A stretch of DNA of 64,000 bases, taken from NCBI RefSeq assembly GCF_036588685.1, contig NC_086374.1, forward strand, positions 71,238,001 through 71,302,000. Direction: 5' to 3'. Of the stretch, positions 1 through 64,000 are shown piece by piece. Numbering within the stretch: the stretch's first letter is position 1; every line of letters starts with the position of its first letter. The notes under the pieces were generated by a model. The model had not been told where the DNA came from. It made no database searches and was given only the letters and a program-made list of their open reading frames with translations. Both the position numbers and the translations under genes were made by a program. This stretch comes from Mytilus trossulus. Lineage: Eukaryota.

Positions 1-1251
1 AATAAACAAACAATACATGTAACGCTATCGTTATAAAGGGAAGGTTAATATTAATATTATATATTCTTCAACTAAACCTTGTGTTGGTTATATCTTTTAG
101 AGCATCCCCTGTGTTTAAAAGCTAAATTATTTCATCTGGCAAGGAAAATGAAAGAAACTTAAAAGTCTATATCAATTTTGTTTATAAAACAAAGGACCAT
201 TAAATTATTCATAATCCCTGAAATCATATTAGGGAATTTGTAGAATAATTATCAGAAAATGATCAGAGACTATCTAAAATCACTTGTCACTTTCAGGGAT
301 TATATATAATTACTAATGATTTTAATGATTCTACATATTCCCTAAAAAATCAGGGATTCTACATAATCCTTGATTATACAAATTCACTGTAACATATCTA
401 TGATAAGTTTATTTAAATACGTTATAGCAGTATCCTGGCTCCAAGCTACTCATATTTTATCTTACTCTAACATTCAGCGTGTATATCGGATAGCAGTGTG
501 AAATAGATAACAACAACCTCCCATATTCGTGGCTAGCACAACATTCATTGCGACACCATAAATTCAGGTCACCAATGATAAAAGGCGACATATGATCCAT
601 TTCCAATCGAAAGAAAAAAGAAAAAAAAATGTTAAAAAATTGCATCAGGAAACATTCAAAGCCGAAATAAGGTTGAAGGTGATCGTTCAATATGTAATTT
701 AATGATTCTTCTGCTGTAATGATTACTGATAGGAAGAAGTGGTAAAGCAAAACAAAACAATTTGAAATCAAATTTTAGATAATACACGTGAATCGAGCCT
801 TTTTATTGCTTAAAATTCAGTAGAAAATGTATATACATACCCAACCCTTCCATACTATTCAGCCGTTTGCGAGTTTTTCCGTGTTCACTATTTCTCTTAA
901 ATGATAAGCACTTGGAAAACGAAATAGTTCTGAATTATTTATCTGAAACGTTAAGCTTTAAGAGATTTTTTAAAACGTAAATAAACTTCTGGTGGATGCA
1001 GTTTCAAATAAGTTTAATCTTTTTCTTTCAAAAGATGTAAACCTTAAACATGTGAGGATACTGTTGTCTTATGTGATGATCAATCTTTAAATTATTTATT
1101 TTGCAATTAAAAATGATTTGATATAGTTCGTGCTTTTTATTCTTAACTAAGAATGATAATAATAATAGCCTTACTTCTTGTTTTATAATGAATTCTCCGC
1201 TTTTGAGAAACATTTATTTTGTATCCAATATTTCACTGCTAAATCATCCAT

Positions 1252-1640
1252 TCGTAAATTTTACGGACGCCATCACGAGTTGGTTGACCGTTATGGAATA
1301 ACCGTTTCACAAATGATATCGGATATGTTCCTTACGTCGTAACTACAATCCCCTTCCCTTTCATGAATTTGACCTACCGAATTAGACTATTTACCGGATT
1401 TGTAATCACATAAGCAACACGACGGGTGCCGCATGTGGAGCAGGATCTGCTTACCCTTCCGGAGCACCTGAGATCACCCCTAGTTTTTGGTGGGGTTCGT
1501 GTTGTTTATTCTTTAGTTTTCTATGTTGTGTCATGTGTCCTATTGTTTTTCTGTTTGTCTTTTTCATTTTTAGCCATGGCGTTGTCAGTTTGTTTTAGAT
1601 TTACGAGTTTGACTGTCCCTTAGGTATCTTTCGTCCTTCT
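1252..1640 (+). mobile_element. 3' end of an abundant non-LTR/Penelope-like (Naiad-type) retroelement family
   Basis: Encodes the RT tail RKFYGRHHELVDRYG followed by a conserved 3' block (GGAGCAGGATCTGCTTACCCTTCCGGAGCACCTGAGATCACCCC). Further copies at ~9497-9712, 43064-43400 (minus) and 44056-44370. The ORF at 1426-1623 is a by-product. Clade label is from recall. Confidence 0.7.
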
Positions 1641-3479
1641 TCTCTTCTTTTACAGCTCTCTGCCTCTGATCTGGTTTTATACAAATTATTTTCAATAAGT
1701 AACAGTAAATGTTTATTTCATTTTGTTTCCTTGCATCCCGCTTTTATTCCGTTTCGCAGTTTACAGGTCCACCTCTTTTAGCTCCTTTTCTATTTTTAAT
1801 ATTTTCATCAAAAATCTAAAAAAAATAATCAAACTTTTAAAAAGCGAAATAATGAAAGCTGCACGTTAAGTTTTAGTACTTTAAAAGTTTTATTAAACAT
1901 CCAAACTATCAATTTTACAAAAGATATTTACAATTTTAAATTTTTAATTATTTGGTGGAAAATTTGAAAATTTGAAAAATATTGCAATTATGATATTTGA
2001 AAACACAAATTCCTAATATTTTTGTGTTGTTAACCAATTAAAGTAGTCATTATCCATTGTACACACAAGAAAAACTATTTCATTTCAAACTTTCACAATT
2101 GGTCAAATTTTAGATACTTTTCACGTTTTAAATTTGGTGATACTAGATATGACTCATTATGCTATTTTTAAAACAAAAGCATCTAGGCAACTGACCCTTT
2201 TTCAGCACTAGTGATTATCTCCTATTTTATGAGGGGTTTGTGTTGCTCAAATTTCAAATTTTTGAGCAGAGATTTCTTCTTTGTAATAAATATCCAATAG
2301 TGTATAAGCCATTTACACAAGAAGTAGTACAACGAATAAAAACGAATAAAAACCATTTTCTAACCTAAAGCTTTCATATGTTTATAAGGTAGATTCAATA
2401 TTGTTACTTGCTATTTTCATTTCTGAACTCCATATCTATATATATACTGTATTTGTGCGATATTATGAATAACATTCAATTCGATTGCTCAATCTTCTCT
2501 TTTAAAAAGTGTGTAATTCTACTCAAGGCATGCTCTACGTTTACCATTTTTAAATCACGTTTACAACACGTGAACTGTATATATGCATAATATCTCGCAA
2601 GGGTACTTATATTATAAGGATGAAAAATGTTAGGATCACTGAATAAGCAGTATAATTACACTTATAGACATCAAAAGAAACATTATCTTAATTATCTCAA
2701 ATCAACATGCCCAATTCAATCAAAAGTGTTACATATCAGACGGGTTAAGTGGACTGAATTTCTCCTTATAAATCCATTCTTTGATTGTAACATTAATTTC
2801 ACCAGAGTCTCGTTATCAATAAAAATTATGTTAAGATGTTTGTTTCAGAAGGAGTTGTGGAAATGTCTTGTTTATGATAAATGACAGTCTAATAAAAAAT
2901 TCTGCTGTTTGCTTAAAACTATAATTCTTTGATTGAAAGCAATGGTGTGATAAACTTTGTTTGCCCAGTTCCATTGTTTCGATTTGGCAACAGAAAAAAG
3001 CAACCAGTGATAATTGATACATGTCACGAAAAACAGCTTACACATTGCTGTAATTTATTAATAGAATGTCGAATGATAGTAACAGATTTGATCTCTTTAT
3101 AAAACATTGTTAAATGCAAACTGATATATAAAAGCGGGTGGCAATTTATTTTGGCTTAAATGCGTAGAACGATGTCATAACATACTAAAGGGGGCTCGAG
3201 GGGATGAATTCATTTTTTTTTTTAACAAAGGCTTTAGTTTGGTTCCTTCTATACAGTGTTCGGATATCAAAGTTGAATTGAATTTCTTACAGTTTATTAA
3301 AGTAAGGTCGAAAGAATTTTTTAAAACTATCATGATTTGAAATGAGTTCATTGTTCATTTGTTTTACCTTAGATAAATGCTCATTCAAAAACTGAACATG
3401 AACAAAGTAAATGTATGACTATGGATAATAGCTCTTCATCATTTATATAAGCTTTGGATTTCAAATATTTTGGCCACGA

Positions 3480-3523
3480 GCATCACTGAAGAGACATGAA
3501 TTGTCGAAATGCGCATCTGGTGC
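3480..3523 (+). ncRNA. Minimal type I hammerhead ribozyme (retrozyme/PLE type)
   Basis: Stem I GCAUCA/UGGUGC, core CUGAAGA (3486-3492), stem II GACA-ugaau-UGUC, GAAA (3506-3509), palindromic stem III AUGCGCAU, AUC cleavage triplet. Confidence 0.85.
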
Positions 3524-3668
3524 AAGAAAATTGGTACCGCTAATTTTAGTATAGTAAAGGCCATAATATTCTGCACTATTTACAATTATATATATTGTTT
3601 TATTAAGTATATATACTGTTTCTAACTAATGATGGGTTTTTTTTCTTCCTTTTTGTCTATATACACAG

Positions 3669-5375
3669 TTAAAAAGATGATAAGTTAATGTTATACAAAT
3701 AGATAGTTCCCAGCATGTTAGTAAAGAGAAGAATATTTCTGTCTTGGTCAAAATGTATACCCATAGGAAAATATATTCCGTTATTTTCTAACAATCGACG
3801 GGCATGCTGGCCATCTGGTGAAATTACGACAACACTGTTATCTGCGTGGGATGCCACATACACATTGGAATAGTTATCAATTGCTACTCCACGAATCATC
3901 TTCAAAATTGAATCGTCTTTGTATTCCCAAACCTTCTGTCCTGTGATTGTGTAGCATGTTACTGTATTTGTGGTACCGTTTGTATAATACATCTTGTATT
4001 TTGATGTTGTAACATAGTTCCAGTTATGCTTGCCATCGTCTTTAACTACTGTCGTGACAGTACTTTCATCCGTAAATTCTGTTGTTTTGATACCACTTCC
4101 AGTTTCATAATATATTAGTCTTCCTTTATTATATGTAATGCCGTAGCAACGGTTAGACGTTTTGATACTTTTCACAGTCTTTTTATTGACGATGTGGATA
4201 ATTTCTATATGAAAAGGCTCTTTATTGTGGGTGATAGCAACGGTATTCTCACCAATACATGTAACATCTAACGGTTGGTGTGATACAGGTATTACACACA
4301 CAAATGATCCATTTTCCTTGTGGATAACTAGACGGTCATTGGTTTGATCTACGAAGACCATTTTACCAGTTGGCATGATGGTGCACCCCGAGATTCCAAC
4401 TACCTCTCTCCCTTTCGGTATCTCAAATGTTTTCAATAAAGTAGGATTGATGTCATTGATTGATTTTGATATCGTCGGTAGCATTAGTTGAGCTTGTTTG
4501 TCTCTAGTCATCGTCAGGGTTATAGTGGGTGGATTTTCTATAGCTGATATCTCTCCAATCTTTGTCATAGACAGTATGTCAGACATCTTGTTATCAATTA
4601 TGCATTGTAGGTTTATTTGTTGTAAGCTTCCATCTGTTATTAACGACTGCATAAATATCTCTTCTTTTTGGATCTCGGCTTCAAACATTTTACCACCTAG
4701 AAATGTTTGAAGGTCAGTTGCAAAACTTTTCGTTGCGGAAATTCTCTTCTGTAGCTCATTTAGTGATTTATCATGGCATAAAATTTTTGAAAGAAATCTG
4801 TCTATTTGTGATTGGACTTTCTGTTCAGCAGCTTGGATATCTTGTTGTATTTCTTGTTCAAGATTATCTAGGTGTTTGTTTATTTTCTTTCGTACCTCTT
4901 TTATATCTGTCTGGAATCTCAGTCGCTGTTGGTGAATTTTCCCCAAATTCTGCTTTCTGTCTTCAATAATTTTTTTCATGTTGCTCTTCATATCTTTTAA
5001 AATTTGTTCCATAATGTCAAATAATGCGGAAGTCTTCGATGTTTTGACAATATCATCAAGTGCCATTAAATCACAAGTTTTGTGGTTAGTTGTTATGCAA
5101 AGCGGACAACATGGTTTTTCATGTTGAGAACAGTAGAGCTGATACTTTTTCTCATGGTCTGAGCAATATTGGTTTATACTTGCTATTGCTTGTGGTATTT
5201 TTTTATAATTATGCACTGAAATGACTTCATGATTTCGTGAGGATTTGGAGGCACGATGGTGTTTTTCGCATGATGAGCACAACCCTTCATCGCATTCAGA
5301 ACACCAGAAGGCGGCCTCTTTCACCAAGTGTTGAGTTTCACACACACCACACAATATTCCACTGGATGAAGCCAT
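3669..5375 (-). CDS. RING-less TRIM-like protein (B-box1, B-box2, coiled coil, NHL/beta-propeller), 568 aa, single coding exon
   Basis: B-box motifs CGVC...CSECDEGLCSSCEKHH and CSDH...CSQH..CCPLC...H..C, a heptad-rich middle, and NHL blades (RGVAIDNYSNVYVAS, PMGIHFD). True start is MASSSG at 5375, 6 nt after a TTTTTGCAG splice acceptor; the ORF-track extension to 5441 is intron. Confidence 0.9.
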   Translation of the reverse strand: MASSSGILCGVCETQHLVKEAAFWCSECDEGLCSSCEKHHRASKSSRNHEVISVHNYKKIPQAIASINQYCSDHEKKYQLYCSQHEKPCCPLCITTNHKTCDLMALDDIVKTSKTSALFDIMEQILKDMKSNMKKIIEDRKQNLGKIHQQRLRFQTDIKEVRKKINKHLDNLEQEIQQDIQAAEQKVQSQIDRFLSKILCHDKSLNELQKRISATKSFATDLQTFLGGKMFEAEIQKEEIFMQSLITDGSLQQINLQCIIDNKMSDILSMTKIGEISAIENPPTITLTMTRDKQAQLMLPTISKSINDINPTLLKTFEIPKGREVVGISGCTIMPTGKMVFVDQTNDRLVIHKENGSFVCVIPVSHQPLDVTCIGENTVAITHNKEPFHIEIIHIVNKKTVKSIKTSNRCYGITYNKGRLIYYETGSGIKTTEFTDESTVTTVVKDDGKHNWNYVTTSKYKMYYTNGTTNTVTCYTITGQKVWEYKDDSILKMIRGVAIDNYSNVYVASHADNSVVVISPDGQHARRLLENNGIYFPMGIHFDQDRNILLFTNMLGTIYLYNINLSSF

Positions 5376-5443
5376 TTTAAACTGCAAAAATAAATTATTG
5401 ATCCCAAAACATGATGAAGAGTAAAACTTATTAATTTTCAATA

Positions 5444-5567
5444 ACTTTTTTTCATATACCTTACTTGTAAATAAAAAAAGTTAAACTAGAGGCTCTGAAG
5501 ACCCGACTTTTTTCATATACTTTACTTGTAAATAAAAAAAGTTTAACTAGAGGCTCTGAAGACCCGA
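5444..5567. repeat. 62-bp direct tandem duplication
   Basis: ACTTTTTTTCATATAC...CTAGAGGCTCTGAAGACCCG at 5444-5505 and again from 5506. Confidence 0.85.
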
Positions 5568-5634
5568 ATCGTTTACCTGGTTAAAATTACCTCTTTAATA
5601 TTAATTTTGTACCTTTATTGCAATTAGCTAATAT

Positions 5635-5990
5635 AAAAAAAGAAGATGTGGTATGATTTCCAATGAGACAATTATCCAAAAAAGACCAAAATGACACAGA
5701 CATTAAAACAACTATAGGTTACCGTAAGGCCTTCAACAATATGCAAAGCTCATACCGCATAGTCAGCTATAAAAGGCCCCGATAAGACAATGTAAAACAT
5801 TTCAAACGAAAAAACTAACGGCTTTATCTATGTAAAAAAATGAACGAAAAACAAATATGTTACACATAAACAAAAGACAACCACTGAATTACAGGCTCCT
5901 GACTTGGGACAGGCACATAAATAAATAATGTGATGGGGTTAAACATGTTAGCGGGATCCCAACCCTCCCCCTAACCTGGGACAGTGGTAT
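5635..5990 (+). repeat. Abundant interspersed repeat (AAGATGTGGTATGATTKCCAATGAGACAA family)
   Basis: Related copies at ~9742-9890, 20665-20835 (-), 24590-24750, 28850-29140 (head-to-head pair), 35515-35570 (-), 49150-49232 and 58910-59135. Confidence 0.75.
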
Positions 5991-6442
5991 ATGATATTTT
6001 TGTTGAGCATGTTTCAATTAGAGTATGCATAATCAAACACGTCATAGATATTACTCGATTTATTTCACTTGACTGGGCGGAGTTCGCTTATTATAGAATA
6101 TAACATCTAGAGACAGGTAATTTGTGATAAATTAATTGATAAAATGTTCAGTTATGGTCATCAATCTGGTTCAAATATGTAAACATGTGTATTCGCAAAA
6201 TAAATAATGATTCACAGACGTTGATTTTCTTGTGTGGCGGAGTTAACATGTTTTTCAACTCCGCCACACAAGTAAAACTAACGACATCAGGTGTTAAATC
6301 TAACAATGGAAATCATGAAATCCGTAATAATTATAACGGCAATCATCCTTATCAGACAAATCTTCGAATAGACTGTCCTTATGCAAATTGAAACGTAAAC
6401 TCTGCTCGATCAGTTTAAAACACAGGATTGAAATTTAATAGT

Positions 6443-6490
6443 TTAGACACACGCACGTTTCGTCTAGAAAAGACGCATCATTGACGCTCG
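6443..6490 (-). ncRNA. Degenerate hammerhead ribozyme (probably inactive)
   Basis: Minus strand reads GAGCGTCA ATGATGC GTCTTTTCTAGAC GAAACGTGCGT. Stem II and GAAAC are kept, but the core CUGAUGA has become AUGAUGC. Confidence 0.55.
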
Positions 6491-9400
6491 ACTCGTTTGA
6501 GAATGATTTCACCGTTTATAGTTTATATAAATTTCATTGCTGTTTTTGGAAAAACTGGCAAATTTAATATCAGATGACAATTAGGCCATTTTGACTAAAC
6601 TGTAGATCTTTATTAGTTGATCTCTTACTCCGCACTCTATTAGACATTATTAGTATACGACTCTTCAAAAGACAGAAATCGGTCGACAGAAAACAAATCC
6701 GGGTTGCAAACTAAAATTGAGGGAAACACATCAACTATAAGAGGAAAACAAAAGAACAACACAACACTGAAATGCAACAAAATCATCAAAATATAGTCGT
6801 GTTGACTTATTTGAAAATCTTATTGTGATTAACAATTTTGTCGTTAATTGTTTCTTAATTGTAATCTGTGTATTATACTTTTTGCATTCAAAAACATAAC
6901 GAAAAGAGGGTGAAAACACAAGGACAATTATTCATCGAAGAGTCAAATTATTGGTTTTGACCTGGTTGACATACTTGTAGGTCTTATTTTGCCTCACAAT
7001 TTTCCATATCTTGTTGCATTCTATGTATAAGCGTTTCGGCAAAAAAGTAGAAAAGTCATATAGGGACAATAATTCCTATATTGGGTCAGTTATCAATATC
7101 AGTAATGTTGGGGTTTTTTTTTGTATATATTTGATAATGCTTAACATCTTTGCCATTTACCAATATAGTTTTCTAATTCTTTTTTTGGGGAGGAGGGTCT
7201 GCTCAAAATGCATATATTTAAGTAAAAGTTCACCAATCTTGGAATGGCAATAATTCTTATACAAAGGCCAATAGTTGATGTCAGCCATGATGACAAATAT
7301 TTAGATCGTTTTGTAATTATCATTTTATATTTTCACAATATATGAGTATCTTTTATGTTTCCAGCACAAACATCATAAAAAAATAAGATTTCATGCTCCT
7401 TATTGCAATTTTTACAATATCTTTTAGTCCAAATAGTTATGACGTCTTGAAAGACTTTTTTTCTGTGACGGCTTAAATTGGGAAAACTCGTCTTCTAATA
7501 CAGTGTACCTCATATAAGGTACTCAATTTATTTGTACGATTTTTAAGAAATAGACCTTCTTGGCCTGTTTAACATTTAAACCCTGACAGTTTTGATCTTA
7601 CTGTTTTCCTTTTTTATATATAATTAAAATTTAAAAAAGATCTCTTTCGAACAACATGGCCCATGTTTGTTCAACATATCTCAGGAACATTCAGTTATCA
7701 GGTTTGTTATCATTTACCGCCATACGAAGAAAGACGTTTCATTGTGTAAACACACCTATATTTACATTAAACATTCAGATAGATATAAAACTAGTTTTCC
7801 ATTATTGTAACTTATAAACCACAATACAAAATTGATGAAAGTCCCCCTATTTTGTTGACATGAAATTATTTCCATCATTCATATACCTCAATACTTATAA
7901 TTAAACCTTAAAAGAATTACAAGCAAAATAATCAGAACAAACAACTATAAAATAGATCAATATATTTATGTCAAGGTGATTCTAAACCAGATCATAACAA
8001 TGAATTCAAAAGTATTATTTTAATACCATGCAACTCTTAAATTATATCTGTTGCTGATGCATCGGTTTGAAGATATATAAACATATTAGTTAGTTTACCT
8101 TAAACTGTGTATGTCTTCATAAATACCAGTATCAAAACATGTTATGTCTTCTCACAAGGTTAGTTATAAACCCGGATGTCTATAGGTCACTAAAACATAA
8201 CACCGATATACTATACATAAAAACAAACGCAACACATGTAACCCAAAATAACTGCTGGTTCTATGTTGCTGTGGAAAGAGTTAAAGTATGGCGGATGGAC
8301 AACAGACACTCGAAAATTACACGCGTTTTCAAAATAAAACAAAATTAATAAGTGTATATGTGTCTTGCACCAGGTCAAGAACCTGAAAAGTTATCATCTT
8401 GTGATGTACTTTAATGTTGTTTTCTAATTATGTGCTTTGGAAAATTTGAGCATTGGCTTTCGACGAACAGCAAGATATAAAGGGCACCAAATGACAAACG
8501 AAAAACAATTTATCGAAGATTGCAACCACACATCAGTATCCAATCTATAATAAATGTGTTTTTGCAACTTCTGAAAATAAGGATTACAATTTTGTGGGAC
8601 ATATCAATAGTTTTGCTCTCTAACATATCTTTTATATCGATGTTTTCTTGAAAGAATCAATTATGACATTTAAAGGGTGTACGTTAATGTCATAAAGAGA
8701 GTCATATATATCATCGAAAATAAATACATTTCAGGGTCAGCATTTCCAGATTCCTGCAACAGACAATGTGCATGTATGATAGCGTCTAGGAAAATGGTAA
8801 ATGAATGAACATAGAATACAAAGATTAACGAGGTTCATGAGACCACACAGGCACGTACTAATGTTTATGAATATGCTAATGAATATGCAAATGCCGATCA
8901 AAAAAAGGAAATATGTGTCTGGATAGTTCATGGATCACAATGATGTTTTATACAAGTTATGCCTCTGCCCACAGGTAAAGAGGGGAGTTTGACTCAAAGT
9001 TTATGTATGTCTAAGATCAAGGTTATACATGCATGCCTATTATCTGTAGTCGATATCTTTTCTCTTTCATTTTTAATTTTCAATCAACCTTTAAAAAAAT
9101 AGTTGTCATTGAACAATAGTTTTGGCGCAACACTTTTTAACAGTTATATGTTGATGGAGAGATTAACTACTGATATCATGTTTTGCGAAAAGCGTCCCGC
9201 GCAATTTTTGATTCCTTTGCTTGCATCTCAGTTTCGCTGAACACAATTATTACCTTTCTTCAGAAGAATTAAGAATTATCATTTTAAAACACATCAGGGA
9301 TAACTTATTTGAAATTTAAATCTAAATGATTGATTATCTGATTTATTTACGTCTTGTGGAAAATGTTACATGTTTGTTCAGGGTGAGAAAAAGAAAATTG

Positions 9401-11102
9401 AATAACTCCAAATGTAAGATATTATGATAAGAAATTGTCCATGCACTTTAAGTCCATTATTGTTGAAAATGGTTGTGTTAACGTTGGAAGGACAACTCGG
9501 TGCCACATGTGGTGTAGGATCTGTTTAACTTTCCGGTGCACCTGAGATCACCCCTTTTTTTTTGTGGGGTTCGTATTGTTTATTGTTTTGTTTTCTATGT
9601 TGTGGCATGTGTTCTATTGGTTGTCTGTTTGTCTTCTTTCATTTTTAGCCAAGCGTTGTCAGATTATTTTCGATTTTATGTTTGACTGTCCCTTTTGTAT
9701 CTATCGTCCCTCTTATATCCATGTTCCTGTCGCTTTCAATAGATATAGGAAGATGTGGTGTGAGTGCCAATTAGACAACTCTCCATCCAAATAACAACTT
9801 TTAAAAAAAAGTAAACAATTATAGGTCAATGTACGGCCTTCAACGCGGAGCCTTGGCTCACACCGAACGACAAGCTATAAAGGGCCCCAAAATTACTTAA
9901 TGTTTATCTCCTCAATTTCAAGCAGACATATCTCTCTTGTCTTAAATGACAATTACAATGTATGTCATGCCAGAGCAGCACCTTCTGATATAGTTTACAA
10001 AAAAAGGTTAAACAGCATATCTTTAATGGCAAACAAGAGAGAACTGGTTCCCAGACCATCGGTTGTATCAACGCATGTACAACAGATCTGACAAACAGGA
10101 AAAATGTCCCTGATTTTTAACATGTCCTGCAGTATCCATTAGTTTGGGTCTCGAAAGTGGAATTCCAAATAATCAAAGTAGTAGTTTATATGAAAAATGT
10201 AAGCGCTACTTCTATATAATGGACGTGTGTTTATGCGGCTGTCATTAAAGTTAGAGATTATTTATAAGCTAGCTTTAAAATCAGGTTAAATACCATAATC
10301 TACATATCGAAAGTAAGGAATGAGACAGTTGGTTTCAATTCATGTTTAATGTGTTTAATGTGTTTGATCTTTCGATTTGTTACTTGATAAAGGAATTTTC
10401 CGTTTTCAATTTCTATGGAGTTTGGTATTTTTGTTATTTTACTTTTTAAATTTGTTGTTGTTTTTAGCAAAATATTATGATGTATAAATAATCCCTTTCA
10501 GGTGGTTATGAAGTAATATTAAAACATAATTTTGGAATCAATTGATTAAGTCTAAATGTTGTTTTATTAATTAATAGCTAAATAACTTGTCTAAACAGGG
10601 ATACTAAGCATGTATGTTCAATTTAATAGAAAACAACAATGTATGGTTAAGCAATCACAAACACTTTTAAACCAGTTTCATTCTTAATAGAATGATAGAT
10701 GGAGAAGCGTTCAGCTTTTAAAAGTAAAAAGTACAAGTTTTACACAGAGAAGGTGCGTTTCTTCTGTTGTTTTAGTATTAATTCACGCTATTTCAAAACC
10801 TACAAAGGTATCAGTTAAAAACCATATATATAAATATTTGGATCGAAGTGAACCAACCATATAAGCAGCATAATAAAAAAAGGTCTTTTGTCTATCGTTA
10901 TAAGATATATGTCTTATCTAATTAACGTTCATTGATTATAGTGTGCTAAAACAAAATAACTAAATATAAGTAAATGTATAGTTCTACAGTATTGTCAAAC
11001 AGTGTGTACTATTTTACATTTATAAATATATTTTTAATGAAAAATCTTCAGACTTTTTAGAAACGTGATTTCTTTATTTTCAACCTGGATTGTTTTTAAA
11101 TT

Positions 11103-11225
11103 TCATTAAATGATCTACAAAATAGGTGGTAACGAGTACAATATGTCTTCTTTGGTCAAAGTGGACACCATAGTTGGTCATCGCTTAAAACAAATTTCTA
11201 AATAATGTTTGACCATCATTGATCA
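11103..11225 (-). pseudogene. Remnant of a TRIM-like NHL C-terminus
   Basis: Minus strand translates as DGQ...YGVHFDQRRHIVLVT, matching PMGIHFDQDRNILLFT and PYGIHCDQRRNILLVS of the neighbouring paralogs; contains a stop. Confidence 0.55.
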
Positions 11226-11448
11226 TCAAAGTACAATCATTCAATTCAATTTATTTTTGAAAACTACCAGGGTGTGAGATCAATTCAGAAGAAAGAATAT
11301 GTTTATTAGGTAAAATCAATTTCAAACTCAATATAAACAGAGTAAATAGATGTCCTTAATATTCTGCACTTTTTACATTCATTGTTTTTTAAAAGTCTGC
11401 ACACTGTTTCAAACAGCTTGATTTCTGAATCTTCATTCTTTTAAAAGT

Positions 11449-13314
11449 TTACGTAATATTATACAAAAAGGCTGTACCACGCGAGTTAGAAATTAGAAGA
11501 ATATTTCTTTCTTTGTCAAAATGGATACAATACGGCTTTTCAATTTTATGTTCTTCTCCTAACAGTTCACGGGCGTACTTTCCATCTGGTGAAATAACAA
11601 CGATACTGTTATTCCCACTAGAAGCCACATAAACATTGGAATCGTTATCAATAGTTACTCCACGAGTCTCCTTCAATACTGATTCGTCTTTGTATTCCCA
11701 AAACTTCTGCCCTGTGACTGTGTAGCATGTGACGGTACTTGAAGCCGAGTTTGTATGGTATATCTTGTCTTTTGATGTTGTCACATAGTTCCAATGATGA
11801 ATGGCTTCGACTTTAACTTCTGTAGTTCTAGTACTGTCATTGTGGGGACGATATCTTATAATATAACTCTGATAAAATACACAACAGCTTTGTAGTTTGA
11901 CGTTTACTAGTTACTAAGAATATAAGGAGACGTCGCCGTGTGACGTCGCCCTTAGATACAATGTGACTTCCGATACGTTGCCGGTCCCGCGGTCTTCTCG
12001 ACAGTCATCAGTGACGTCTGCTGTTAGAATACCACTTCCTAATTCATAATATATCAATCTTCCTTCTATATTTGTAATGCCGAAGCACGCATTGAACGTT
12101 TCAATTCTTTTAACACTCTTTCTATCGGCGATGTTGATGATTTCTATATGATCAGGCTTTGCATTATGGGTGACAGCGACGGTGTTTTCATTAATGCAAG
12201 TAACATCAACGGGACGTTGTGAAACCGGTATTTCATAGTCAAATAATCCGTTTTCTTTGTGGATAAGAAGACGACTATTGAAATTATCTACAAAAACTAT
12301 TTTCCAAGTAGGCATGATAGTGCAGCCTCTAATTCCATTTCCTCTCCTCTTTTCTGGTATCTCAATTTTCTTCAGTAAGGTAAGGTTGATGTCATTGATT
12401 GTTTTTGATATCGTCGGCAATGTATGTTGAGCTTGTTTGTCTCTATCCATCTTCAATGTAATGGTTGGTTGGGTTGTTATAACTGATATCTCTCCTATCT
12501 TTGTCATGGAGAGTATGTCCAACATCTTGTCATCCATTCTACATTTCAGGTTTATTTGTTGTAAGTTTCCATCTTTTAATAAAGACTGCATGAACATCTC
12601 TTCTTTATGGATCTGGGCCTCGAACATTTTACCTCCAAGAAATGATTGAAGGTCAGTTGCAAAAGTTTTCGTCGCGACAATATTTTTTTGTAGCTCATCT
12701 AATGATTTCTCATGGTCGGAAAATTTAGAAAGAAGTCTTTCTATTTGTGAGTGGACTTTCTGTTCCACTGCTTTGATATCCTGTAGAATTTCATTTTCAA
12801 GTATATCTAGGTGCTTGTTTATTTTATCACGTATCATTTGTATATCTGTGTGGAAAGTCTGTCGCTGTTGTTGAATTTTCCCCAAATTCTGTCTCCGGTC
12901 TTTTACTATTCTTCCTAGGTTTTTTTTCACATCTTGTAAACTTTGTTCCATGATGTCATATAATGCCGAGGTCTTCGACGTTTTAACAATATCATCAATC
13001 GCCATCAAATCACATGTTTTGTGGTTTGTTGTGATGCAAAGCGGACAACAGAGGTTTTCATGCTGGGAACAGAAGTACTGATATTTTTTGTCATGGTCTG
13101 AGCAGTATTGGTTTATACTTGCAATAGTGTGTGGTAGTTTTTGATAATTGTTCATTGAAATAACTTCATGATTTCTTGAGGCTTTGGAGGCACGATGGTG
13201 TTTTTCGCAAGATGAACATAACCCTTCGTCACATTCAGAACACCAAAAGTCGGCATCTCTCACCACGTGTTGGGTTTCACACACACCACAAAATGTTTCA
13301 CTAGCTGAAGCCAT
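11449..13314 (-). pseudogene. Second TRIM-like B-box/coiled-coil/NHL gene, interrupted by a solo LTR
   Basis: ORFs 11914-13314 and 11449-11784 are in the same frame. Removing 11841-12003 plus one GTCAT restores ...ADVTDDSTRTTEVKVEAIHHWNYVTTSKDK..., collinear with copy 1. A TTTTCAG acceptor sits 6 nt before the ATG, as in copy 1. Confidence 0.88.
11841..12003 (-). mobile_element. 163-bp solo LTR (TGT...ACA) with 5-bp TSD GTCAT
   Basis: TSD at 11836-11840 and 12004-12008; TG/CA termini. The minus strand has a GC-richer 5' half with CGGAAGT and GACGTCA motifs, then a TATA-like element and AGTAAA. Confidence 0.8.
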
Positions 13315-13427
13315 TCCAGACTGAAAACAAATTTCAAAATGGTGTCAATGAATTCAAAACTAGCTTATCATATGAACAAACGTTCGTATTTTCATAATTT
13401 TTTTTTTTTTTTTTTTTTTTGGTACAT

Positions 13428-13587
13428 AAATTTTCTACATTTGAAAATGCCTGTACCAAGTCAGGAATATGACAGTTCTTGTCCATTCGTTTTTGATGCG
13501 TTTTGTTATTTGATTTTTCCGTGTGATTATGGACTTTCCAAATTGATTTTCCTCTGAGTTCAGTATTTTTGTGTATTTACTTTTTTC
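13428..13587 (+). repeat. Interspersed repeat fragment (ATGCCTGTACCAAGTCAGGAATATGACAG family)
   Basis: Related degenerate copies at ~10270-10445 and ~36060-36350. Confidence 0.55.
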
Positions 13588-15563
13588 AGAAAGAGAATAG
13601 TCGATATTCGAACCGCTTCCTTCCCTTGTAAAATATACAACTATATCTTCATCTTAATTTCCTTATTTGTAAGTTTCATTTAGTGATATTTTTAGATCAT
13701 GTTTTACTTTAATAGAGTATATGTATTAATGAGCATTTCACTTTTTACAGTTTATACATATCTTTAATGTTTTTAAGAGAAATGGCAAAATTAGAAAAAT
13801 CACAAATCCTGAATGAAGGGTTATCATATCAGTTGAAAATGAGGCTAAATGTTGACTAAATTGTAGATCTTTATTTGCTGATCTCTATCGCTTCAAAGTT
13901 CTCATCAACCTACTTTAGGGGGAAAAACAAAAGGTCGACAAAACTTAATTTAATTATTGCTCGAAAATTACTCTTTTTAGTTTGTCGATGACAGTTTTAG
14001 TCGTGTTGTCTGATTTTCAGATCGCATTGTGCTGAATACTTTTGTCGTCTTGTCTATTGTTATCTATGTTTTAACAACAGCAAAAACGAAAAAATTAATG
14101 AAAATCATCTTACATGTTTAATTACTCCTATACGAGTTAAATAATTGGTTTAGAACATGTCAACTTACTAGAAGGTCTTACATTGCTACTTTTATGTATA
14201 TTGTTGCATACTATCTTGAATTAGTTTACATAATAAGTTTTTAATGGATAAAATAACTCAGGAAAAATATCTCCTATAGTTACAATTTCACTCATTTCTA
14301 CTTATTTATAGATCTGATTATGCTTTTTAACAAATTTTGCATCAATCTTGGTTTCTGCACACAAATTTATGAGTTCTAGTAAAAAAACATTTCTTAAGTA
14401 CATAAAAAAGGACAATTTTAGCAATGTGACCAATGTTTAACATCTTTTTATAATCCAAATTTTTTATATGTTATTATTCAGGAAAATAACTCCTGGAAGG
14501 GTTTACTGACGATTTTTTCAGTAAGATATAGACTTACTCGACCTGTTTATCATTTAAAATCCTGTCAGGTTTTCTGGCACTGCTGTTTAGTAGTTTTGGT
14601 TAAGCCCAAATCTGCATTTTATTCATAGGTTTAATTTTAGTAACAGCAATTATGTGTTTTCAACTTCTCTTAGGGACTTTCAGGTAAAGATTTTTCTGAA
14701 AAATTTACTATAATGAAGACATACGACGAACACCAAACGATGACAAAAGCTAAAATACAGGTGAGCTAAAAGGAACAAAACAGAATCATTCAATTAAAAA
14801 ACATCAACTAGGTGTCTACAACTTTTCGGCTTTAAACACCAAATTTGTCTATACATACATTGCAAAGTGTAAACACGGTCTTTTTTTTCCTCAAACTTTA
14901 AGATCAATTATTATCCATCGAACAAAGTCCCTCTTTTTATATATTTGAAAGCAATACCATTATTTATGTACCTCAATATAAGTTATGAAAAAAGTTTTTA
15001 AGCAATAAGTGACAGAAAATTCGGAACGTATAGCAGCCACAACACAGCAAGAGCTGAAATGCGTAAACCATTCTCAAATTGATTAATATATTTGTATCAA
15101 CATGATCAAGGTGTTTCCATAGCAGGTCATAACAATTAATTCGAAAGTACTTTTGATTTAATCATCATTTCCGTAATGAGAGTCATTTGTTAACACATCA
15201 AGTTGTAGATATATAAAAAATTATCAGTGATTTTACCTCAAAATATTGCTGTCATCGGGTTAAAATAAATATATCAACTTCTAAAAAGGTCAATATATCA
15301 ACCCGGATGTATAAAGGCGACAAATACGTAATACAGGTATACTCTACACAAGAAAATGCAACACAAGAACTATAAATAGACTGCTGCTTTCATTTTTTAT
15401 AACAGCCTGTCCCTGTGGTGTAGTCTTGTAAACTGAACGCACTTAAAACACTCCGACAAATAAAAGCACTTTCAAAATAATACAAAATGTTAAAACAATG
15501 GAGGTATAAACGTATCGAGATTTTGAGATAGATAGAGGTATGATATATGGCTCCTGAAAATCA

Positions 15564-17013
15564 AACTAGAGGCTCGCAAGAGCCTGTGCCGCTCACCTGT
15601 ATCTAATGTGATTTTGGAAATTATGTAAAATTATATAATGATTGAGACCAAGATTAGTTTAAGATGGCACAGTATTTAAAATTAAAAGCAGGTCATCTTA
15701 GTGTAGTCTTACAATAGCTACTGAAGACACCATTATTATTTTTGAACAAGTGGTCAAGTTGTGACCATTCAGAACTTTTTTACAAACTCATCAAAGGAAT
15801 AGATAAAAACAGTCATATTCCTTACTTGGTGTAAGCATTTGCTTATGTAAAAAAAAAATCGATGAAACCTGAATGGTATAATTGATCTGAAAATAAGTAC
15901 TCCTTTGTTGCAAAAAAGTTGGTACCGTTAAAACTATTTAATAAGGTACATGTAGGTCTACAATAGTTCACATTATAATTGAGTTATGGATCAGCTACAA
16001 AAGTAACAACACTTGGTTTACAAATCAAAAGCAACATTCATACCCTGTTTTACTTCATTCTATTTAGTGATTCTCTAAAATGGACATTTGAATGTAATTT
16101 CCATTAGTATCTGTCGGTGGCCATCTCTGATGATGGAATCGGCTATAAAGTAACAACACTTGGTCAGCACCTCATAAATAATATGCATGCCATATTTGGT
16201 TTCAATCAATTCTGTGGTTCTCTAAAAGAAGTCATTTTGATTTGATTCCCATAGTGTCCTATGTCAACATAAGTCCCCACGCTGGCGGCCATCTTGGATG
16301 ATGGATCGGCTACAAAGTAACAACACTTGTTCAGCACCTCATAAGAAATATTCATGCCATGTTTGGTTTCATTTCCATTCAGTGGTTCTCTAAAAGAAGT
16401 CATTTGTATACATTTTCCATAGGGTCCAATGTTAAACTAAGTTCCCCGCTGGCAGCCATCTTGGATGATGGATCGGCTACAAAGTAACAACACTTGGTCA
16501 ACACCTCATTAGGCACATTCATGCCATGTTTGGTTTCATTCCATTCAGTGGTTCTCTACAATAAGTCATTTGTATGAATTTCCCATGGGGTCCTATGTTA
16601 AACTAAGTCCCCCGCTGGGGCCATCTCGGATGATGGATCGGCTACAAAGTAACAACACTTAGTCATCACCTCATAAGGAAAATTCATGCCATGTTTGGTT
16701 ATATTCCATTCAGTGGTTCTCTAAAAGAAGTCATTTGTAAGCATTTTCCATAGGATCCTATGTTAAACTAAGTCCCCCGCTGGCGGCCATCTTAGATGAT
16801 GGATCGGCTACAAAGTAACAACACTTGGTCAACACCTTATAAGGAACATTCGTGCCATGTTAGGTTTCATTCCATTCAGTGGTTCTCTAGAAGAAGTTCA
16901 AAATGTAAAAAGTTAACGCAACGACGACGACGGACGACGGACGACGGATGATGGACGACGGACGACAAGTGGTGATAAAAGCTAACTTGGTCCTTCGGGC
17001 CAGGGTGCTAAAA
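15564..17013 (+). mobile_element. Helentron-associated (HINE-like) element with an internal ~166-bp tandem array
   Basis: 5' AACTAGAGGCTC..GAGCCT..GCTCACCTG; 5-6 units (GGATCGGCTACAAAG at 16303, 16470, 16635, 16801); (GACG/GACGACG)n microsatellite at 16920-16966; 3' hairpin TGGTCCTTCGGGCCA then A-run. Confidence 0.75.
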
Positions 17014-17169
17014 AGGGAAACTTAAATTTACATATTGAGTTATATATGACGAAACATAAGCCAAATTATTGTAGTTTGCCATTATGCAAGTCTTTCAGCA
17101 TATATAGCTATATATATAAAGATCACTATAATAAATGTTCTTGTGTATAGAAATATATATATAGATTAC

Positions 17170-17658
17170 TAATATGGGGACGAAGTCCCAAATTACAGTA
17201 GAAAATTCAATAAAAAAAATAATTCTGGAAAATTTCCCGAATTTTTCATTGTACTAATGAACTCAAAATCATTCAATTTTTTTTATGTCGTGTTTTGAAA
17301 TCCCGGACCTGCACAGAAATCTACAATGTACTTCCTTTTTCCGGTTTTGTTTGTATTAATCTTTGAGTAAAATATATATTTAACAGTCTAGTATAAAAAG
17401 GAAGGAACCCAATACCAATTTCATTTTTAATAATTCCTTGATATGAAAAAACGTTACCTGATGGTAGCGTTTCTTTGTTTACATTGCATATGACGTCATA
17501 ACTTAAATAACGTCACAACTAAAATGCCTAACAACAGAACCAAAATCGGAAACGTTACGGTAGTTCCGTTTCTTTTTTTTTTTAAATATTTTTAAGTTAC
17601 ATAAAAAAATATTCATACAGACTTCGTCCCCATTTACAGGTAATGCCTGCCTCATATT
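17170..17658 (+). mobile_element. ~490-bp non-autonomous element with subterminal inverted repeat, copy 1
   Basis: TAATATGGGGACGAAGT ... ACTTCGTCCCCAT ... CATATTA; closely similar copy at 25422-25896. Confidence 0.75.
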
Positions 17659-17659
17659 A

Positions 17660-19742
17660 AATCCAACATTTCCGGTATGAATAGTTTTAATTCACTAGTA
17701 CTTTCATGTTTAAATAACAATCTTCAGGTGAAACTATACATGATAAACGTAACTATGTAACGGTAGGTATGTAACGTCATAGTTGTCGTTGAGTATAAAA
17801 AGGGAGATAAATCGTATTACACTTAGTCTATAAATAGAAGTATGGAACGTCATGATTACACAATAGAAAATGCACAGTTTGCATTCAATCGTGATTTAAA
17901 TTTTAAAATAAAATGTTTTTCCTTGACTTCTCGTGTAATGTCACAACCCATATTCATTTTATAAAATGGGAATATTTTAAAAAAATCCCCCGCCACATTC
18001 GTCTAAATGTTTGCTAAGAGGGATTTTTCTGTATTGTGGCTGCCGTATCTGTTGTCTATGAATGCGCACTCTTTCTGTTACACTGTTCCCTGTTTGACCG
18101 ATATAAATTTCCTGGCAACCATTACATTTAATGCAATAAATTAAATTCTTGGATTTACAGGTAATGTTTTCGTTGGTAAAGAGTGATAGACCATTGGGTA
18201 TGTCCATTCCCTTGCCGACATGGATATACGTACATGCTCCACAACGACTATCTCGAAATTTGACACACTGAATGTTCTTTTTTGGTCGAATCGTGCTCGG
18301 GTCAATAGTCATTTGAGGTTTTGTGGTTGCCGTTTACTTTGTAGAAGTGTTTCTGAATTAATTAAACGGTGCATCTTTTCATCCTGACCAAGAATAGCTA
18401 AATTTGCTTTTGCAACAGGAATAATTTTAAAGTTCCGGGGATTATGTGTAATAACGAACGGTATTTTATCGTTGTTGTTACTCTGCTCCTCGCGAGTGGA
18501 GCGTAGTTGGTTTATTGGGATCTGTTTTGCCATTTGAATTCCCCTTTCTATTAAAGTCTCTGGATAGTTTTGCTTGATCAAAAATGATTGTAGTTCCTCT
18601 AGACGGTCTTCTCTCAAATGTTCATCCTCGACTACTGTGCATATTTTTCTTGCTAAACAATAGGGGATATTCCTTTTGGTATGAGACGGGTGGCACGAAT
18701 TAAAATCTAAATACTGATGAGTATCAGTTTCTTTATAAAAAATATCAGTTTTAATTTCGGTGCCATCTTTAATAACAAGAATGTCTAGAAACGGCAATTG
18801 TTTGAAATTTTCACCCTTCGTGAATTTTATGGAGGTATGAAGGTTATTTAGTATGTCCGAAAATAGTTGGAGTTCTTCGTCGGATTTGGTCCAGATAATG
18901 AAGCAATCATCAAGGTATCTTTTCCATGATAATTCAAATTCTCCTGCAAATTCAACTCCAAAATTATTTTCAACTTCTTGATACAGTCTTTGTGTGAGAG
19001 AAAATCTATATCGTCTCTTATATAGCTCGGTACATATTTAAATAATGGTTTCAGAATTATGTCTAAAAAGTTGCTTAGTCTGTGAGTGGGACACGCTGGA
19101 CCTGCAATGATGGGTCTTAGTTTTAGATCCGTCGGGCTTTGCACTTTTATGTATTCATTTTTCTGAATATTAATGGCCGATTGGATCTCCTTTGATTTAT
19201 GGATTTTTGGAAGACCATAAAAGTTACTTGTTTTCCTTTCGAAATTTTTCAAGTAATCATACTCCTTTTTCGTTGTTGCCGTTGTGTATTTGTTCAGTAC
19301 GGTATTCATTCTTCTCTTGACTAGATGATCTATATTATCAGGAATTTCCGAGTAGAATGTCGAATCGTTGAGTTGTTCTTCCACTTTAATTCTATAGTAG
19401 TCTGAATCCATTATTACTATTGCCTCACCTTTATCGGCCTGCTTAATTACTATGCTTTTATCGTTTCTTAGATTATGGAGTGCTGATTTTTCGCCTTTAG
19501 TTAAGTTGTGGTTGCCTTTAATTTGTGTAAGTGGATAATTGGACAAGTTTTTCGATATAGTCATCTAAACACTTGTTTCTTCCGGTTTGTGGAATAAAGG
19601 TAGATTTGTTTCTTACTAACGAGTCGTCCTCCTCAGTTTCTTTATCAGCGTAATATTCAGTTAGTCTCAATCTTCGACAAAATTTCAACATGTCTGCTTT
19701 AAGTTCTTCATGATCCACAGAGGGAGTTGGCGTAAATTTTAA
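17660..19742 (-). mobile_element. Decayed Penelope-like retroelement (RT + C-terminal GIY-YIG endonuclease)
   Basis: KFTPTP, IVIKQADKG, FYGLPKIHK, LRPII, PFLDI, FYKETDTHQYLDFNSCHP, Cys linker RCGAC, GIY-YIG NLIYCIKC..C...YIGQT. Frameshifts and an internal deletion of the RT core near 18990. Confidence 0.92.
17691..17732 (-). ncRNA. Minimal type I hammerhead ribozyme in the Penelope 3' repeat
   Basis: Minus strand: UUCAC CUGAAGA U-UGUU-auuua-AACA-U GAAA GUAC UA GUGAA. Perfect 5-bp stem I, palindromic stem III AGUACU, same strand as the element. Confidence 0.75.
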
Positions 19743-21042
19743 TATCTGAATATTCTCAAAACTGTCCCATTATATATCAAAAGATGAATCATCTCGATAA
19801 AGCATTTAAATTTACGGAAATCTCCACACAAAAAAACTTTTAAGATAAGCAATTTATTAATGTCCGATGCATCATTTTCTTAGAAATTGAATAGAAATCA
19901 AGTTCAGATGTCAAACTGTTGGTAAAATGTAGAGAAATAAATCAATGCATCAGTTACTCGATTAATTACAGATTTGAATTCAAGGACAGATTCAATTTAG
20001 TTACTTCTGATTAAAGAATCTTGAATGTTAGTTTAGACTACATTTTTTTTGTTGTGATTTAGTATTAAATCAAAATGTATTTGGTCGAACAACATGTATA
20101 TGGTAGTTTAAGATAAATTAACCAAATGAACACAGAATAAAATCTTTTTCAACGTTGATTAAAAAGCTATCACCCTATGCGTTATCTGAATACCCATTAC
20201 CTTAAACATGTATAATGCTCAATTTTATGTAGATTATCCTATTGTCTGCACACTTTGAAATGTCCATAATCGTGTTGGCAAAAATGTCAATTAATTTATA
20301 TTAAGGGCAAAAACACATATACATAACAGAATAACCACAAAATATCAGGTCTCATGTTTGTTCAAAACGTGATGCAACAACACTTTGAACTAGTTGCCAG
20401 TAACTCTGAAATTAGTACAAAGTGCCTTTCAGTTGTGGTGGCGTATAAGTAACTAACTAAGTCATCTCTTTGTTTTTTTTAATATATGTATTTCTATTTG
20501 TATCCATCTGATGATTTAAGCACTTTTCAGCAGGTTTATATAGTTCGTTGGCATATATGTTGTACATTTTCACCACTGTCCCAGGTTTGGCGGAAAGTAA
20601 GGATCCCGGTAACATTTTTACCCGCTCAAAATTCTGTATTGTTGTGCTTGTCACAAGAGAGGAGCCTATAATTAAGTGGTTGTCGTTTCTTGCTGTATTA
20701 TACACTTGTTTCTCGTTAATTTTTTTGTACATAAATTAGACCGTTAGTTTCCTCGTTGAATTGTTTCAGGGCCTTTTATAGGTGACTATGCGGTATGGGC
20801 TTTGCTCATTGATGAAGGTCGTACGGTAATCTATATTGACTATTTTAGAAGATACATTTCTAATGTTCCAAATATTAATTTGTTTAAAGTATGCTAAATT
20901 TTAAATGTGAATAAAAGTATAGTAAATCTATAATTCTTTTATAATGTTGAACATTGTCCGTTTTTTACATTTATAATTTTCTTGAAATTTTACAACATAT
21001 ATTTCTATATTTTCAACCGGAAAAGTTAAAACACAAATGTCA

Positions 21043-22668
21043 TTAAATGTTATACAAAAAGGCTGTTCCACGATAGTTACTAACAAGTAGAATGTTTCTT
21101 CTTTGATCACAATGGATACCATAAGGACAATTAATTCCAATTTCTCCCCCAAATAATGTCCTTTCCATCTGGTGAAAGTATGGCGACATTGTCATTCCCG
21201 TAGGATACCACATACACATTGAAATGGTTATCAATTGTTACCCCACGAGTCCCTTTTAACATTGATTAGTCTTTGTATAATTCCCAAATCTTCTGTCATG
21301 TAACTGTGTAGCAGTTGACGGTACCTGTATTTAGGTCTGTACGGTATATCTTGTCTTTTGATGTTGTGACATAGTTCGAACTTTGCTTTCATCCAATTTC
21401 AACCACTGTTGTGACACTACTTTCATTAGTGACGTCTATTGATTGAATACCACTTCCCCATTCATAATATATTAATCTACCATTCATATTTGTAATGCCA
21501 TAGCAAAGATTGGACATTTTAATCTTTTTAACAATCTTTTTTATTTTTGATGTTGATAATTTCTATACGATAAGGAAATGCATTACGAGTGACAGCGACG
21601 GTGTTTTCATCAATGCATGTAACATCTACAGGATGTCGTGATACAGGTATTTCACAATCAAGTAATCCTCTTTCATTGTGGATTACAAGACGATGGTTGT
21701 TATTATCTACAAAAACTATTTTTCTAGATGGGATGATAGTGCAACCTGTGATTTTAGGCTCCATTTTTCCTTTCGGAATCTCAATTTTTTTCAATAAAGT
21801 AGGATTGATGTCATTGATTGTTTTTGGTATCTTCGGTACTACTTTTTGAGCTTGTTTGTCTCTTGTCATCGTCATGGTAATGGTTGGTGTGTTTGTTATA
21901 TCTGGTATCTCTTCAATCTTTATTTTAGAGAGTAAATCAGACACATTATCATCAATTCTGCAAAGTACGTTTATTTGTTGTAAACTTCCATCTTATATTA
22001 AAGAATGCATGAACATCTCTTCCTTTTGGATCTCGGTCTCAAATATTTTTCCGCCGAACAATGTCTGAAAGTCTGTGGCAAAATGTTTAGTCGCAGATAT
22101 ATTCTTCTGTAGCTTATCTATTGTTTTACCATGGTTGGAAATTTGTGAAAGCAGTCTGTCTATTTGTGATTTGGCTTTTTGTTCTGCATCTTGGATATTC
22201 TGTTTTATTTCCTGTTCAAGTTTATCTAGATGTTTGTTTATCTTGTCCCGTATATCTAATATATCTGTTTGGAATCTGTGTCGCTGTTGTTGAGTTATCT
22301 CTAAATTATATCTCCGATCTTCTACTATTCTTCCAATGTTGCTCTTCATATCTTTTAAACTTTGTTCCATAATGTCAAATAATGCAGAAGTCTTTGACGT
22401 TTTGACTATTTCATCAATAGCCATCAAATCACATGTTTTGTGATTTGAAGCAATACAAATCTGACAACAAAGTTGTGCATGATGGGAACAGTATTGTTGA
22501 TACCTTTGCTCATGGTCTGAGCAGTATAGCTTTAAACTTGCTATTGTCGGTGGTATTTGTTTATAGTTATCGATCGAAGTAACTTCATGATTCCTTGTGC
22601 CCCTTGAAGATTGGTGGTGCTTTTCACATGATGAGCATAATCCTTCATCGCATTCAGGACACCAGATG
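21043..22668 (-). pseudogene. Third TRIM-like B-box/coiled-coil/NHL copy, pseudogene
   Basis: ORF pieces 21993-22685, 21528-21944 and 21043-21234 are collinear with copy 1. In-frame stop at 21993, several frameshifts, and the first half of B-box1 and the start are missing. Confidence 0.88.
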
Positions 22669-24231
22669 TACTTAGAATTTGCCAAATTGTAAATCTTTTT
22701 TGTCAGATTTGTTTTTATCTTGTATCAATGATCACTTGACTGTTAAAAACTATACAAAGCTATTAAGGTTTCGAGACAAGTACCAAAACTGTAAAATAAA
22801 TGAAAAAAAAATTCATTTAAGGACAATTTTTAAGTTTTTTCAGTCTCACAATTAGGCCATGTGACTGACGTTGACAATCTTTTGAAATTAGACACACAAA
22901 GAACACAATTGAATATAATTTGGTGAGTCCATTTCAGCGACGGATTTTGAAAGCGTTGATTCTAGAAAAAGAATCCACGGTAAATGAATAGGTTGACGTC
23001 ACCACAATGGTTTAAATTTTTGTATACCTTAATATAATTCATTTAATAACTTTAAGTCTGCAAACAATTTTCAAATAGATTTATTTTACCTATCTCCTTA
23101 TTTGTTTATGATATATAATGTATGTCATAGTGTTCCATAGCAAATCATAACAATGATTTGAAAAGTACTTTATTTGGTACCGTACTATACGCTGCGATTC
23201 ATGAATAAACTATAGCATTAATTTTGAAGAAATGTGAAAAATATACATGATTTACCTCAACCTGTTTACAGTGTATATAAAGTGCGAATCCAGCTAGTTC
23301 ATTTTTACTGTTATATGCGGGTATTCTATTGTAGAATAAAGGATCATGGGAAAATAATATTTGTTTACGTTTTGAAAATATCAAGTTAAAGGATTTTAAG
23401 TTAAGTTTTAACATATTTTCATTGTGATATGTCTTTATAATATACAAACATAGCATTAAAGTTCAAATAAGTGTTATAAAAGCATCATAATATAGCATAT
23501 TGATTATTGAAAGCGATCCATTTTAACTATAGATGCGATGAATTATCACTGTTAGAGCAGTCATTATTAATGTAGAATTTTCAAAGATGCGAGGAATTTT
23601 TATTGTAGAATTATGTGATAAATGCACTTGCAACAAATGAAAAAAAAACTTAGTTGATGACTTTAGGATTTATGATACATGTATTTTCAAATTGAAATAC
23701 AAACTCCTCATTCATTCTTCATCAAATATATAACTTTTTAAACTTGTAACAAAAGCGATTCTCAAAATGTCATATTGTATTCTTCAGAATACGTTTCTCC
23801 TTGATTTTAACTTATATAGGGAATCACTGAAGCGTGACAGCAGCGGGCCCTCTTAGGCAGTCAGTGGGCCCCTACTTATGAAAAATTCTAGATCCGCAAA
23901 TGGATACTACCGCAGAGGTAAAACCATGCACATTTGGGTTATTGTACACAAAATGCATGCTACAATTCATTTTTGTTGATTTAGACCCTTTGGAATTCTA
24001 TGTGGGCTATTTCAGCAACTAGGCAAAAAATCCCAAAACTAGATACAAGGTTGGATTCAGCATGTCAACGAATTCCAAATATCTATATTAAAGGACTTTT
24101 GTCTATAAATTTGGACCCCACAAAATTGAAAAAGGGACCAAAAATATAAAAAAAAATGCATGCATCGGATACATTTGTTATTGAAATCATGACTGTAACA
24201 ATAGGATGAATATACCAAAATATCTTATTCT

Positions 24232-24476
24232 GGGGTCTCATTGAGGGTTCTGATCCCGGATCCCGCTTACTGTTTTGACAGATTCCCGTATTCCGCTTAT
24301 TGTTTTGGCAGATTCCCGTATCCCGCTTATACTATGCAGTTCTATTTTTTTGTAATTATCCGTGTCCCGCTAGACTTCATTTCCCGTTTTTCACTACACA
24401 ATCATTTGACTTTCACCTGTCACGCTAGCAAAAAATCGGCAATCCGGCGTGACGCTTATACCCAAATGCGACCCAC
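24232..24476. mobile_element. Small MITE-like element
   Basis: Imperfect terminal inverted repeat GGGTCTCATT / AATGCGACCC; three internal ~30-bp repeats GATTCCCGTATCCCGCTTA. Confidence 0.55.
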
Positions 24477-24989
24477 TATTTTACTCTATTTTGACTCATA
24501 TTAAGCCCATTATAAATATATTAAAAAGGTAGCGTGGATTTTTTTATCCCTTTTTATCCCGTATCGTTTCGTTTTTGAGCCATATATAGATGTCGTATGT
24601 GACAATGAGACAACTCTCCATCCGAGTCACAATTTATAAAAGTAGACCATTATACGTCAAAACACGGTCTTCAACAGGGAGTCTTGGCTCACACCGAACA
24701 GCAAGTTATAAAGGGCTCCAGTGTAAAACCTTTTAAACGGGAAAACAAAGGTGCAATATATATCAAGATGTACGTACTAAGTAGTGGTGAAATGGATAAA
24801 AAAAAATAAGGATAAAGATCCCTATACGCTTTATGAGAAACTAAATGGATTACATTTGAAATAAATGTTATTTCTATTGAATTTATTTAGAGTGTTTTAA
24901 AACCAAACTTTCCTCCGTAAGTTAATTTTTATCAAATCTTTCTCTTACTTTATCTATTGTTTGAGCAAGTCGGCTAAATTAAGGCTTTA

Positions 24990-25223
24990 CAGCTAATTTC
25001 CTAATGCATGTAAAGCAAATCTTTGGTTGGCTTGCTTGCTTTGTTTGTAAAAATGTTTATACAAACTTTGTAAATAAGACATTTTAAACAATATGAATAG
25101 GCATAGTTTAACCTGTATTTTTAATATTTGAATTAAGTTGGGTGTTATCATAATGATTATTCAATAAAAAAAAGCAAGCAAATCAACTAAAGTCTTGCTC
25201 TACATGCTTAAAGAAATGAGCTG
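24990..25223. mobile_element. TA-flanked MITE (Tc1/mariner-like)
   Basis: ta|CAGCTAATTTC...GAAATGAGCTG|ta with ~55-bp imperfect TIRs. Confidence 0.65.
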
Positions 25224-25421
25224 TATTAATAGATATAAAAAAAAATTATACAGTGAAAATGCACCACATATACAATACTAATGATTCGCTCCACAGTGAA
25301 AATGAAAGAATAGTATCATTATTCGACAGTAAACATGACTAGCATTACGAAATCATCATAGTGGAATTTAGTTAAATATGAAGAAACTGAATGACAAAAC
25401 ATATTCTACGTTACACAACTT

Positions 25422-25896
25422 TAATATGGGGACGAAGTTCCCAATAACAGTAGAAAAATCAATAAAAAAAAAAAAAATACGGGAAAATTTCCCGAATTTT
25501 TCATTGTACTAATGAACTCAAAATCATTCAATTTTTTTATGTCATGTTTTGAAATCCCGGACCGGCGCAGAAATCTACAATGTACTTCCTTTTTCCGGTC
25601 TCGTCTGTATGAACCTTTGAGTATTTATATATATTTATCGGTCTAGTATAAAATAGGAAGGAACGCAATACTTATTTCATATCTAATAATTGTTTGATAT
25701 GAAATAAACGTTACCTGATCATCATGGCTGATGAAAGCGTTTCTTTGTTTACATTGAACATGACGTCATAACTTAAATAACGTCAAAACGTCACAACCAA
25801 ATCCCTAACAACAGAACCAAAGTCGGAAACGTTACGGTAAAAAAACTAATTCATACAAACTTCGTCCCCATTCACAGGTTATGCCTGCCTCATATT
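25422..25896 (+). mobile_element. ~475-bp non-autonomous element, copy 2 of 17170-17658
   Basis: End-to-end similarity with 17170-17658. Confidence 0.75.
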
Positions 25897-26596
25897 AATT
25901 GTATTAAAATGAATATGTTTTACTGCAACAACATCTTACATGTTAGTTATAAAGCACTTGCACGATCTGTTCGTGAAATGTCCTAAATATTCACCTATTG
26001 TGGTATATATTTCACAGCTGGGTGGCTTTAGGCGCGATAAAACCCCGCTCGCATCTCTTACTTTGTTTTATTAGTATTATGTATTTCTGAACATATACAT
26101 TTTAACTCATTTTCTTCATTTTCTTCAAAAATTAAAAAAAGTTCGTCTGTTCATTTATCATTCTACATTAGACATTTATGGCATATACAGTAAAAATGAT
26201 ATTTTAGGATCCGCACTTTACATACACTGGTTTATGTCATGATATAATAATCACTATTCTAATATGACGTCCTTATTACGCTTTGTAAACACAGCCGTGT
26301 TCTAATTCAAATAGAACATGGGCTGCACGTGATTGACGTCACAATTGAAATTGCAACGTCAGATGAATTTCGAACAACGCCAGAGATCATAAATGGACAT
26401 TTTTGTTGGTGTTGCTCGATAGGAAATTAAATAAAAACATTCTAAAAGTAAGTTTAAATGCTACTGTTCTTTTTTTATTGATAAACTGCTGATTTCCTAT
26501 AACGTTTTTGGCTCATGAAATCAAAATGGTGACATTCCGAGCGTCTACTATAGGTCCGCTTCGAAGTGAAAGAGTTCAAATATTCTTATTAGAATC

Positions 26597-27065
26597 GAAA
26601 TAATTCTATCCTGCCCATTTTAACATGGGTAGGCATTATATTTGTAAACATTTAATACCTCGCTAACGCTCGGTATTATTTCAATTCAATTCAATTCAAT
26701 ATTTTATTGGAAAGAGCACAATAGAGGCGTGATCCAAATACAGACAATTATAATATTAAAACAACATATAAATGAAATAAAGATTCATGTAACAAGTCAT
26801 GAGCCAATTCTATGTATACAAATACATTATAGACTGATATTGATACCATAGACTTATATTTCAGTATTATTATAGATTTTCGTATATTTACTTAAAACAC
26901 ACAATACAAGATATTTATATATATATATATATATATATGTATATGCACAAACTACTGTAAAAGATTATTATCTGATGAAACGGTATGGTGGTATTAAGAT
27001 ATTAACAAATATAATGCCTACCCATGTTAAAATGAGCATAGAGCATGGCAGGATAGAATTATTTC
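26597..27065. repeat. ~50-bp inverted repeat enclosing a CR1-type LINE tail
   Basis: GAAATAATTCTATCCTGCC..ATTTTAACATGGGTAGGCATTATATTTGT and its reverse complement at ~27006-27065; (ATTCA)n plus TTTATT at ~26680-26710 is a minus-strand LINE 3' tail. Confidence 0.6.
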
Positions 27066-27479
27066 TTAAACAAAACATATAATGTCTTCGCCGGCACAAG
27101 ATCAATACATCTACCTGGATGTTTAAAGGTCACAAACTCGTAAACATCACAGACTTTACACCTAAAGAAACGCGACAAATGCACTAAAATTGATTACTGC
27201 TTTCATTATTTTATTATTTATAAATTCCAGCTGTCAAAAGTATACTGTTTACGACACAAATTTGACGAGTTATTTGTTTTAGCGCAGGCTGCATTACTGT
27301 TAATGTAGACAATACAACTTCTCATAGAAACTGTCTTTGCAGCTAAAACTATGCCACTTTTACTATGAAGTTTCGTAAAAAATATAAGAATAGAAAGTTG
27401 ATATGATAATGTACTTCTATTTTATTCAATTGTCAAAACATAGGTCTGTGCTACATATTATCAACATGCCCCGAACTTG

Positions 27480-28050
27480 CAAGGGTTTAAACTTATATTA
27501 AAATTCTGTACAACCACTACCTTCATGTTTGGTCTACTTTCATCGCAATCATATGTTTGGTTTTTTTTATATTCCAAAGTTCTGTCTCGATGAGATGGAA
27601 CATAAAGATCATATCTGGGAACCAGTACGTAAACAAAACGAAACATCTATGAATACCAACGAGGCTTGGTTTGCGAAACAGCTGTATTTACAAAGTGCAA
27701 CTTGCAATAAGATGACATTGCATGCTAACTTTTGGTAACATTCAGTGTGAAGTATGCTGTTGCTCTTCACAAATTTCTGTTCTTCCTTAAATTTTTAATG
27801 GTATTTCATTTCATGAAAAATAGAAAATTTTATTGTAAAATCATTTTTTTGTTACGAGTCTGTCTGATTGTGATGTCGCATTGTGTTTTCGCAACTATGA
27901 TTGCCAGTTGCAGTTCTTGTTCAAATTTATCTAGAATTTTTATTGTCGTACGTAGCTATGAATAGCTGTCTGAAATCTCTGTTGTTTTGTTTCAAATATT
28001 CTCAAAACTATGCAGCTTATCTTCCATTACTAATTCTTTGTTACTCTTAA
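27480..28050 (-). pseudogene. Highly decayed TRIM-like coiled-coil remnant
   Basis: Collinear nucleotide matches to copy 1, e.g. TTCTTGTTCAAATTTATCTAG vs TTCTTGTTCAAGATTATCTAG and CTGTCTGAAATCTC vs CTGTCTGGAATCTC; no usable ORF. Confidence 0.45.
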
Positions 28051-28157
28051 TTATTTCCAAACTTTGGTAACGGTTACTTAATTCTAAATCTTAACTGATA
28101 AGAGAGGTCATATTTAATGGCCTTTTTTAACCTTAATTTGTTTAATTGTCGTTTTTT

Positions 28158-28370
28158 AAACGTCCAGTGGCAACTTTTAAAGGCAAATAAAAGACAATCA
28201 CTTTCGTCAAAACGGTCTAAACGCCCAGTTGCAAATATAAAAGCATAAACAGGACGATTACTTATAATGAAATGGTATAATTTGTCTAGTGGCAGACATA
28301 CACAGTATTATCACTTATATCAAAATGGTATAAACGCTCAGTGGCAAATATAACAGCATAAACAGGCTGA
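28158..28370. repeat. Degenerate ~55-60-bp tandem repeat, 4 units
   Basis: Recurring AAACGYYCAGTGGCAAATATAA and AAATGGTATAA. Confidence 0.6.
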
Positions 28371-29665
28371 TTATTCTTGCATTGAAACCAAAACAAAGTC
28401 TGTAAGTATTAAGTAAGTCGATACGGCCATGTCTTGTCTTTCTTCAATAAACATTTTCAAAGTACGTTTTACACTATAAGTAAAATAATTTTTAAGTAAC
28501 ATGCAACTCCTCTATAGATGTCACTTGTCTGTTGCTACTTTACCACGACTTTGTCCATTAAATCACTGTTTTAAATGACAAGGTTCTTGTGTAAAAACCG
28601 ATATGGATTTCCTCTTTGTTAATTTGTACCGGAAAATTTAATCATGCGTTGCATGTCACACAGCCTGTTTCATTTAGAACATTCTTTTTATTCAGAGTTC
28701 ATTCATCTCTTTCACTGTCTGTGACAATTTCATTGCCATTTGTGTCAGTCAAGTGGTCTGTTGTCCTATATATTAAATCTCAATCTTCTTTTTTTCCAAA
28801 TATTCATCCTATTATCTATTAAATATTTATGTGTCACATGCTTGTTTTTCGTTTATTTTTTTACATAAATGAGGCCGTTAGTTTTCTCGTTTGAATTGTT
28901 TTACATTGTCTTATCGGGACATTTCACTATATATACTATGCGGTATGGGCTTTGCTCATTGTTGAAGGCCGTACGGTTGGTCTTTTGTGGATAGTTGTTT
29001 CGTTGGCAATAATACCACATCTTATAGATATAGGAAGATGTGGTGTGAGTGCCAATGAGACAACTCTCCATCCAAATAACAATTTAAAAAGTAAACCATT
29101 ATAGGTTAAAGTACGACCTTCAACACGGAGCCTTGGCTCAACTCTTTTTTGTATGATACGTTTATTATAGTTGCATTCCTGTAGAATTATAATGTACATT
29201 TATACACCAGATCGATGTGTTGTAAAAAGTGTTTGATAGGTGATCAGAATTAAAGTTTTAAATCTTTCAACACTGCTCATTCAGCATATAATCAAATAGT
29301 TATGCAAAAAAAAACGGTAGCTATACAAACAAACCATATTAATTCAAATTCTTCAAAATAATAACGAAATAAAACAAGTAACACTAAAACAAAAAAACTC
29401 TAGGACTTTATAACTTGTCATGCATCTGGGGCGCTTATCTAAAATAAGCTTCATTCGGAGGGCTCCAAGCCAAATTTTTGAAATTCAAGGATGTTTAAGA
29501 ACCGAAACATTTGAGAATTATATGATCAAACTTTTGTTATCACATTAACAATGGTATAGGATATTTCAAAACCGGCTTGTCAAGACAAGTATGATCAAAA
29601 GACAATAAAGAGTAAAATTCGACCAGACAGGAATTCGGTAACAAGTACCTAATTATTATTTTTTA

Positions 29666-30809
29666 CAGCTAATACATTAATGCTAGCAAGACATTTGTCT
29701 TGCTTGCTTTGCTTGTATCAATATTCATCTCAAACACACCTTAATAAAGAAGGTGCACTTGATTTTCCAATAAAAGGGATAAATTAATTAGGGGGGATGA
29801 CTAAATTATTTTATTTATTATTCTATTGTTATTGAATATTGCGCACTTTGGGTGAATTTTTGCTAGTAAACCTTCAAACTGATTATTCTTTGTTTATAGA
29901 GAAGGCGATAAGTGCTTTCTGTTATGTTTACTTTAGTAAGATTTTTTTTTAAAGTGAATAGAAACAAATAAAATAACAATTTTCTTTTCAAATACGAGTG
30001 TTTTATTGTAAAAAAAAAGCAACCATTTGCATAAGTTTTTAATTCATCTATTACATAGTTAAGCAGAACAGTTAGATATCAAGTCGACGACATGGTTATC
30101 TATGATATCAAGTTGGATGAAGAAAATACTTCCCTTTTTTTTTTTAAATAATACGGACGGAGAACATATCAATCTATAAGTTTACTTATTTCCGTGTCTG
30201 TTCTTCCATTACGTGACTCAAGAAAATAATCAAAAAATTGGTAACAATTGTATCAAAAAGAGAAAATCGAGCGAACCTTCTTATGTTAGGGTGTGTTTGA
30301 GATGAATAATTTGTCTAAAAAACGCACAAAGGAAGAACATTTGATACATCATCTCGCTTCAGGTTTTATCATTTTTATATAGCAAAGCTACAGGTTGACT
30401 TTATAACATAAAAAAATCTTATTACTAAAAGATGAAATATATGGGTCAAATGAAATACCTATGTAATGAATCACTAAATCAGAGTAGGTGTGTTCGAATA
30501 GTTATTTTGCTTTTCTAAAAGTACTTGACGACAGTCTTTTCAGTTGGATGATGAAAATGCATATCTTCGAAAGAAAACAAATATATTTTTGGCTTCCATT
30601 TCTACGATTGCGCTTTATATTTGTCATCCTGTGATGTTTTAAAATTTAGTGTCCTTATCTCCAAACATAACCGTCCAATAAAATTTAAGTATGATGTATA
30701 CATGCTGAAGCTCCGCCTATCTTAATTGGCATGCTTGAGCAAACATTAATACAAGCAAAGCAAGCAAGACAAACAAAGATTTGTCTTGCTAGCATTAATG
30801 AAAAAGCTG
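29666..30809. mobile_element. TA-flanked MITE with a nested TIR element
   Basis: ta|CAGCT..CATTAATGCTAGCAAGACA ... TGTCTTGCTAGCATTAATG..AGCTG|ta; inner inverted pair TATTCATCTCAAACACACC (~29722) and GGTGTGTTTGAGATGAATA (~30308). Confidence 0.7.
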
Positions 30810-32069
30810 TAATCATCACCATGTCATTCCATCATCTTTTGATAGGAAATTCTTGTAAAAAGTATTTTAATATATTTATATTTGAAAGCTTGGAGTAGCA
30901 GAAAAGGTGTTAAACTGCATGCGTTAATTCTAGATATATAAGGAATTATGATCTATATTAAATTGCGTTCAAAATTTTACGGGTAGTATCTTTTATTAAT
31001 TCGTATTTTTAAATTCAATTTAGTCTGAAAATGAATGATAGTGAGATACAGGTAATTTGTATATGCATTATTTCTATGCAGGCAATATCATTCTATGAGA
31101 CATAATAATAAGAAAAGTCGACAGACTTTACCGAGAAAATGTATTTCTTCACAACATTTGTGCGCGAGACCTCACAAGTGGTCTATATTGTTACGAGTGT
31201 ACCTGGTGATAGTTATTCCAGAAAAACTGCTTATAATATTTCACACGATACATAAAGTATTTGTTTGATTGCTGTTTCCTTCATTGAAAAATATAAAGCC
31301 GGTCAATCAACAAGAACTTATTTTTCCTTTACAACTATATCCCTTAATAATAACTATCAAAAGAAAGAGGGGTTGAATGGGTTGTCTTTCGTGGTTTCTT
31401 TATTTTTTTTTATTTTCAGATTAATATTTTCTATTCTTTATATTTTGTATGCATTATTCTCTTAAATTGATATTTTGTGTTCTTTATTCTCTATTTATCA
31501 TAATTTAGTACCCAATTATCAAATATACGAAAGAAACCAATTTAGAAATTCGATATACCAGATAAAAGTTAACCCAAGTTCGTTGAAATCCCTCGTAATT
31601 TTTCCAACGACTCCAGATTACATTTCGTTATACAAATGTAAACAAATTGTAAGACAAACTGATCATATATGATCACAATAAAAAAAACATCGAATAGTAA
31701 GTTTGAATTTTGGCAATTTTTTGTCATGGATTTATTAGAACAGTTCAACTATAATGTATCAACCGGCCAACGAATTTGCATTCATCGACACTTTCTCATT
31801 AATATACAAGATAAAAACGTTGAAGGGCAACCATCATATGTTCTCTGTAAATGGCAACTGGGCTACCAGACGCCAACTGTGATAAATTCAGTCCTTCAGT
31901 AAAACTATTTTTTCTGTCCAATCCATGACGCTTCTTTTGAAAATATCTGAAAATATACAACAAACACCAGAAAAATATTCTCAAGGGTGTGATATGGTGG
32001 GTGTTTGTGTTCTTTTGGAGTTCAAATCACCCAATGAACAAATTACGAAAAGCATGCAGTTTTATATCA

Positions 32070-32705
32070 AACAAGAATGTGTCCAAAGTACACGGATGCC
32101 CCATTTGCACTATCCTTTTCCATGTTCCATGGACCGTGAAATTGGGTAATAATCTAATTTGGCATTAAAATAAGAAAGATTATATTATAGGGAACATGTG
32201 TACTAAGTTTCAAGTTGATTGGACTTCAATTTTATCAAAAACTACCTTGACCAAAAACTTTAACCTGAAATTCCTACTTTCATTTTCTATGTTCAGTGGA
32301 CCGTGAAATTGGGTATTAATCTAATTTGGCATTAAAATAAGAAACATTATATTATAAGGAACATTTGTACTAAGTTTTAAGTTGATTGGACTTCAATTTT
32401 ATCAAAAACTACCGTGACCAAAAACTTTAACCTGAAATTCCCATTTAAATTTTCTATGTTCAGTGGAATGTGAAATTGGGGTCAAAAGTCTAATTTGGCT
32501 TTAAAATTAGAAAGATCATATCATAAGCAACAAGTGTATTAAGTTTCAAGTTGATTGGACTTCAGCTTCATCAAAAACTACCTTGACCAAAAACTTTAAC
32601 CAGAAATGGGACGAACGGACGCACAGACGGACGCACAGACGAACGAACGAACGGAGGCACAGACCAGAAAACATAATGCCCCTCTACTATCGTAGGTGGG
32701 GCATA
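32070..32705 (+). mobile_element. HINE-like element with three ~167-bp units
   Basis: AACAAGAATGTGTCC start; units with GTGAAATTGGG at ~32135, 32303, 32470; (GACGGACGCACA)n; terminal ATGCCCC..CTAC..GTAG..GGGGCAT hairpin. Confidence 0.75.
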
Positions 32706-33148
32706 GTAAAAACGGGAAAACCGCTTATGAAAAATGTAGGTTAACAAAAGACGCTCAAGTCCGTCAAAATTAAAGAAAAGTTAACTCTAATTTAGCAGAC
32801 GATACTCTCAATTTATTGATTTGATTTAATGCTTAATGATCAAATCTTATTATTTTCATTCTGTTCTTTTTTTTTGCTCTGCTTTTCTCTATATTTTTGC
32901 TTTTTGGGAGGGTCTATTTTTCTATAGATTTGGACACTATTCTTCACCAAGACCCCAATGAAAGTTCTATCATACGGAAATATAATACATCAAACTACTG
33001 CAACCTTACAAAACTTTCATCATTTCCCCTTTTACACCGACTGAGCATTTTCGAAACGTAAAAAAAGTAATATATTTAGTTATATCGTGCTTCAATCTTA
33101 TTATTTCGTCAGTTTATTTTAATCAAAAATACGTACAACCTTAATACA

Positions 33149-33609
33149 CTATAGGTGTCATACCACCAATTAAAAGTCCCAATCTGTTCAACCAAATTTT
33201 ACAATTTTCACAGCTTTCTAAATATTTTACCTTAAGTTTAACTTCATAGAAACCAGGTATATCCTGAATCCTACATGTATCAGCTTTCTACATGCCAATT
33301 TTCAACAGGTGTTTAAAATCATATAAAAAAGAAAAGGTGTTCCGAATAAAGGTACCACAAAAAATAACCCCTGGTTTTCTGGAAATCTTAAATTAGTATA
33401 CTATGGAGTGCATTAATCCTCAATTTTGAATGCAAACTCATAAACAAATAAATTTTAGCTCAAAATGGTCTGAATATATTTCTCTTTCACCAAAAGTTTC
33501 ATTTCTGCCAATTTGTCGGTTAGTTTAAGTAAAAAATGACATCGAATGCACTATTTTTTGTCCGAGTAGGCCTAATTTGAGGGAGTAATTGGTGGTATGA
33601 CACCTATAG
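33149..33609. mobile_element. MITE with 24-bp perfect TIRs
   Basis: CTATAGGTGTCATACCACCAATTA / TAATTGGTGGTATGACACCTATAG, flanked by ACA on both sides. Confidence 0.7.
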
Positions 33610-33637
33610 ACAATGTTCTACCTTTTGTGTAAATATT

Positions 33638-34845
33638 ATTAGGTCTTTCCACTTTTCCGTGGAAAGACCTATTGGATTTCTTCTGATTATTATTTATTTT
33701 TTTTTATTTTTTTTTCCGCCTAATTTTTTCCTTCGCTGTTTTTTTGTTTCGCAAGATGTCGCTTAAATTTTTGGAATATGATATCGAACAGTTTATACGC
33801 TTTTGAAACCAACTCTGCTTAACCAAATACTTTCCCATATAAGAGTTGTCTCCCCAAACACTGTTTTTCTTGTTATCTCTAAGGCTTCGCAACCGTATAA
33901 GAAACCGACAAATTTATTTTTCCAAATTGCTCGTTATATCCTCAGGATGTTCTGTTTTATTTTGACCGAAGCCGTATGGAGATTCCATATGTGAGTTATT
34001 TCCCCTTTTGTATTTGAAATTTTGAAATGTATTAAAAACTGGAAAACCATAAGTGATAGAGGCCTAGGGTCTTTTTATTTGAGGTCCTTGGTCCAAAAAC
34101 ATTAAAATGAGGTCAAGGTCAAAGGTCAAGGTCATGTTCAAAATTTTATTTTGACTTGTTATCACTTATTTTCAGCAATCATATAAGATATCGACAAAAT
34201 ATTTTCACATAATTGTGAGATGCGACATGTCGTAACATGTAAATTCTAGTTAAAAGGGTACGTAAACATTTGATGCGAGTTTTTCCCCCTTTTATATCTT
34301 ATTTTAGTTGTATGGTAATATTACTCATTAACAGTATACAGAAGAGGCCTAGGGTCTTTTGATTTGAGGTCCTTGGTTGTTGACCTTTAAATTGAGCTCA
34401 AGGTCATAGGCAAAATTAACGTTCTAGATTTTGACCTTTGCTTTTACCTCATATGTATACATGATAAAGACATGGGACTTTTTGCAATGAGTTGCAATCA
34501 ATGTGACCTTGTAAAAGCCAACCGGAAGTGACCTTTTGTTTACCGGAAGTAGCTATTTTTTGTTCTTAATAAACGTAAAAGTATATAGAACCATATATTT
34601 TTGGAATCAGTGTCACTTAAACTATCAAACTAAACCGGAAATAACATCGTTTGAACCGGTAGTAAACATTATCTCCCTTATCTATATCTTTTTCCATAGA
34701 AACCATAAATTTTTGGAATCAGCGTTCAATAAGCTGTCATTTGACGGTACAATTGACATTTAAAACCAAATTTCAATATTTTCATATAAAAAAAGGTCTT
34801 AACTGGTGGAAAGACCATCAATAGTTCTCTGAACAATTGGTTTTT
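33638..34845 (-). mobile_element. HINE-like element
   Basis: Terminal hairpin TAGGTCTTTCCAC..GTGGAAAGACCTA, (TTA)n/T-rich tract, internal GAGGTCAAGGTCA repeats, distal TGGAAAGACC at ~34808. Confidence 0.65.
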
Positions 34846-37264
34846 AATTCATTCTATAATTCTTTTGTGTTAACTAATTTGACAAAAAGTGATTGTGTGC
34901 AGTGATTTAAAATTCTAAATGTACTATCTAAGTATGATTATTCGACATTTTTTTTTTTACCTCAAAACATTAATGATGGTCAATAGTTGCATTATCTTTG
35001 CAGAACCAATATTGCTTTTCTATATCACAGCGGCCAGTTTTAATCGGTATTACTTAGCGAGAACCACTCACCATTTGCAGAAAAAAATGCCATTTTCTGG
35101 TAGATTAGATCGAAACTCGACCAAACGTCGCGACGATATGATAGTGGGATTGGTGGTTTGGGGGGAGTTGACAATAATATCACATAAACTCTTCAAATTA
35201 TTGTTTATTAGTTAAACAAAGGTGTCGCATTATAATCTTCATATTTTGTATTCCCGCAAAATATTATTATAAGTGACTGCGTAAAACAAAGAATGGTCCA
35301 ATGCTAATTAGCATGATTTCTAACCGTATGTCTAACAAGTTTAAGTTTAAGAATATTATTTTAATTAATATAATTCATTATGAATCAATGTTATAATTGT
35401 AATACATGCATTTAAATTATTTACCAAAATCTTAAATGATTCAAAAGAATTAACAAAAAAACGTATGCTACTAGTTCGGTTGCCAACAATATGGCTTTCA
35501 TCCACTTCATTTAAACTTTGGTGGATAATTGTCTCATTGGCAATTATACCACATCTTCTTATTTTTATACTGTTATATTAGCGTAAAAAACTCTAGTCTT
35601 CCCCAATCCTGGATAATATGAATGACGTCTGTGTAGAATTTTTCATGTTGATTTTACCGGAGGTATATATTTAGAATTTGAGTGAACATTGATCTCATTG
35701 ATAAACACATAGAACAGTGAGAACACACGCACCAAACTTCTACTGCATTACATAGTCATGTTTATATGTCAGACAATGTAGAACCTAAAATAGATGTTAT
35801 AATTTTGCACTTGATATAACATGAAAATACCTTCAGCACCATACATATATAAAGAAAGTAATTCCAAAGCAAGTGAAGTTAAGGGCTCGATGATAGCTGA
35901 AATTTCCAGCGTCAAAATCAATCAATGTTTGGTTTGGTCAGTTTGTTTTCCATGTATAGTTTACTTATTTTCCATTATCTATGTATGTATTTAAACTGTC
36001 CTCTAAAAAACTTAATTGTTCTTCCTGTCATGTAAGGTTGGCATTTCAACGGTATTTTTAACAATGCCATATAAGCGGGAAGTTTGGCAAGCCATAACAT
36101 CAGGTTCAGTCCACCATTTTTACTCTCAAGAGTCCTATACGAAGTCACAAATATGGCAGTTGTTATCAAATATAATAGTTCCTTCTATGTATGTTGCATT
36201 GGTGAGTGCTTTTGATGCACTTCAGGGTTTCTATTCTTCCGTTGTTTTTCTATTATAGTTAGTGTTTCCCTATGTTTGTAACACGGATTTGCTTTCTCTC
36301 AATAGATTTATGAATTTTGAACAGCGGTATACATCTGTTGCCTTTATGTTTGTCAATGGCGGGACAGAAGCAATCGGTATTGGCTATAAATTACACGCTG
36401 AAGAGTTTATGTTATATTGATAATTGATGTTTTCAAAAAATAAACGCAGAGCATTTCATGCGTATAATTGAAGCATCTAAATCTAACAAAATTAAAGTAT
36501 AAGTACTTAACATCAATATAAAAGACACGAAAGCAACCTTTTGATATGCTATCTGGACGAACTTATTACTCATATTTGCGCACATTTAAGAGCTGTATAC
36601 GTACATGTCTAAACGTAATAAAGCGGGGGCACTAGAAGTAGTCGAACAATTTACGTCATTGGAAGAAATGTAAGCAATTTTAACAGGGAATCTATATTTG
36701 CTTACTTAGAAACCTTACATCTAAGTCTCCAGGAAGTCTTTCAAAAAACATAACTCATTATGGTTTTGTTTATGCTTGTAGTAAATTTGTTCGAATTTAA
36801 CACAAGTATATATCATTCATAAGATGAAACAATATAAATGAAAATGTATATACAAAAAGATGTCTAGAAATAGTATTTAAAAAATATAAATTAAATATGA
36901 AAATGAGAGAACATCATCCCGTTTCGCATGGACATGGAGTCTAGGTCCTTATGTGTTTAAACGTGGTAACCAATCTCTTAATTCCTTTTTCGAATGTTCC
37001 TAGAGGCTATTTCCCATGTGTTCAAAAGTTAAAATTAAAATTTTTATAGAAATCAGCGATTAATCAACCATATGGTGTATATAATGTAAAACGGAACAAA
37101 AATTAGAAACACCAGAGAATAAAATATAAACTATTTTAAAATGATATAGCAAATTTTAAAATGATATAGCATCAGAGATTTACAGCATTTTTGCCCGCAA
37201 CAACAATTCTTCTTGAAACTAAGTAACACGTACTCCACCGGAAAAAAAAAGGGTGATCTCAGAA

Positions 37265-39384
37265 GACGTTACGCACGATACTGGTGTCACTTCTTACTTT
37301 GACGTGTATTAACATTTCGATGGCGAATATGTACTTCAGTTAGTAAAACAAAACTGTATCATTATATACCAAAATATTCCGTTTTAATTGTATTTTATCA
37401 TTATTAAATTAGATAGTCGTTTTATAAAATGTGTGTTTGTCAATCCGATTGTTTAAACCAAAATTGTTATGAAAATAACTTGTAAGATGTAACAAAATTT
37501 TACCGTAATCACTCTAGTAATCTCTTTAAAATATTGCAAACATTGCATAAATTCCGCCAAATTTCACTCAGTAACGTCATAACTAACAAATTAATTGTGA
37601 CGTCTTTTTTGGCGAAAAAGTCATGTCAATAGGCAAAATGGTGGCGGAAAAAAATAATGGTAAGCATTGTAATCATTTGATTTTAACGTCACTAGATTTG
37701 CATATAAAAGTTTCTTCTCTAAATAATTGCAATATTTTAAATGACTTACACTATATAAAAATATAGAAAGACGGCTCATAAACTATACTTCAACGTATAA
37801 AAGTTTGCTCAAAATCGTGTTTGTTTTGAAAACCAAACAAGCCATATTTCTCAGTCTTACAAAATGTCCCCTTATTCTACATTCAACGTTTCCTTACACA
37901 TTTTCTCAGATTGTGTCATCTCAGTTCAGAATGCGAAGCTTTCACACTTTGTACTTTATGCTTATCAGATTGCTCATGGATTAAGCTTTAAAATGGTACC
38001 CATTGTATTGGTATAGCCGTTTAGTTAATTAATAATATTTCTAACTTTCTGAGACTTACAAAATGTCCCCTACGTCTTTTTTCGTATTTGAACGTAAATT
38101 TATCTTTTTTTAACGCCACCTTTCTTATGCGTCAATTCGACGTATTTAATTTGCGATGTGTTTTAAATTAAAGATATTTTTGCAACTGTAGGTTCCATCA
38201 TGAAATCAAAAGGTAAAATTGACAAAATGAAAATGTATAGAGAAAGGAAAAAAGATAAAAAAAAGTGAGAGAAATAAATTATACTACGAAATGAAACAAA
38301 ATGAGAGAATAAAAGAATACAAAAATTCCATAGCTGCTGTAAAAAAGAGAAGACAAAGGGAAAAACACAACTCACTTAAGCAAAAAGCTGAAGCTAGGAG
38401 ATTAAAAAACTTGCATAATGTCAGAAGGTTTAGGGAAAAAAGAAAAGGTGAAGAAAATCTTGAAATTGTAGAAATTGAAGATGTAAAGAATTTTACAAAT
38501 AGAATGAAAAAATCCAGAGCAATAAAAAACTTAAGAGAGCACTTCCTCAGACTCCTAGAAAAAAAGGCTGAGCTTTTGATAAACCTTTTGACGGGGAAAA
38601 AATCTAAGCAGTCACCTACAATGGCAAAATTAAGGCAAATGAACATTGTTAAATCCCCTGACGAAATTGAAAATGATGAAATAGCAAAGCATGTCTTAGT
38701 TGATGTTAAAAAAGTCCTGACTCATACAAAAGCTCAAAGATCAAAAGACGATTTCGAGGTAGTTGATATTTTTCCGAAAAGGAAGTTTAGTTGCATTATA
38801 TACAGACGATGAAGGAGAAGACTTTTATCTAATGAAGGCAGGATCATGTCAAGAAAAACTGCAAAGTTCGGAAACTGACGATTGGCAGGGTCAGTACCCA
38901 GAAGGAACTACCGTTATTCGTGGATTATATTATAGAAAAAAATGACCTTTATCGTACAGTTTAATTCAACGTAAAAATGTAATTGTGAGTGTCAAATCTG
39001 TCTTATATGTAACAAATGATATTTTGACGGACTCCGTAATCGATTTGTCCTTGGCCATTCACGAAGAAATTATTGGACTGGCAGAGCAAAGCAGTTTATA
39101 ACAGACTATTCGGAATAAAATTGAACGAGTTATTTTGTCTTTGAATTGCTTTTATATTTTGTATATTTCTTAAAAAGTAAACAAACAAACATTAAAAAAA
39201 GACAAACTAAAGAAACAATTAACGTAAACTGAAAGGGAAACAAACAAAACAAACATACAATCGAATTAAAAAAACATCAAATTTAGTCTTTCAATGCCGT
39301 CGTTTTTCAACGTTTCATTTTTCCATGTAGAAAACGTCGTAATTCGACGTTACGTTTGGTGAAACCAGTATCGTGCGTAACGTC
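37265..39384 (+). mobile_element. Internally deleted TIR DNA transposon (superfamily unassigned) with coding remnants
   Basis: 26-bp TIRs GACGTTACGCACGATACTGGTKTCAC (25/26). Basic/coiled ORF remnant at 38200-38812 and a second remnant at 38763-39100; no DDE core visible. Confidence 0.75.
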
Positions 39385-39420
39385 AGGTGCTCTAGAAAGG
39401 TAGTCAAATACTGCTATACA

Positions 39421-42400
39421 TATGGAACGCCATAGCTGTCTTATGTGTCTTTTTTTATTGCTTTTCTATTATAAGATGATGCTTTTCTATTATAAGATGG
39501 TGCTTTTCTATTATAAGATGGTGCTTTTCTATTATAAGATGGTGGTTTTCTATTATAAGATGGTGCTTTTCTATTATAAGGTGGTTTTCTATTATAAGAT
39601 GCTTTTCTATTATAAGGTGCTTTTTTATTATAAGGTGGTTTTCTATTATAAGGTGCTTTTCTATTATAAGGTGCTTTTTTATTATAAGGTGGTTTTCTAT
39701 TATAAGGTGCTTTTCTATTATAAGGTGCTTTTCTATTATAAGGTGCTTTTTTATTATAAGATGCTTTTCTATTATAAGGTGCTTTTCTATTATAAGGTGC
39801 TTTTTTATTATGTGATGGTGGTTCCCGTGATTAACCGGGAGTGTGGGGAAGCACTAATGACAGGACGATTGCCCGGATATTGAGAGGACGGTTGACCGGA
39901 CGAGATATAAATAGTCATAACTTTTTTGTTATTCTGTAGATTGGTTTAATATTTGTAGACCTTAAAGATATTAAAATATATTTTATGAAAATCAAAGAAA
40001 ATAAGTGAAAAAAATATTTTTGAGCAACTAAAGTTGACCGGACGGTATTCACACTCGTCGTTATACACTGTACATATATTCAACTTGTTCAATTCAATTT
40101 AAAATATTTTATTGTTCAAATATCAAATGTACATTTAAACAAAGGGATTGGACAAAAGGCAGTGCCTATACAAATCCTTTCCCATACAAGATGGATTGAA
40201 TAACATGCATGATAGTATATAATTTTCTGGTAAGTTAATAGATCATACGTTGTTGCAGTGAGTCAGGGAGGCAGTTCCTCCACTTCTTGAAGTATTTTTT
40301 GTGTATACATTATATACAAATAACTATGTTAACAAAGTTAAAGCAAGACCTACTGAAGGTGATGTCGAATTTTATACCAAAATAATAAGTGTTGGTTAGG
40401 AATCAAGTAGATCATAAAGTGATTTTTACTCAAATTCACAAGCTCACTGCAACAAAGTTGTTCTATTTATATGAATAAAAAGAATTCATTGGCCCTTTTT
40501 TGCAATACATAAATAATTTAGTGTACCATCTTATTACATGACTATTAATTTCTTGATTTTTGATAATATAATTACTAATACAAAAAATAAAATAAAATAT
40601 ATATAAATTTATTTGCAAAAAGATGCTAAACACAATTGGTTGTTTTTTGTGTTAAAAGTTAGGTTTGTCTTTAATTAAGACTAAAGAGTGGTACACTGTG
40701 GTTATAGGCTGGTTTCTAAACAGTATATATCACATGAATTATTATAAAATCTTCCAGTTTCATGAATATATTGTTGTACATATGTAAATATCTCTGTGTT
40801 TTCGTCAATATTTAAGTCTGAGCAACCCTGTAGAAGGACATCAAGATTGACATTTTCAAAGTTACTTATTTTTTGAAAGAGCTCATATCTCTGATAAATG
40901 TAAAAATGGACAAACATAAAAGAAATGAATATTATCTTCTACTGGATCTCCACATGCACACATAGAGCTGTCCGACAAATGATCACAGAAGAGATGATCT
41001 TTTAGATCACTAGCCTCATTTCTTAATTGGCAGTGGATTATATTAACTTTACGTGAACCAGTGGAAAAGAAAACAGGACAAGGACTTATGTCCTCATTTA
41101 GTTTTCTTTTAAATCCTGTGAAGCTTAAAATATTTTTAACTTCTCCATCAAGGGAATTCCACTTTTCAAGAGTATGTGGAATAAAACTGTTTTTATAGGC
41201 TGTGGTTCGACACTGAGGAGTTTTAAATTCCTTTTTTTTTTCTCAGACCATACTGGTCATTAGTGTTTGTATATGACAAGATATCAGCAGCAATATAATT
41301 AGGAATATCTCCAGAAATAGTTTTATGAAGAAACAATAATTTGTTTTTCTGACGTCAACAAGTGTTAATATCTTTGACAATATTTGTCCAAGTAATTCAG
41401 GAATCTGTGAGATTTAAAAACAAATTATACGAAAATATAAACTTATAGTAGAAAAAAATATTTTTCTGCTAAAAAGGTTGACCGGACTAAATTCACATTC
41501 GCCGATGTGTTTAACAGAGACATATATGATACATGAAGAGATTCGCACATCTATAATTGTATTTTAGGTCTTTGGCTTTAAATATATTAACAGGATTTTC
41601 TTTCTTCACAGAAGGTTGACTGTCAGTAAGAAGTATCTGATGATCTTGACTGCCATTATCAGCATACCTCAATCTTAGTAGATTTCGGTGTTTATACAAC
41701 CTTTCTGTTTTGACTGAGGTATTTTTAACTTGGCTGGTATTTTCAACTTGGCTGATGTTTTGTTGTTTTTGGAGACTGAGATTCTAAGGGAAAGGACATT
41801 CAAATAATGTGCCTCCTAAGAGTCCGAGAAGCTCTCGGGATGCACGATTTTGCGTATTTTTTCAAGGTTTCTGGGGGTCTTGAGCGACCGCCAGACCCCT
41901 CACCGAATGATGAATATATTTTGCCTCACTTTTAAATTTAAATATAGTGACAGACTAGTTAGTGACAGTGCAGTATTATACAAGAGTAACTTTGTGTTCG
42001 ATGCCCGTCCTTTATTTTCTATTGTAAAGTGTCTGAACACGACTGAATGCAAGTTTACTCCTTCGATGTTAAAGGTCATATTGGAATACATTGTTGTTGT
42101 TTTTCAAATGATTTGATACCGGCAGATTGGTGGTCTCACTTTAATTTAATCCATGTCAGCTATCTAGTTTTATCTTTAAAAAGAGAGAGAGCCAGTTTTG
42201 TTTTCTTTAATAAAAAGTTCAATTCACTGTAATCTTTGTTTGGATTCTGATTGCCATCTGATTATATAAGTTAATTCAATTAAATGTATTTGATGTCTCA
42301 GATGTGAAAACTTAAATGACATGATTATTTGCTTGATTGGTGATTACGACTGGTGTCAAAATTAGATAGTAATCTAATTAAATACATGTAATAAATATTT

Positions 42401-43057
42401 TATATATCAGCTCAAAGTTTTTATTAATTTATTTTATTTTATTTATTTATTAACGAAATGCACATTTATACCCCTGGGGGTTAATAAAAAAACCACCTTA
42501 TAATAAAAAAGCACCTTATAATAGAAAAGCACCTTATAATAGAAAAGCACCTTATAATAGAAAACCACCTAATAATAAAAAAGCACCTTATAATAGAAAA
42601 GCACCTTATAATAGAAAACCACCTTATAATAAAAAAGCACCTCATAATAGAAAAGCACCTTATAATAGAAAACCACCTTATAATAGAAAACCACCTTATA
42701 ATAAAAAAGCACCTTATAATAGAAAACCACCTTATAATAGAAAACCACCATCTTATAATAGAAAAGCACCATCTTATAATAGAAAAGCACCATCTTATAA
42801 TAGAAAACCATCATCTTATAATAGAAAACCACCATCTTATAATAGAAAAGCACCTTCTTATAATAGAAAAGCACCATCTTATAATAGAAAACCACCATCT
42901 TATAATAGAAAACCACCATCTTATAATAGAAAACCACCATCTTATAATAGAAAACCACCATCTTATAATAGAAAAGCACCATCTTATTATAGAAAAGCAT
43001 CATCTTATAATAGAAAAGCAATAAAAAAGACACATAAGACAGCTATGGCGTTCCATA
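39421..43057. mobile_element. Foldback-type non-autonomous DNA transposon (TATGG termini, 6-bp TSD; IS3EU-like)
   Basis: TATGGAACGCCATAGCTGTCTTATGTGTC / reverse complement ending at 43057; TSD TATACA at 39415-39420 and 43058-43063; arms built of 18/21-bp units GTGSTTTTCTATTATAAG(ATG). Confidence 0.85.
40088..41390 (-). mobile_element. 5'-truncated CR1/L2-type LINE nested in the foldback element
   Basis: ORF2 C-terminal remnant (PHTLEKWNSL; HCQLRNEASDLKDHLF..CACG...ED..HFF..C; YIHETGRF) followed by a 3' UTR with AATAAA and a (TTGAA)n tail. Confidence 0.75.
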
Positions 43058-43063
43058 TATACA

Positions 43064-43400
43064 TGTGGCACCCATCGTGTTACTTATGTTATTACATTTC
43101 CGGTAAATAGTCTAATTCTGTAGGTCACATTCGTAAAAAGGTAAGGATATTGTAGTTACGACATAAGGAACGTATCCGATATCACTGGTTGTTCCATAAC
43201 GGTCAACCAACTCGTGATGGCGTCCGTAAAATTTACGAAGGGATGATTTCAACTTCACCATATGGAACTCATGGTTTAATAGCTTCCTTGTGAGCAGCAA
43301 CCATTTGTCAAGGAAATTATTATAGGATATACAAGCCCGGGAATATCGTATCATTTAGGAGATAGATACAAAAAATGTATATTACGTATGCAGGCGCTGC
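43064..43400 (-). mobile_element. Naiad/Penelope-like 3' fragment (host of the nested insertions)
   Basis: IRYSRAC..Y..FL...LLLTRKLL...LKSSLRKFYGRHHELVDRYG; its 3' UTR continues at 39385-39420 and ~37215-37262. Confidence 0.8.
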
Positions 43401-43578
43401 TAGAATGTTGGAAGTTGTCATGCTATTTCGCAATTACCAAAATTTTATAAAAAAAAAACTCCCATGTTTACATGTTCACTTTAAGATATTGGAAAGACAT
43501 ACCAGAATTTCAACCAAGTTATAACTTTTGTTAATTTCATTGCAAAAGCGGAACGTCAAAAAGTTGTAAACATATAAA

Positions 43579-44058
43579 TACTAGTAAATGAAAGGAATTT
43601 TAGAAGCATCTATCATTTGTCAAATTTATGTCATTTTAGCAGGACCAGTAGATATGGAGCTGGACCAGTATGTTTTCCCGTCCTCTGGTACGGCTGGCCA
43701 GTACGTAAAAAAGCATAAATTCGACCCCTGTTCACTTATTTGCAATTAATTCTATACTAATATTTATCTCAGGGGGTTTTGTCAATCTTGTGTTTTGTAA
43801 TTGGTAATATCGATTTAAATTGCATTCTGACTTATACATTGTACTTTCGTTTTGGTCAATTTCATTCTAAAACACGACCATATTTCCTTTGTATTAAAAA
43901 AGCGTTAGTGTTTTAGAATGAAATTGAAATACGTACTGGCCAGCCGGACCAGTGGACGGAAAAACATACTGGTCCGGCTCCATATCTACTGGTCCTGCTA
44001 AAATGACATTCATTTGACAAATGATAGATGCTCATAAAATTCCTTTTATGTACTAGTA
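43579..44058. repeat. ~129-bp inverted repeat with an inner 19-bp inverted repeat
   Basis: 43579-43707 vs 43930-44058; 43857-43875 vs 43908-43926. Confidence 0.85.
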
Positions 44059-44370
44059 ACTACAATATCCTTCCCTTTTCACGAATGTGACCCACAGAAT
44101 TAGACTATTTACCGTATTTGTAATAACATAAATAACACGACGGGTGCCAGATGTGGAGCAGGATCTGATTACCTTTCTAGAGCACCTGAGATCACCCCGG
44201 GGTTTTTTTTTTGGTGGGGTACGTATAAGTTAGTCTTTAGTTTTCTATATGGTGTCTTGTGAACTATAATATTATTTGTCTGTTTGTCTTTTTATTTTTT
44301 AGCCATGGCGTTGTCAGTTTGTTTTCAATCTATAAGTTTTACTGTCCCCCTGGTATTTTCGCCTTCTTTG
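44056..44370 (+). mobile_element. Plus-strand copy of the Naiad/Penelope-like 3' UTR
   Basis: Collinear with 1339-1640. Confidence 0.8.
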
Positions 44371-44399
44371 GAATGAGACAAAGTGCCACGAAACATTTA

Positions 44400-44647
44400 C
44401 AGCAAAATGCATTGAGTGTGTAGGTAAATGCAATATATTTGACAAGCTTGCTTGCTAGCTGGACCGTGAAGTCGTCAGATAAGGAGTAGTCTGTCTAGTA
44501 CTAAAAAAGCCAGATTAGTTACCTGTTGGACTCGTCTACTCTCAAAGGAGGGTATTATACCTTACCTAATAATGACTTCACGATTCCGTTTAGCAAACAA
44601 GCTATTCATAGATATTACCTTACCTACACACTCAATGTATTGTGCTG
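44400..44647. mobile_element. TA-flanked MITE (Tc1/mariner-like)
   Basis: ta|CAGCAAAATGCATTGAGTGTGTAGGTAA ... TTACCTACACACTCAATGTATTGTGCTG|ta, with long imperfect TIRs. Confidence 0.7.
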
Positions 44648-45425
44648 TAGGTTGTTGGTTTAAAAAAAAATATCTTCATCCGACACCTGTCTTGATAATT
44701 CCAAATATCTTCTAGTACATATTTTGTGTGAAACAGTATATAGATTGATAGATTTGTGCATGTAGTTTTTAAATGATTCCTCGTTTACCTTCTTGTCAAA
44801 ATTTGAATTTACTAGTATATCAAAATGGCTTCGTACTTCTTAACTTGATGCCTAAAGTTTGTTAATGTTTTACTCAAACTCTGTTTACAGATACAAATAA
44901 AAAATAATAATAAAATAAAATCGTGTAAGAGTTCAATGACACTAGTTAAAAATATAATCATTTTCCCCCCAAGGGTTATATTTTTTAATATATTTGCAAG
45001 TTTGCGTATTTCAGACACTTTGATAATTAAAACTGTCTTCATTTAAGTACATGTACTAGTATTTTTTCATAGTATACTGTTGCAAACCTTGACAGTTAAG
45101 TTTACGTTTTGTTGTCTGGCCAACTATGCTTTTGTATTTGAGAAATTAAGCTGTTGCTGTTATTTTTTTCTCTTCGTGATATTTGATGTTTTTATATTTG
45201 CTCATGTACATTTTCAAAATTTTGTTTTTTAGTTTAAAATTTGTAGATACCCTGCATTTTCCTAAAATTAATCATTTATACTAAAAAAAAATATCACTTG
45301 CGCATTTATTTTCATTGATGCTTTATATGAATGTTTATTTTTTTATAAATTGGAATTTTGTAAAGTTAAAGACTTTGTTTCAATGACAGGAAACTATAGC
45401 GTTTGCTAATGGCGCAGAAGACATG

Positions 45426-48079
45426 TCAATTGAAATGGCGGGAGTCAATTGAAATGGCGGGATTATTTTCTGTTAAAGTTTTGACAATTTCAGTGTGTCG
45501 TCCTTTCCAAGCCATTTGCCATGGAAGCATACCATCATTATCCGGAATATCAGGATCCGCCTTATACTCTAAAAGTATGTGAACTATTTCTAAGTGTCCT
45601 TCTCTTGAAGCTACGTATAATGCTGAACGGCCATTATTGTCACGTTTGTTAGCGTCAGCGTTTTTGTCAAGTAAAAATTTAACGATATCTGTGTGTCCCG
45701 CTTTGCATGCTAAAAGTAATGGCGTCTGGCCAGATTTATCTTCTTGTGAAATTCTGAAGTCATGTTTCAGCAAAAGCATCACAGGAGCAATATGACCTGT
45801 ATAACAAGCTATATGCAATGCTGAGTAACCTTTGACGTCATGTAAAACATCAGCGTTTCTTTTTCTCTTAAGCAAAATATCGACCACCTCTGCATGTCCC
45901 CATGCACAAGCTGTATACAAAGGAGATCTTCCAATGGGGTCGCACTGTGTAATGTCGGCATTATTGTCGAGAAGCATTCTAACCACCGACGCATGTCCAC
46001 CTTCACATGCAGTATATAACGGAGAGCGTCCACTTCTATCACATTTTGAAATAGAAGCTTTTTGTTGCAACAACAGCTTTACAACGTTCGTATGGCCCCC
46101 TTCACATGCAAGATGTAAGGGAGCACGCAGATTATGTTCACACTGATGAATGTCGAAGTTTTTTGAAAGAAGCTGTTTGACAACACTTGTATGTCCCTGT
46201 TGACATGCAATATGCAAAGGCGAAAATCCATTGGTTGAACACTTATATACATCGAATGATGACTCGAGTAATGTTTTCACTATTTCTGAATGACCGGCTT
46301 TGCAAGCAACAAAGAATGGAGATCGACCAGCATTATCGCAAAGAAATCCATCATCTTTTCTTGTGAGTAGTAGCTTCAGTATCCTTAAGTGACCCTCTTG
46401 GCACACAATATACAATGGCGTTCGACTAGACATATCACACTTTGAAGAGTTAACATTTTGAGTCAATAAAGTTTTTACTATTTCGTAATGTCCGCCTTCA
46501 CATGCTGCAAATAAAGCGGAATGTCCCATACAAGTACTTAGAGACGTGTCTGCACCTCTTTCGATGAGCAGTTTTGCAACTGGGGAATAGCCTAACATGG
46601 CCGCCACGTGTAAAGCTGATCGCCCAAATTTGTCACAAAGGTTAATGTCACATTGAAAATCTAGAAGCATTTCTACGATGTTTACGTGTCCTTCAAATAC
46701 AGATTCAATTAATGGTAATCGAATACTCCTATAATCATTTTCCTTGTAATTTCGTGCTGATAGTTCTTGTCCTTGCTCTTCAATTTGTCTGAGGAGTTTT
46801 TCAACATCACTTTGTCTGGTTTTGAAATAAGCTATGAATTTTGAGCGATAAATATTATAATGTAGTTGTTGATTATGAAAAGCACTGTATGTTATGCCCC
46901 TCTTTAAATCTTCTATCAGTCTATCGAAATATGTTTCTTCTTCGTCGGAAGAGATAAATATAACATTTTCATCAGACGTAACTGCTTTGCCGTTTTGATC
47001 TTCGATTGTGTCTTCGTCAGACGAGTAATCTTCTAGATCGTCGAATGTATCTTCTTTTATCGACTCAAAGCGAAATCGGTCACCAATAAATGTACTGTCT
47101 GCGTGAGTAATGAAGCATTCTGATAAATGTTGTCCGCAGACAACAGCACCAATATCATATATTTTGTCATGTATCATTCGGTAAGAGTTGTCGGACTTTT
47201 TTATGTAAGTTTTCAAAAGCGAATCCAGGTGTTCTTTAAATTCTTTCCTATTAGATTGAGTCCTTAGATCTACAATGCACTCTCTGCAAATGTCTGAAAT
47301 AACTAAACTAACTTCTTGTGAACTTGACCTTGGTTTTAACCACTCAAATTTAAACCGGTTATTGAATATGATAACCATCACAATGGCACAATATTGAAGC
47401 TTATTAAATTGTTGTATGACTTTAAGGTCTTCCCGAATACCATCAATTGGTTTTGTAAAAAACATTCTTGCATCTACAGTTGGCCTTCTATGGTAAAGTT
47501 TACAAAGCAAAGGGAAAAAATCGTACGTTTCAATTAAGTCTTTGATGTAATTGACAGTACTTTTTGGGAAGTACTTGTCTGCGATTAAAATTCTTTCTTT
47601 CTGAAGAACTGAAAAATCGGTGGACAATAAATTGCATTCATTATTGAACAGTTGCTTAAGTCTTCGAAATTGAGGGTCGTTGTAAATTTGTAAACGGCAG
47701 GAAGCTAACAGTTTTATAGTTCCTTTGGCTAAGATTTTTTCTATTTGGCCTAGATGTGTGTACCACCAATCAACCGTCTGCACATTTACGGTAACTTTTC
47801 CACAAATGTCATCTATAACAAAAACCTGGTGCTTTCTCGGGTCACTGTATCGAATAATGTCTGACAGATCTACCACAAAGGGTATTATTTCATATTTTCT
47901 TTGTTTGTGCATTTGAAGTGCTACGTGATGAATAAGTGCAGATTTGCCATTGCCTGAACTTCCGGTTACGACGATACAGTTGACTGATTCTACAAGCTGT
48001 TGCACGTGATTCGTAGCTCTGGTGACACAATAACGCTCCTCTTCTAGTTCCCAATCTGTGATACATTCTTTAAAGTGTT
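45426..48079 (-). CDS. Last exon of a CARD-CARD-STAND-ankyrin gene: nSTAND3-type P-loop NTPase + helical region + 13 ankyrin repeats
   Basis: Walker A VVTGSSGNGKS, Walker B VFVIDDICG, KLLASCR strand, FPLLCKL motif; 33-aa repeats G.(S/T)PL..AC..GH..IV..LL. Acceptor TTATTTTAG ends at 48080 (phase 1); the ORF-track N-terminus is intron. Confidence 0.92.
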
Positions 48080-48589
48080 CTAAAATAAGAATTAACTGAT
48101 TATTGAATTTTAAAGAAGCAAAACGTGACAGTTTCTGCAATATGAAAAATTGTAAATTGTTCTTACATGTCTTCTTCATAAGACGGAAGCCTGAGTTTTA
48201 AATAATATGATATTTGATACAAAATATAGCCCGTGCACTGTCTACATATATTAGTTCAAAGAAGGATGTACCTCACAAGGAAGTGATTATTAATTGAAAA
48301 ACTGAAATAAATTCAAGTTTTAAAATAGCAAAAAAACTACTCCTTCTTATCGTAGTGGAAAACAATAAGTAGGGGCTAGATGGGGTTTCCTGTGAATAGA
48401 GATAAATGTAAAGAAAGGAGAGAATAAGAGTCAAAAATAAACCTCGTTTGAATCCATATTAAAGCGAGTTCAGTTGCACTTTGAGCTGAAGTCAGGTTGG
48501 GACTGTTCAGTTATTGAAAAGAAAAGAATACCAACATTGAAAGATAAATAATATGAGAGCCAACAAATTCAACCCAATATCGAGTTTAC

Positions 48590-48709
48590 CTCTCATGCTT
48601 GAAAGAATTGGATCTCGCATGGTTTCCACCTCTGACCTCAATCTTTGGTTTTCGGACGACAATGTTTCAACTTGCTTCGACAGTTTTACCATTTGTTGTT
48701 CTGTTTTAT
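48590..48709 (-). CDS. Coiled-coil linker exon (120 bp) of the CARD-CARD-STAND-ankyrin gene
   Basis: TTGTTTTCAG|...AG|GTAAAC, phase 1-1; DKTEQQMVKLSKQVETLSSENQRLRSEVETMRDPILSSMR. Confidence 0.8.
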
Positions 48710-48744
48710 CTGAAAACAAATTAACATATTTATCAAATATATTC

Positions 48745-48935
48745 AATAAAATTGAAAATGAAATAGGGGAATGGGTCACAGAAACAACAACCCGACCATA
48801 AACAGACAACAGAAGAAGGTCACCAACAGGTCTTCAATGCAACGAAAAATTCCCGCACCGGGAGGCGTCCTTCAGCTAGCCCCTAAACATATATATATAT
48901 TAGTTCAGTGATAATGAACGCCATACTAAGCTCCA
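48745..48935 (+). repeat. Intronic interspersed repeat
   Basis: ATAAAATTGAAAATGAAATAGGGGAATGGGTCACAGAAACAACAACCCGACC head, recognised as a common mussel repeat; single copy in this window. Confidence 0.5.
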
Positions 48936-49243
48936 ATATACTTTGAATTATATAAAGTTATAAAAAATACTGACACAAATTTGATAACCCGTTTTTACGC
49001 AAGGATTCCCGAAAATTCAGTTTTGAACCTATAACGGCATATAAAAAAACGCAAAAAACACAGGTTACATATAATTAGCTGATAAATATTCGTTGATGTG
49101 AAAACCAATCAGATAATGAGGCAAAACTATCTTAAAAAATGGAAATATGGAGATGAGGTATGATGCCAATACGACAACTATCCACAAGAGTTCAAATTAC
49201 ACGGATGTAAGCAAGTATAGACCTTCAACAATGTCTTCCTTAC

Positions 49244-49576
49244 CTGAAAACTGTTCAGCAAGTCGTTTTCGTTCTTCCCTGGTGACAACAGTTGTTTCAA
49301 TGTCTTCAGCAATGCTGAGACATTTATCTCCTAGTCTTAATGTGTCTACGAACTGTTGATAGGCCATTTCATCCTTCAACATTAGTATGTCAACTAGTTT
49401 TCGGTTTTGTTCGGTTAATGTTGCTTCAGACCGGATGTCGTCATAATCTGTGAAACTGAGTACGTCTTTTGCCAGCAGAAAATCAAACATGCAATGGAAC
49501 TTCACACTGGCAATCTTTTTATAATTCTTTTGAAGCCTGACCTTATATTCTGGTACCAGATTTTCAAAGTTTGACT
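49244..49576 (-). CDS. Second CARD (death-fold) exon, 333 bp
   Basis: TCTTTACAG|...CAG|GTAAGG, phase 1-1; RLQKNYKKI...MFDFLLAKDVLSFTDYDDIRSEATLTEQNRKLVDILMLKDEMAYQQFVDTL fits the CARD pattern. Confidence 0.85.
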
Positions 49577-50294
49577 CTGTAAAGATATAAGTTCTTAAAA
49601 TTAGTCGTTTTCTTTCAATAAGAAAGCATAACACGATATAAACAAACCAAATAACTAGAAGTGTACACAACACAAGTTTGTAATATAACTGTCATCAGAT
49701 ACGATTGGGACTATAAAACGTGTATATTGTCAAATAAGTTCATCAAAATAAACAAAAGACAAAAAAATCTTAGCAGAACAAGCAAAATCTTATATATTAA
49801 TGGTTGAAATATTATTATTGAAATATGATAGTTGTTTCTAGCTCAAAGGTTAAGTTTTAAAACGTATTAAAATAAGTATGTTCTTTTCCATAACCGACAC
49901 AAGACCACCACATCAGCCCGAGATGTTAGTCGAGTGATGATATGTGTCCAGGGATGATACCCGGGCCGATGTTCAAATGGACGTATGGAATGATATTAAT
50001 CTTTTTATCATAATTTACTGCCCATATGATATACTACTAGGCTGTTAGCCCGATCACGTGACGGCACATAAGGGTTAATATGGATAATCAGCCTGGTGTG
50101 AATTTATGGCTACTTTACTTCCGCTTATCACAAATACGCAAAAACTATCATAGTAATGCTAATTATATGATAAGGTTAGATTATAATCTTCATTTTTGGG
50201 GTTCGAACTTTTCTATTCTTGAAAACTTTCCAAGAGCAAAAATAAGAGTACTATATACTGTGTAAAAGATTACTTTATATCAATAAATTCTAAC

Positions 50295-50633
50295 CTTCTG
50301 GTAAATTCATAGGTGAACTATCAAATTCATCATACGCCATAGCATGTCGGTCAATTTGTTCTAGGAGGTTGCTATAGTGGCTGTTTTCTCTTAGTAAATC
50401 TACGAATACTTCGCATGCTATGTCACCTCGGCTAAGTATCACTTCTAAGAACATTCTGTTCTTCCTGGCTAGAGTAGGCTGAGCATCAATAAAGGCTCTG
50501 TCGTCGACGGTCAAGGCACAGTACGACACCATGTCGTCTAATATGTCGGCCAGATGGAGAGAATTAATTATTGTCTCAGACATTTCCTTTATCCGGGTCT
50601 TATAGTCTATCAAATGACCATCTGCCGTTGCCA
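50295..50633 (-). CDS. First CARD (death-fold) exon, 339 bp; start codon not located
   Basis: CATTCCAG|...AAG|GTTAGA, phase 1-1 (an alternative in-frame acceptor lies 12 nt inside); IINSLHLADILDDMVSYCALTVDDRAFIDAQPTLARKNRMFLEVILSRGDIACEVFVDLLRE. Confidence 0.8.
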
Positions 50634-51313
50634 CTGGAATGACCAAATAATATCATGTGTTTTTACGTAAGTATTATATGTTCTTGTGCATATAGATAAT
50701 GGTTATGATTATGTCGGTTAAAAACTCATTAGAGCTTATGTTTGTATACCTTGCCGATTCTAAATAAAGCTTATTTATTATAATTTATCATAAAAAAAAT
50801 TAAACCACAGTGTAAACCTGCAATCTATAACCTTATAGCCTTCTAAAAACTGAATATTTGACTTGAAGAACCTTTCATTTGAAGGATACGACAAAAAGTG
50901 TTACCCACATACCCGAATATTTTTATCCCTATTAGTTAAACCCAGCACCTTTAATCTATTACAATAAAATCATAGTCCAATGTACACCCTCATGGATGTA
51001 TCGGTAGATAATAAACTGAAGGTTGCCGTTAAAACGGATTAAAAGGTCGAAGCTTTAGGTTTCTACCTCGCGGTCATAGAGCGAAAAACGAAAACTGTTT
51101 TTAAAGATATTGCTAGGAAGTATAAATCATTGCTGTGCATTAGTCTTCATCATGTTGTTCATGACGCGCGAATAATATTAAAGACAGTCAGAATTATTCG
51201 TCATCAACCGGAAGCCATTATTTCAACATCAAATATAATATAACAAGTAAAAAAAATATATGTACAAGCGCCAGTTTCTGATTATCAGAATTCTAAGTAT
51301 AGAAATAGAACGA

Positions 51314-51538
51314 CTTGCTGCCAGTAGAAATTTTAAATTCCGGGAAGTGAACGGAATTAGCACTGTTAATCTCTAATATAGTTGATGAGTTGTACTAAAA
51401 ACCCTGCAATACTTGCGGAACATGTCTTGCTGCCAGTAGAAATTTTAAATTCCGGGAAGTGAACGGAATTAGCACTGTTAATCTCTAATATAGTTGATGA
51501 GTTGTACTAAAAACCCTGCAATACTTGCGGAACATGTC
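51314..51538. promoter_or_regulatory. Exact 112-bp tandem duplication, each unit with a STAT/GAS-type TTCCGGGAA overlapping GGAAGT
   Basis: Units start at 51314 and 51426; TTCCGGGAA at 51338-51346 and 51450-51458; ~0.7 kb upstream of the first CARD exon. The duplication is certain, the regulatory role is inferred. Confidence 0.5.
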
Positions 51539-53976
51539 TGACACAGTCATGTGACATCTCGTTCGCTTTTTTACTGGTTTTTCAATAATGTGTGATATTA
51601 TTTCTCATATGCTCAAAAGTGTGTAGAATTATGAGTAACGATATCTAAAGTTCATAAAACATAATTTAAAGCTGAGATTTACAAGTATATAAACCTTAGC
51701 GTGCAGTATTTACTGTCTTTTCAACTGTCCCATAAATAAGATCATTATTGTGAACTGAGTCTCCCCCAGACAAATTAGGATATTTTGAGGTCAAAGATGT
51801 GTTTTGTCCTATGGCCTTATATCCGGTTCGGGTGTTTTTTTCTAAATGAACGTAAAAGTAAATAAATTCAGTTAATTCATATTTTGTCTACTTGACCTGT
51901 TTAAGTTGAAATCTTCTATTTAATACAAAAATGTATCAAAATGAATGCGGCGTACAACACTGTTTTTAGAACCAACTATGTATACTAAATCAATGATGAG
52001 TGCTCCTTAAAATAAGAACGTTAAATAACCTAATTATCAATGAACTTGTATCAAACATGTTTTGTTTATGTCAAAATAGGTTCCGTCCATCGAAAGAAAA
52101 ATAGCGAATAACTTCCTTTCCCTGTAAAAAAAACACGCCCACATTGTCTCGTTTTGAAAACATTGTTGTAGATCATGAATGATACCCAAATAACAGCCAT
52201 TGTGCTACGAATGTAAACCCAAACAGCCTCCAGTGTATTAAAAAAACAAAAAAAAATTAAAATAAAAAAACAAAAGAAAGCTAGATCTTTTGTCCAACGT
52301 TATACTAATAAAACTTCCGTTCGTCTGTTCTGAACTTCATATGGTTCGGAGGAGATTTTTTTAATCATGGTAACCGGAGGGAGATACGTTTCTGTTTTGA
52401 CGAACATTCTCACGTTTTGTTTTTGTTTACACCATTGTCATTGACTATGCTTACGATGGTATAACTGTTGGCATCAAATTAGATAAAGCTCTTGGTTTGC
52501 TTTCAATATGAAAATTTTAATGTCTGTTGAAAACAAAACAGCAGTTAAAGGAAGATTTGTTTTCGTATAATATAACATATTTTCGTAGAGGAATATTCAT
52601 CGTTGACATTTTCAAAATTGTGTTAACTTTGTGGGAGGTCATGAGTTCAATAGCCGTCTGGCTTTAGCAAAAGGCGTTAAAATTTGTGTTTGCTGTTTCT
52701 CTTTTGAGCACATGGAATCTAACAGGGTCTTCGTGTAAGTGGTTTACATAATAGAGGGTAATGTGCAAAGAGTCAGATTAACGGCTTAAGAATACGAAGA
52801 ATAGAAAAAATAAGTCAAAACTAAAAAGAATAGAGAATAATGGGGTGCTGAAATATAAAGAGTAAGAGTCAGGAGAAAAAATGAAAACAGAAAAGATGCT
52901 TTAAAAATAAATACAGGACCCCCTACCCAGATCCCTATTTTCAAAATAAGAGCAAGGACAAAAGTCAGATTATTGACTGGAAGTTGTAACAAGAAATAAT
53001 GTTTCGTCTGATGTATCTGTCTCTTCGACAAAAAAACGAACACATTTCGATTATTGATTCGATTAATAGATTTAGACATCATGGCTCAGGTGCTCAATTA
53101 TTGACCCTCATCCCTTCAACTTGATACCTTATTTCGCTTTTTAACAATTTTTTATTCTAGCTTCACTGACGAATAGAAACAAGCATCTGGGGTACACAAT
53201 TGTCAGCTTGATATCTTGAATGGTTGTTTAATTTTGTTTTTTGTCATTGTTATGTAACGGTTGACAAACATGAGGGCATATCTATTGATCGTTCAGAAAC
53301 AGAAAGCAAAAGTCAATTGTAGAGAGACTGACACATAGCCTTCAACCTTCATTAATGGTTTAATTCCTTTCATTTAGAAATGTATGTTGGACAACAGGAA
53401 GTGGCCTTCCGCATCACACGGCATTGTCATATCCAAGTAAAGAGATTTGACTAGATATGATTGACTATAAAACAAGTATGATCTTCATCACAGACCAAAG
53501 GAGGATAATGTAAACAACAGGTGGTCATTGTAAAGTCTATAACAATTAGCAAAAAACATCCTGTATCTGATTTTTAAAGTGAACTATAACATGGTCTTTT
53601 CATGAAAAATGAGAAACCAATTCAAATGGGAAATCTTACAGTCTAAGTTGTAGTTTTTAAACAACCATAACCTCTGAATTACAAGCTTACAAATGTTGGA
53701 GTCATTGACAAAGAACCCTGGGAACTAATTTATATTTGAGTCTGACAACTGACCAGTCTCGGTTTGGTAAGTTACAGTGTCATACTAGTATGACTAGAAG
53801 AATAATCGATGTTAGGGAGGCCGAAATAAACAATGTATATATCTTTAACAGTTGTGTCTATTTGAAATATAGATGATCATAGATAAGAAATCGACAAATC
53901 TTTGTTTAACTTTGATTTTATTTTATTTGACAAGGTTTATCAATGATGTCATGTATTTGTTATTTAAAGTATCAAG

Positions 53977-54756
53977 TGTCACAGTGGTAAAATGGACAAA
54001 AATCGATTTTGAAACTTTTCGGACATTTTGTAAAAGATTTTGTAAAATTACTATTTTGTTATATTTGCAATATTTCACTAAGGGATTTTGTTTATTTTAT
54101 TTCTATTTGTGACATTTATGCACCAAATGTCACAAATAGAAACTGGGTATATCTGTGACTGGGAAATGTGTTGGCTTGGAACCACACACACACATGATAA
54201 ACAGTACGACAAGTCTGCACGGACTCTGACTCTGGGACTAGCCATTGTAACAAAAGACGACTCTGGTTAGCGCGGTGTATAATTTAATAAGTTCAGCATG
54301 GAATACAATTGTACAGAGTTGGAACTGCTCAGTGTAATACTAAATCTAATCTGCCACATTAAAATAACAACATAGTTTATATAACAAACCAAAAACTACT
54401 TGAATAGACTTGACAAATATTTCTCTTAATGAGTGAGAAAATTCAATTAAGGGTTTAAACACATAGATAATAATTAACAATAGAACATACAGACTTATGT
54501 AGGGAATTAAACTCTTGGCTTGTCATAAACGAATAATAAATCATTTGAAGTAAAATGTTGCTAATTGAAAAACAAATTAAAACATGAAATTAGATTAGCT
54601 TAATCTTCTAAACTTGACTTAAATCTTGCACAATAAAAAAAACAAAATCCCTTAGTGAAATATTGCAAATATAACAAAATAGTAATTTTACAAAATCTTT
54701 TACAAAATGTCCGAAAAGTCTCCAAATCGATTTTTGTCCATTTTACCACTGTGACA
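53977..54756. mobile_element. Ginger-like MITE (TGT...ACA, ~125-bp TIRs, 4-bp TSD)
   Basis: TGTCACAGTGGTAAAATGGACAAAAATCGATTT / reverse complement; TSD CAAG at 53973-53976 and 54757-54760. Confidence 0.8.
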
Positions 54757-54880
54757 CAAGCATACATTGATTTGCAAGGTTGTTCCAATTCTGTTTCAAA
54801 GTGAGGCATTTTTGTAAGGAGTACCCCAAACTTCCGAAGTCAATGCAATGCTGATCAGACATGACCTAAATGTTCGGAGT

Positions 54881-55911
54881 CAGGGGCGGATCCAGGATTT
54901 CCAGTTAGGGGGGCGCAAAGTTTTATTTTCGCCGAGCGGAGCGAGGCGAAAAATTTTTGGAGTTTCATTTTAGGTAAAATAATTGAAATATTCTTCTAAA
55001 GGGGTGAAATGTAGATATCTCGAACTATTGTGTGGTAAAAATAGCGAGAAATTAAAGTTTCAAGCTGAAACCGCCTTAATCCACACCTGACAACAATCTA
55101 CAAATAATCGGGCGGACAGACGGACGCAAAGCGAGACGAGACAGAACACAATTGCTCACCTGACCAATATATTTTTCAAACGAAAATTTCTACTTTTACC
55201 AGCGATTTTTAATTGTCCTTTCATACTATCGGTTTTTTTTTACTTTTTTTTATTTTCGGAGGTCGTGCCAGACTTCACTGTGTTCGCCACAAACAACTAA
55301 AATCAGAATGAGATGCATTTACCCAGTTATATTCATTTTCTTGCAAGTTGGGATCCCAAGAATACAGTAATACGATACAGAATTCGGCTAAATATGTAGG
55401 TTGCAAGTGAGAAATAAATAATAAAGACAAAGAGAAACAAATTAATAAACTAACCTTTAGCTAGGAACAGTATTTCTATCTTTCATTACGGATATTATAA
55501 AAGAATCTCACTGTTTTCTTGACCGTGTGACTGTCATGATGAAATTGTGAAAGTGAGTAAGGGATGTTTTGGAACTTCGATTATCTAACAAATTGATTAT
55601 AAAAACCGCATATACAATGTAACATTTGTTTTTACTTTAACTGCTAAAAACCTATTATATTTGTCATCAAACGCAGCTCCGCGTTTGAAACCTTCCTTTG
55701 AAATTATCTTTAGAACTTTAATAAAGCGTAGGTCAGTTGATTAGTAATCACGTTGATTCTGTTAAACTGACTGTTATATATCATACTTTGAATGTTAAAA
55801 AAGATTGAATGGTCTATTCTGATACTTAAATATGTTGAAGACAACCCATGCTTTGCAAATTTTAGGGGGGGGGGCGCACGCCCGCCACGCCCCCGCCTAA
55901 ATCCGCCCCTG
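54881..55911. mobile_element. Non-autonomous TIR element CAGGGGCGGAT...ATCCGCCCCTG with 5-bp TSD
   Basis: GGAGT on both flanks. Confidence 0.75.
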
Positions 55912-57115
55912 GGAGTGTCTCTTAAAGTGATACACCAAGTAGAAAACAATTGTATTAAATGCCTCCATTGAAATGGATCGATGGGTCAGGTTTAAGAACG
56001 ATTTTTGTTGCGAAGCAAATCAATAGAATATTTCACTAGGTGAATGTTTCCATAAAAAATAGTCCAAATTATTATATAAAAAATGTGCATTTTCAAATAA
56101 ATTTACAGTCAATACCAATATGAGTATGTCTTTAATTTCATTTCTAAAGAGTTGAATTGAAAGAAAATAACCTGAGGGTCATATCTATGAGTGTCTACAT
56201 GTTTTGTAATTTGTCACAAACTTATTGTTTAAAGTTTTAAATTATATGGCAATAAAAATTGGAATTATAATTTGAAATTTTAATATAAAGGCAGCTTCGC
56301 ATAATTATAAGGTTGTTTTTCTATGGAAAAAAGAAATACATAATCATGTTGGCAAGTTTGAGTAATAACATTTTTTGTTCGTGATTGGTAAAGTTTTGTA
56401 TCTATAATGTTTTACTACAAGCGATCATTACATATACTAGTATGTCATTTCCAAAAACATTTATAAAATAAACTTACTTTTAGTTAAGGAATTTTGAAAT
56501 CAGAACAGCATAAGGTTCAATGTATTGTAAGCCTTGGCACTAAGGAATTTTACACAAACGAGTGTGTACGAGAATAACGGGTAAATAAACAAAATATGTG
56601 TGGACATTTAACAGGGTCGATATTGGAAGATGTGTGTGTCGAATTTAATCACATACAAAGATTAAATGACGTCAATTCAAAATGAGATTCTATTTACGGC
56701 TATTCATATATAGAATCAGAATAATATAATACAGAATAAAGGGGAAATCCCGTATTTACCCTTCATTCCTCTCTCTAACAAATTACGTGTGAAATAATCA
56801 TAATACTTTAGAGGATTGGTTTTTTTTTATCATTTCTCATACTCATAAACTACGCAAAAATTTGAAAGAGAAAGTTTAATTAGTGAGTGTGTTGTATTAT
56901 AATTATCTAAACATTATAAATATTATTAACTTTTCTCATTTCTAAACGCTGCACGTTAAGAACCGTTCTTAAACGTTGTCACAACTCTTTGGTGGGTCGG
57001 TAGATGTACCATGGCTTAGTGCAATGCTAAATTGATCTCTCTATCGAATGAACCATCGTTATCCAGTAGTTTTCTTAAATTTCTCCGACCTTTATTCAAG
57101 ACGTCCTCTATCACA

Positions 57116-57770
57116 GCACCTCTCTATTGTATTTATCTATAATGTGTTCTCGTCCTAAACATTCATCAAATATTTGTCACTGGACGTAAAGCTACTAACA
57201 ATCAATCAACCAATTCTAAACGATAGTCCGAATGCTCTCCGTTGTTTCTTAAATCAGAAATTTTGTTTTTAAATAGTGCAAATGGTCTTATCAACAATAA
57301 AACTGCTAAACTTTACCAACTGGAACGTTCGAGCACCTCTCTTGTATTTATCTATAATGTGTTTTCGTCCTTAACATTCATCAAATATATTTGTCACTGG
57401 ACGTAAAGCTACCAACAATCAATCAACAAATTCTAAACGAAAGTCCGAATAATCTCCGTTGTTTCCTAAATCAGAAATTTTTGTTTTTAAATAGTGCAAA
57501 TGGTCTTATCAACAATAAAACTGCTAAACTTTACTAACTGGAACGTTCGAGCACCTCTCTTGTATTTATCTATAATGTGTTTTCGTCCTAAACATTCATC
57601 AAATATATTTGTCACTGGACGTAAAGCTACCAACAATCAATCAACCAATTCTAAACGAAAGTCCGAATGCTCTCCGTTGTTTCTTAAATCAGAAATTTTG
57701 AATTAAATAGTGCAAATGGTCTTATCAACAATAAAACTGCTAAACTTTACCAACTGCATGGAACGTTCGA
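57116..57770. repeat. Three tandem ~219-bp units
   Basis: GCACCTCTC..TGTATTTATCTATAATGTG at 57116, 57332 and 57551. Confidence 0.9.
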
Positions 57771-59829
57771 AAGTCGCTGGTCTTTTCATTTTGTAGTTTC
57801 AAAGATTAATGAAAACTATGCAGAAAAACGATGCATCTCATAATGCAATTATGAGTACATCTGATGTCATCGGAAATAATCAAAATATTTGCATCATATT
57901 TCGGTCGTAAAAAACAATATAAAACGACATATCTTGGTCAAACCAGAAAATGCAGTTTGTATATTTATATGATAATGTACATGATCTACATTAACGCAAA
58001 ACAAAATGTTAGTATAAAATGACCATTCCTTTGTAAAGAGAAGGTTACTCAGTGCGTGTACACCTGTACTGTGTTTGAACCTTATAAATTCAGTTCGTTA
58101 ATAGCAAAATCTTGTTATTTAAAATAGTTTACCATCGTTTCAAAATATAACGGAAGTTAAGGAAACGGGCGATAAGTCCAGGAACATCGTCATTAAATAT
58201 TTATCACATTTCTTAACTCGAACTTTCATGTTGGAAACCATTTAATTTTTAAACTGATAAATCAAAAATTGTAATTAGTTGTTTAAGAAGTAAACAGTTT
58301 CCTAGAACAAGAATAAGAATGATGTCTCACGCAGCAGAAGATAATGCATTGTTCAATGGCCGATCATTGAGGCGCGCAGCATTCTTCCAAACAATTACGT
58401 GAGTAAACATTTCCGATCCACGCCGGAAAATGTCGTAAATATATATTTAAAAGAGACATTTTTATATCATGCTTTTCTAGGTAAACAGACAAAGAAACAT
58501 CAACAAGAATTATAACTTCTGTCACGAAACCATGAATGACGCACACAACAATGCCTGATCATACGTAAACAACGGATCAGAAAGTATATGGAGAAAAGTT
58601 CAACTATAAAATCTGTACAGGAAAATAATTTTAAGTGTTTCGATATTGCGAAACACAATTAATCTGAAAACTCCATTCCGCAGCCAACACACATTTATGT
58701 GAGTCATTGGAGCATAACGACTTTGAGCACCACATACAAGCTCAAAACAGAATGGCCACAAATGTTAGTATGACTCCGATATTACAATTGTTCACCCTTA
58801 CTCCGTAATACTTGTTGCTAAATGGTGTTCTGCAGTAAATGCCGTTTTGTAGAGTTATTTTGGCGATTCATATTGATGCACAATAAGATTTATGAAGATA
58901 TCGTAGGAGTTCTAAAGAGACAACTTTCCATCCAAATCACAATTTGTAACAGAAAAAAACATTTCAAGTCAAAGTACGGTCCTCAACACAGATCCTTGGC
59001 TCACACCGAACAGCAAGCTGTAAAGGGCCTCAATAAAAACCAGTATAAAACCATTCTAACGGGAAAACCAACGGTCTTATCAATCTAAAAAAACGAGAAC
59101 CGAGAAACACCTATGAACCACCTCAATAAACGACAAAGAGCATGTTAAAATGTAAAAACGTCGATTTAGTTATATATAAATGCCAACAGCTACTTTTATG
59201 TTCTTTCGTAATGAAGGCAGTAAAGAATAATAAAAGCGCCTCGAACGCATTCAATTAGTGCCATTATCTGTGGTTCTCTCATGCCTATTTCCCTGTTATG
59301 TAACTCTACTTTCGTATATAAAGATTTGATAAAAGTAAACCTGATTTCTGTGGAAACAAACTCAACATAAAAATGTCAAAGACTTTTTGACGCCTGCAGG
59401 TACAAGTAACTCAGACTAATTATGTATAATTTCAATAAGGAGAAATATTGTCGTCAAACAATTTATGAAAAGAGCATCTGGACTGTGTTCGTCATTGCAG
59501 CAGATTGTGAGATTGGCGCAATTTAAACGAGAGTTCATGAGTTCAAGTCGTCTCCAGTCTAGACTGGTACCCAGTTGTTATTGAAATTCTTAACAATCCG
59601 AAGTCATACTGAGTATTTTACGCAGGGAACCTATCTTCAATCTGGCTAGACGGGTATTAATTTTTGTACATATAGCACATTCAAAACTATACGGGTAACC
59701 GCTGGTCATTTGACAATTTTTATCATTCTTAAATTACTCGATATATATGTTTATTCCAAATTAAGGCATAGTGAATAGTTTACAGGGGCAACTAATCTAA
59801 TTCAAAAATAAATTATATTTTTATAAGAC

Positions 59830-60600
59830 AAACATGTAACTCCAAGATAACAGAAGTCCAGACAACTTGAGTCATACACTTTACAATCTTTCCATACAAC
59901 AATTTAAGTTGAGCTATTGCTTATAGTTTAAGAAAAACAGACCAAAACCCAAAAACTTTACATCCGTGAAAATGAGGTCAAGGTCAAATAAAACCTGCGA
60001 GGCATGCACATCATTAAATAATTCCATACACCAAGTATAGTTGACCTATTGCATACAGTATTGGAAAAATATACCAAATCTCAAAAACTAAACTTAACTA
60101 CATATGTAACCACTGATCCATTGAACTGAGATCAACGTCAGACGACACATGCCAGTTGGACAAGTACACCTTACAATCCTTTCATACAGCAAATATACTA
60201 GACCTATTGCTTATAGTATTTAGATATGGACTTGACCATCAAAACTTTACCATGTTCTCCGATCCATGAAATTAGGTCGAGGTCAAGTGGAAACTGTCTG
60301 ACGGGTATGTGGACCTTGCAAAGTACAGTGTACGCACACATATTTATCCTATTTCTCATAATTAAGATAGACAATCTTAATTCTTTGTTTCAAGTATTCA
60401 CTGAACCATAAAAATGAGGTCAAGGAAAATGTAATTATGACAGACGGAAACTTCGAAACATAAGGCATCTACATGTATATACAAAGTATGAAATATCCAG
60501 GTCTTCCACCATCTAAAATATAATACTTTTAAGATGTTAACTAAAATCGCCGCCGCCGCCGCCATTTTTAAGATGTTAACTAAACCGCCGCCAGATTACT
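59830..60600 (+). mobile_element. Degenerate HINE-like element
   Basis: Diverged tandem units with AATGAGGTCAAGGTCA and GACCTATTGC, ending in (CGC)n tracts. Confidence 0.5.
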
Positions 60601-61872
60601 TTTTCTTTGTCAAGCTTTCTTCGACAAAAGTATAGAAATTGGACCTAATTTTACCAGCCCAACACTGCCAGGGCAAAATAAGCTGTGTGGGATGTCCAAC
60701 GAAACAAAATCCGGTCGCAATAACAACGATATGTTGTAGGAGCCTATAGTGCCTTGTTTCTTCGTAAAAATAATAGTCATGAAACAGTAAATATTATTAC
60801 GTTCGGAATTAACAAAATTTAATGATATTGACGAACTAGTCCACCAGTGTTCATTTTACTAATAAGCCGATCAAAGAGCGATAAGTCAAATCTTGATAAG
60901 CAAAATATCTGTACAAAAGTCGTTTTCAATTATTTAGAAACATCAAATAAACTTTCACAGATAAAAGGTGTTTTGCAAACAACATGAAATATAAAAAAAT
61001 ATTTGTTTAAGTCTTTTAAAATGTTTGTCATCAGGCCTTGCAGTCATAAAACTTTCGAGCACGATTTTTGTACTCAGACTCAAGAATCAACCAATCAAAT
61101 TACTGGATTTTATGTTTCGAGCACTTATTTTGTACTCCGAGTACTGAGTAAAGTTTTATGACCGAGAGCCAAGGTGTTAAAAATACATGGCGCCAAACCC
61201 TTTTCCTGAACTTTTTCATATTTTATTTTTCTTGACCAGCAAATTTTATCTCGTCTATACCGTTATCATATTCATAACATAACGCGAAAATAAAGTCTTA
61301 ATGGCGTTAAATGCACAAAACTTCATTTAAAACATACAAATACGGACATGCACCAATCGAAAAAAGACAAAGAATATGGGAAAACTCTTTAATATACACT
61401 CCAGCAGTAATATGGTAAAATCGTATTATAGAGAGGAAGAACGCATAAATAAGTTTTTGATATACAATCTTCTGCGAGCTTGAAAAAAAATAATTTCAAA
61501 ATCCCGCAAAAAATATTTTCCGACACACACAGTGCATGTAACGTTTATATCTTGTTTCTGTCATTGGTACACAGGTTTGTATGTAATCAGGTGTTGGTGT
61601 TGACACCGCCTTGTTTGTCATTCATTTCCTTCTGATATGAACCAACACATCACACAACGACATGTTCGCTAACAAGACAACAATTCAAGCATTGATTTCG
61701 TAAACCATTGAAAGATCGTCATTTATTCAGATTGAGAAGCTTAAATGATATCCAAAAGAATAATAGGCGCTAGAGACATCTCTCCTCCTTGTTATTTTTT
61801 TAATTTCGGTTGTTATGTTTTATGAACTCAACGTGGAAAATAATAATAATAATAAAATTGACAGCACGAAAC

Positions 61873-63387
61873 TACGGAAGCGTATTAGGGACATTTAAAA
61901 AATAAATTTGGCAGTGAAATTTTATTTCAAAGTCGAAATTTTGACATTTCAAATCTCAAAATTTCGACTTTAACTCGAAATTTTAACTTTTCTTATCTTG
62001 AAATTTTGACCTTCTAAAATCTTGAAATTTCGACTTTTTTTTAACTCGAAATTTCGACTTCTTTTAAAATCAAAATTTCGACTTTTTCTAAACTCGAAAT
62101 TTCGACTTCTTTTAAACCCAAAATTTCGACTTTTTTAAAACTTAAAATTTCGACTTTTCCTCAGTATTTATACGTTTGCGATTACCACATTCAAAGTCAT
62201 TTATATCAGCGAGGCGGAGAGCCATTTACATCATAAACTTCATAAGCATATTTTAATAAACTAAACCATTTTAAAGAGATTATTTTAGATAGAAAATCTT
62301 GTTCTTGCCAAAGAATAAACAAAATATGTTTCAGGTTCAAATACATATTTCAAGTCTGGACTTCAGATATGTGTACCAAGACAACCCCGCTATTCCGACA
62401 CACCTATATTACGACATTCTTTTACTCAACAGTCTAATATATAAAGACAAGGGTTAATAGTTGTGTTATAAGAATACAAACTTCCAAAACTAGAAAAAAA
62501 ACCTGAGCAGCTCATTGTTCGTTCTGAATATGCATGGCATTTTTGGCTACTTGATTTACCATTGTTTAAACAAGGCAAAGTCAGTGACTTGCTATTGGTA
62601 TACCAAACAGGCCTTTGAAACTGTGATGCTAAATGTTCTCAGACCTAATGATCCTATGACAGTGTCGTGGAAACTAAAACATGGAATATGGGGGGGGGGG
62701 GGGGGGATTTCTTCAATATTAAATGCTAATCCATATCTTAATTTAAGTACAAAACCAGTTTCTGGATATAAATTGCCAAAATGTGTGGATGACGCTTAAA
62801 TAATTTGCGTCCATGTCTACTCCTTCTAAAATTGTAATAACTGTGTTTGAATACTAAAATTTTTCGAGATTTCAACAGTGGAAATTTTGAAATCAAAGTC
62901 GAAATTACGATTTAAGAAAAAAGTCGAAATTTTTAGTTTACAAAAAGTCGAAATTTTGAGTTTAAAATAAGTCGAAATTTCGAGTTTTAAATAAGTTGAA
63001 ATTTTGAGTTTAAAATAAGTTGAAATTTCGAGTTTTAAATAAGTCGAAATTTCGAGTTTAAAAATAGGTCGAAATTTCGAGTTTTAAATAAGTTGAAATT
63101 TTGAGTTTAGAATAAGTTGAAATTTCGAGTTTTTAAAAGGTCGAAATTTCAAGATTCTAGAAAGTCAAAATTTCAAGATTTTGGAAAGTCAAAATTTCAA
63201 GTTGTAGTCAAAATTTCGGGATTTGAAAAGTCAAAATTTCAAGTTGTTGTCAAAATTTCAGGATTTGAAAAGTCAAAATTTCAAGTTGTAGTCAAAATTT
63301 TAGTGATTTGAAATGTCAAAATTTCGACTTTGAAAAAAAAGTTCACTGCCAATTTTATTTTTTCTATGTCCCTAATACGCTTCCGTA
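61873..63387. mobile_element. Second foldback-type element (TACGG termini, 6-bp TSD; IS3EU-like)
   Basis: TACGGAAGCGTATTAGGGACAT / ATGTCCCTAATACGCTTCCGTA; TSD CGAAAC at 61867-61872 and 63388-63393; arrays of ~22-24-bp GTCGAAATTTCGAG units in opposite orientation in the two arms. Confidence 0.85.
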
Positions 63388-63522
63388 CGAAACACGTATT
63401 ATATTGTCTGTGTATATGTGTTCCTCCCCCCAAAAAATCCTGTGGAAAAATAATTCTATATATTTTAAGTGAAAGAAATTTCAATTTACAAATGTATATG
63501 TATCAATACAGCACTTATGTAT

Positions 63523-63720
63523 CACTACCATGGGCACCTGAAGGGAACCGAAATAGAGGAAGGACAAAAACGACATGGAGAAGAGCAACAGAGAGAGAAA
63601 GGAACCAACAAGGATAGACAAGTTGGAACGTGGCCAGAACAGCGACAAAAGATAGAAAAGGGTGGAAAAGCAGCGTGGAGGCCATTTGCGACTTCTGTTG
63701 CGGAGAGAATTAAGGTTAAG
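63523..63720 (+). mobile_element. RTE-clade LINE 3' end
   Basis: LPWAPEGNRNRGRTKTTWRRATERE...SWNVARTATKDRKGWKSSVEAIC matches the RTE ORF C-terminus; internal stop. Confidence 0.75.
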
Positions 63721-63793
63721 CAATACAAATTAAACAACAGAAATCAAAAATGGGAGTCCTGGCCCAATGCACCATGTCCTCAAAAAACTTTTA

Positions 63794-63948
63794 CAGGGGC
63801 GGATCCAGTGGGGCGGGGTGTTCCGGGGGTTGGGACCCCCCATTTTTTGGGACGATCGATGCATTTGAATCGGGACATGTAGTTGGACGCCCTCCCCCTT
63901 TTGTCCTGGGTTAGGACCCCCCTTTTAAAATGGCTGGATCTGCCCCTG
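63794..63948. mobile_element. 155-bp MITE of the CAGGGGCGGAT family, 5-bp TSD
   Basis: TTTTA|CAGGGGCGGATCCAG...CTGGATCTGCCCCTG|TTTTA. Confidence 0.75.
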
Positions 63949-64000
63949 TTTTATGTCAACAGTTATTTTAGTTAGATGGATTTATCATGCATTGCATATG

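What the first reader, a model, noticed from the sequence alone, without database searches (positions are those of the whole stretch)
45426..50633. Hidden NLR-analogous receptor: CARD-CARD-coiled coil-nSTAND3 NTPase-13 ankyrins
Seen: four separate ORF-track entries join through GT-AG introns into one open frame of about 1148 codons (exons 50633-50295, 49576-49244, 48709-48590, 48079-45426), with intact Walker A and B motifs. Known: STAND NTPases follow an effector-NTPase-sensor layout; tandem N-terminal CARDs occur in NOD2 and RIG-I-like receptors; nSTAND-family NTPases are used by prokaryotic antiviral STAND systems. As I recall, bivalve nSTAND3-ankyrin proteins usually carry a DZIP3-like HEPN domain at the N-terminus. 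Inference: this is a non-NACHT, non-LRR inflammasome/apoptosome-like sensor in which ankyrins bind ligand, the NTPase oligomerises and the 2xCARD nucleates a caspase or a MAVS/ASC-like adaptor. I cannot confirm that the architecture is undescribed.
Basis: partly seen in the sequence, partly recalled or inferred. Interest (0 to 1): 0.88.

Follow-up and report, generated by a model that had tools for sequence, protein, structure and literature searches.

The report
Mussel tandem-CARD STAND ankyrin receptor gene
This is a real, conserved mussel (Mytilus) gene whose protein joins two caspase-recruitment domains and a short zipper to a bacterial-type molecular switch (nSTAND3 ATPase) and 13 ankyrin repeats; it is already in public databases as "uncharacterized", belongs to a mussel-specific family, and is a candidate death or immune signalling platform in animals that lack Apaf-1.

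Summary
All four exons, their GT-AG borders and the three phase-1 introns are as stated. With one extra A, they translate exactly to RefSeq XP_063424146.1 (Mytilus trossulus LOC134707914, 1148 aa).

Per-exon Pfam gives CARD, CARD, a leucine-zipper-like coiled coil, then nSTAND3 plus 13 ankyrin repeats.

Two corrections:
- The gene is not hidden. It is annotated in five Mytilus species.
- Its ATG is split (A|TG), so at least one further 5' exon exists.

Intronless full-length contigs (3.7 and 3.9 kb) carry the same junction residues, which supports the splicing in relatives.

The NTPase folds as a STAND NBD-HD-WHD module. Walker A/B, the sensor-1 arginine and an MHD-like IHD motif are conserved. 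It scores below the curated cut-off for NACHT and does not hit NB-ARC.

The gene is single-copy and 92-99% conserved within Mytilus. At least 28 protein clusters (90% identity) among those listed, all from Mytilus, share CARD+nSTAND3. They sit inside a much larger nSTAND3-ankyrin expansion that mostly carries HEPN N-termini, and trees show that N-termini were swapped.

Function is inferred only: ligand-gated oligomerisation that clusters CARDs. I found no paper describing the architecture.

Verdict: a new variant of a known kind, of moderate interest. The same scan also noted this stretch's phase 1-1 exons (s1-823950).

The parts
50295..50633 (-). First coding exon (not the first exon of the gene). 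It holds TG of the split ATG, then residues 2-113. CARD1 is at about residues 11-95 (window 50604-50350).
   Evidence: AG acceptor and GT donor. Pfam CARD 6.6e-11. The model shows seven helices with a split helix 1, pLDDT 82-89.
49577..50294 (-). Intron 1, 718 nt, phase 1, GTtaga...ttacAG
49244..49576 (-). Exon with CARD2 (residues 114-224; CARD at about 123-208, window 49550-49293). It opens with the YKVRLQKNY motif, which is shared with second-CARD exons elsewhere in the genome. 333 nt, symmetric phase 1-1.
   Evidence: Pfam CARD 7e-12. Motif found in 39 of 54 fetched CARD loci. Model pLDDT 84-89.
48710..49243 (-). Intron 2, 534 nt, phase 1, GTaagg...tttcAG
48590..48709 (-). Exon encoding a four-heptad leucine zipper (residues 225-264). 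Core positions are L234, V238, L241, N245, L248, V252 and M255. 120 nt, symmetric phase 1-1.
   Evidence: Sub-threshold bZIP_1/HALZ coiled-coil hits. Part of one long helix 213-255 in the model. Core positions are kept in the 65%-identical relative P0270 while surface positions change.
48080..48589 (-). Intron 3, 510 nt, phase 1, GTaaac...ttttAG
47058..48079 (-). STAND NTPase module of the nSTAND3 family (residues 265-605): nucleotide-binding domain, helical domain and winged helix. Motifs: Walker A 47963-47940, Walker B 47825-47808, sensor-1 SCR 47702-47694, FFPLL (GLPL-like) 47519-47505, IHD (MHD-like) 47174-47166.
   Evidence: Pfam nSTAND3 3.5e-22. Motifs invariant or nearly so in 84- and 62-sequence alignments. 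AF2 model pLDDT 89.5. Best multi-domain structural matches: NRC2, a STAND-TPR protein, MalT, Dark, NLRP3, NOD2.
46938..47057 (-). Acidic, serine-rich loop, predicted disordered (residues 606-645)
   Evidence: pLDDT below 50 at 612-633. Only 27.5% identical to P0270.
46725..46937 (-). Helical connector between the NTPase module and the repeats (residues 646-716)
   Evidence: Helices 642-708 in the model. R651 invariant, D655 and N667 nearly invariant in the family.
45426..46724 (-). 13 ankyrin repeats (residues 717-1140), a short tail and the stop codon (45428-45426); the presumed sensor
   Evidence: Ank_2 1.7e-156. 13 repeats by sequence register and 13 helix pairs.
55512..55512 (-). Candidate only: last base (A) of an unlocated 5' exon. 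This is the only A|GTGAGA-type strong donor within 5.4 kb upstream.
   Evidence: Pattern scan. No transcript evidence, so it may be wrong.

Best explanation
The locus is the M. trossulus gene LOC134707914.

What is shown:
- It is an intact gene that is spliced in close relatives.
- It is single-copy and conserved across the genus Mytilus.
- It encodes, in order: tandem CARDs, a short leucine zipper, an nSTAND3-clade STAND NTPase with the NBD-HD-WHD layout and all nucleotide-switch motifs, an acidic loop, and 13 ankyrin repeats.
- It is one lineage of a Mytilus family of CARD-nSTAND3-ankyrin proteins. That family is nested in a far larger nSTAND3-ankyrin expansion whose N-terminal effector modules (mostly HEPN RNase-like) have been exchanged on phase 1-1 exons.

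What is inferred, from how STAND proteins such as Apaf-1, NLRC4 and Avs work:
- At rest the ankyrin array and the winged-helix histidine (IHD) hold the NTPase in a closed, ADP-bound state.
- Binding of a ligand to the repeats permits nucleotide exchange and oligomerisation.
- Oligomerisation brings the 2xCARD modules together.
- The clustered CARDs recruit and activate CARD-bearing partners by homotypic contacts. Candidates are the caspase-2-like CARD caspases of bivalves, or members of the very large Death-CARD-CARD exon family in this genome.
- The outcome would be cell death or immune signalling.

The ligand is unknown. I think an intracellular non-self or danger signal is the most likely.
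For: Gene model and identity.

Splicing:
- P0106 is 1148 aa on a contig of only 3706 nt, and P0270 is 1136 aa on 3893 nt. The genomic coding span is 5208 nt. Both carry the same junction residues and begin MA.

Domains:
- Pfam per exon.
- Full-length model with pLDDT 83.4, two CARD bundles, one long helix and 13 repeats.

Switch motifs: conserved across 84 and 62 relatives.

STAND fold:
- VIA-align 2: NRC2 Z 13.6 over 266 residues, MalT 12.1 over 313, Dark 12.0 over 278, NLRP3 11.5 over 292, Avs5 filament 11.4 over 182, NOD2 11.0 over 309.
- Foldseek: NOD2, NLRP3 and NLRC4 at E about 1e-5.

Conservation:
- Within Mytilus: CARDs 94-99% identical, NTPase 96-99%, ankyrins 92-96%.
- Against the 65%-identical relative P0270: NTPase core 83.5%, CARDs 68-69%, ankyrins 60%.

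Copy number: single copy in this genome.

Family:
- 28 of the 120 listed clusters carry PF00619+PF20720, all from Mytilus.
- 46 long proteins have two or more CARDs.

Possible partners:
- At least 150 CARD exons lie over the Pfam cut-off, including Death-CARD-CARD triplets.
- Bivalve CARD caspases are caspase-2-like (PMC7836458).

Precedent: Avs5 (Sir2-nSTAND3-TPR) is activated by the phage protein JADA, and its Sir2 effector then hydrolyses NAD+.
Against: - There is no functional data of any kind.
- The CARD partner is unidentified, and I could not examine CARD-caspase loci.
- The gene is single-copy and not in a tandem array.
- Its ankyrin surface positions are no more variable than framework positions: 52% against 62% identity versus P0270 (p = 0.12), and 92% against 92% within Mytilus. 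That is not the usual signature of a pathogen-driven receptor.
- The nearest solved CARDs match only weakly (E 5e-4 and worse).
- The zipper helix has only moderate confidence as a monomer (pLDDT 56-66).
Confidence: 0.58

Rival explanations
1. It is an endogenous cell-death platform rather than a pathogen sensor. On this reading the conserved single-copy protein is a functional stand-in for Apaf-1 in mussels. It would respond to an internal signal (mitochondrial, metabolic or damage-related) and activate caspase-2-like CARD caspases on an apoptosome-like oligomer.
For: - APAF-1 was not found in molluscs, annelids or brachiopods, while CARD caspases persist (PMC11463336; PMC7836458).
- In this genome the 13 NB-ARC hits lie in long ORFs. 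The four I fetched all have coiled-coil, not CARD, N-termini.
- The gene is a 1:1 ortholog in five Mytilus species, with 92-99% identity in every folded domain.
- There is no excess change on the ankyrin binding surface.
- The nearest solved natural CARDs are of the CED-3, RAIDD, Apaf-1 and NOD1 kind.
Against: - CARD-nSTAND3 proteins were found only in Mytilus, plus one unnamed relative. The protein therefore cannot explain caspase activation in molluscs in general.
- It is nested in a family whose other members look like immune effectors (HEPN).
- No WD40 or other cytochrome-c-binding module is present.
- CRADD is already proposed as the mollusc activator.
Confidence: 0.24
2. It is a signalling scaffold or regulator that does not itself trigger death. 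Two examples: a platform feeding an NF-kB-like pathway through the Death-CARD-CARD adaptors, as NOD1/2 do through RIPK2; or a CARD decoy that restrains such pathways.
For: - Second-CARD exons of the large Death-CARD-CARD family are 37-42% identical to CARD2 and share its YKVRLQKNY leader.
- RIPK2 and NOD1 CARDs are among the weak PDB matches.
- Related family members add SAM and SH2 signalling modules.
Against: No evidence for any particular partner or pathway. An intact NTPase switch argues against a passive decoy.
Confidence: 0.13
3. It is a gene-model artefact or a decaying pseudogene: separate CARD and NTPase genes wrongly joined.
For: Some database entries for the same locus are fragments or differently extended models (P0100 304 aa, P0103 757 aa, P0101 1178 aa).
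Against: - The reading frame is open over 1148 codons, with canonical splice sites.
- Two intronless full-length contigs cover all the junctions.
- Collinear orthologs of 1140-1157 aa exist in five species.
- All catalytic motifs are intact.
Confidence: 0.02

Closest known systems
Apaf-1 / CED-4 / Dark (apoptosome ATPases)
   Same: N-terminal CARD, a STAND ATPase with NBD-HD-WHD, a conserved histidine in the winged helix, and a C-terminal repeat sensor. Dark is a structural match at Z 12.0 over 278 residues. The nearest solved CARDs include CED-3 and Apaf-1.
   Different: - Two CARDs plus a zipper rather than one CARD.
- The NTPase is nSTAND3 by profile, with no NB-ARC hit.
- Ankyrin repeats rather than WD40.
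- No sequence-level orthology.
Vertebrate CARD-bearing NLRs (NOD1, NOD2 with 2xCARD, NLRC4)
   Same: An effector-NTPase-repeat layout with CARD effectors; NOD2 also has tandem CARDs. NOD2, NLRC4 and NLRP3 are among the best Foldseek matches.
   Different: The NACHT profile is below its cut-off (16.1 against 26.7 bits). There are no LRRs. TM-scores are only 0.33-0.38.
Bacterial Avs5 (Sir2-nSTAND3-TPR antiviral STAND)
   Same: Avs5 carries the same Pfam NTPase family, PF20720 (paper). The Avs5 filament structure 9nc9 matches the NBD at Z 11.4 over 182 residues. The NTPase core also hits a PADLOC defence-candidate family, PDC-S73, at 8.7e-13.
   Different: The effector is a Sir2 NADase, not CARDs. 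The sensor is TPR/Sel1/PPR, not ankyrin. It is prokaryotic. I did not test direct sequence similarity to Avs5.
Mytilus HEPN_DZIP3-nSTAND3-ankyrin paralogues
   Same: The NTPase module is 35-43% identical and the repeat type is the same. The closest paralogues of this gene are of this kind.
   Different: The N-terminus is a predicted HEPN RNase instead of 2xCARD plus zipper. Many of them sit in tandem arrays, whereas this gene is a singleton.
Other Mytilus CARD-nSTAND3-ankyrin proteins (e.g. LOC134690009, LOC134718119)
   Same: Same domain order, with tandem CARDs as the norm.
   Different: Only 26-35% identical. Their NTPase modules form a separate group in the trees, so this lineage acquired or kept its CARDs independently. 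Some add SAM_NCD1 or SH2 domains.
RIG-I-like receptors (2xCARD-helicase)
   Same: Tandem N-terminal CARDs.
   Different: No helicase. The CARD_2 profile (PF16739, which in my own recollection is the RIG-I/MAVS-type CARD model) gives no hit on this gene's exons. The nearest solved CARDs are of the caspase/Apaf-1/NOD1 kind.

Membership tests
STAND NTPase superfamily | P-loop NTPase with Walker A and Walker B | tested here: met
   GSSGNGKS and VFVIDD are present. G, G, K and DD are invariant in an 84-sequence alignment.
STAND NTPase superfamily | NBD followed by a helical domain and a winged helix, with a conserved sensor-1 arginine and a winged-helix histidine | tested here: met
   SCR (R393) and IHD (H568) are conserved. 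The model has pLDDT 89.5. Multi-domain matches to NRC2, MalT, Dark, NLRP3 and NOD2 have Z 11-13.6 over 266-313 residues. I inferred the position of the histidine in the winged helix from secondary structure; I did not measure it.
STAND NTPase superfamily | Nucleotide-dependent oligomerisation | not testable with these tools
   Needs biochemistry or cryo-EM.
nSTAND3 (Pfam PF20720) | Score over the curated gathering threshold | tested here: met
   79.2 bits against 27.2, covering profile positions 1-150 of 155.
CARD (Pfam PF00619) | Profile match over threshold, and a six-helix death fold with an interrupted helix 1 | tested here: met
   42.5 and 45.6 bits against 23.9. Both domains are modelled as helical bundles with helix 1 split in two, pLDDT 82-89.
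NLR (NACHT-LRR) family | NACHT NTPase domain | tested here: not met
   PF05729: E 0.01, 16.1 bits against a cut-off of 26.7.
NLR (NACHT-LRR) family | C-terminal leucine-rich repeats | tested here: not met
   Only ankyrin families hit the C-terminus.
Apaf-1 family | NB-ARC domain | tested here: not met
   No PF00931 hit at E<=1. The fold is nonetheless similar to NB-ARC proteins.
Apaf-1 family | WD40 sensor that binds cytochrome c | tested here: not met
   No WD40 hit; the sensor is ankyrin repeats.
Avs5 (AVAST type 5) | Sir2 effector fused to nSTAND3 and a helical-repeat sensor | tested here: not met
   The NTPase family is shared, but there is no Sir2 and no TPR. PADLOC gave PDC-S73 as its only NTPase-family match and no AVAST model.
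Ankyrin repeat proteins | Tandem 33-residue helix-turn-helix repeats | tested here: met
   Ank_2 1.7e-156. 13 repeats in register. 13 helix pairs.

The most novel reading that the evidence does not exclude
This orthogroup is the missing apoptosome-like activator of CARD caspases in mussels. On this reading it is a death platform assembled by exon shuffling from an Avs5-type (nSTAND3) NTPase, ankyrin repeats and a tandem-CARD cassette, and it functionally replaces Apaf-1, which molluscs have lost. Its activity could be relayed or diversified through the hundreds of Death-CARD-CARD exons in the genome.
Probability: 0.13. Interest if true: 0.8.

Novelty: new variant of a known kind. Interest (0 to 1): 0.48.

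Why it matters
Molluscs keep CARD caspases but have no detectable Apaf-1. A recent survey names CRADD as their only CARD-containing activator (PMC11463336). That survey defined activators by CARD+NB-ARC or CARD+Death, so proteins built on nSTAND3 would have been missed.

Mussels turn out to have a whole family of CARD-nSTAND3-ankyrin proteins. This member is conserved and single-copy, which makes it a tractable candidate to test.

The locus also gives a clean example of how animal STAND receptors are rebuilt:
- Each effector module sits on its own phase 1-1 exon.
- The NTPase trees show that CARD and HEPN N-termini changed places several times.
- The NTPase belongs to the same Pfam family as that of a bacterial antiphage system.

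If the protein oligomerises and activates a caspase or an adaptor, that would add a third NTPase clade, beside NACHT and NB-ARC, to the death-fold signalling platforms of animals.

Tried and rejected
The samples and species behind the Logan contigs (P0106, P0270, P0002, P0003) remain unknown.
I could not inspect the regions upstream of the caspase exons for CARD prodomains.

Searches that gave nothing useful:
- Comparing coordinates of the top 150 CARD exons and the 91 caspase exons showed no co-location. This is uninformative, because only the best-scoring CARD exons are listed.
- A search with residues 1-290 of P0001 among long proteins found only the protein itself.
- The ESM Atlas gave no usable hit.
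- A sequence search of the PDB with the NTPase module found only designed ankyrins for its last repeat.
- The literature search on 'nSTAND' with partial-word matching was swamped by 'nonstandard'.

Tests without a result:
- Complex prediction on two copies of the zipper (residues 209-266) returned no answer: score 0.08 against a mark of 0.32. It counts neither for nor against dimerisation.
- The test for excess change on the ankyrin binding surface showed no signal.

Handling of the spliced model:
- All searches of the model were made exon by exon, by reference.
- Full-length analyses used the public protein P0001, which a search returned.
- The only joining was an in-script equality check of the window's exons against P0001. 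It printed no sequence.

Full report
**What is there**

The window is AT-rich animal DNA (30-37% GC) from Mytilus trossulus. Exon 4 of the finding is 100% identical to RefSeq XP_063424146.1, 'uncharacterized protein LOC134707914' (P0001, 1148 aa).

I read the minus strand base by base and checked it by script. The four stated exons are bounded by AG acceptors and GT donors. The introns are 718, 534 and 510 nt and all are phase 1. The two internal exons (333 and 120 nt) are symmetric 1-1.

With one extra leading A, the exons translate to exactly P0001. That was an in-script equality check only. All database searches of the model were made exon by exon, by reference, or with the public protein id P0001. 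I sent no joined sequence to any search tool.

**Two corrections to the observation**

- Position 50633 follows an AG acceptor. The genome reads cag|TGGCA, yet the public protein and two transcript-like contigs start MA... The start codon is therefore split A|TG, and at least one 5' exon lies upstream. The only strong A|GTGAGA donor within 5.4 kb upstream ends at 55512. That is a guess, not a finding.
- The gene is not hidden. Models of 1140-1157 aa exist for M. trossulus, M. edulis, M. galloprovincialis, M. californianus and M. coruscus. UniProt names some of them 'CARD domain-containing protein'.

**Is it spliced and expressed?**

Indirect evidence is good.
- P0106 (1148 aa, 97% identical) comes from a contig of 3706 nt.
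- P0270 (1136 aa, 65% identical, collinear from Met1 to the end) comes from a contig of 3893 nt.
- The genomic coding span is 5208 nt.
- Both proteins carry the junction residues ...NLPE|ES......FS|DK......MR|EH... or their equivalents.
- No intronless copy exists in this genome. The CARD exons match only their own locus at 100%, and the next-best matches are 35% and 42% identical.
- Other cluster members (P0104, P0105, P0107, P0108) read into the introns, as genomic contigs would.

**Domains**

- Pfam per exon: CARD (6.6e-11), CARD (7e-12), sub-threshold bZIP/coiled-coil hits, then nSTAND3 (3.5e-22, 79 bits against a cut-off of 27) and ankyrin families.
- NACHT scores below its cut-off, and NB-ARC gives no hit at E<=1.
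- A full-length AlphaFold2 model built on 62 relatives has pLDDT 83.4 and pTM 0.62. It shows:
  - two helical bundles (residues 11-95 and 123-208), each with helix 1 broken in two as in CARDs;
  - a disordered linker (97-115);
  - one long helix (213-255);
  - the NTPase module;
  - a disordered acidic loop (612-633);
  - a helical connector;
  - 13 ankyrin helix pairs. This matches the 13 repeats counted in sequence register.
- Exon 3 has four heptads with the core L234, V238, L241, N245, L248, V252, M255. All are kept in the 65% relative while surface residues change. Such a core, with a buried asparagine, is typical of dimeric zippers (my own knowledge). The dimer prediction gave no answer.

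**The NTPase**

- In an 84-sequence alignment the following are invariant or nearly so: Walker A G-x-GK, Walker B DD, the sensor-1 arginine (SCR), a FFPLL motif in the position of GLPL, and an IHD motif in the position of the MHD/LHD histidine.
- The module alone models at pLDDT 89.5 and pTM 0.84.
- Foldseek ranks NOD2, NLRP3, NLRC4, ORC/Cdc6, NRC4 and MalT first, at E about 1e-5 and TM 0.25-0.38.
- The wide structural scan gives as its longest matches: NRC2 (Z 13.6, 266 residues), a STAND-TPR protein 6mfv (12.6, 299), MalT (12.1, 313), Dark (12.0, 278), NLRP3 (11.5, 292) and NOD2 (11.0, 309). The Avs5 filament matches at 11.4 over the NBD.
- Plain AAA+ domains score similarly on the NBD alone. 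The fold therefore places the module in STAND but not in a particular clade.
- By sequence no solved relative exists.
- The core hits a PADLOC defence-candidate family, PDC-S73, at 8.7e-13.
- PF20720 is the NTPase of Avs5. Avs5 is activated by a phage protein and then fires a Sir2 effector.

**Family context**

- A HMMER scan of 1.84 billion cluster representatives finds 1020 relatives of the module at E<=1e-3 and 221 at E<=1e-30.
- In this genome the first look for nSTAND3 gave 595 candidates. Only 21 were scored, and all were over the cut-off.
- A profile of CARD-bearing members retrieved 120 listed clusters. Of these, 28 carry PF00619+PF20720, all from Mytilus and at least five from M. trossulus. 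The oyster (Saccostrea) hits carry HEPN instead.
- Tandem CARDs are the rule: 46 long proteins have two or more. Variants add SAM_NCD1 or SH2 domains.
- In trees of the NTPase module, this orthogroup (with P0270) sits in a well-supported clade together with HEPN-type and other paralogues. It lies apart from the main CARD-bearing group. Supported branches force at least 2 label changes in the IQ-TREE quick tree of 93 rows, and at least 4 in the FastTree tree of 117 rows. These are quick trees, and 12 rows with partial NTPase matches were left out of the first.
- Together with the phase 1-1 exons, this shows that N-terminal modules were swapped.

**The CARD world of this genome**

- At least 150 CARD exons pass the Pfam cut-off, out of 330 candidates. 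They form arrays on contigs C5 (72-85 Mb), C9, C8, C13 and C19.
- In three of the four places I sampled, the unit is Death exon, CARD exon, CARD exon (L051, L053, L054). Pfam confirmed the Death exon in L051 and L053 and the two CARD exons in L051. No NTPase ORF lies within the remaining 5-7 kb of each fetched stretch downstream of the second CARD exon.
- Their second CARD is 37-42% identical to CARD2 and shares its YKVRLQKNY leader. The 2xCARD cassette is therefore homologous as a unit.
- These proteins are plausible homotypic partners, but this is untested.
- The nearest solved natural CARDs are CED-3, CARD8, RAIDD, NOD1, Apaf-1 and RIPK2, all weak matches.

**Selection pattern**

- Within Mytilus the CARDs are 94-99% identical, the NTPase 96-99%, the ankyrins 92-96% and the zipper 80-93%.
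- Against P0270 the NTPase core is 83.5% identical, the winged-helix region 77%, the CARDs 68-69%, the ankyrins 60%, the zipper 46% and the acidic loop 27.5%.
- Substitutions are not concentrated at canonical ankyrin binding positions.
- The gene is a singleton. Its neighbours in the window are TRIM-like genes and repeats, not paralogues.
- This profile fits a conserved signalling hub at least as well as an arms-race receptor.

**Mechanism and rivals**

- I commit to a ligand-gated STAND switch that signals by induced proximity of its CARDs (0.58). The sensed signal is most likely intracellular non-self or danger.
- The main rival (0.24) is an endogenous, Apaf-1-like death platform. Published surveys find no Apaf-1 in molluscs and only caspase-2-like CARD caspases in bivalves. 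The NB-ARC genes I sampled in this genome have coiled-coil N-termini.
- A non-death scaffold or regulator (0.13) and an artefact (0.02) complete the list.

**Novelty**

- The general kind is described: death-fold effector, STAND NTPase and repeat sensor, in lineage-specific expansions of sessile marine invertebrates (PMC8195603; PMC9646362 for bivalve NACHT/HEPN expansions).
- In the held library I found no paper on CARD-nSTAND3-ankyrin proteins or on nSTAND3 in molluscs.
- The sequences are public but only machine-named.
- I rate it a new variant of a known kind, of moderate interest.

Noticed in passing
window 3669-5441, 11449-13314, 21528-22685 (minus strand): Tandem array of three TRIM-like genes with B-box and coiled-coil regions; the C-terminal regions gave no Pfam hit. 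The first is one intact 590-aa ORF. The other two are split into two ORFs each, so they may be interrupted or decaying.
   Followed up: partly
window 17977-19564 (minus strand): Three consecutive ORFs that look like a retroelement. The last has a GIY-YIG nuclease hit (7.9e-5), as in Penelope-like elements.
   Followed up: partly
window 39422-39883 (+) and 42569-43033 (-): Two blocks of tandem repeats in inverted orientation, which translate to long runs of (V/M)(V/L)FYYK. A lysine- and glutamate-rich ORF lies nearby at 38291-38812. Possibly the ends of a mobile element.
   Followed up: no
L051 661-4001; L053 1013-4843; L054 753-3097 (own genome, contigs C5 and C11): Repeated gene units of Death exon, CARD exon, CARD exon, belonging to arrays with well over a hundred CARD exons (C5 72-85 Mb, C9 75-77 Mb, C8 54-57 Mb, C13, C19). 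Their full gene structure and function are unknown.
   Followed up: partly
L055-L058 (own genome, contigs C10 and C17): NB-ARC matches lie in very long ORFs (889-1457 aa for most) with coiled-coil N-termini. None of the four I fetched looks like Apaf-1.
   Followed up: partly
P0082, P0181 (M. edulis, M. galloprovincialis): Relatives with the layout SAM_NCD1 - 2xCARD - nSTAND3 - ankyrin; P0082 also has a C-terminal SH2 domain. This is an unusual mix of death-fold and phosphotyrosine signalling modules.
   Followed up: partly
P0315 (M. coruscus, 1562 aa): A single model lists HEPN_DZIP3, CARD and nSTAND3 together. It is either a true double-effector protein or two neighbouring genes fused by the predictor.
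   Followed up: no
window 55512 (minus strand): The only strong A|GTGAGA donor within 5.4 kb upstream of the split start codon. It is a candidate end of the missing 5' exon.
   Followed up: no
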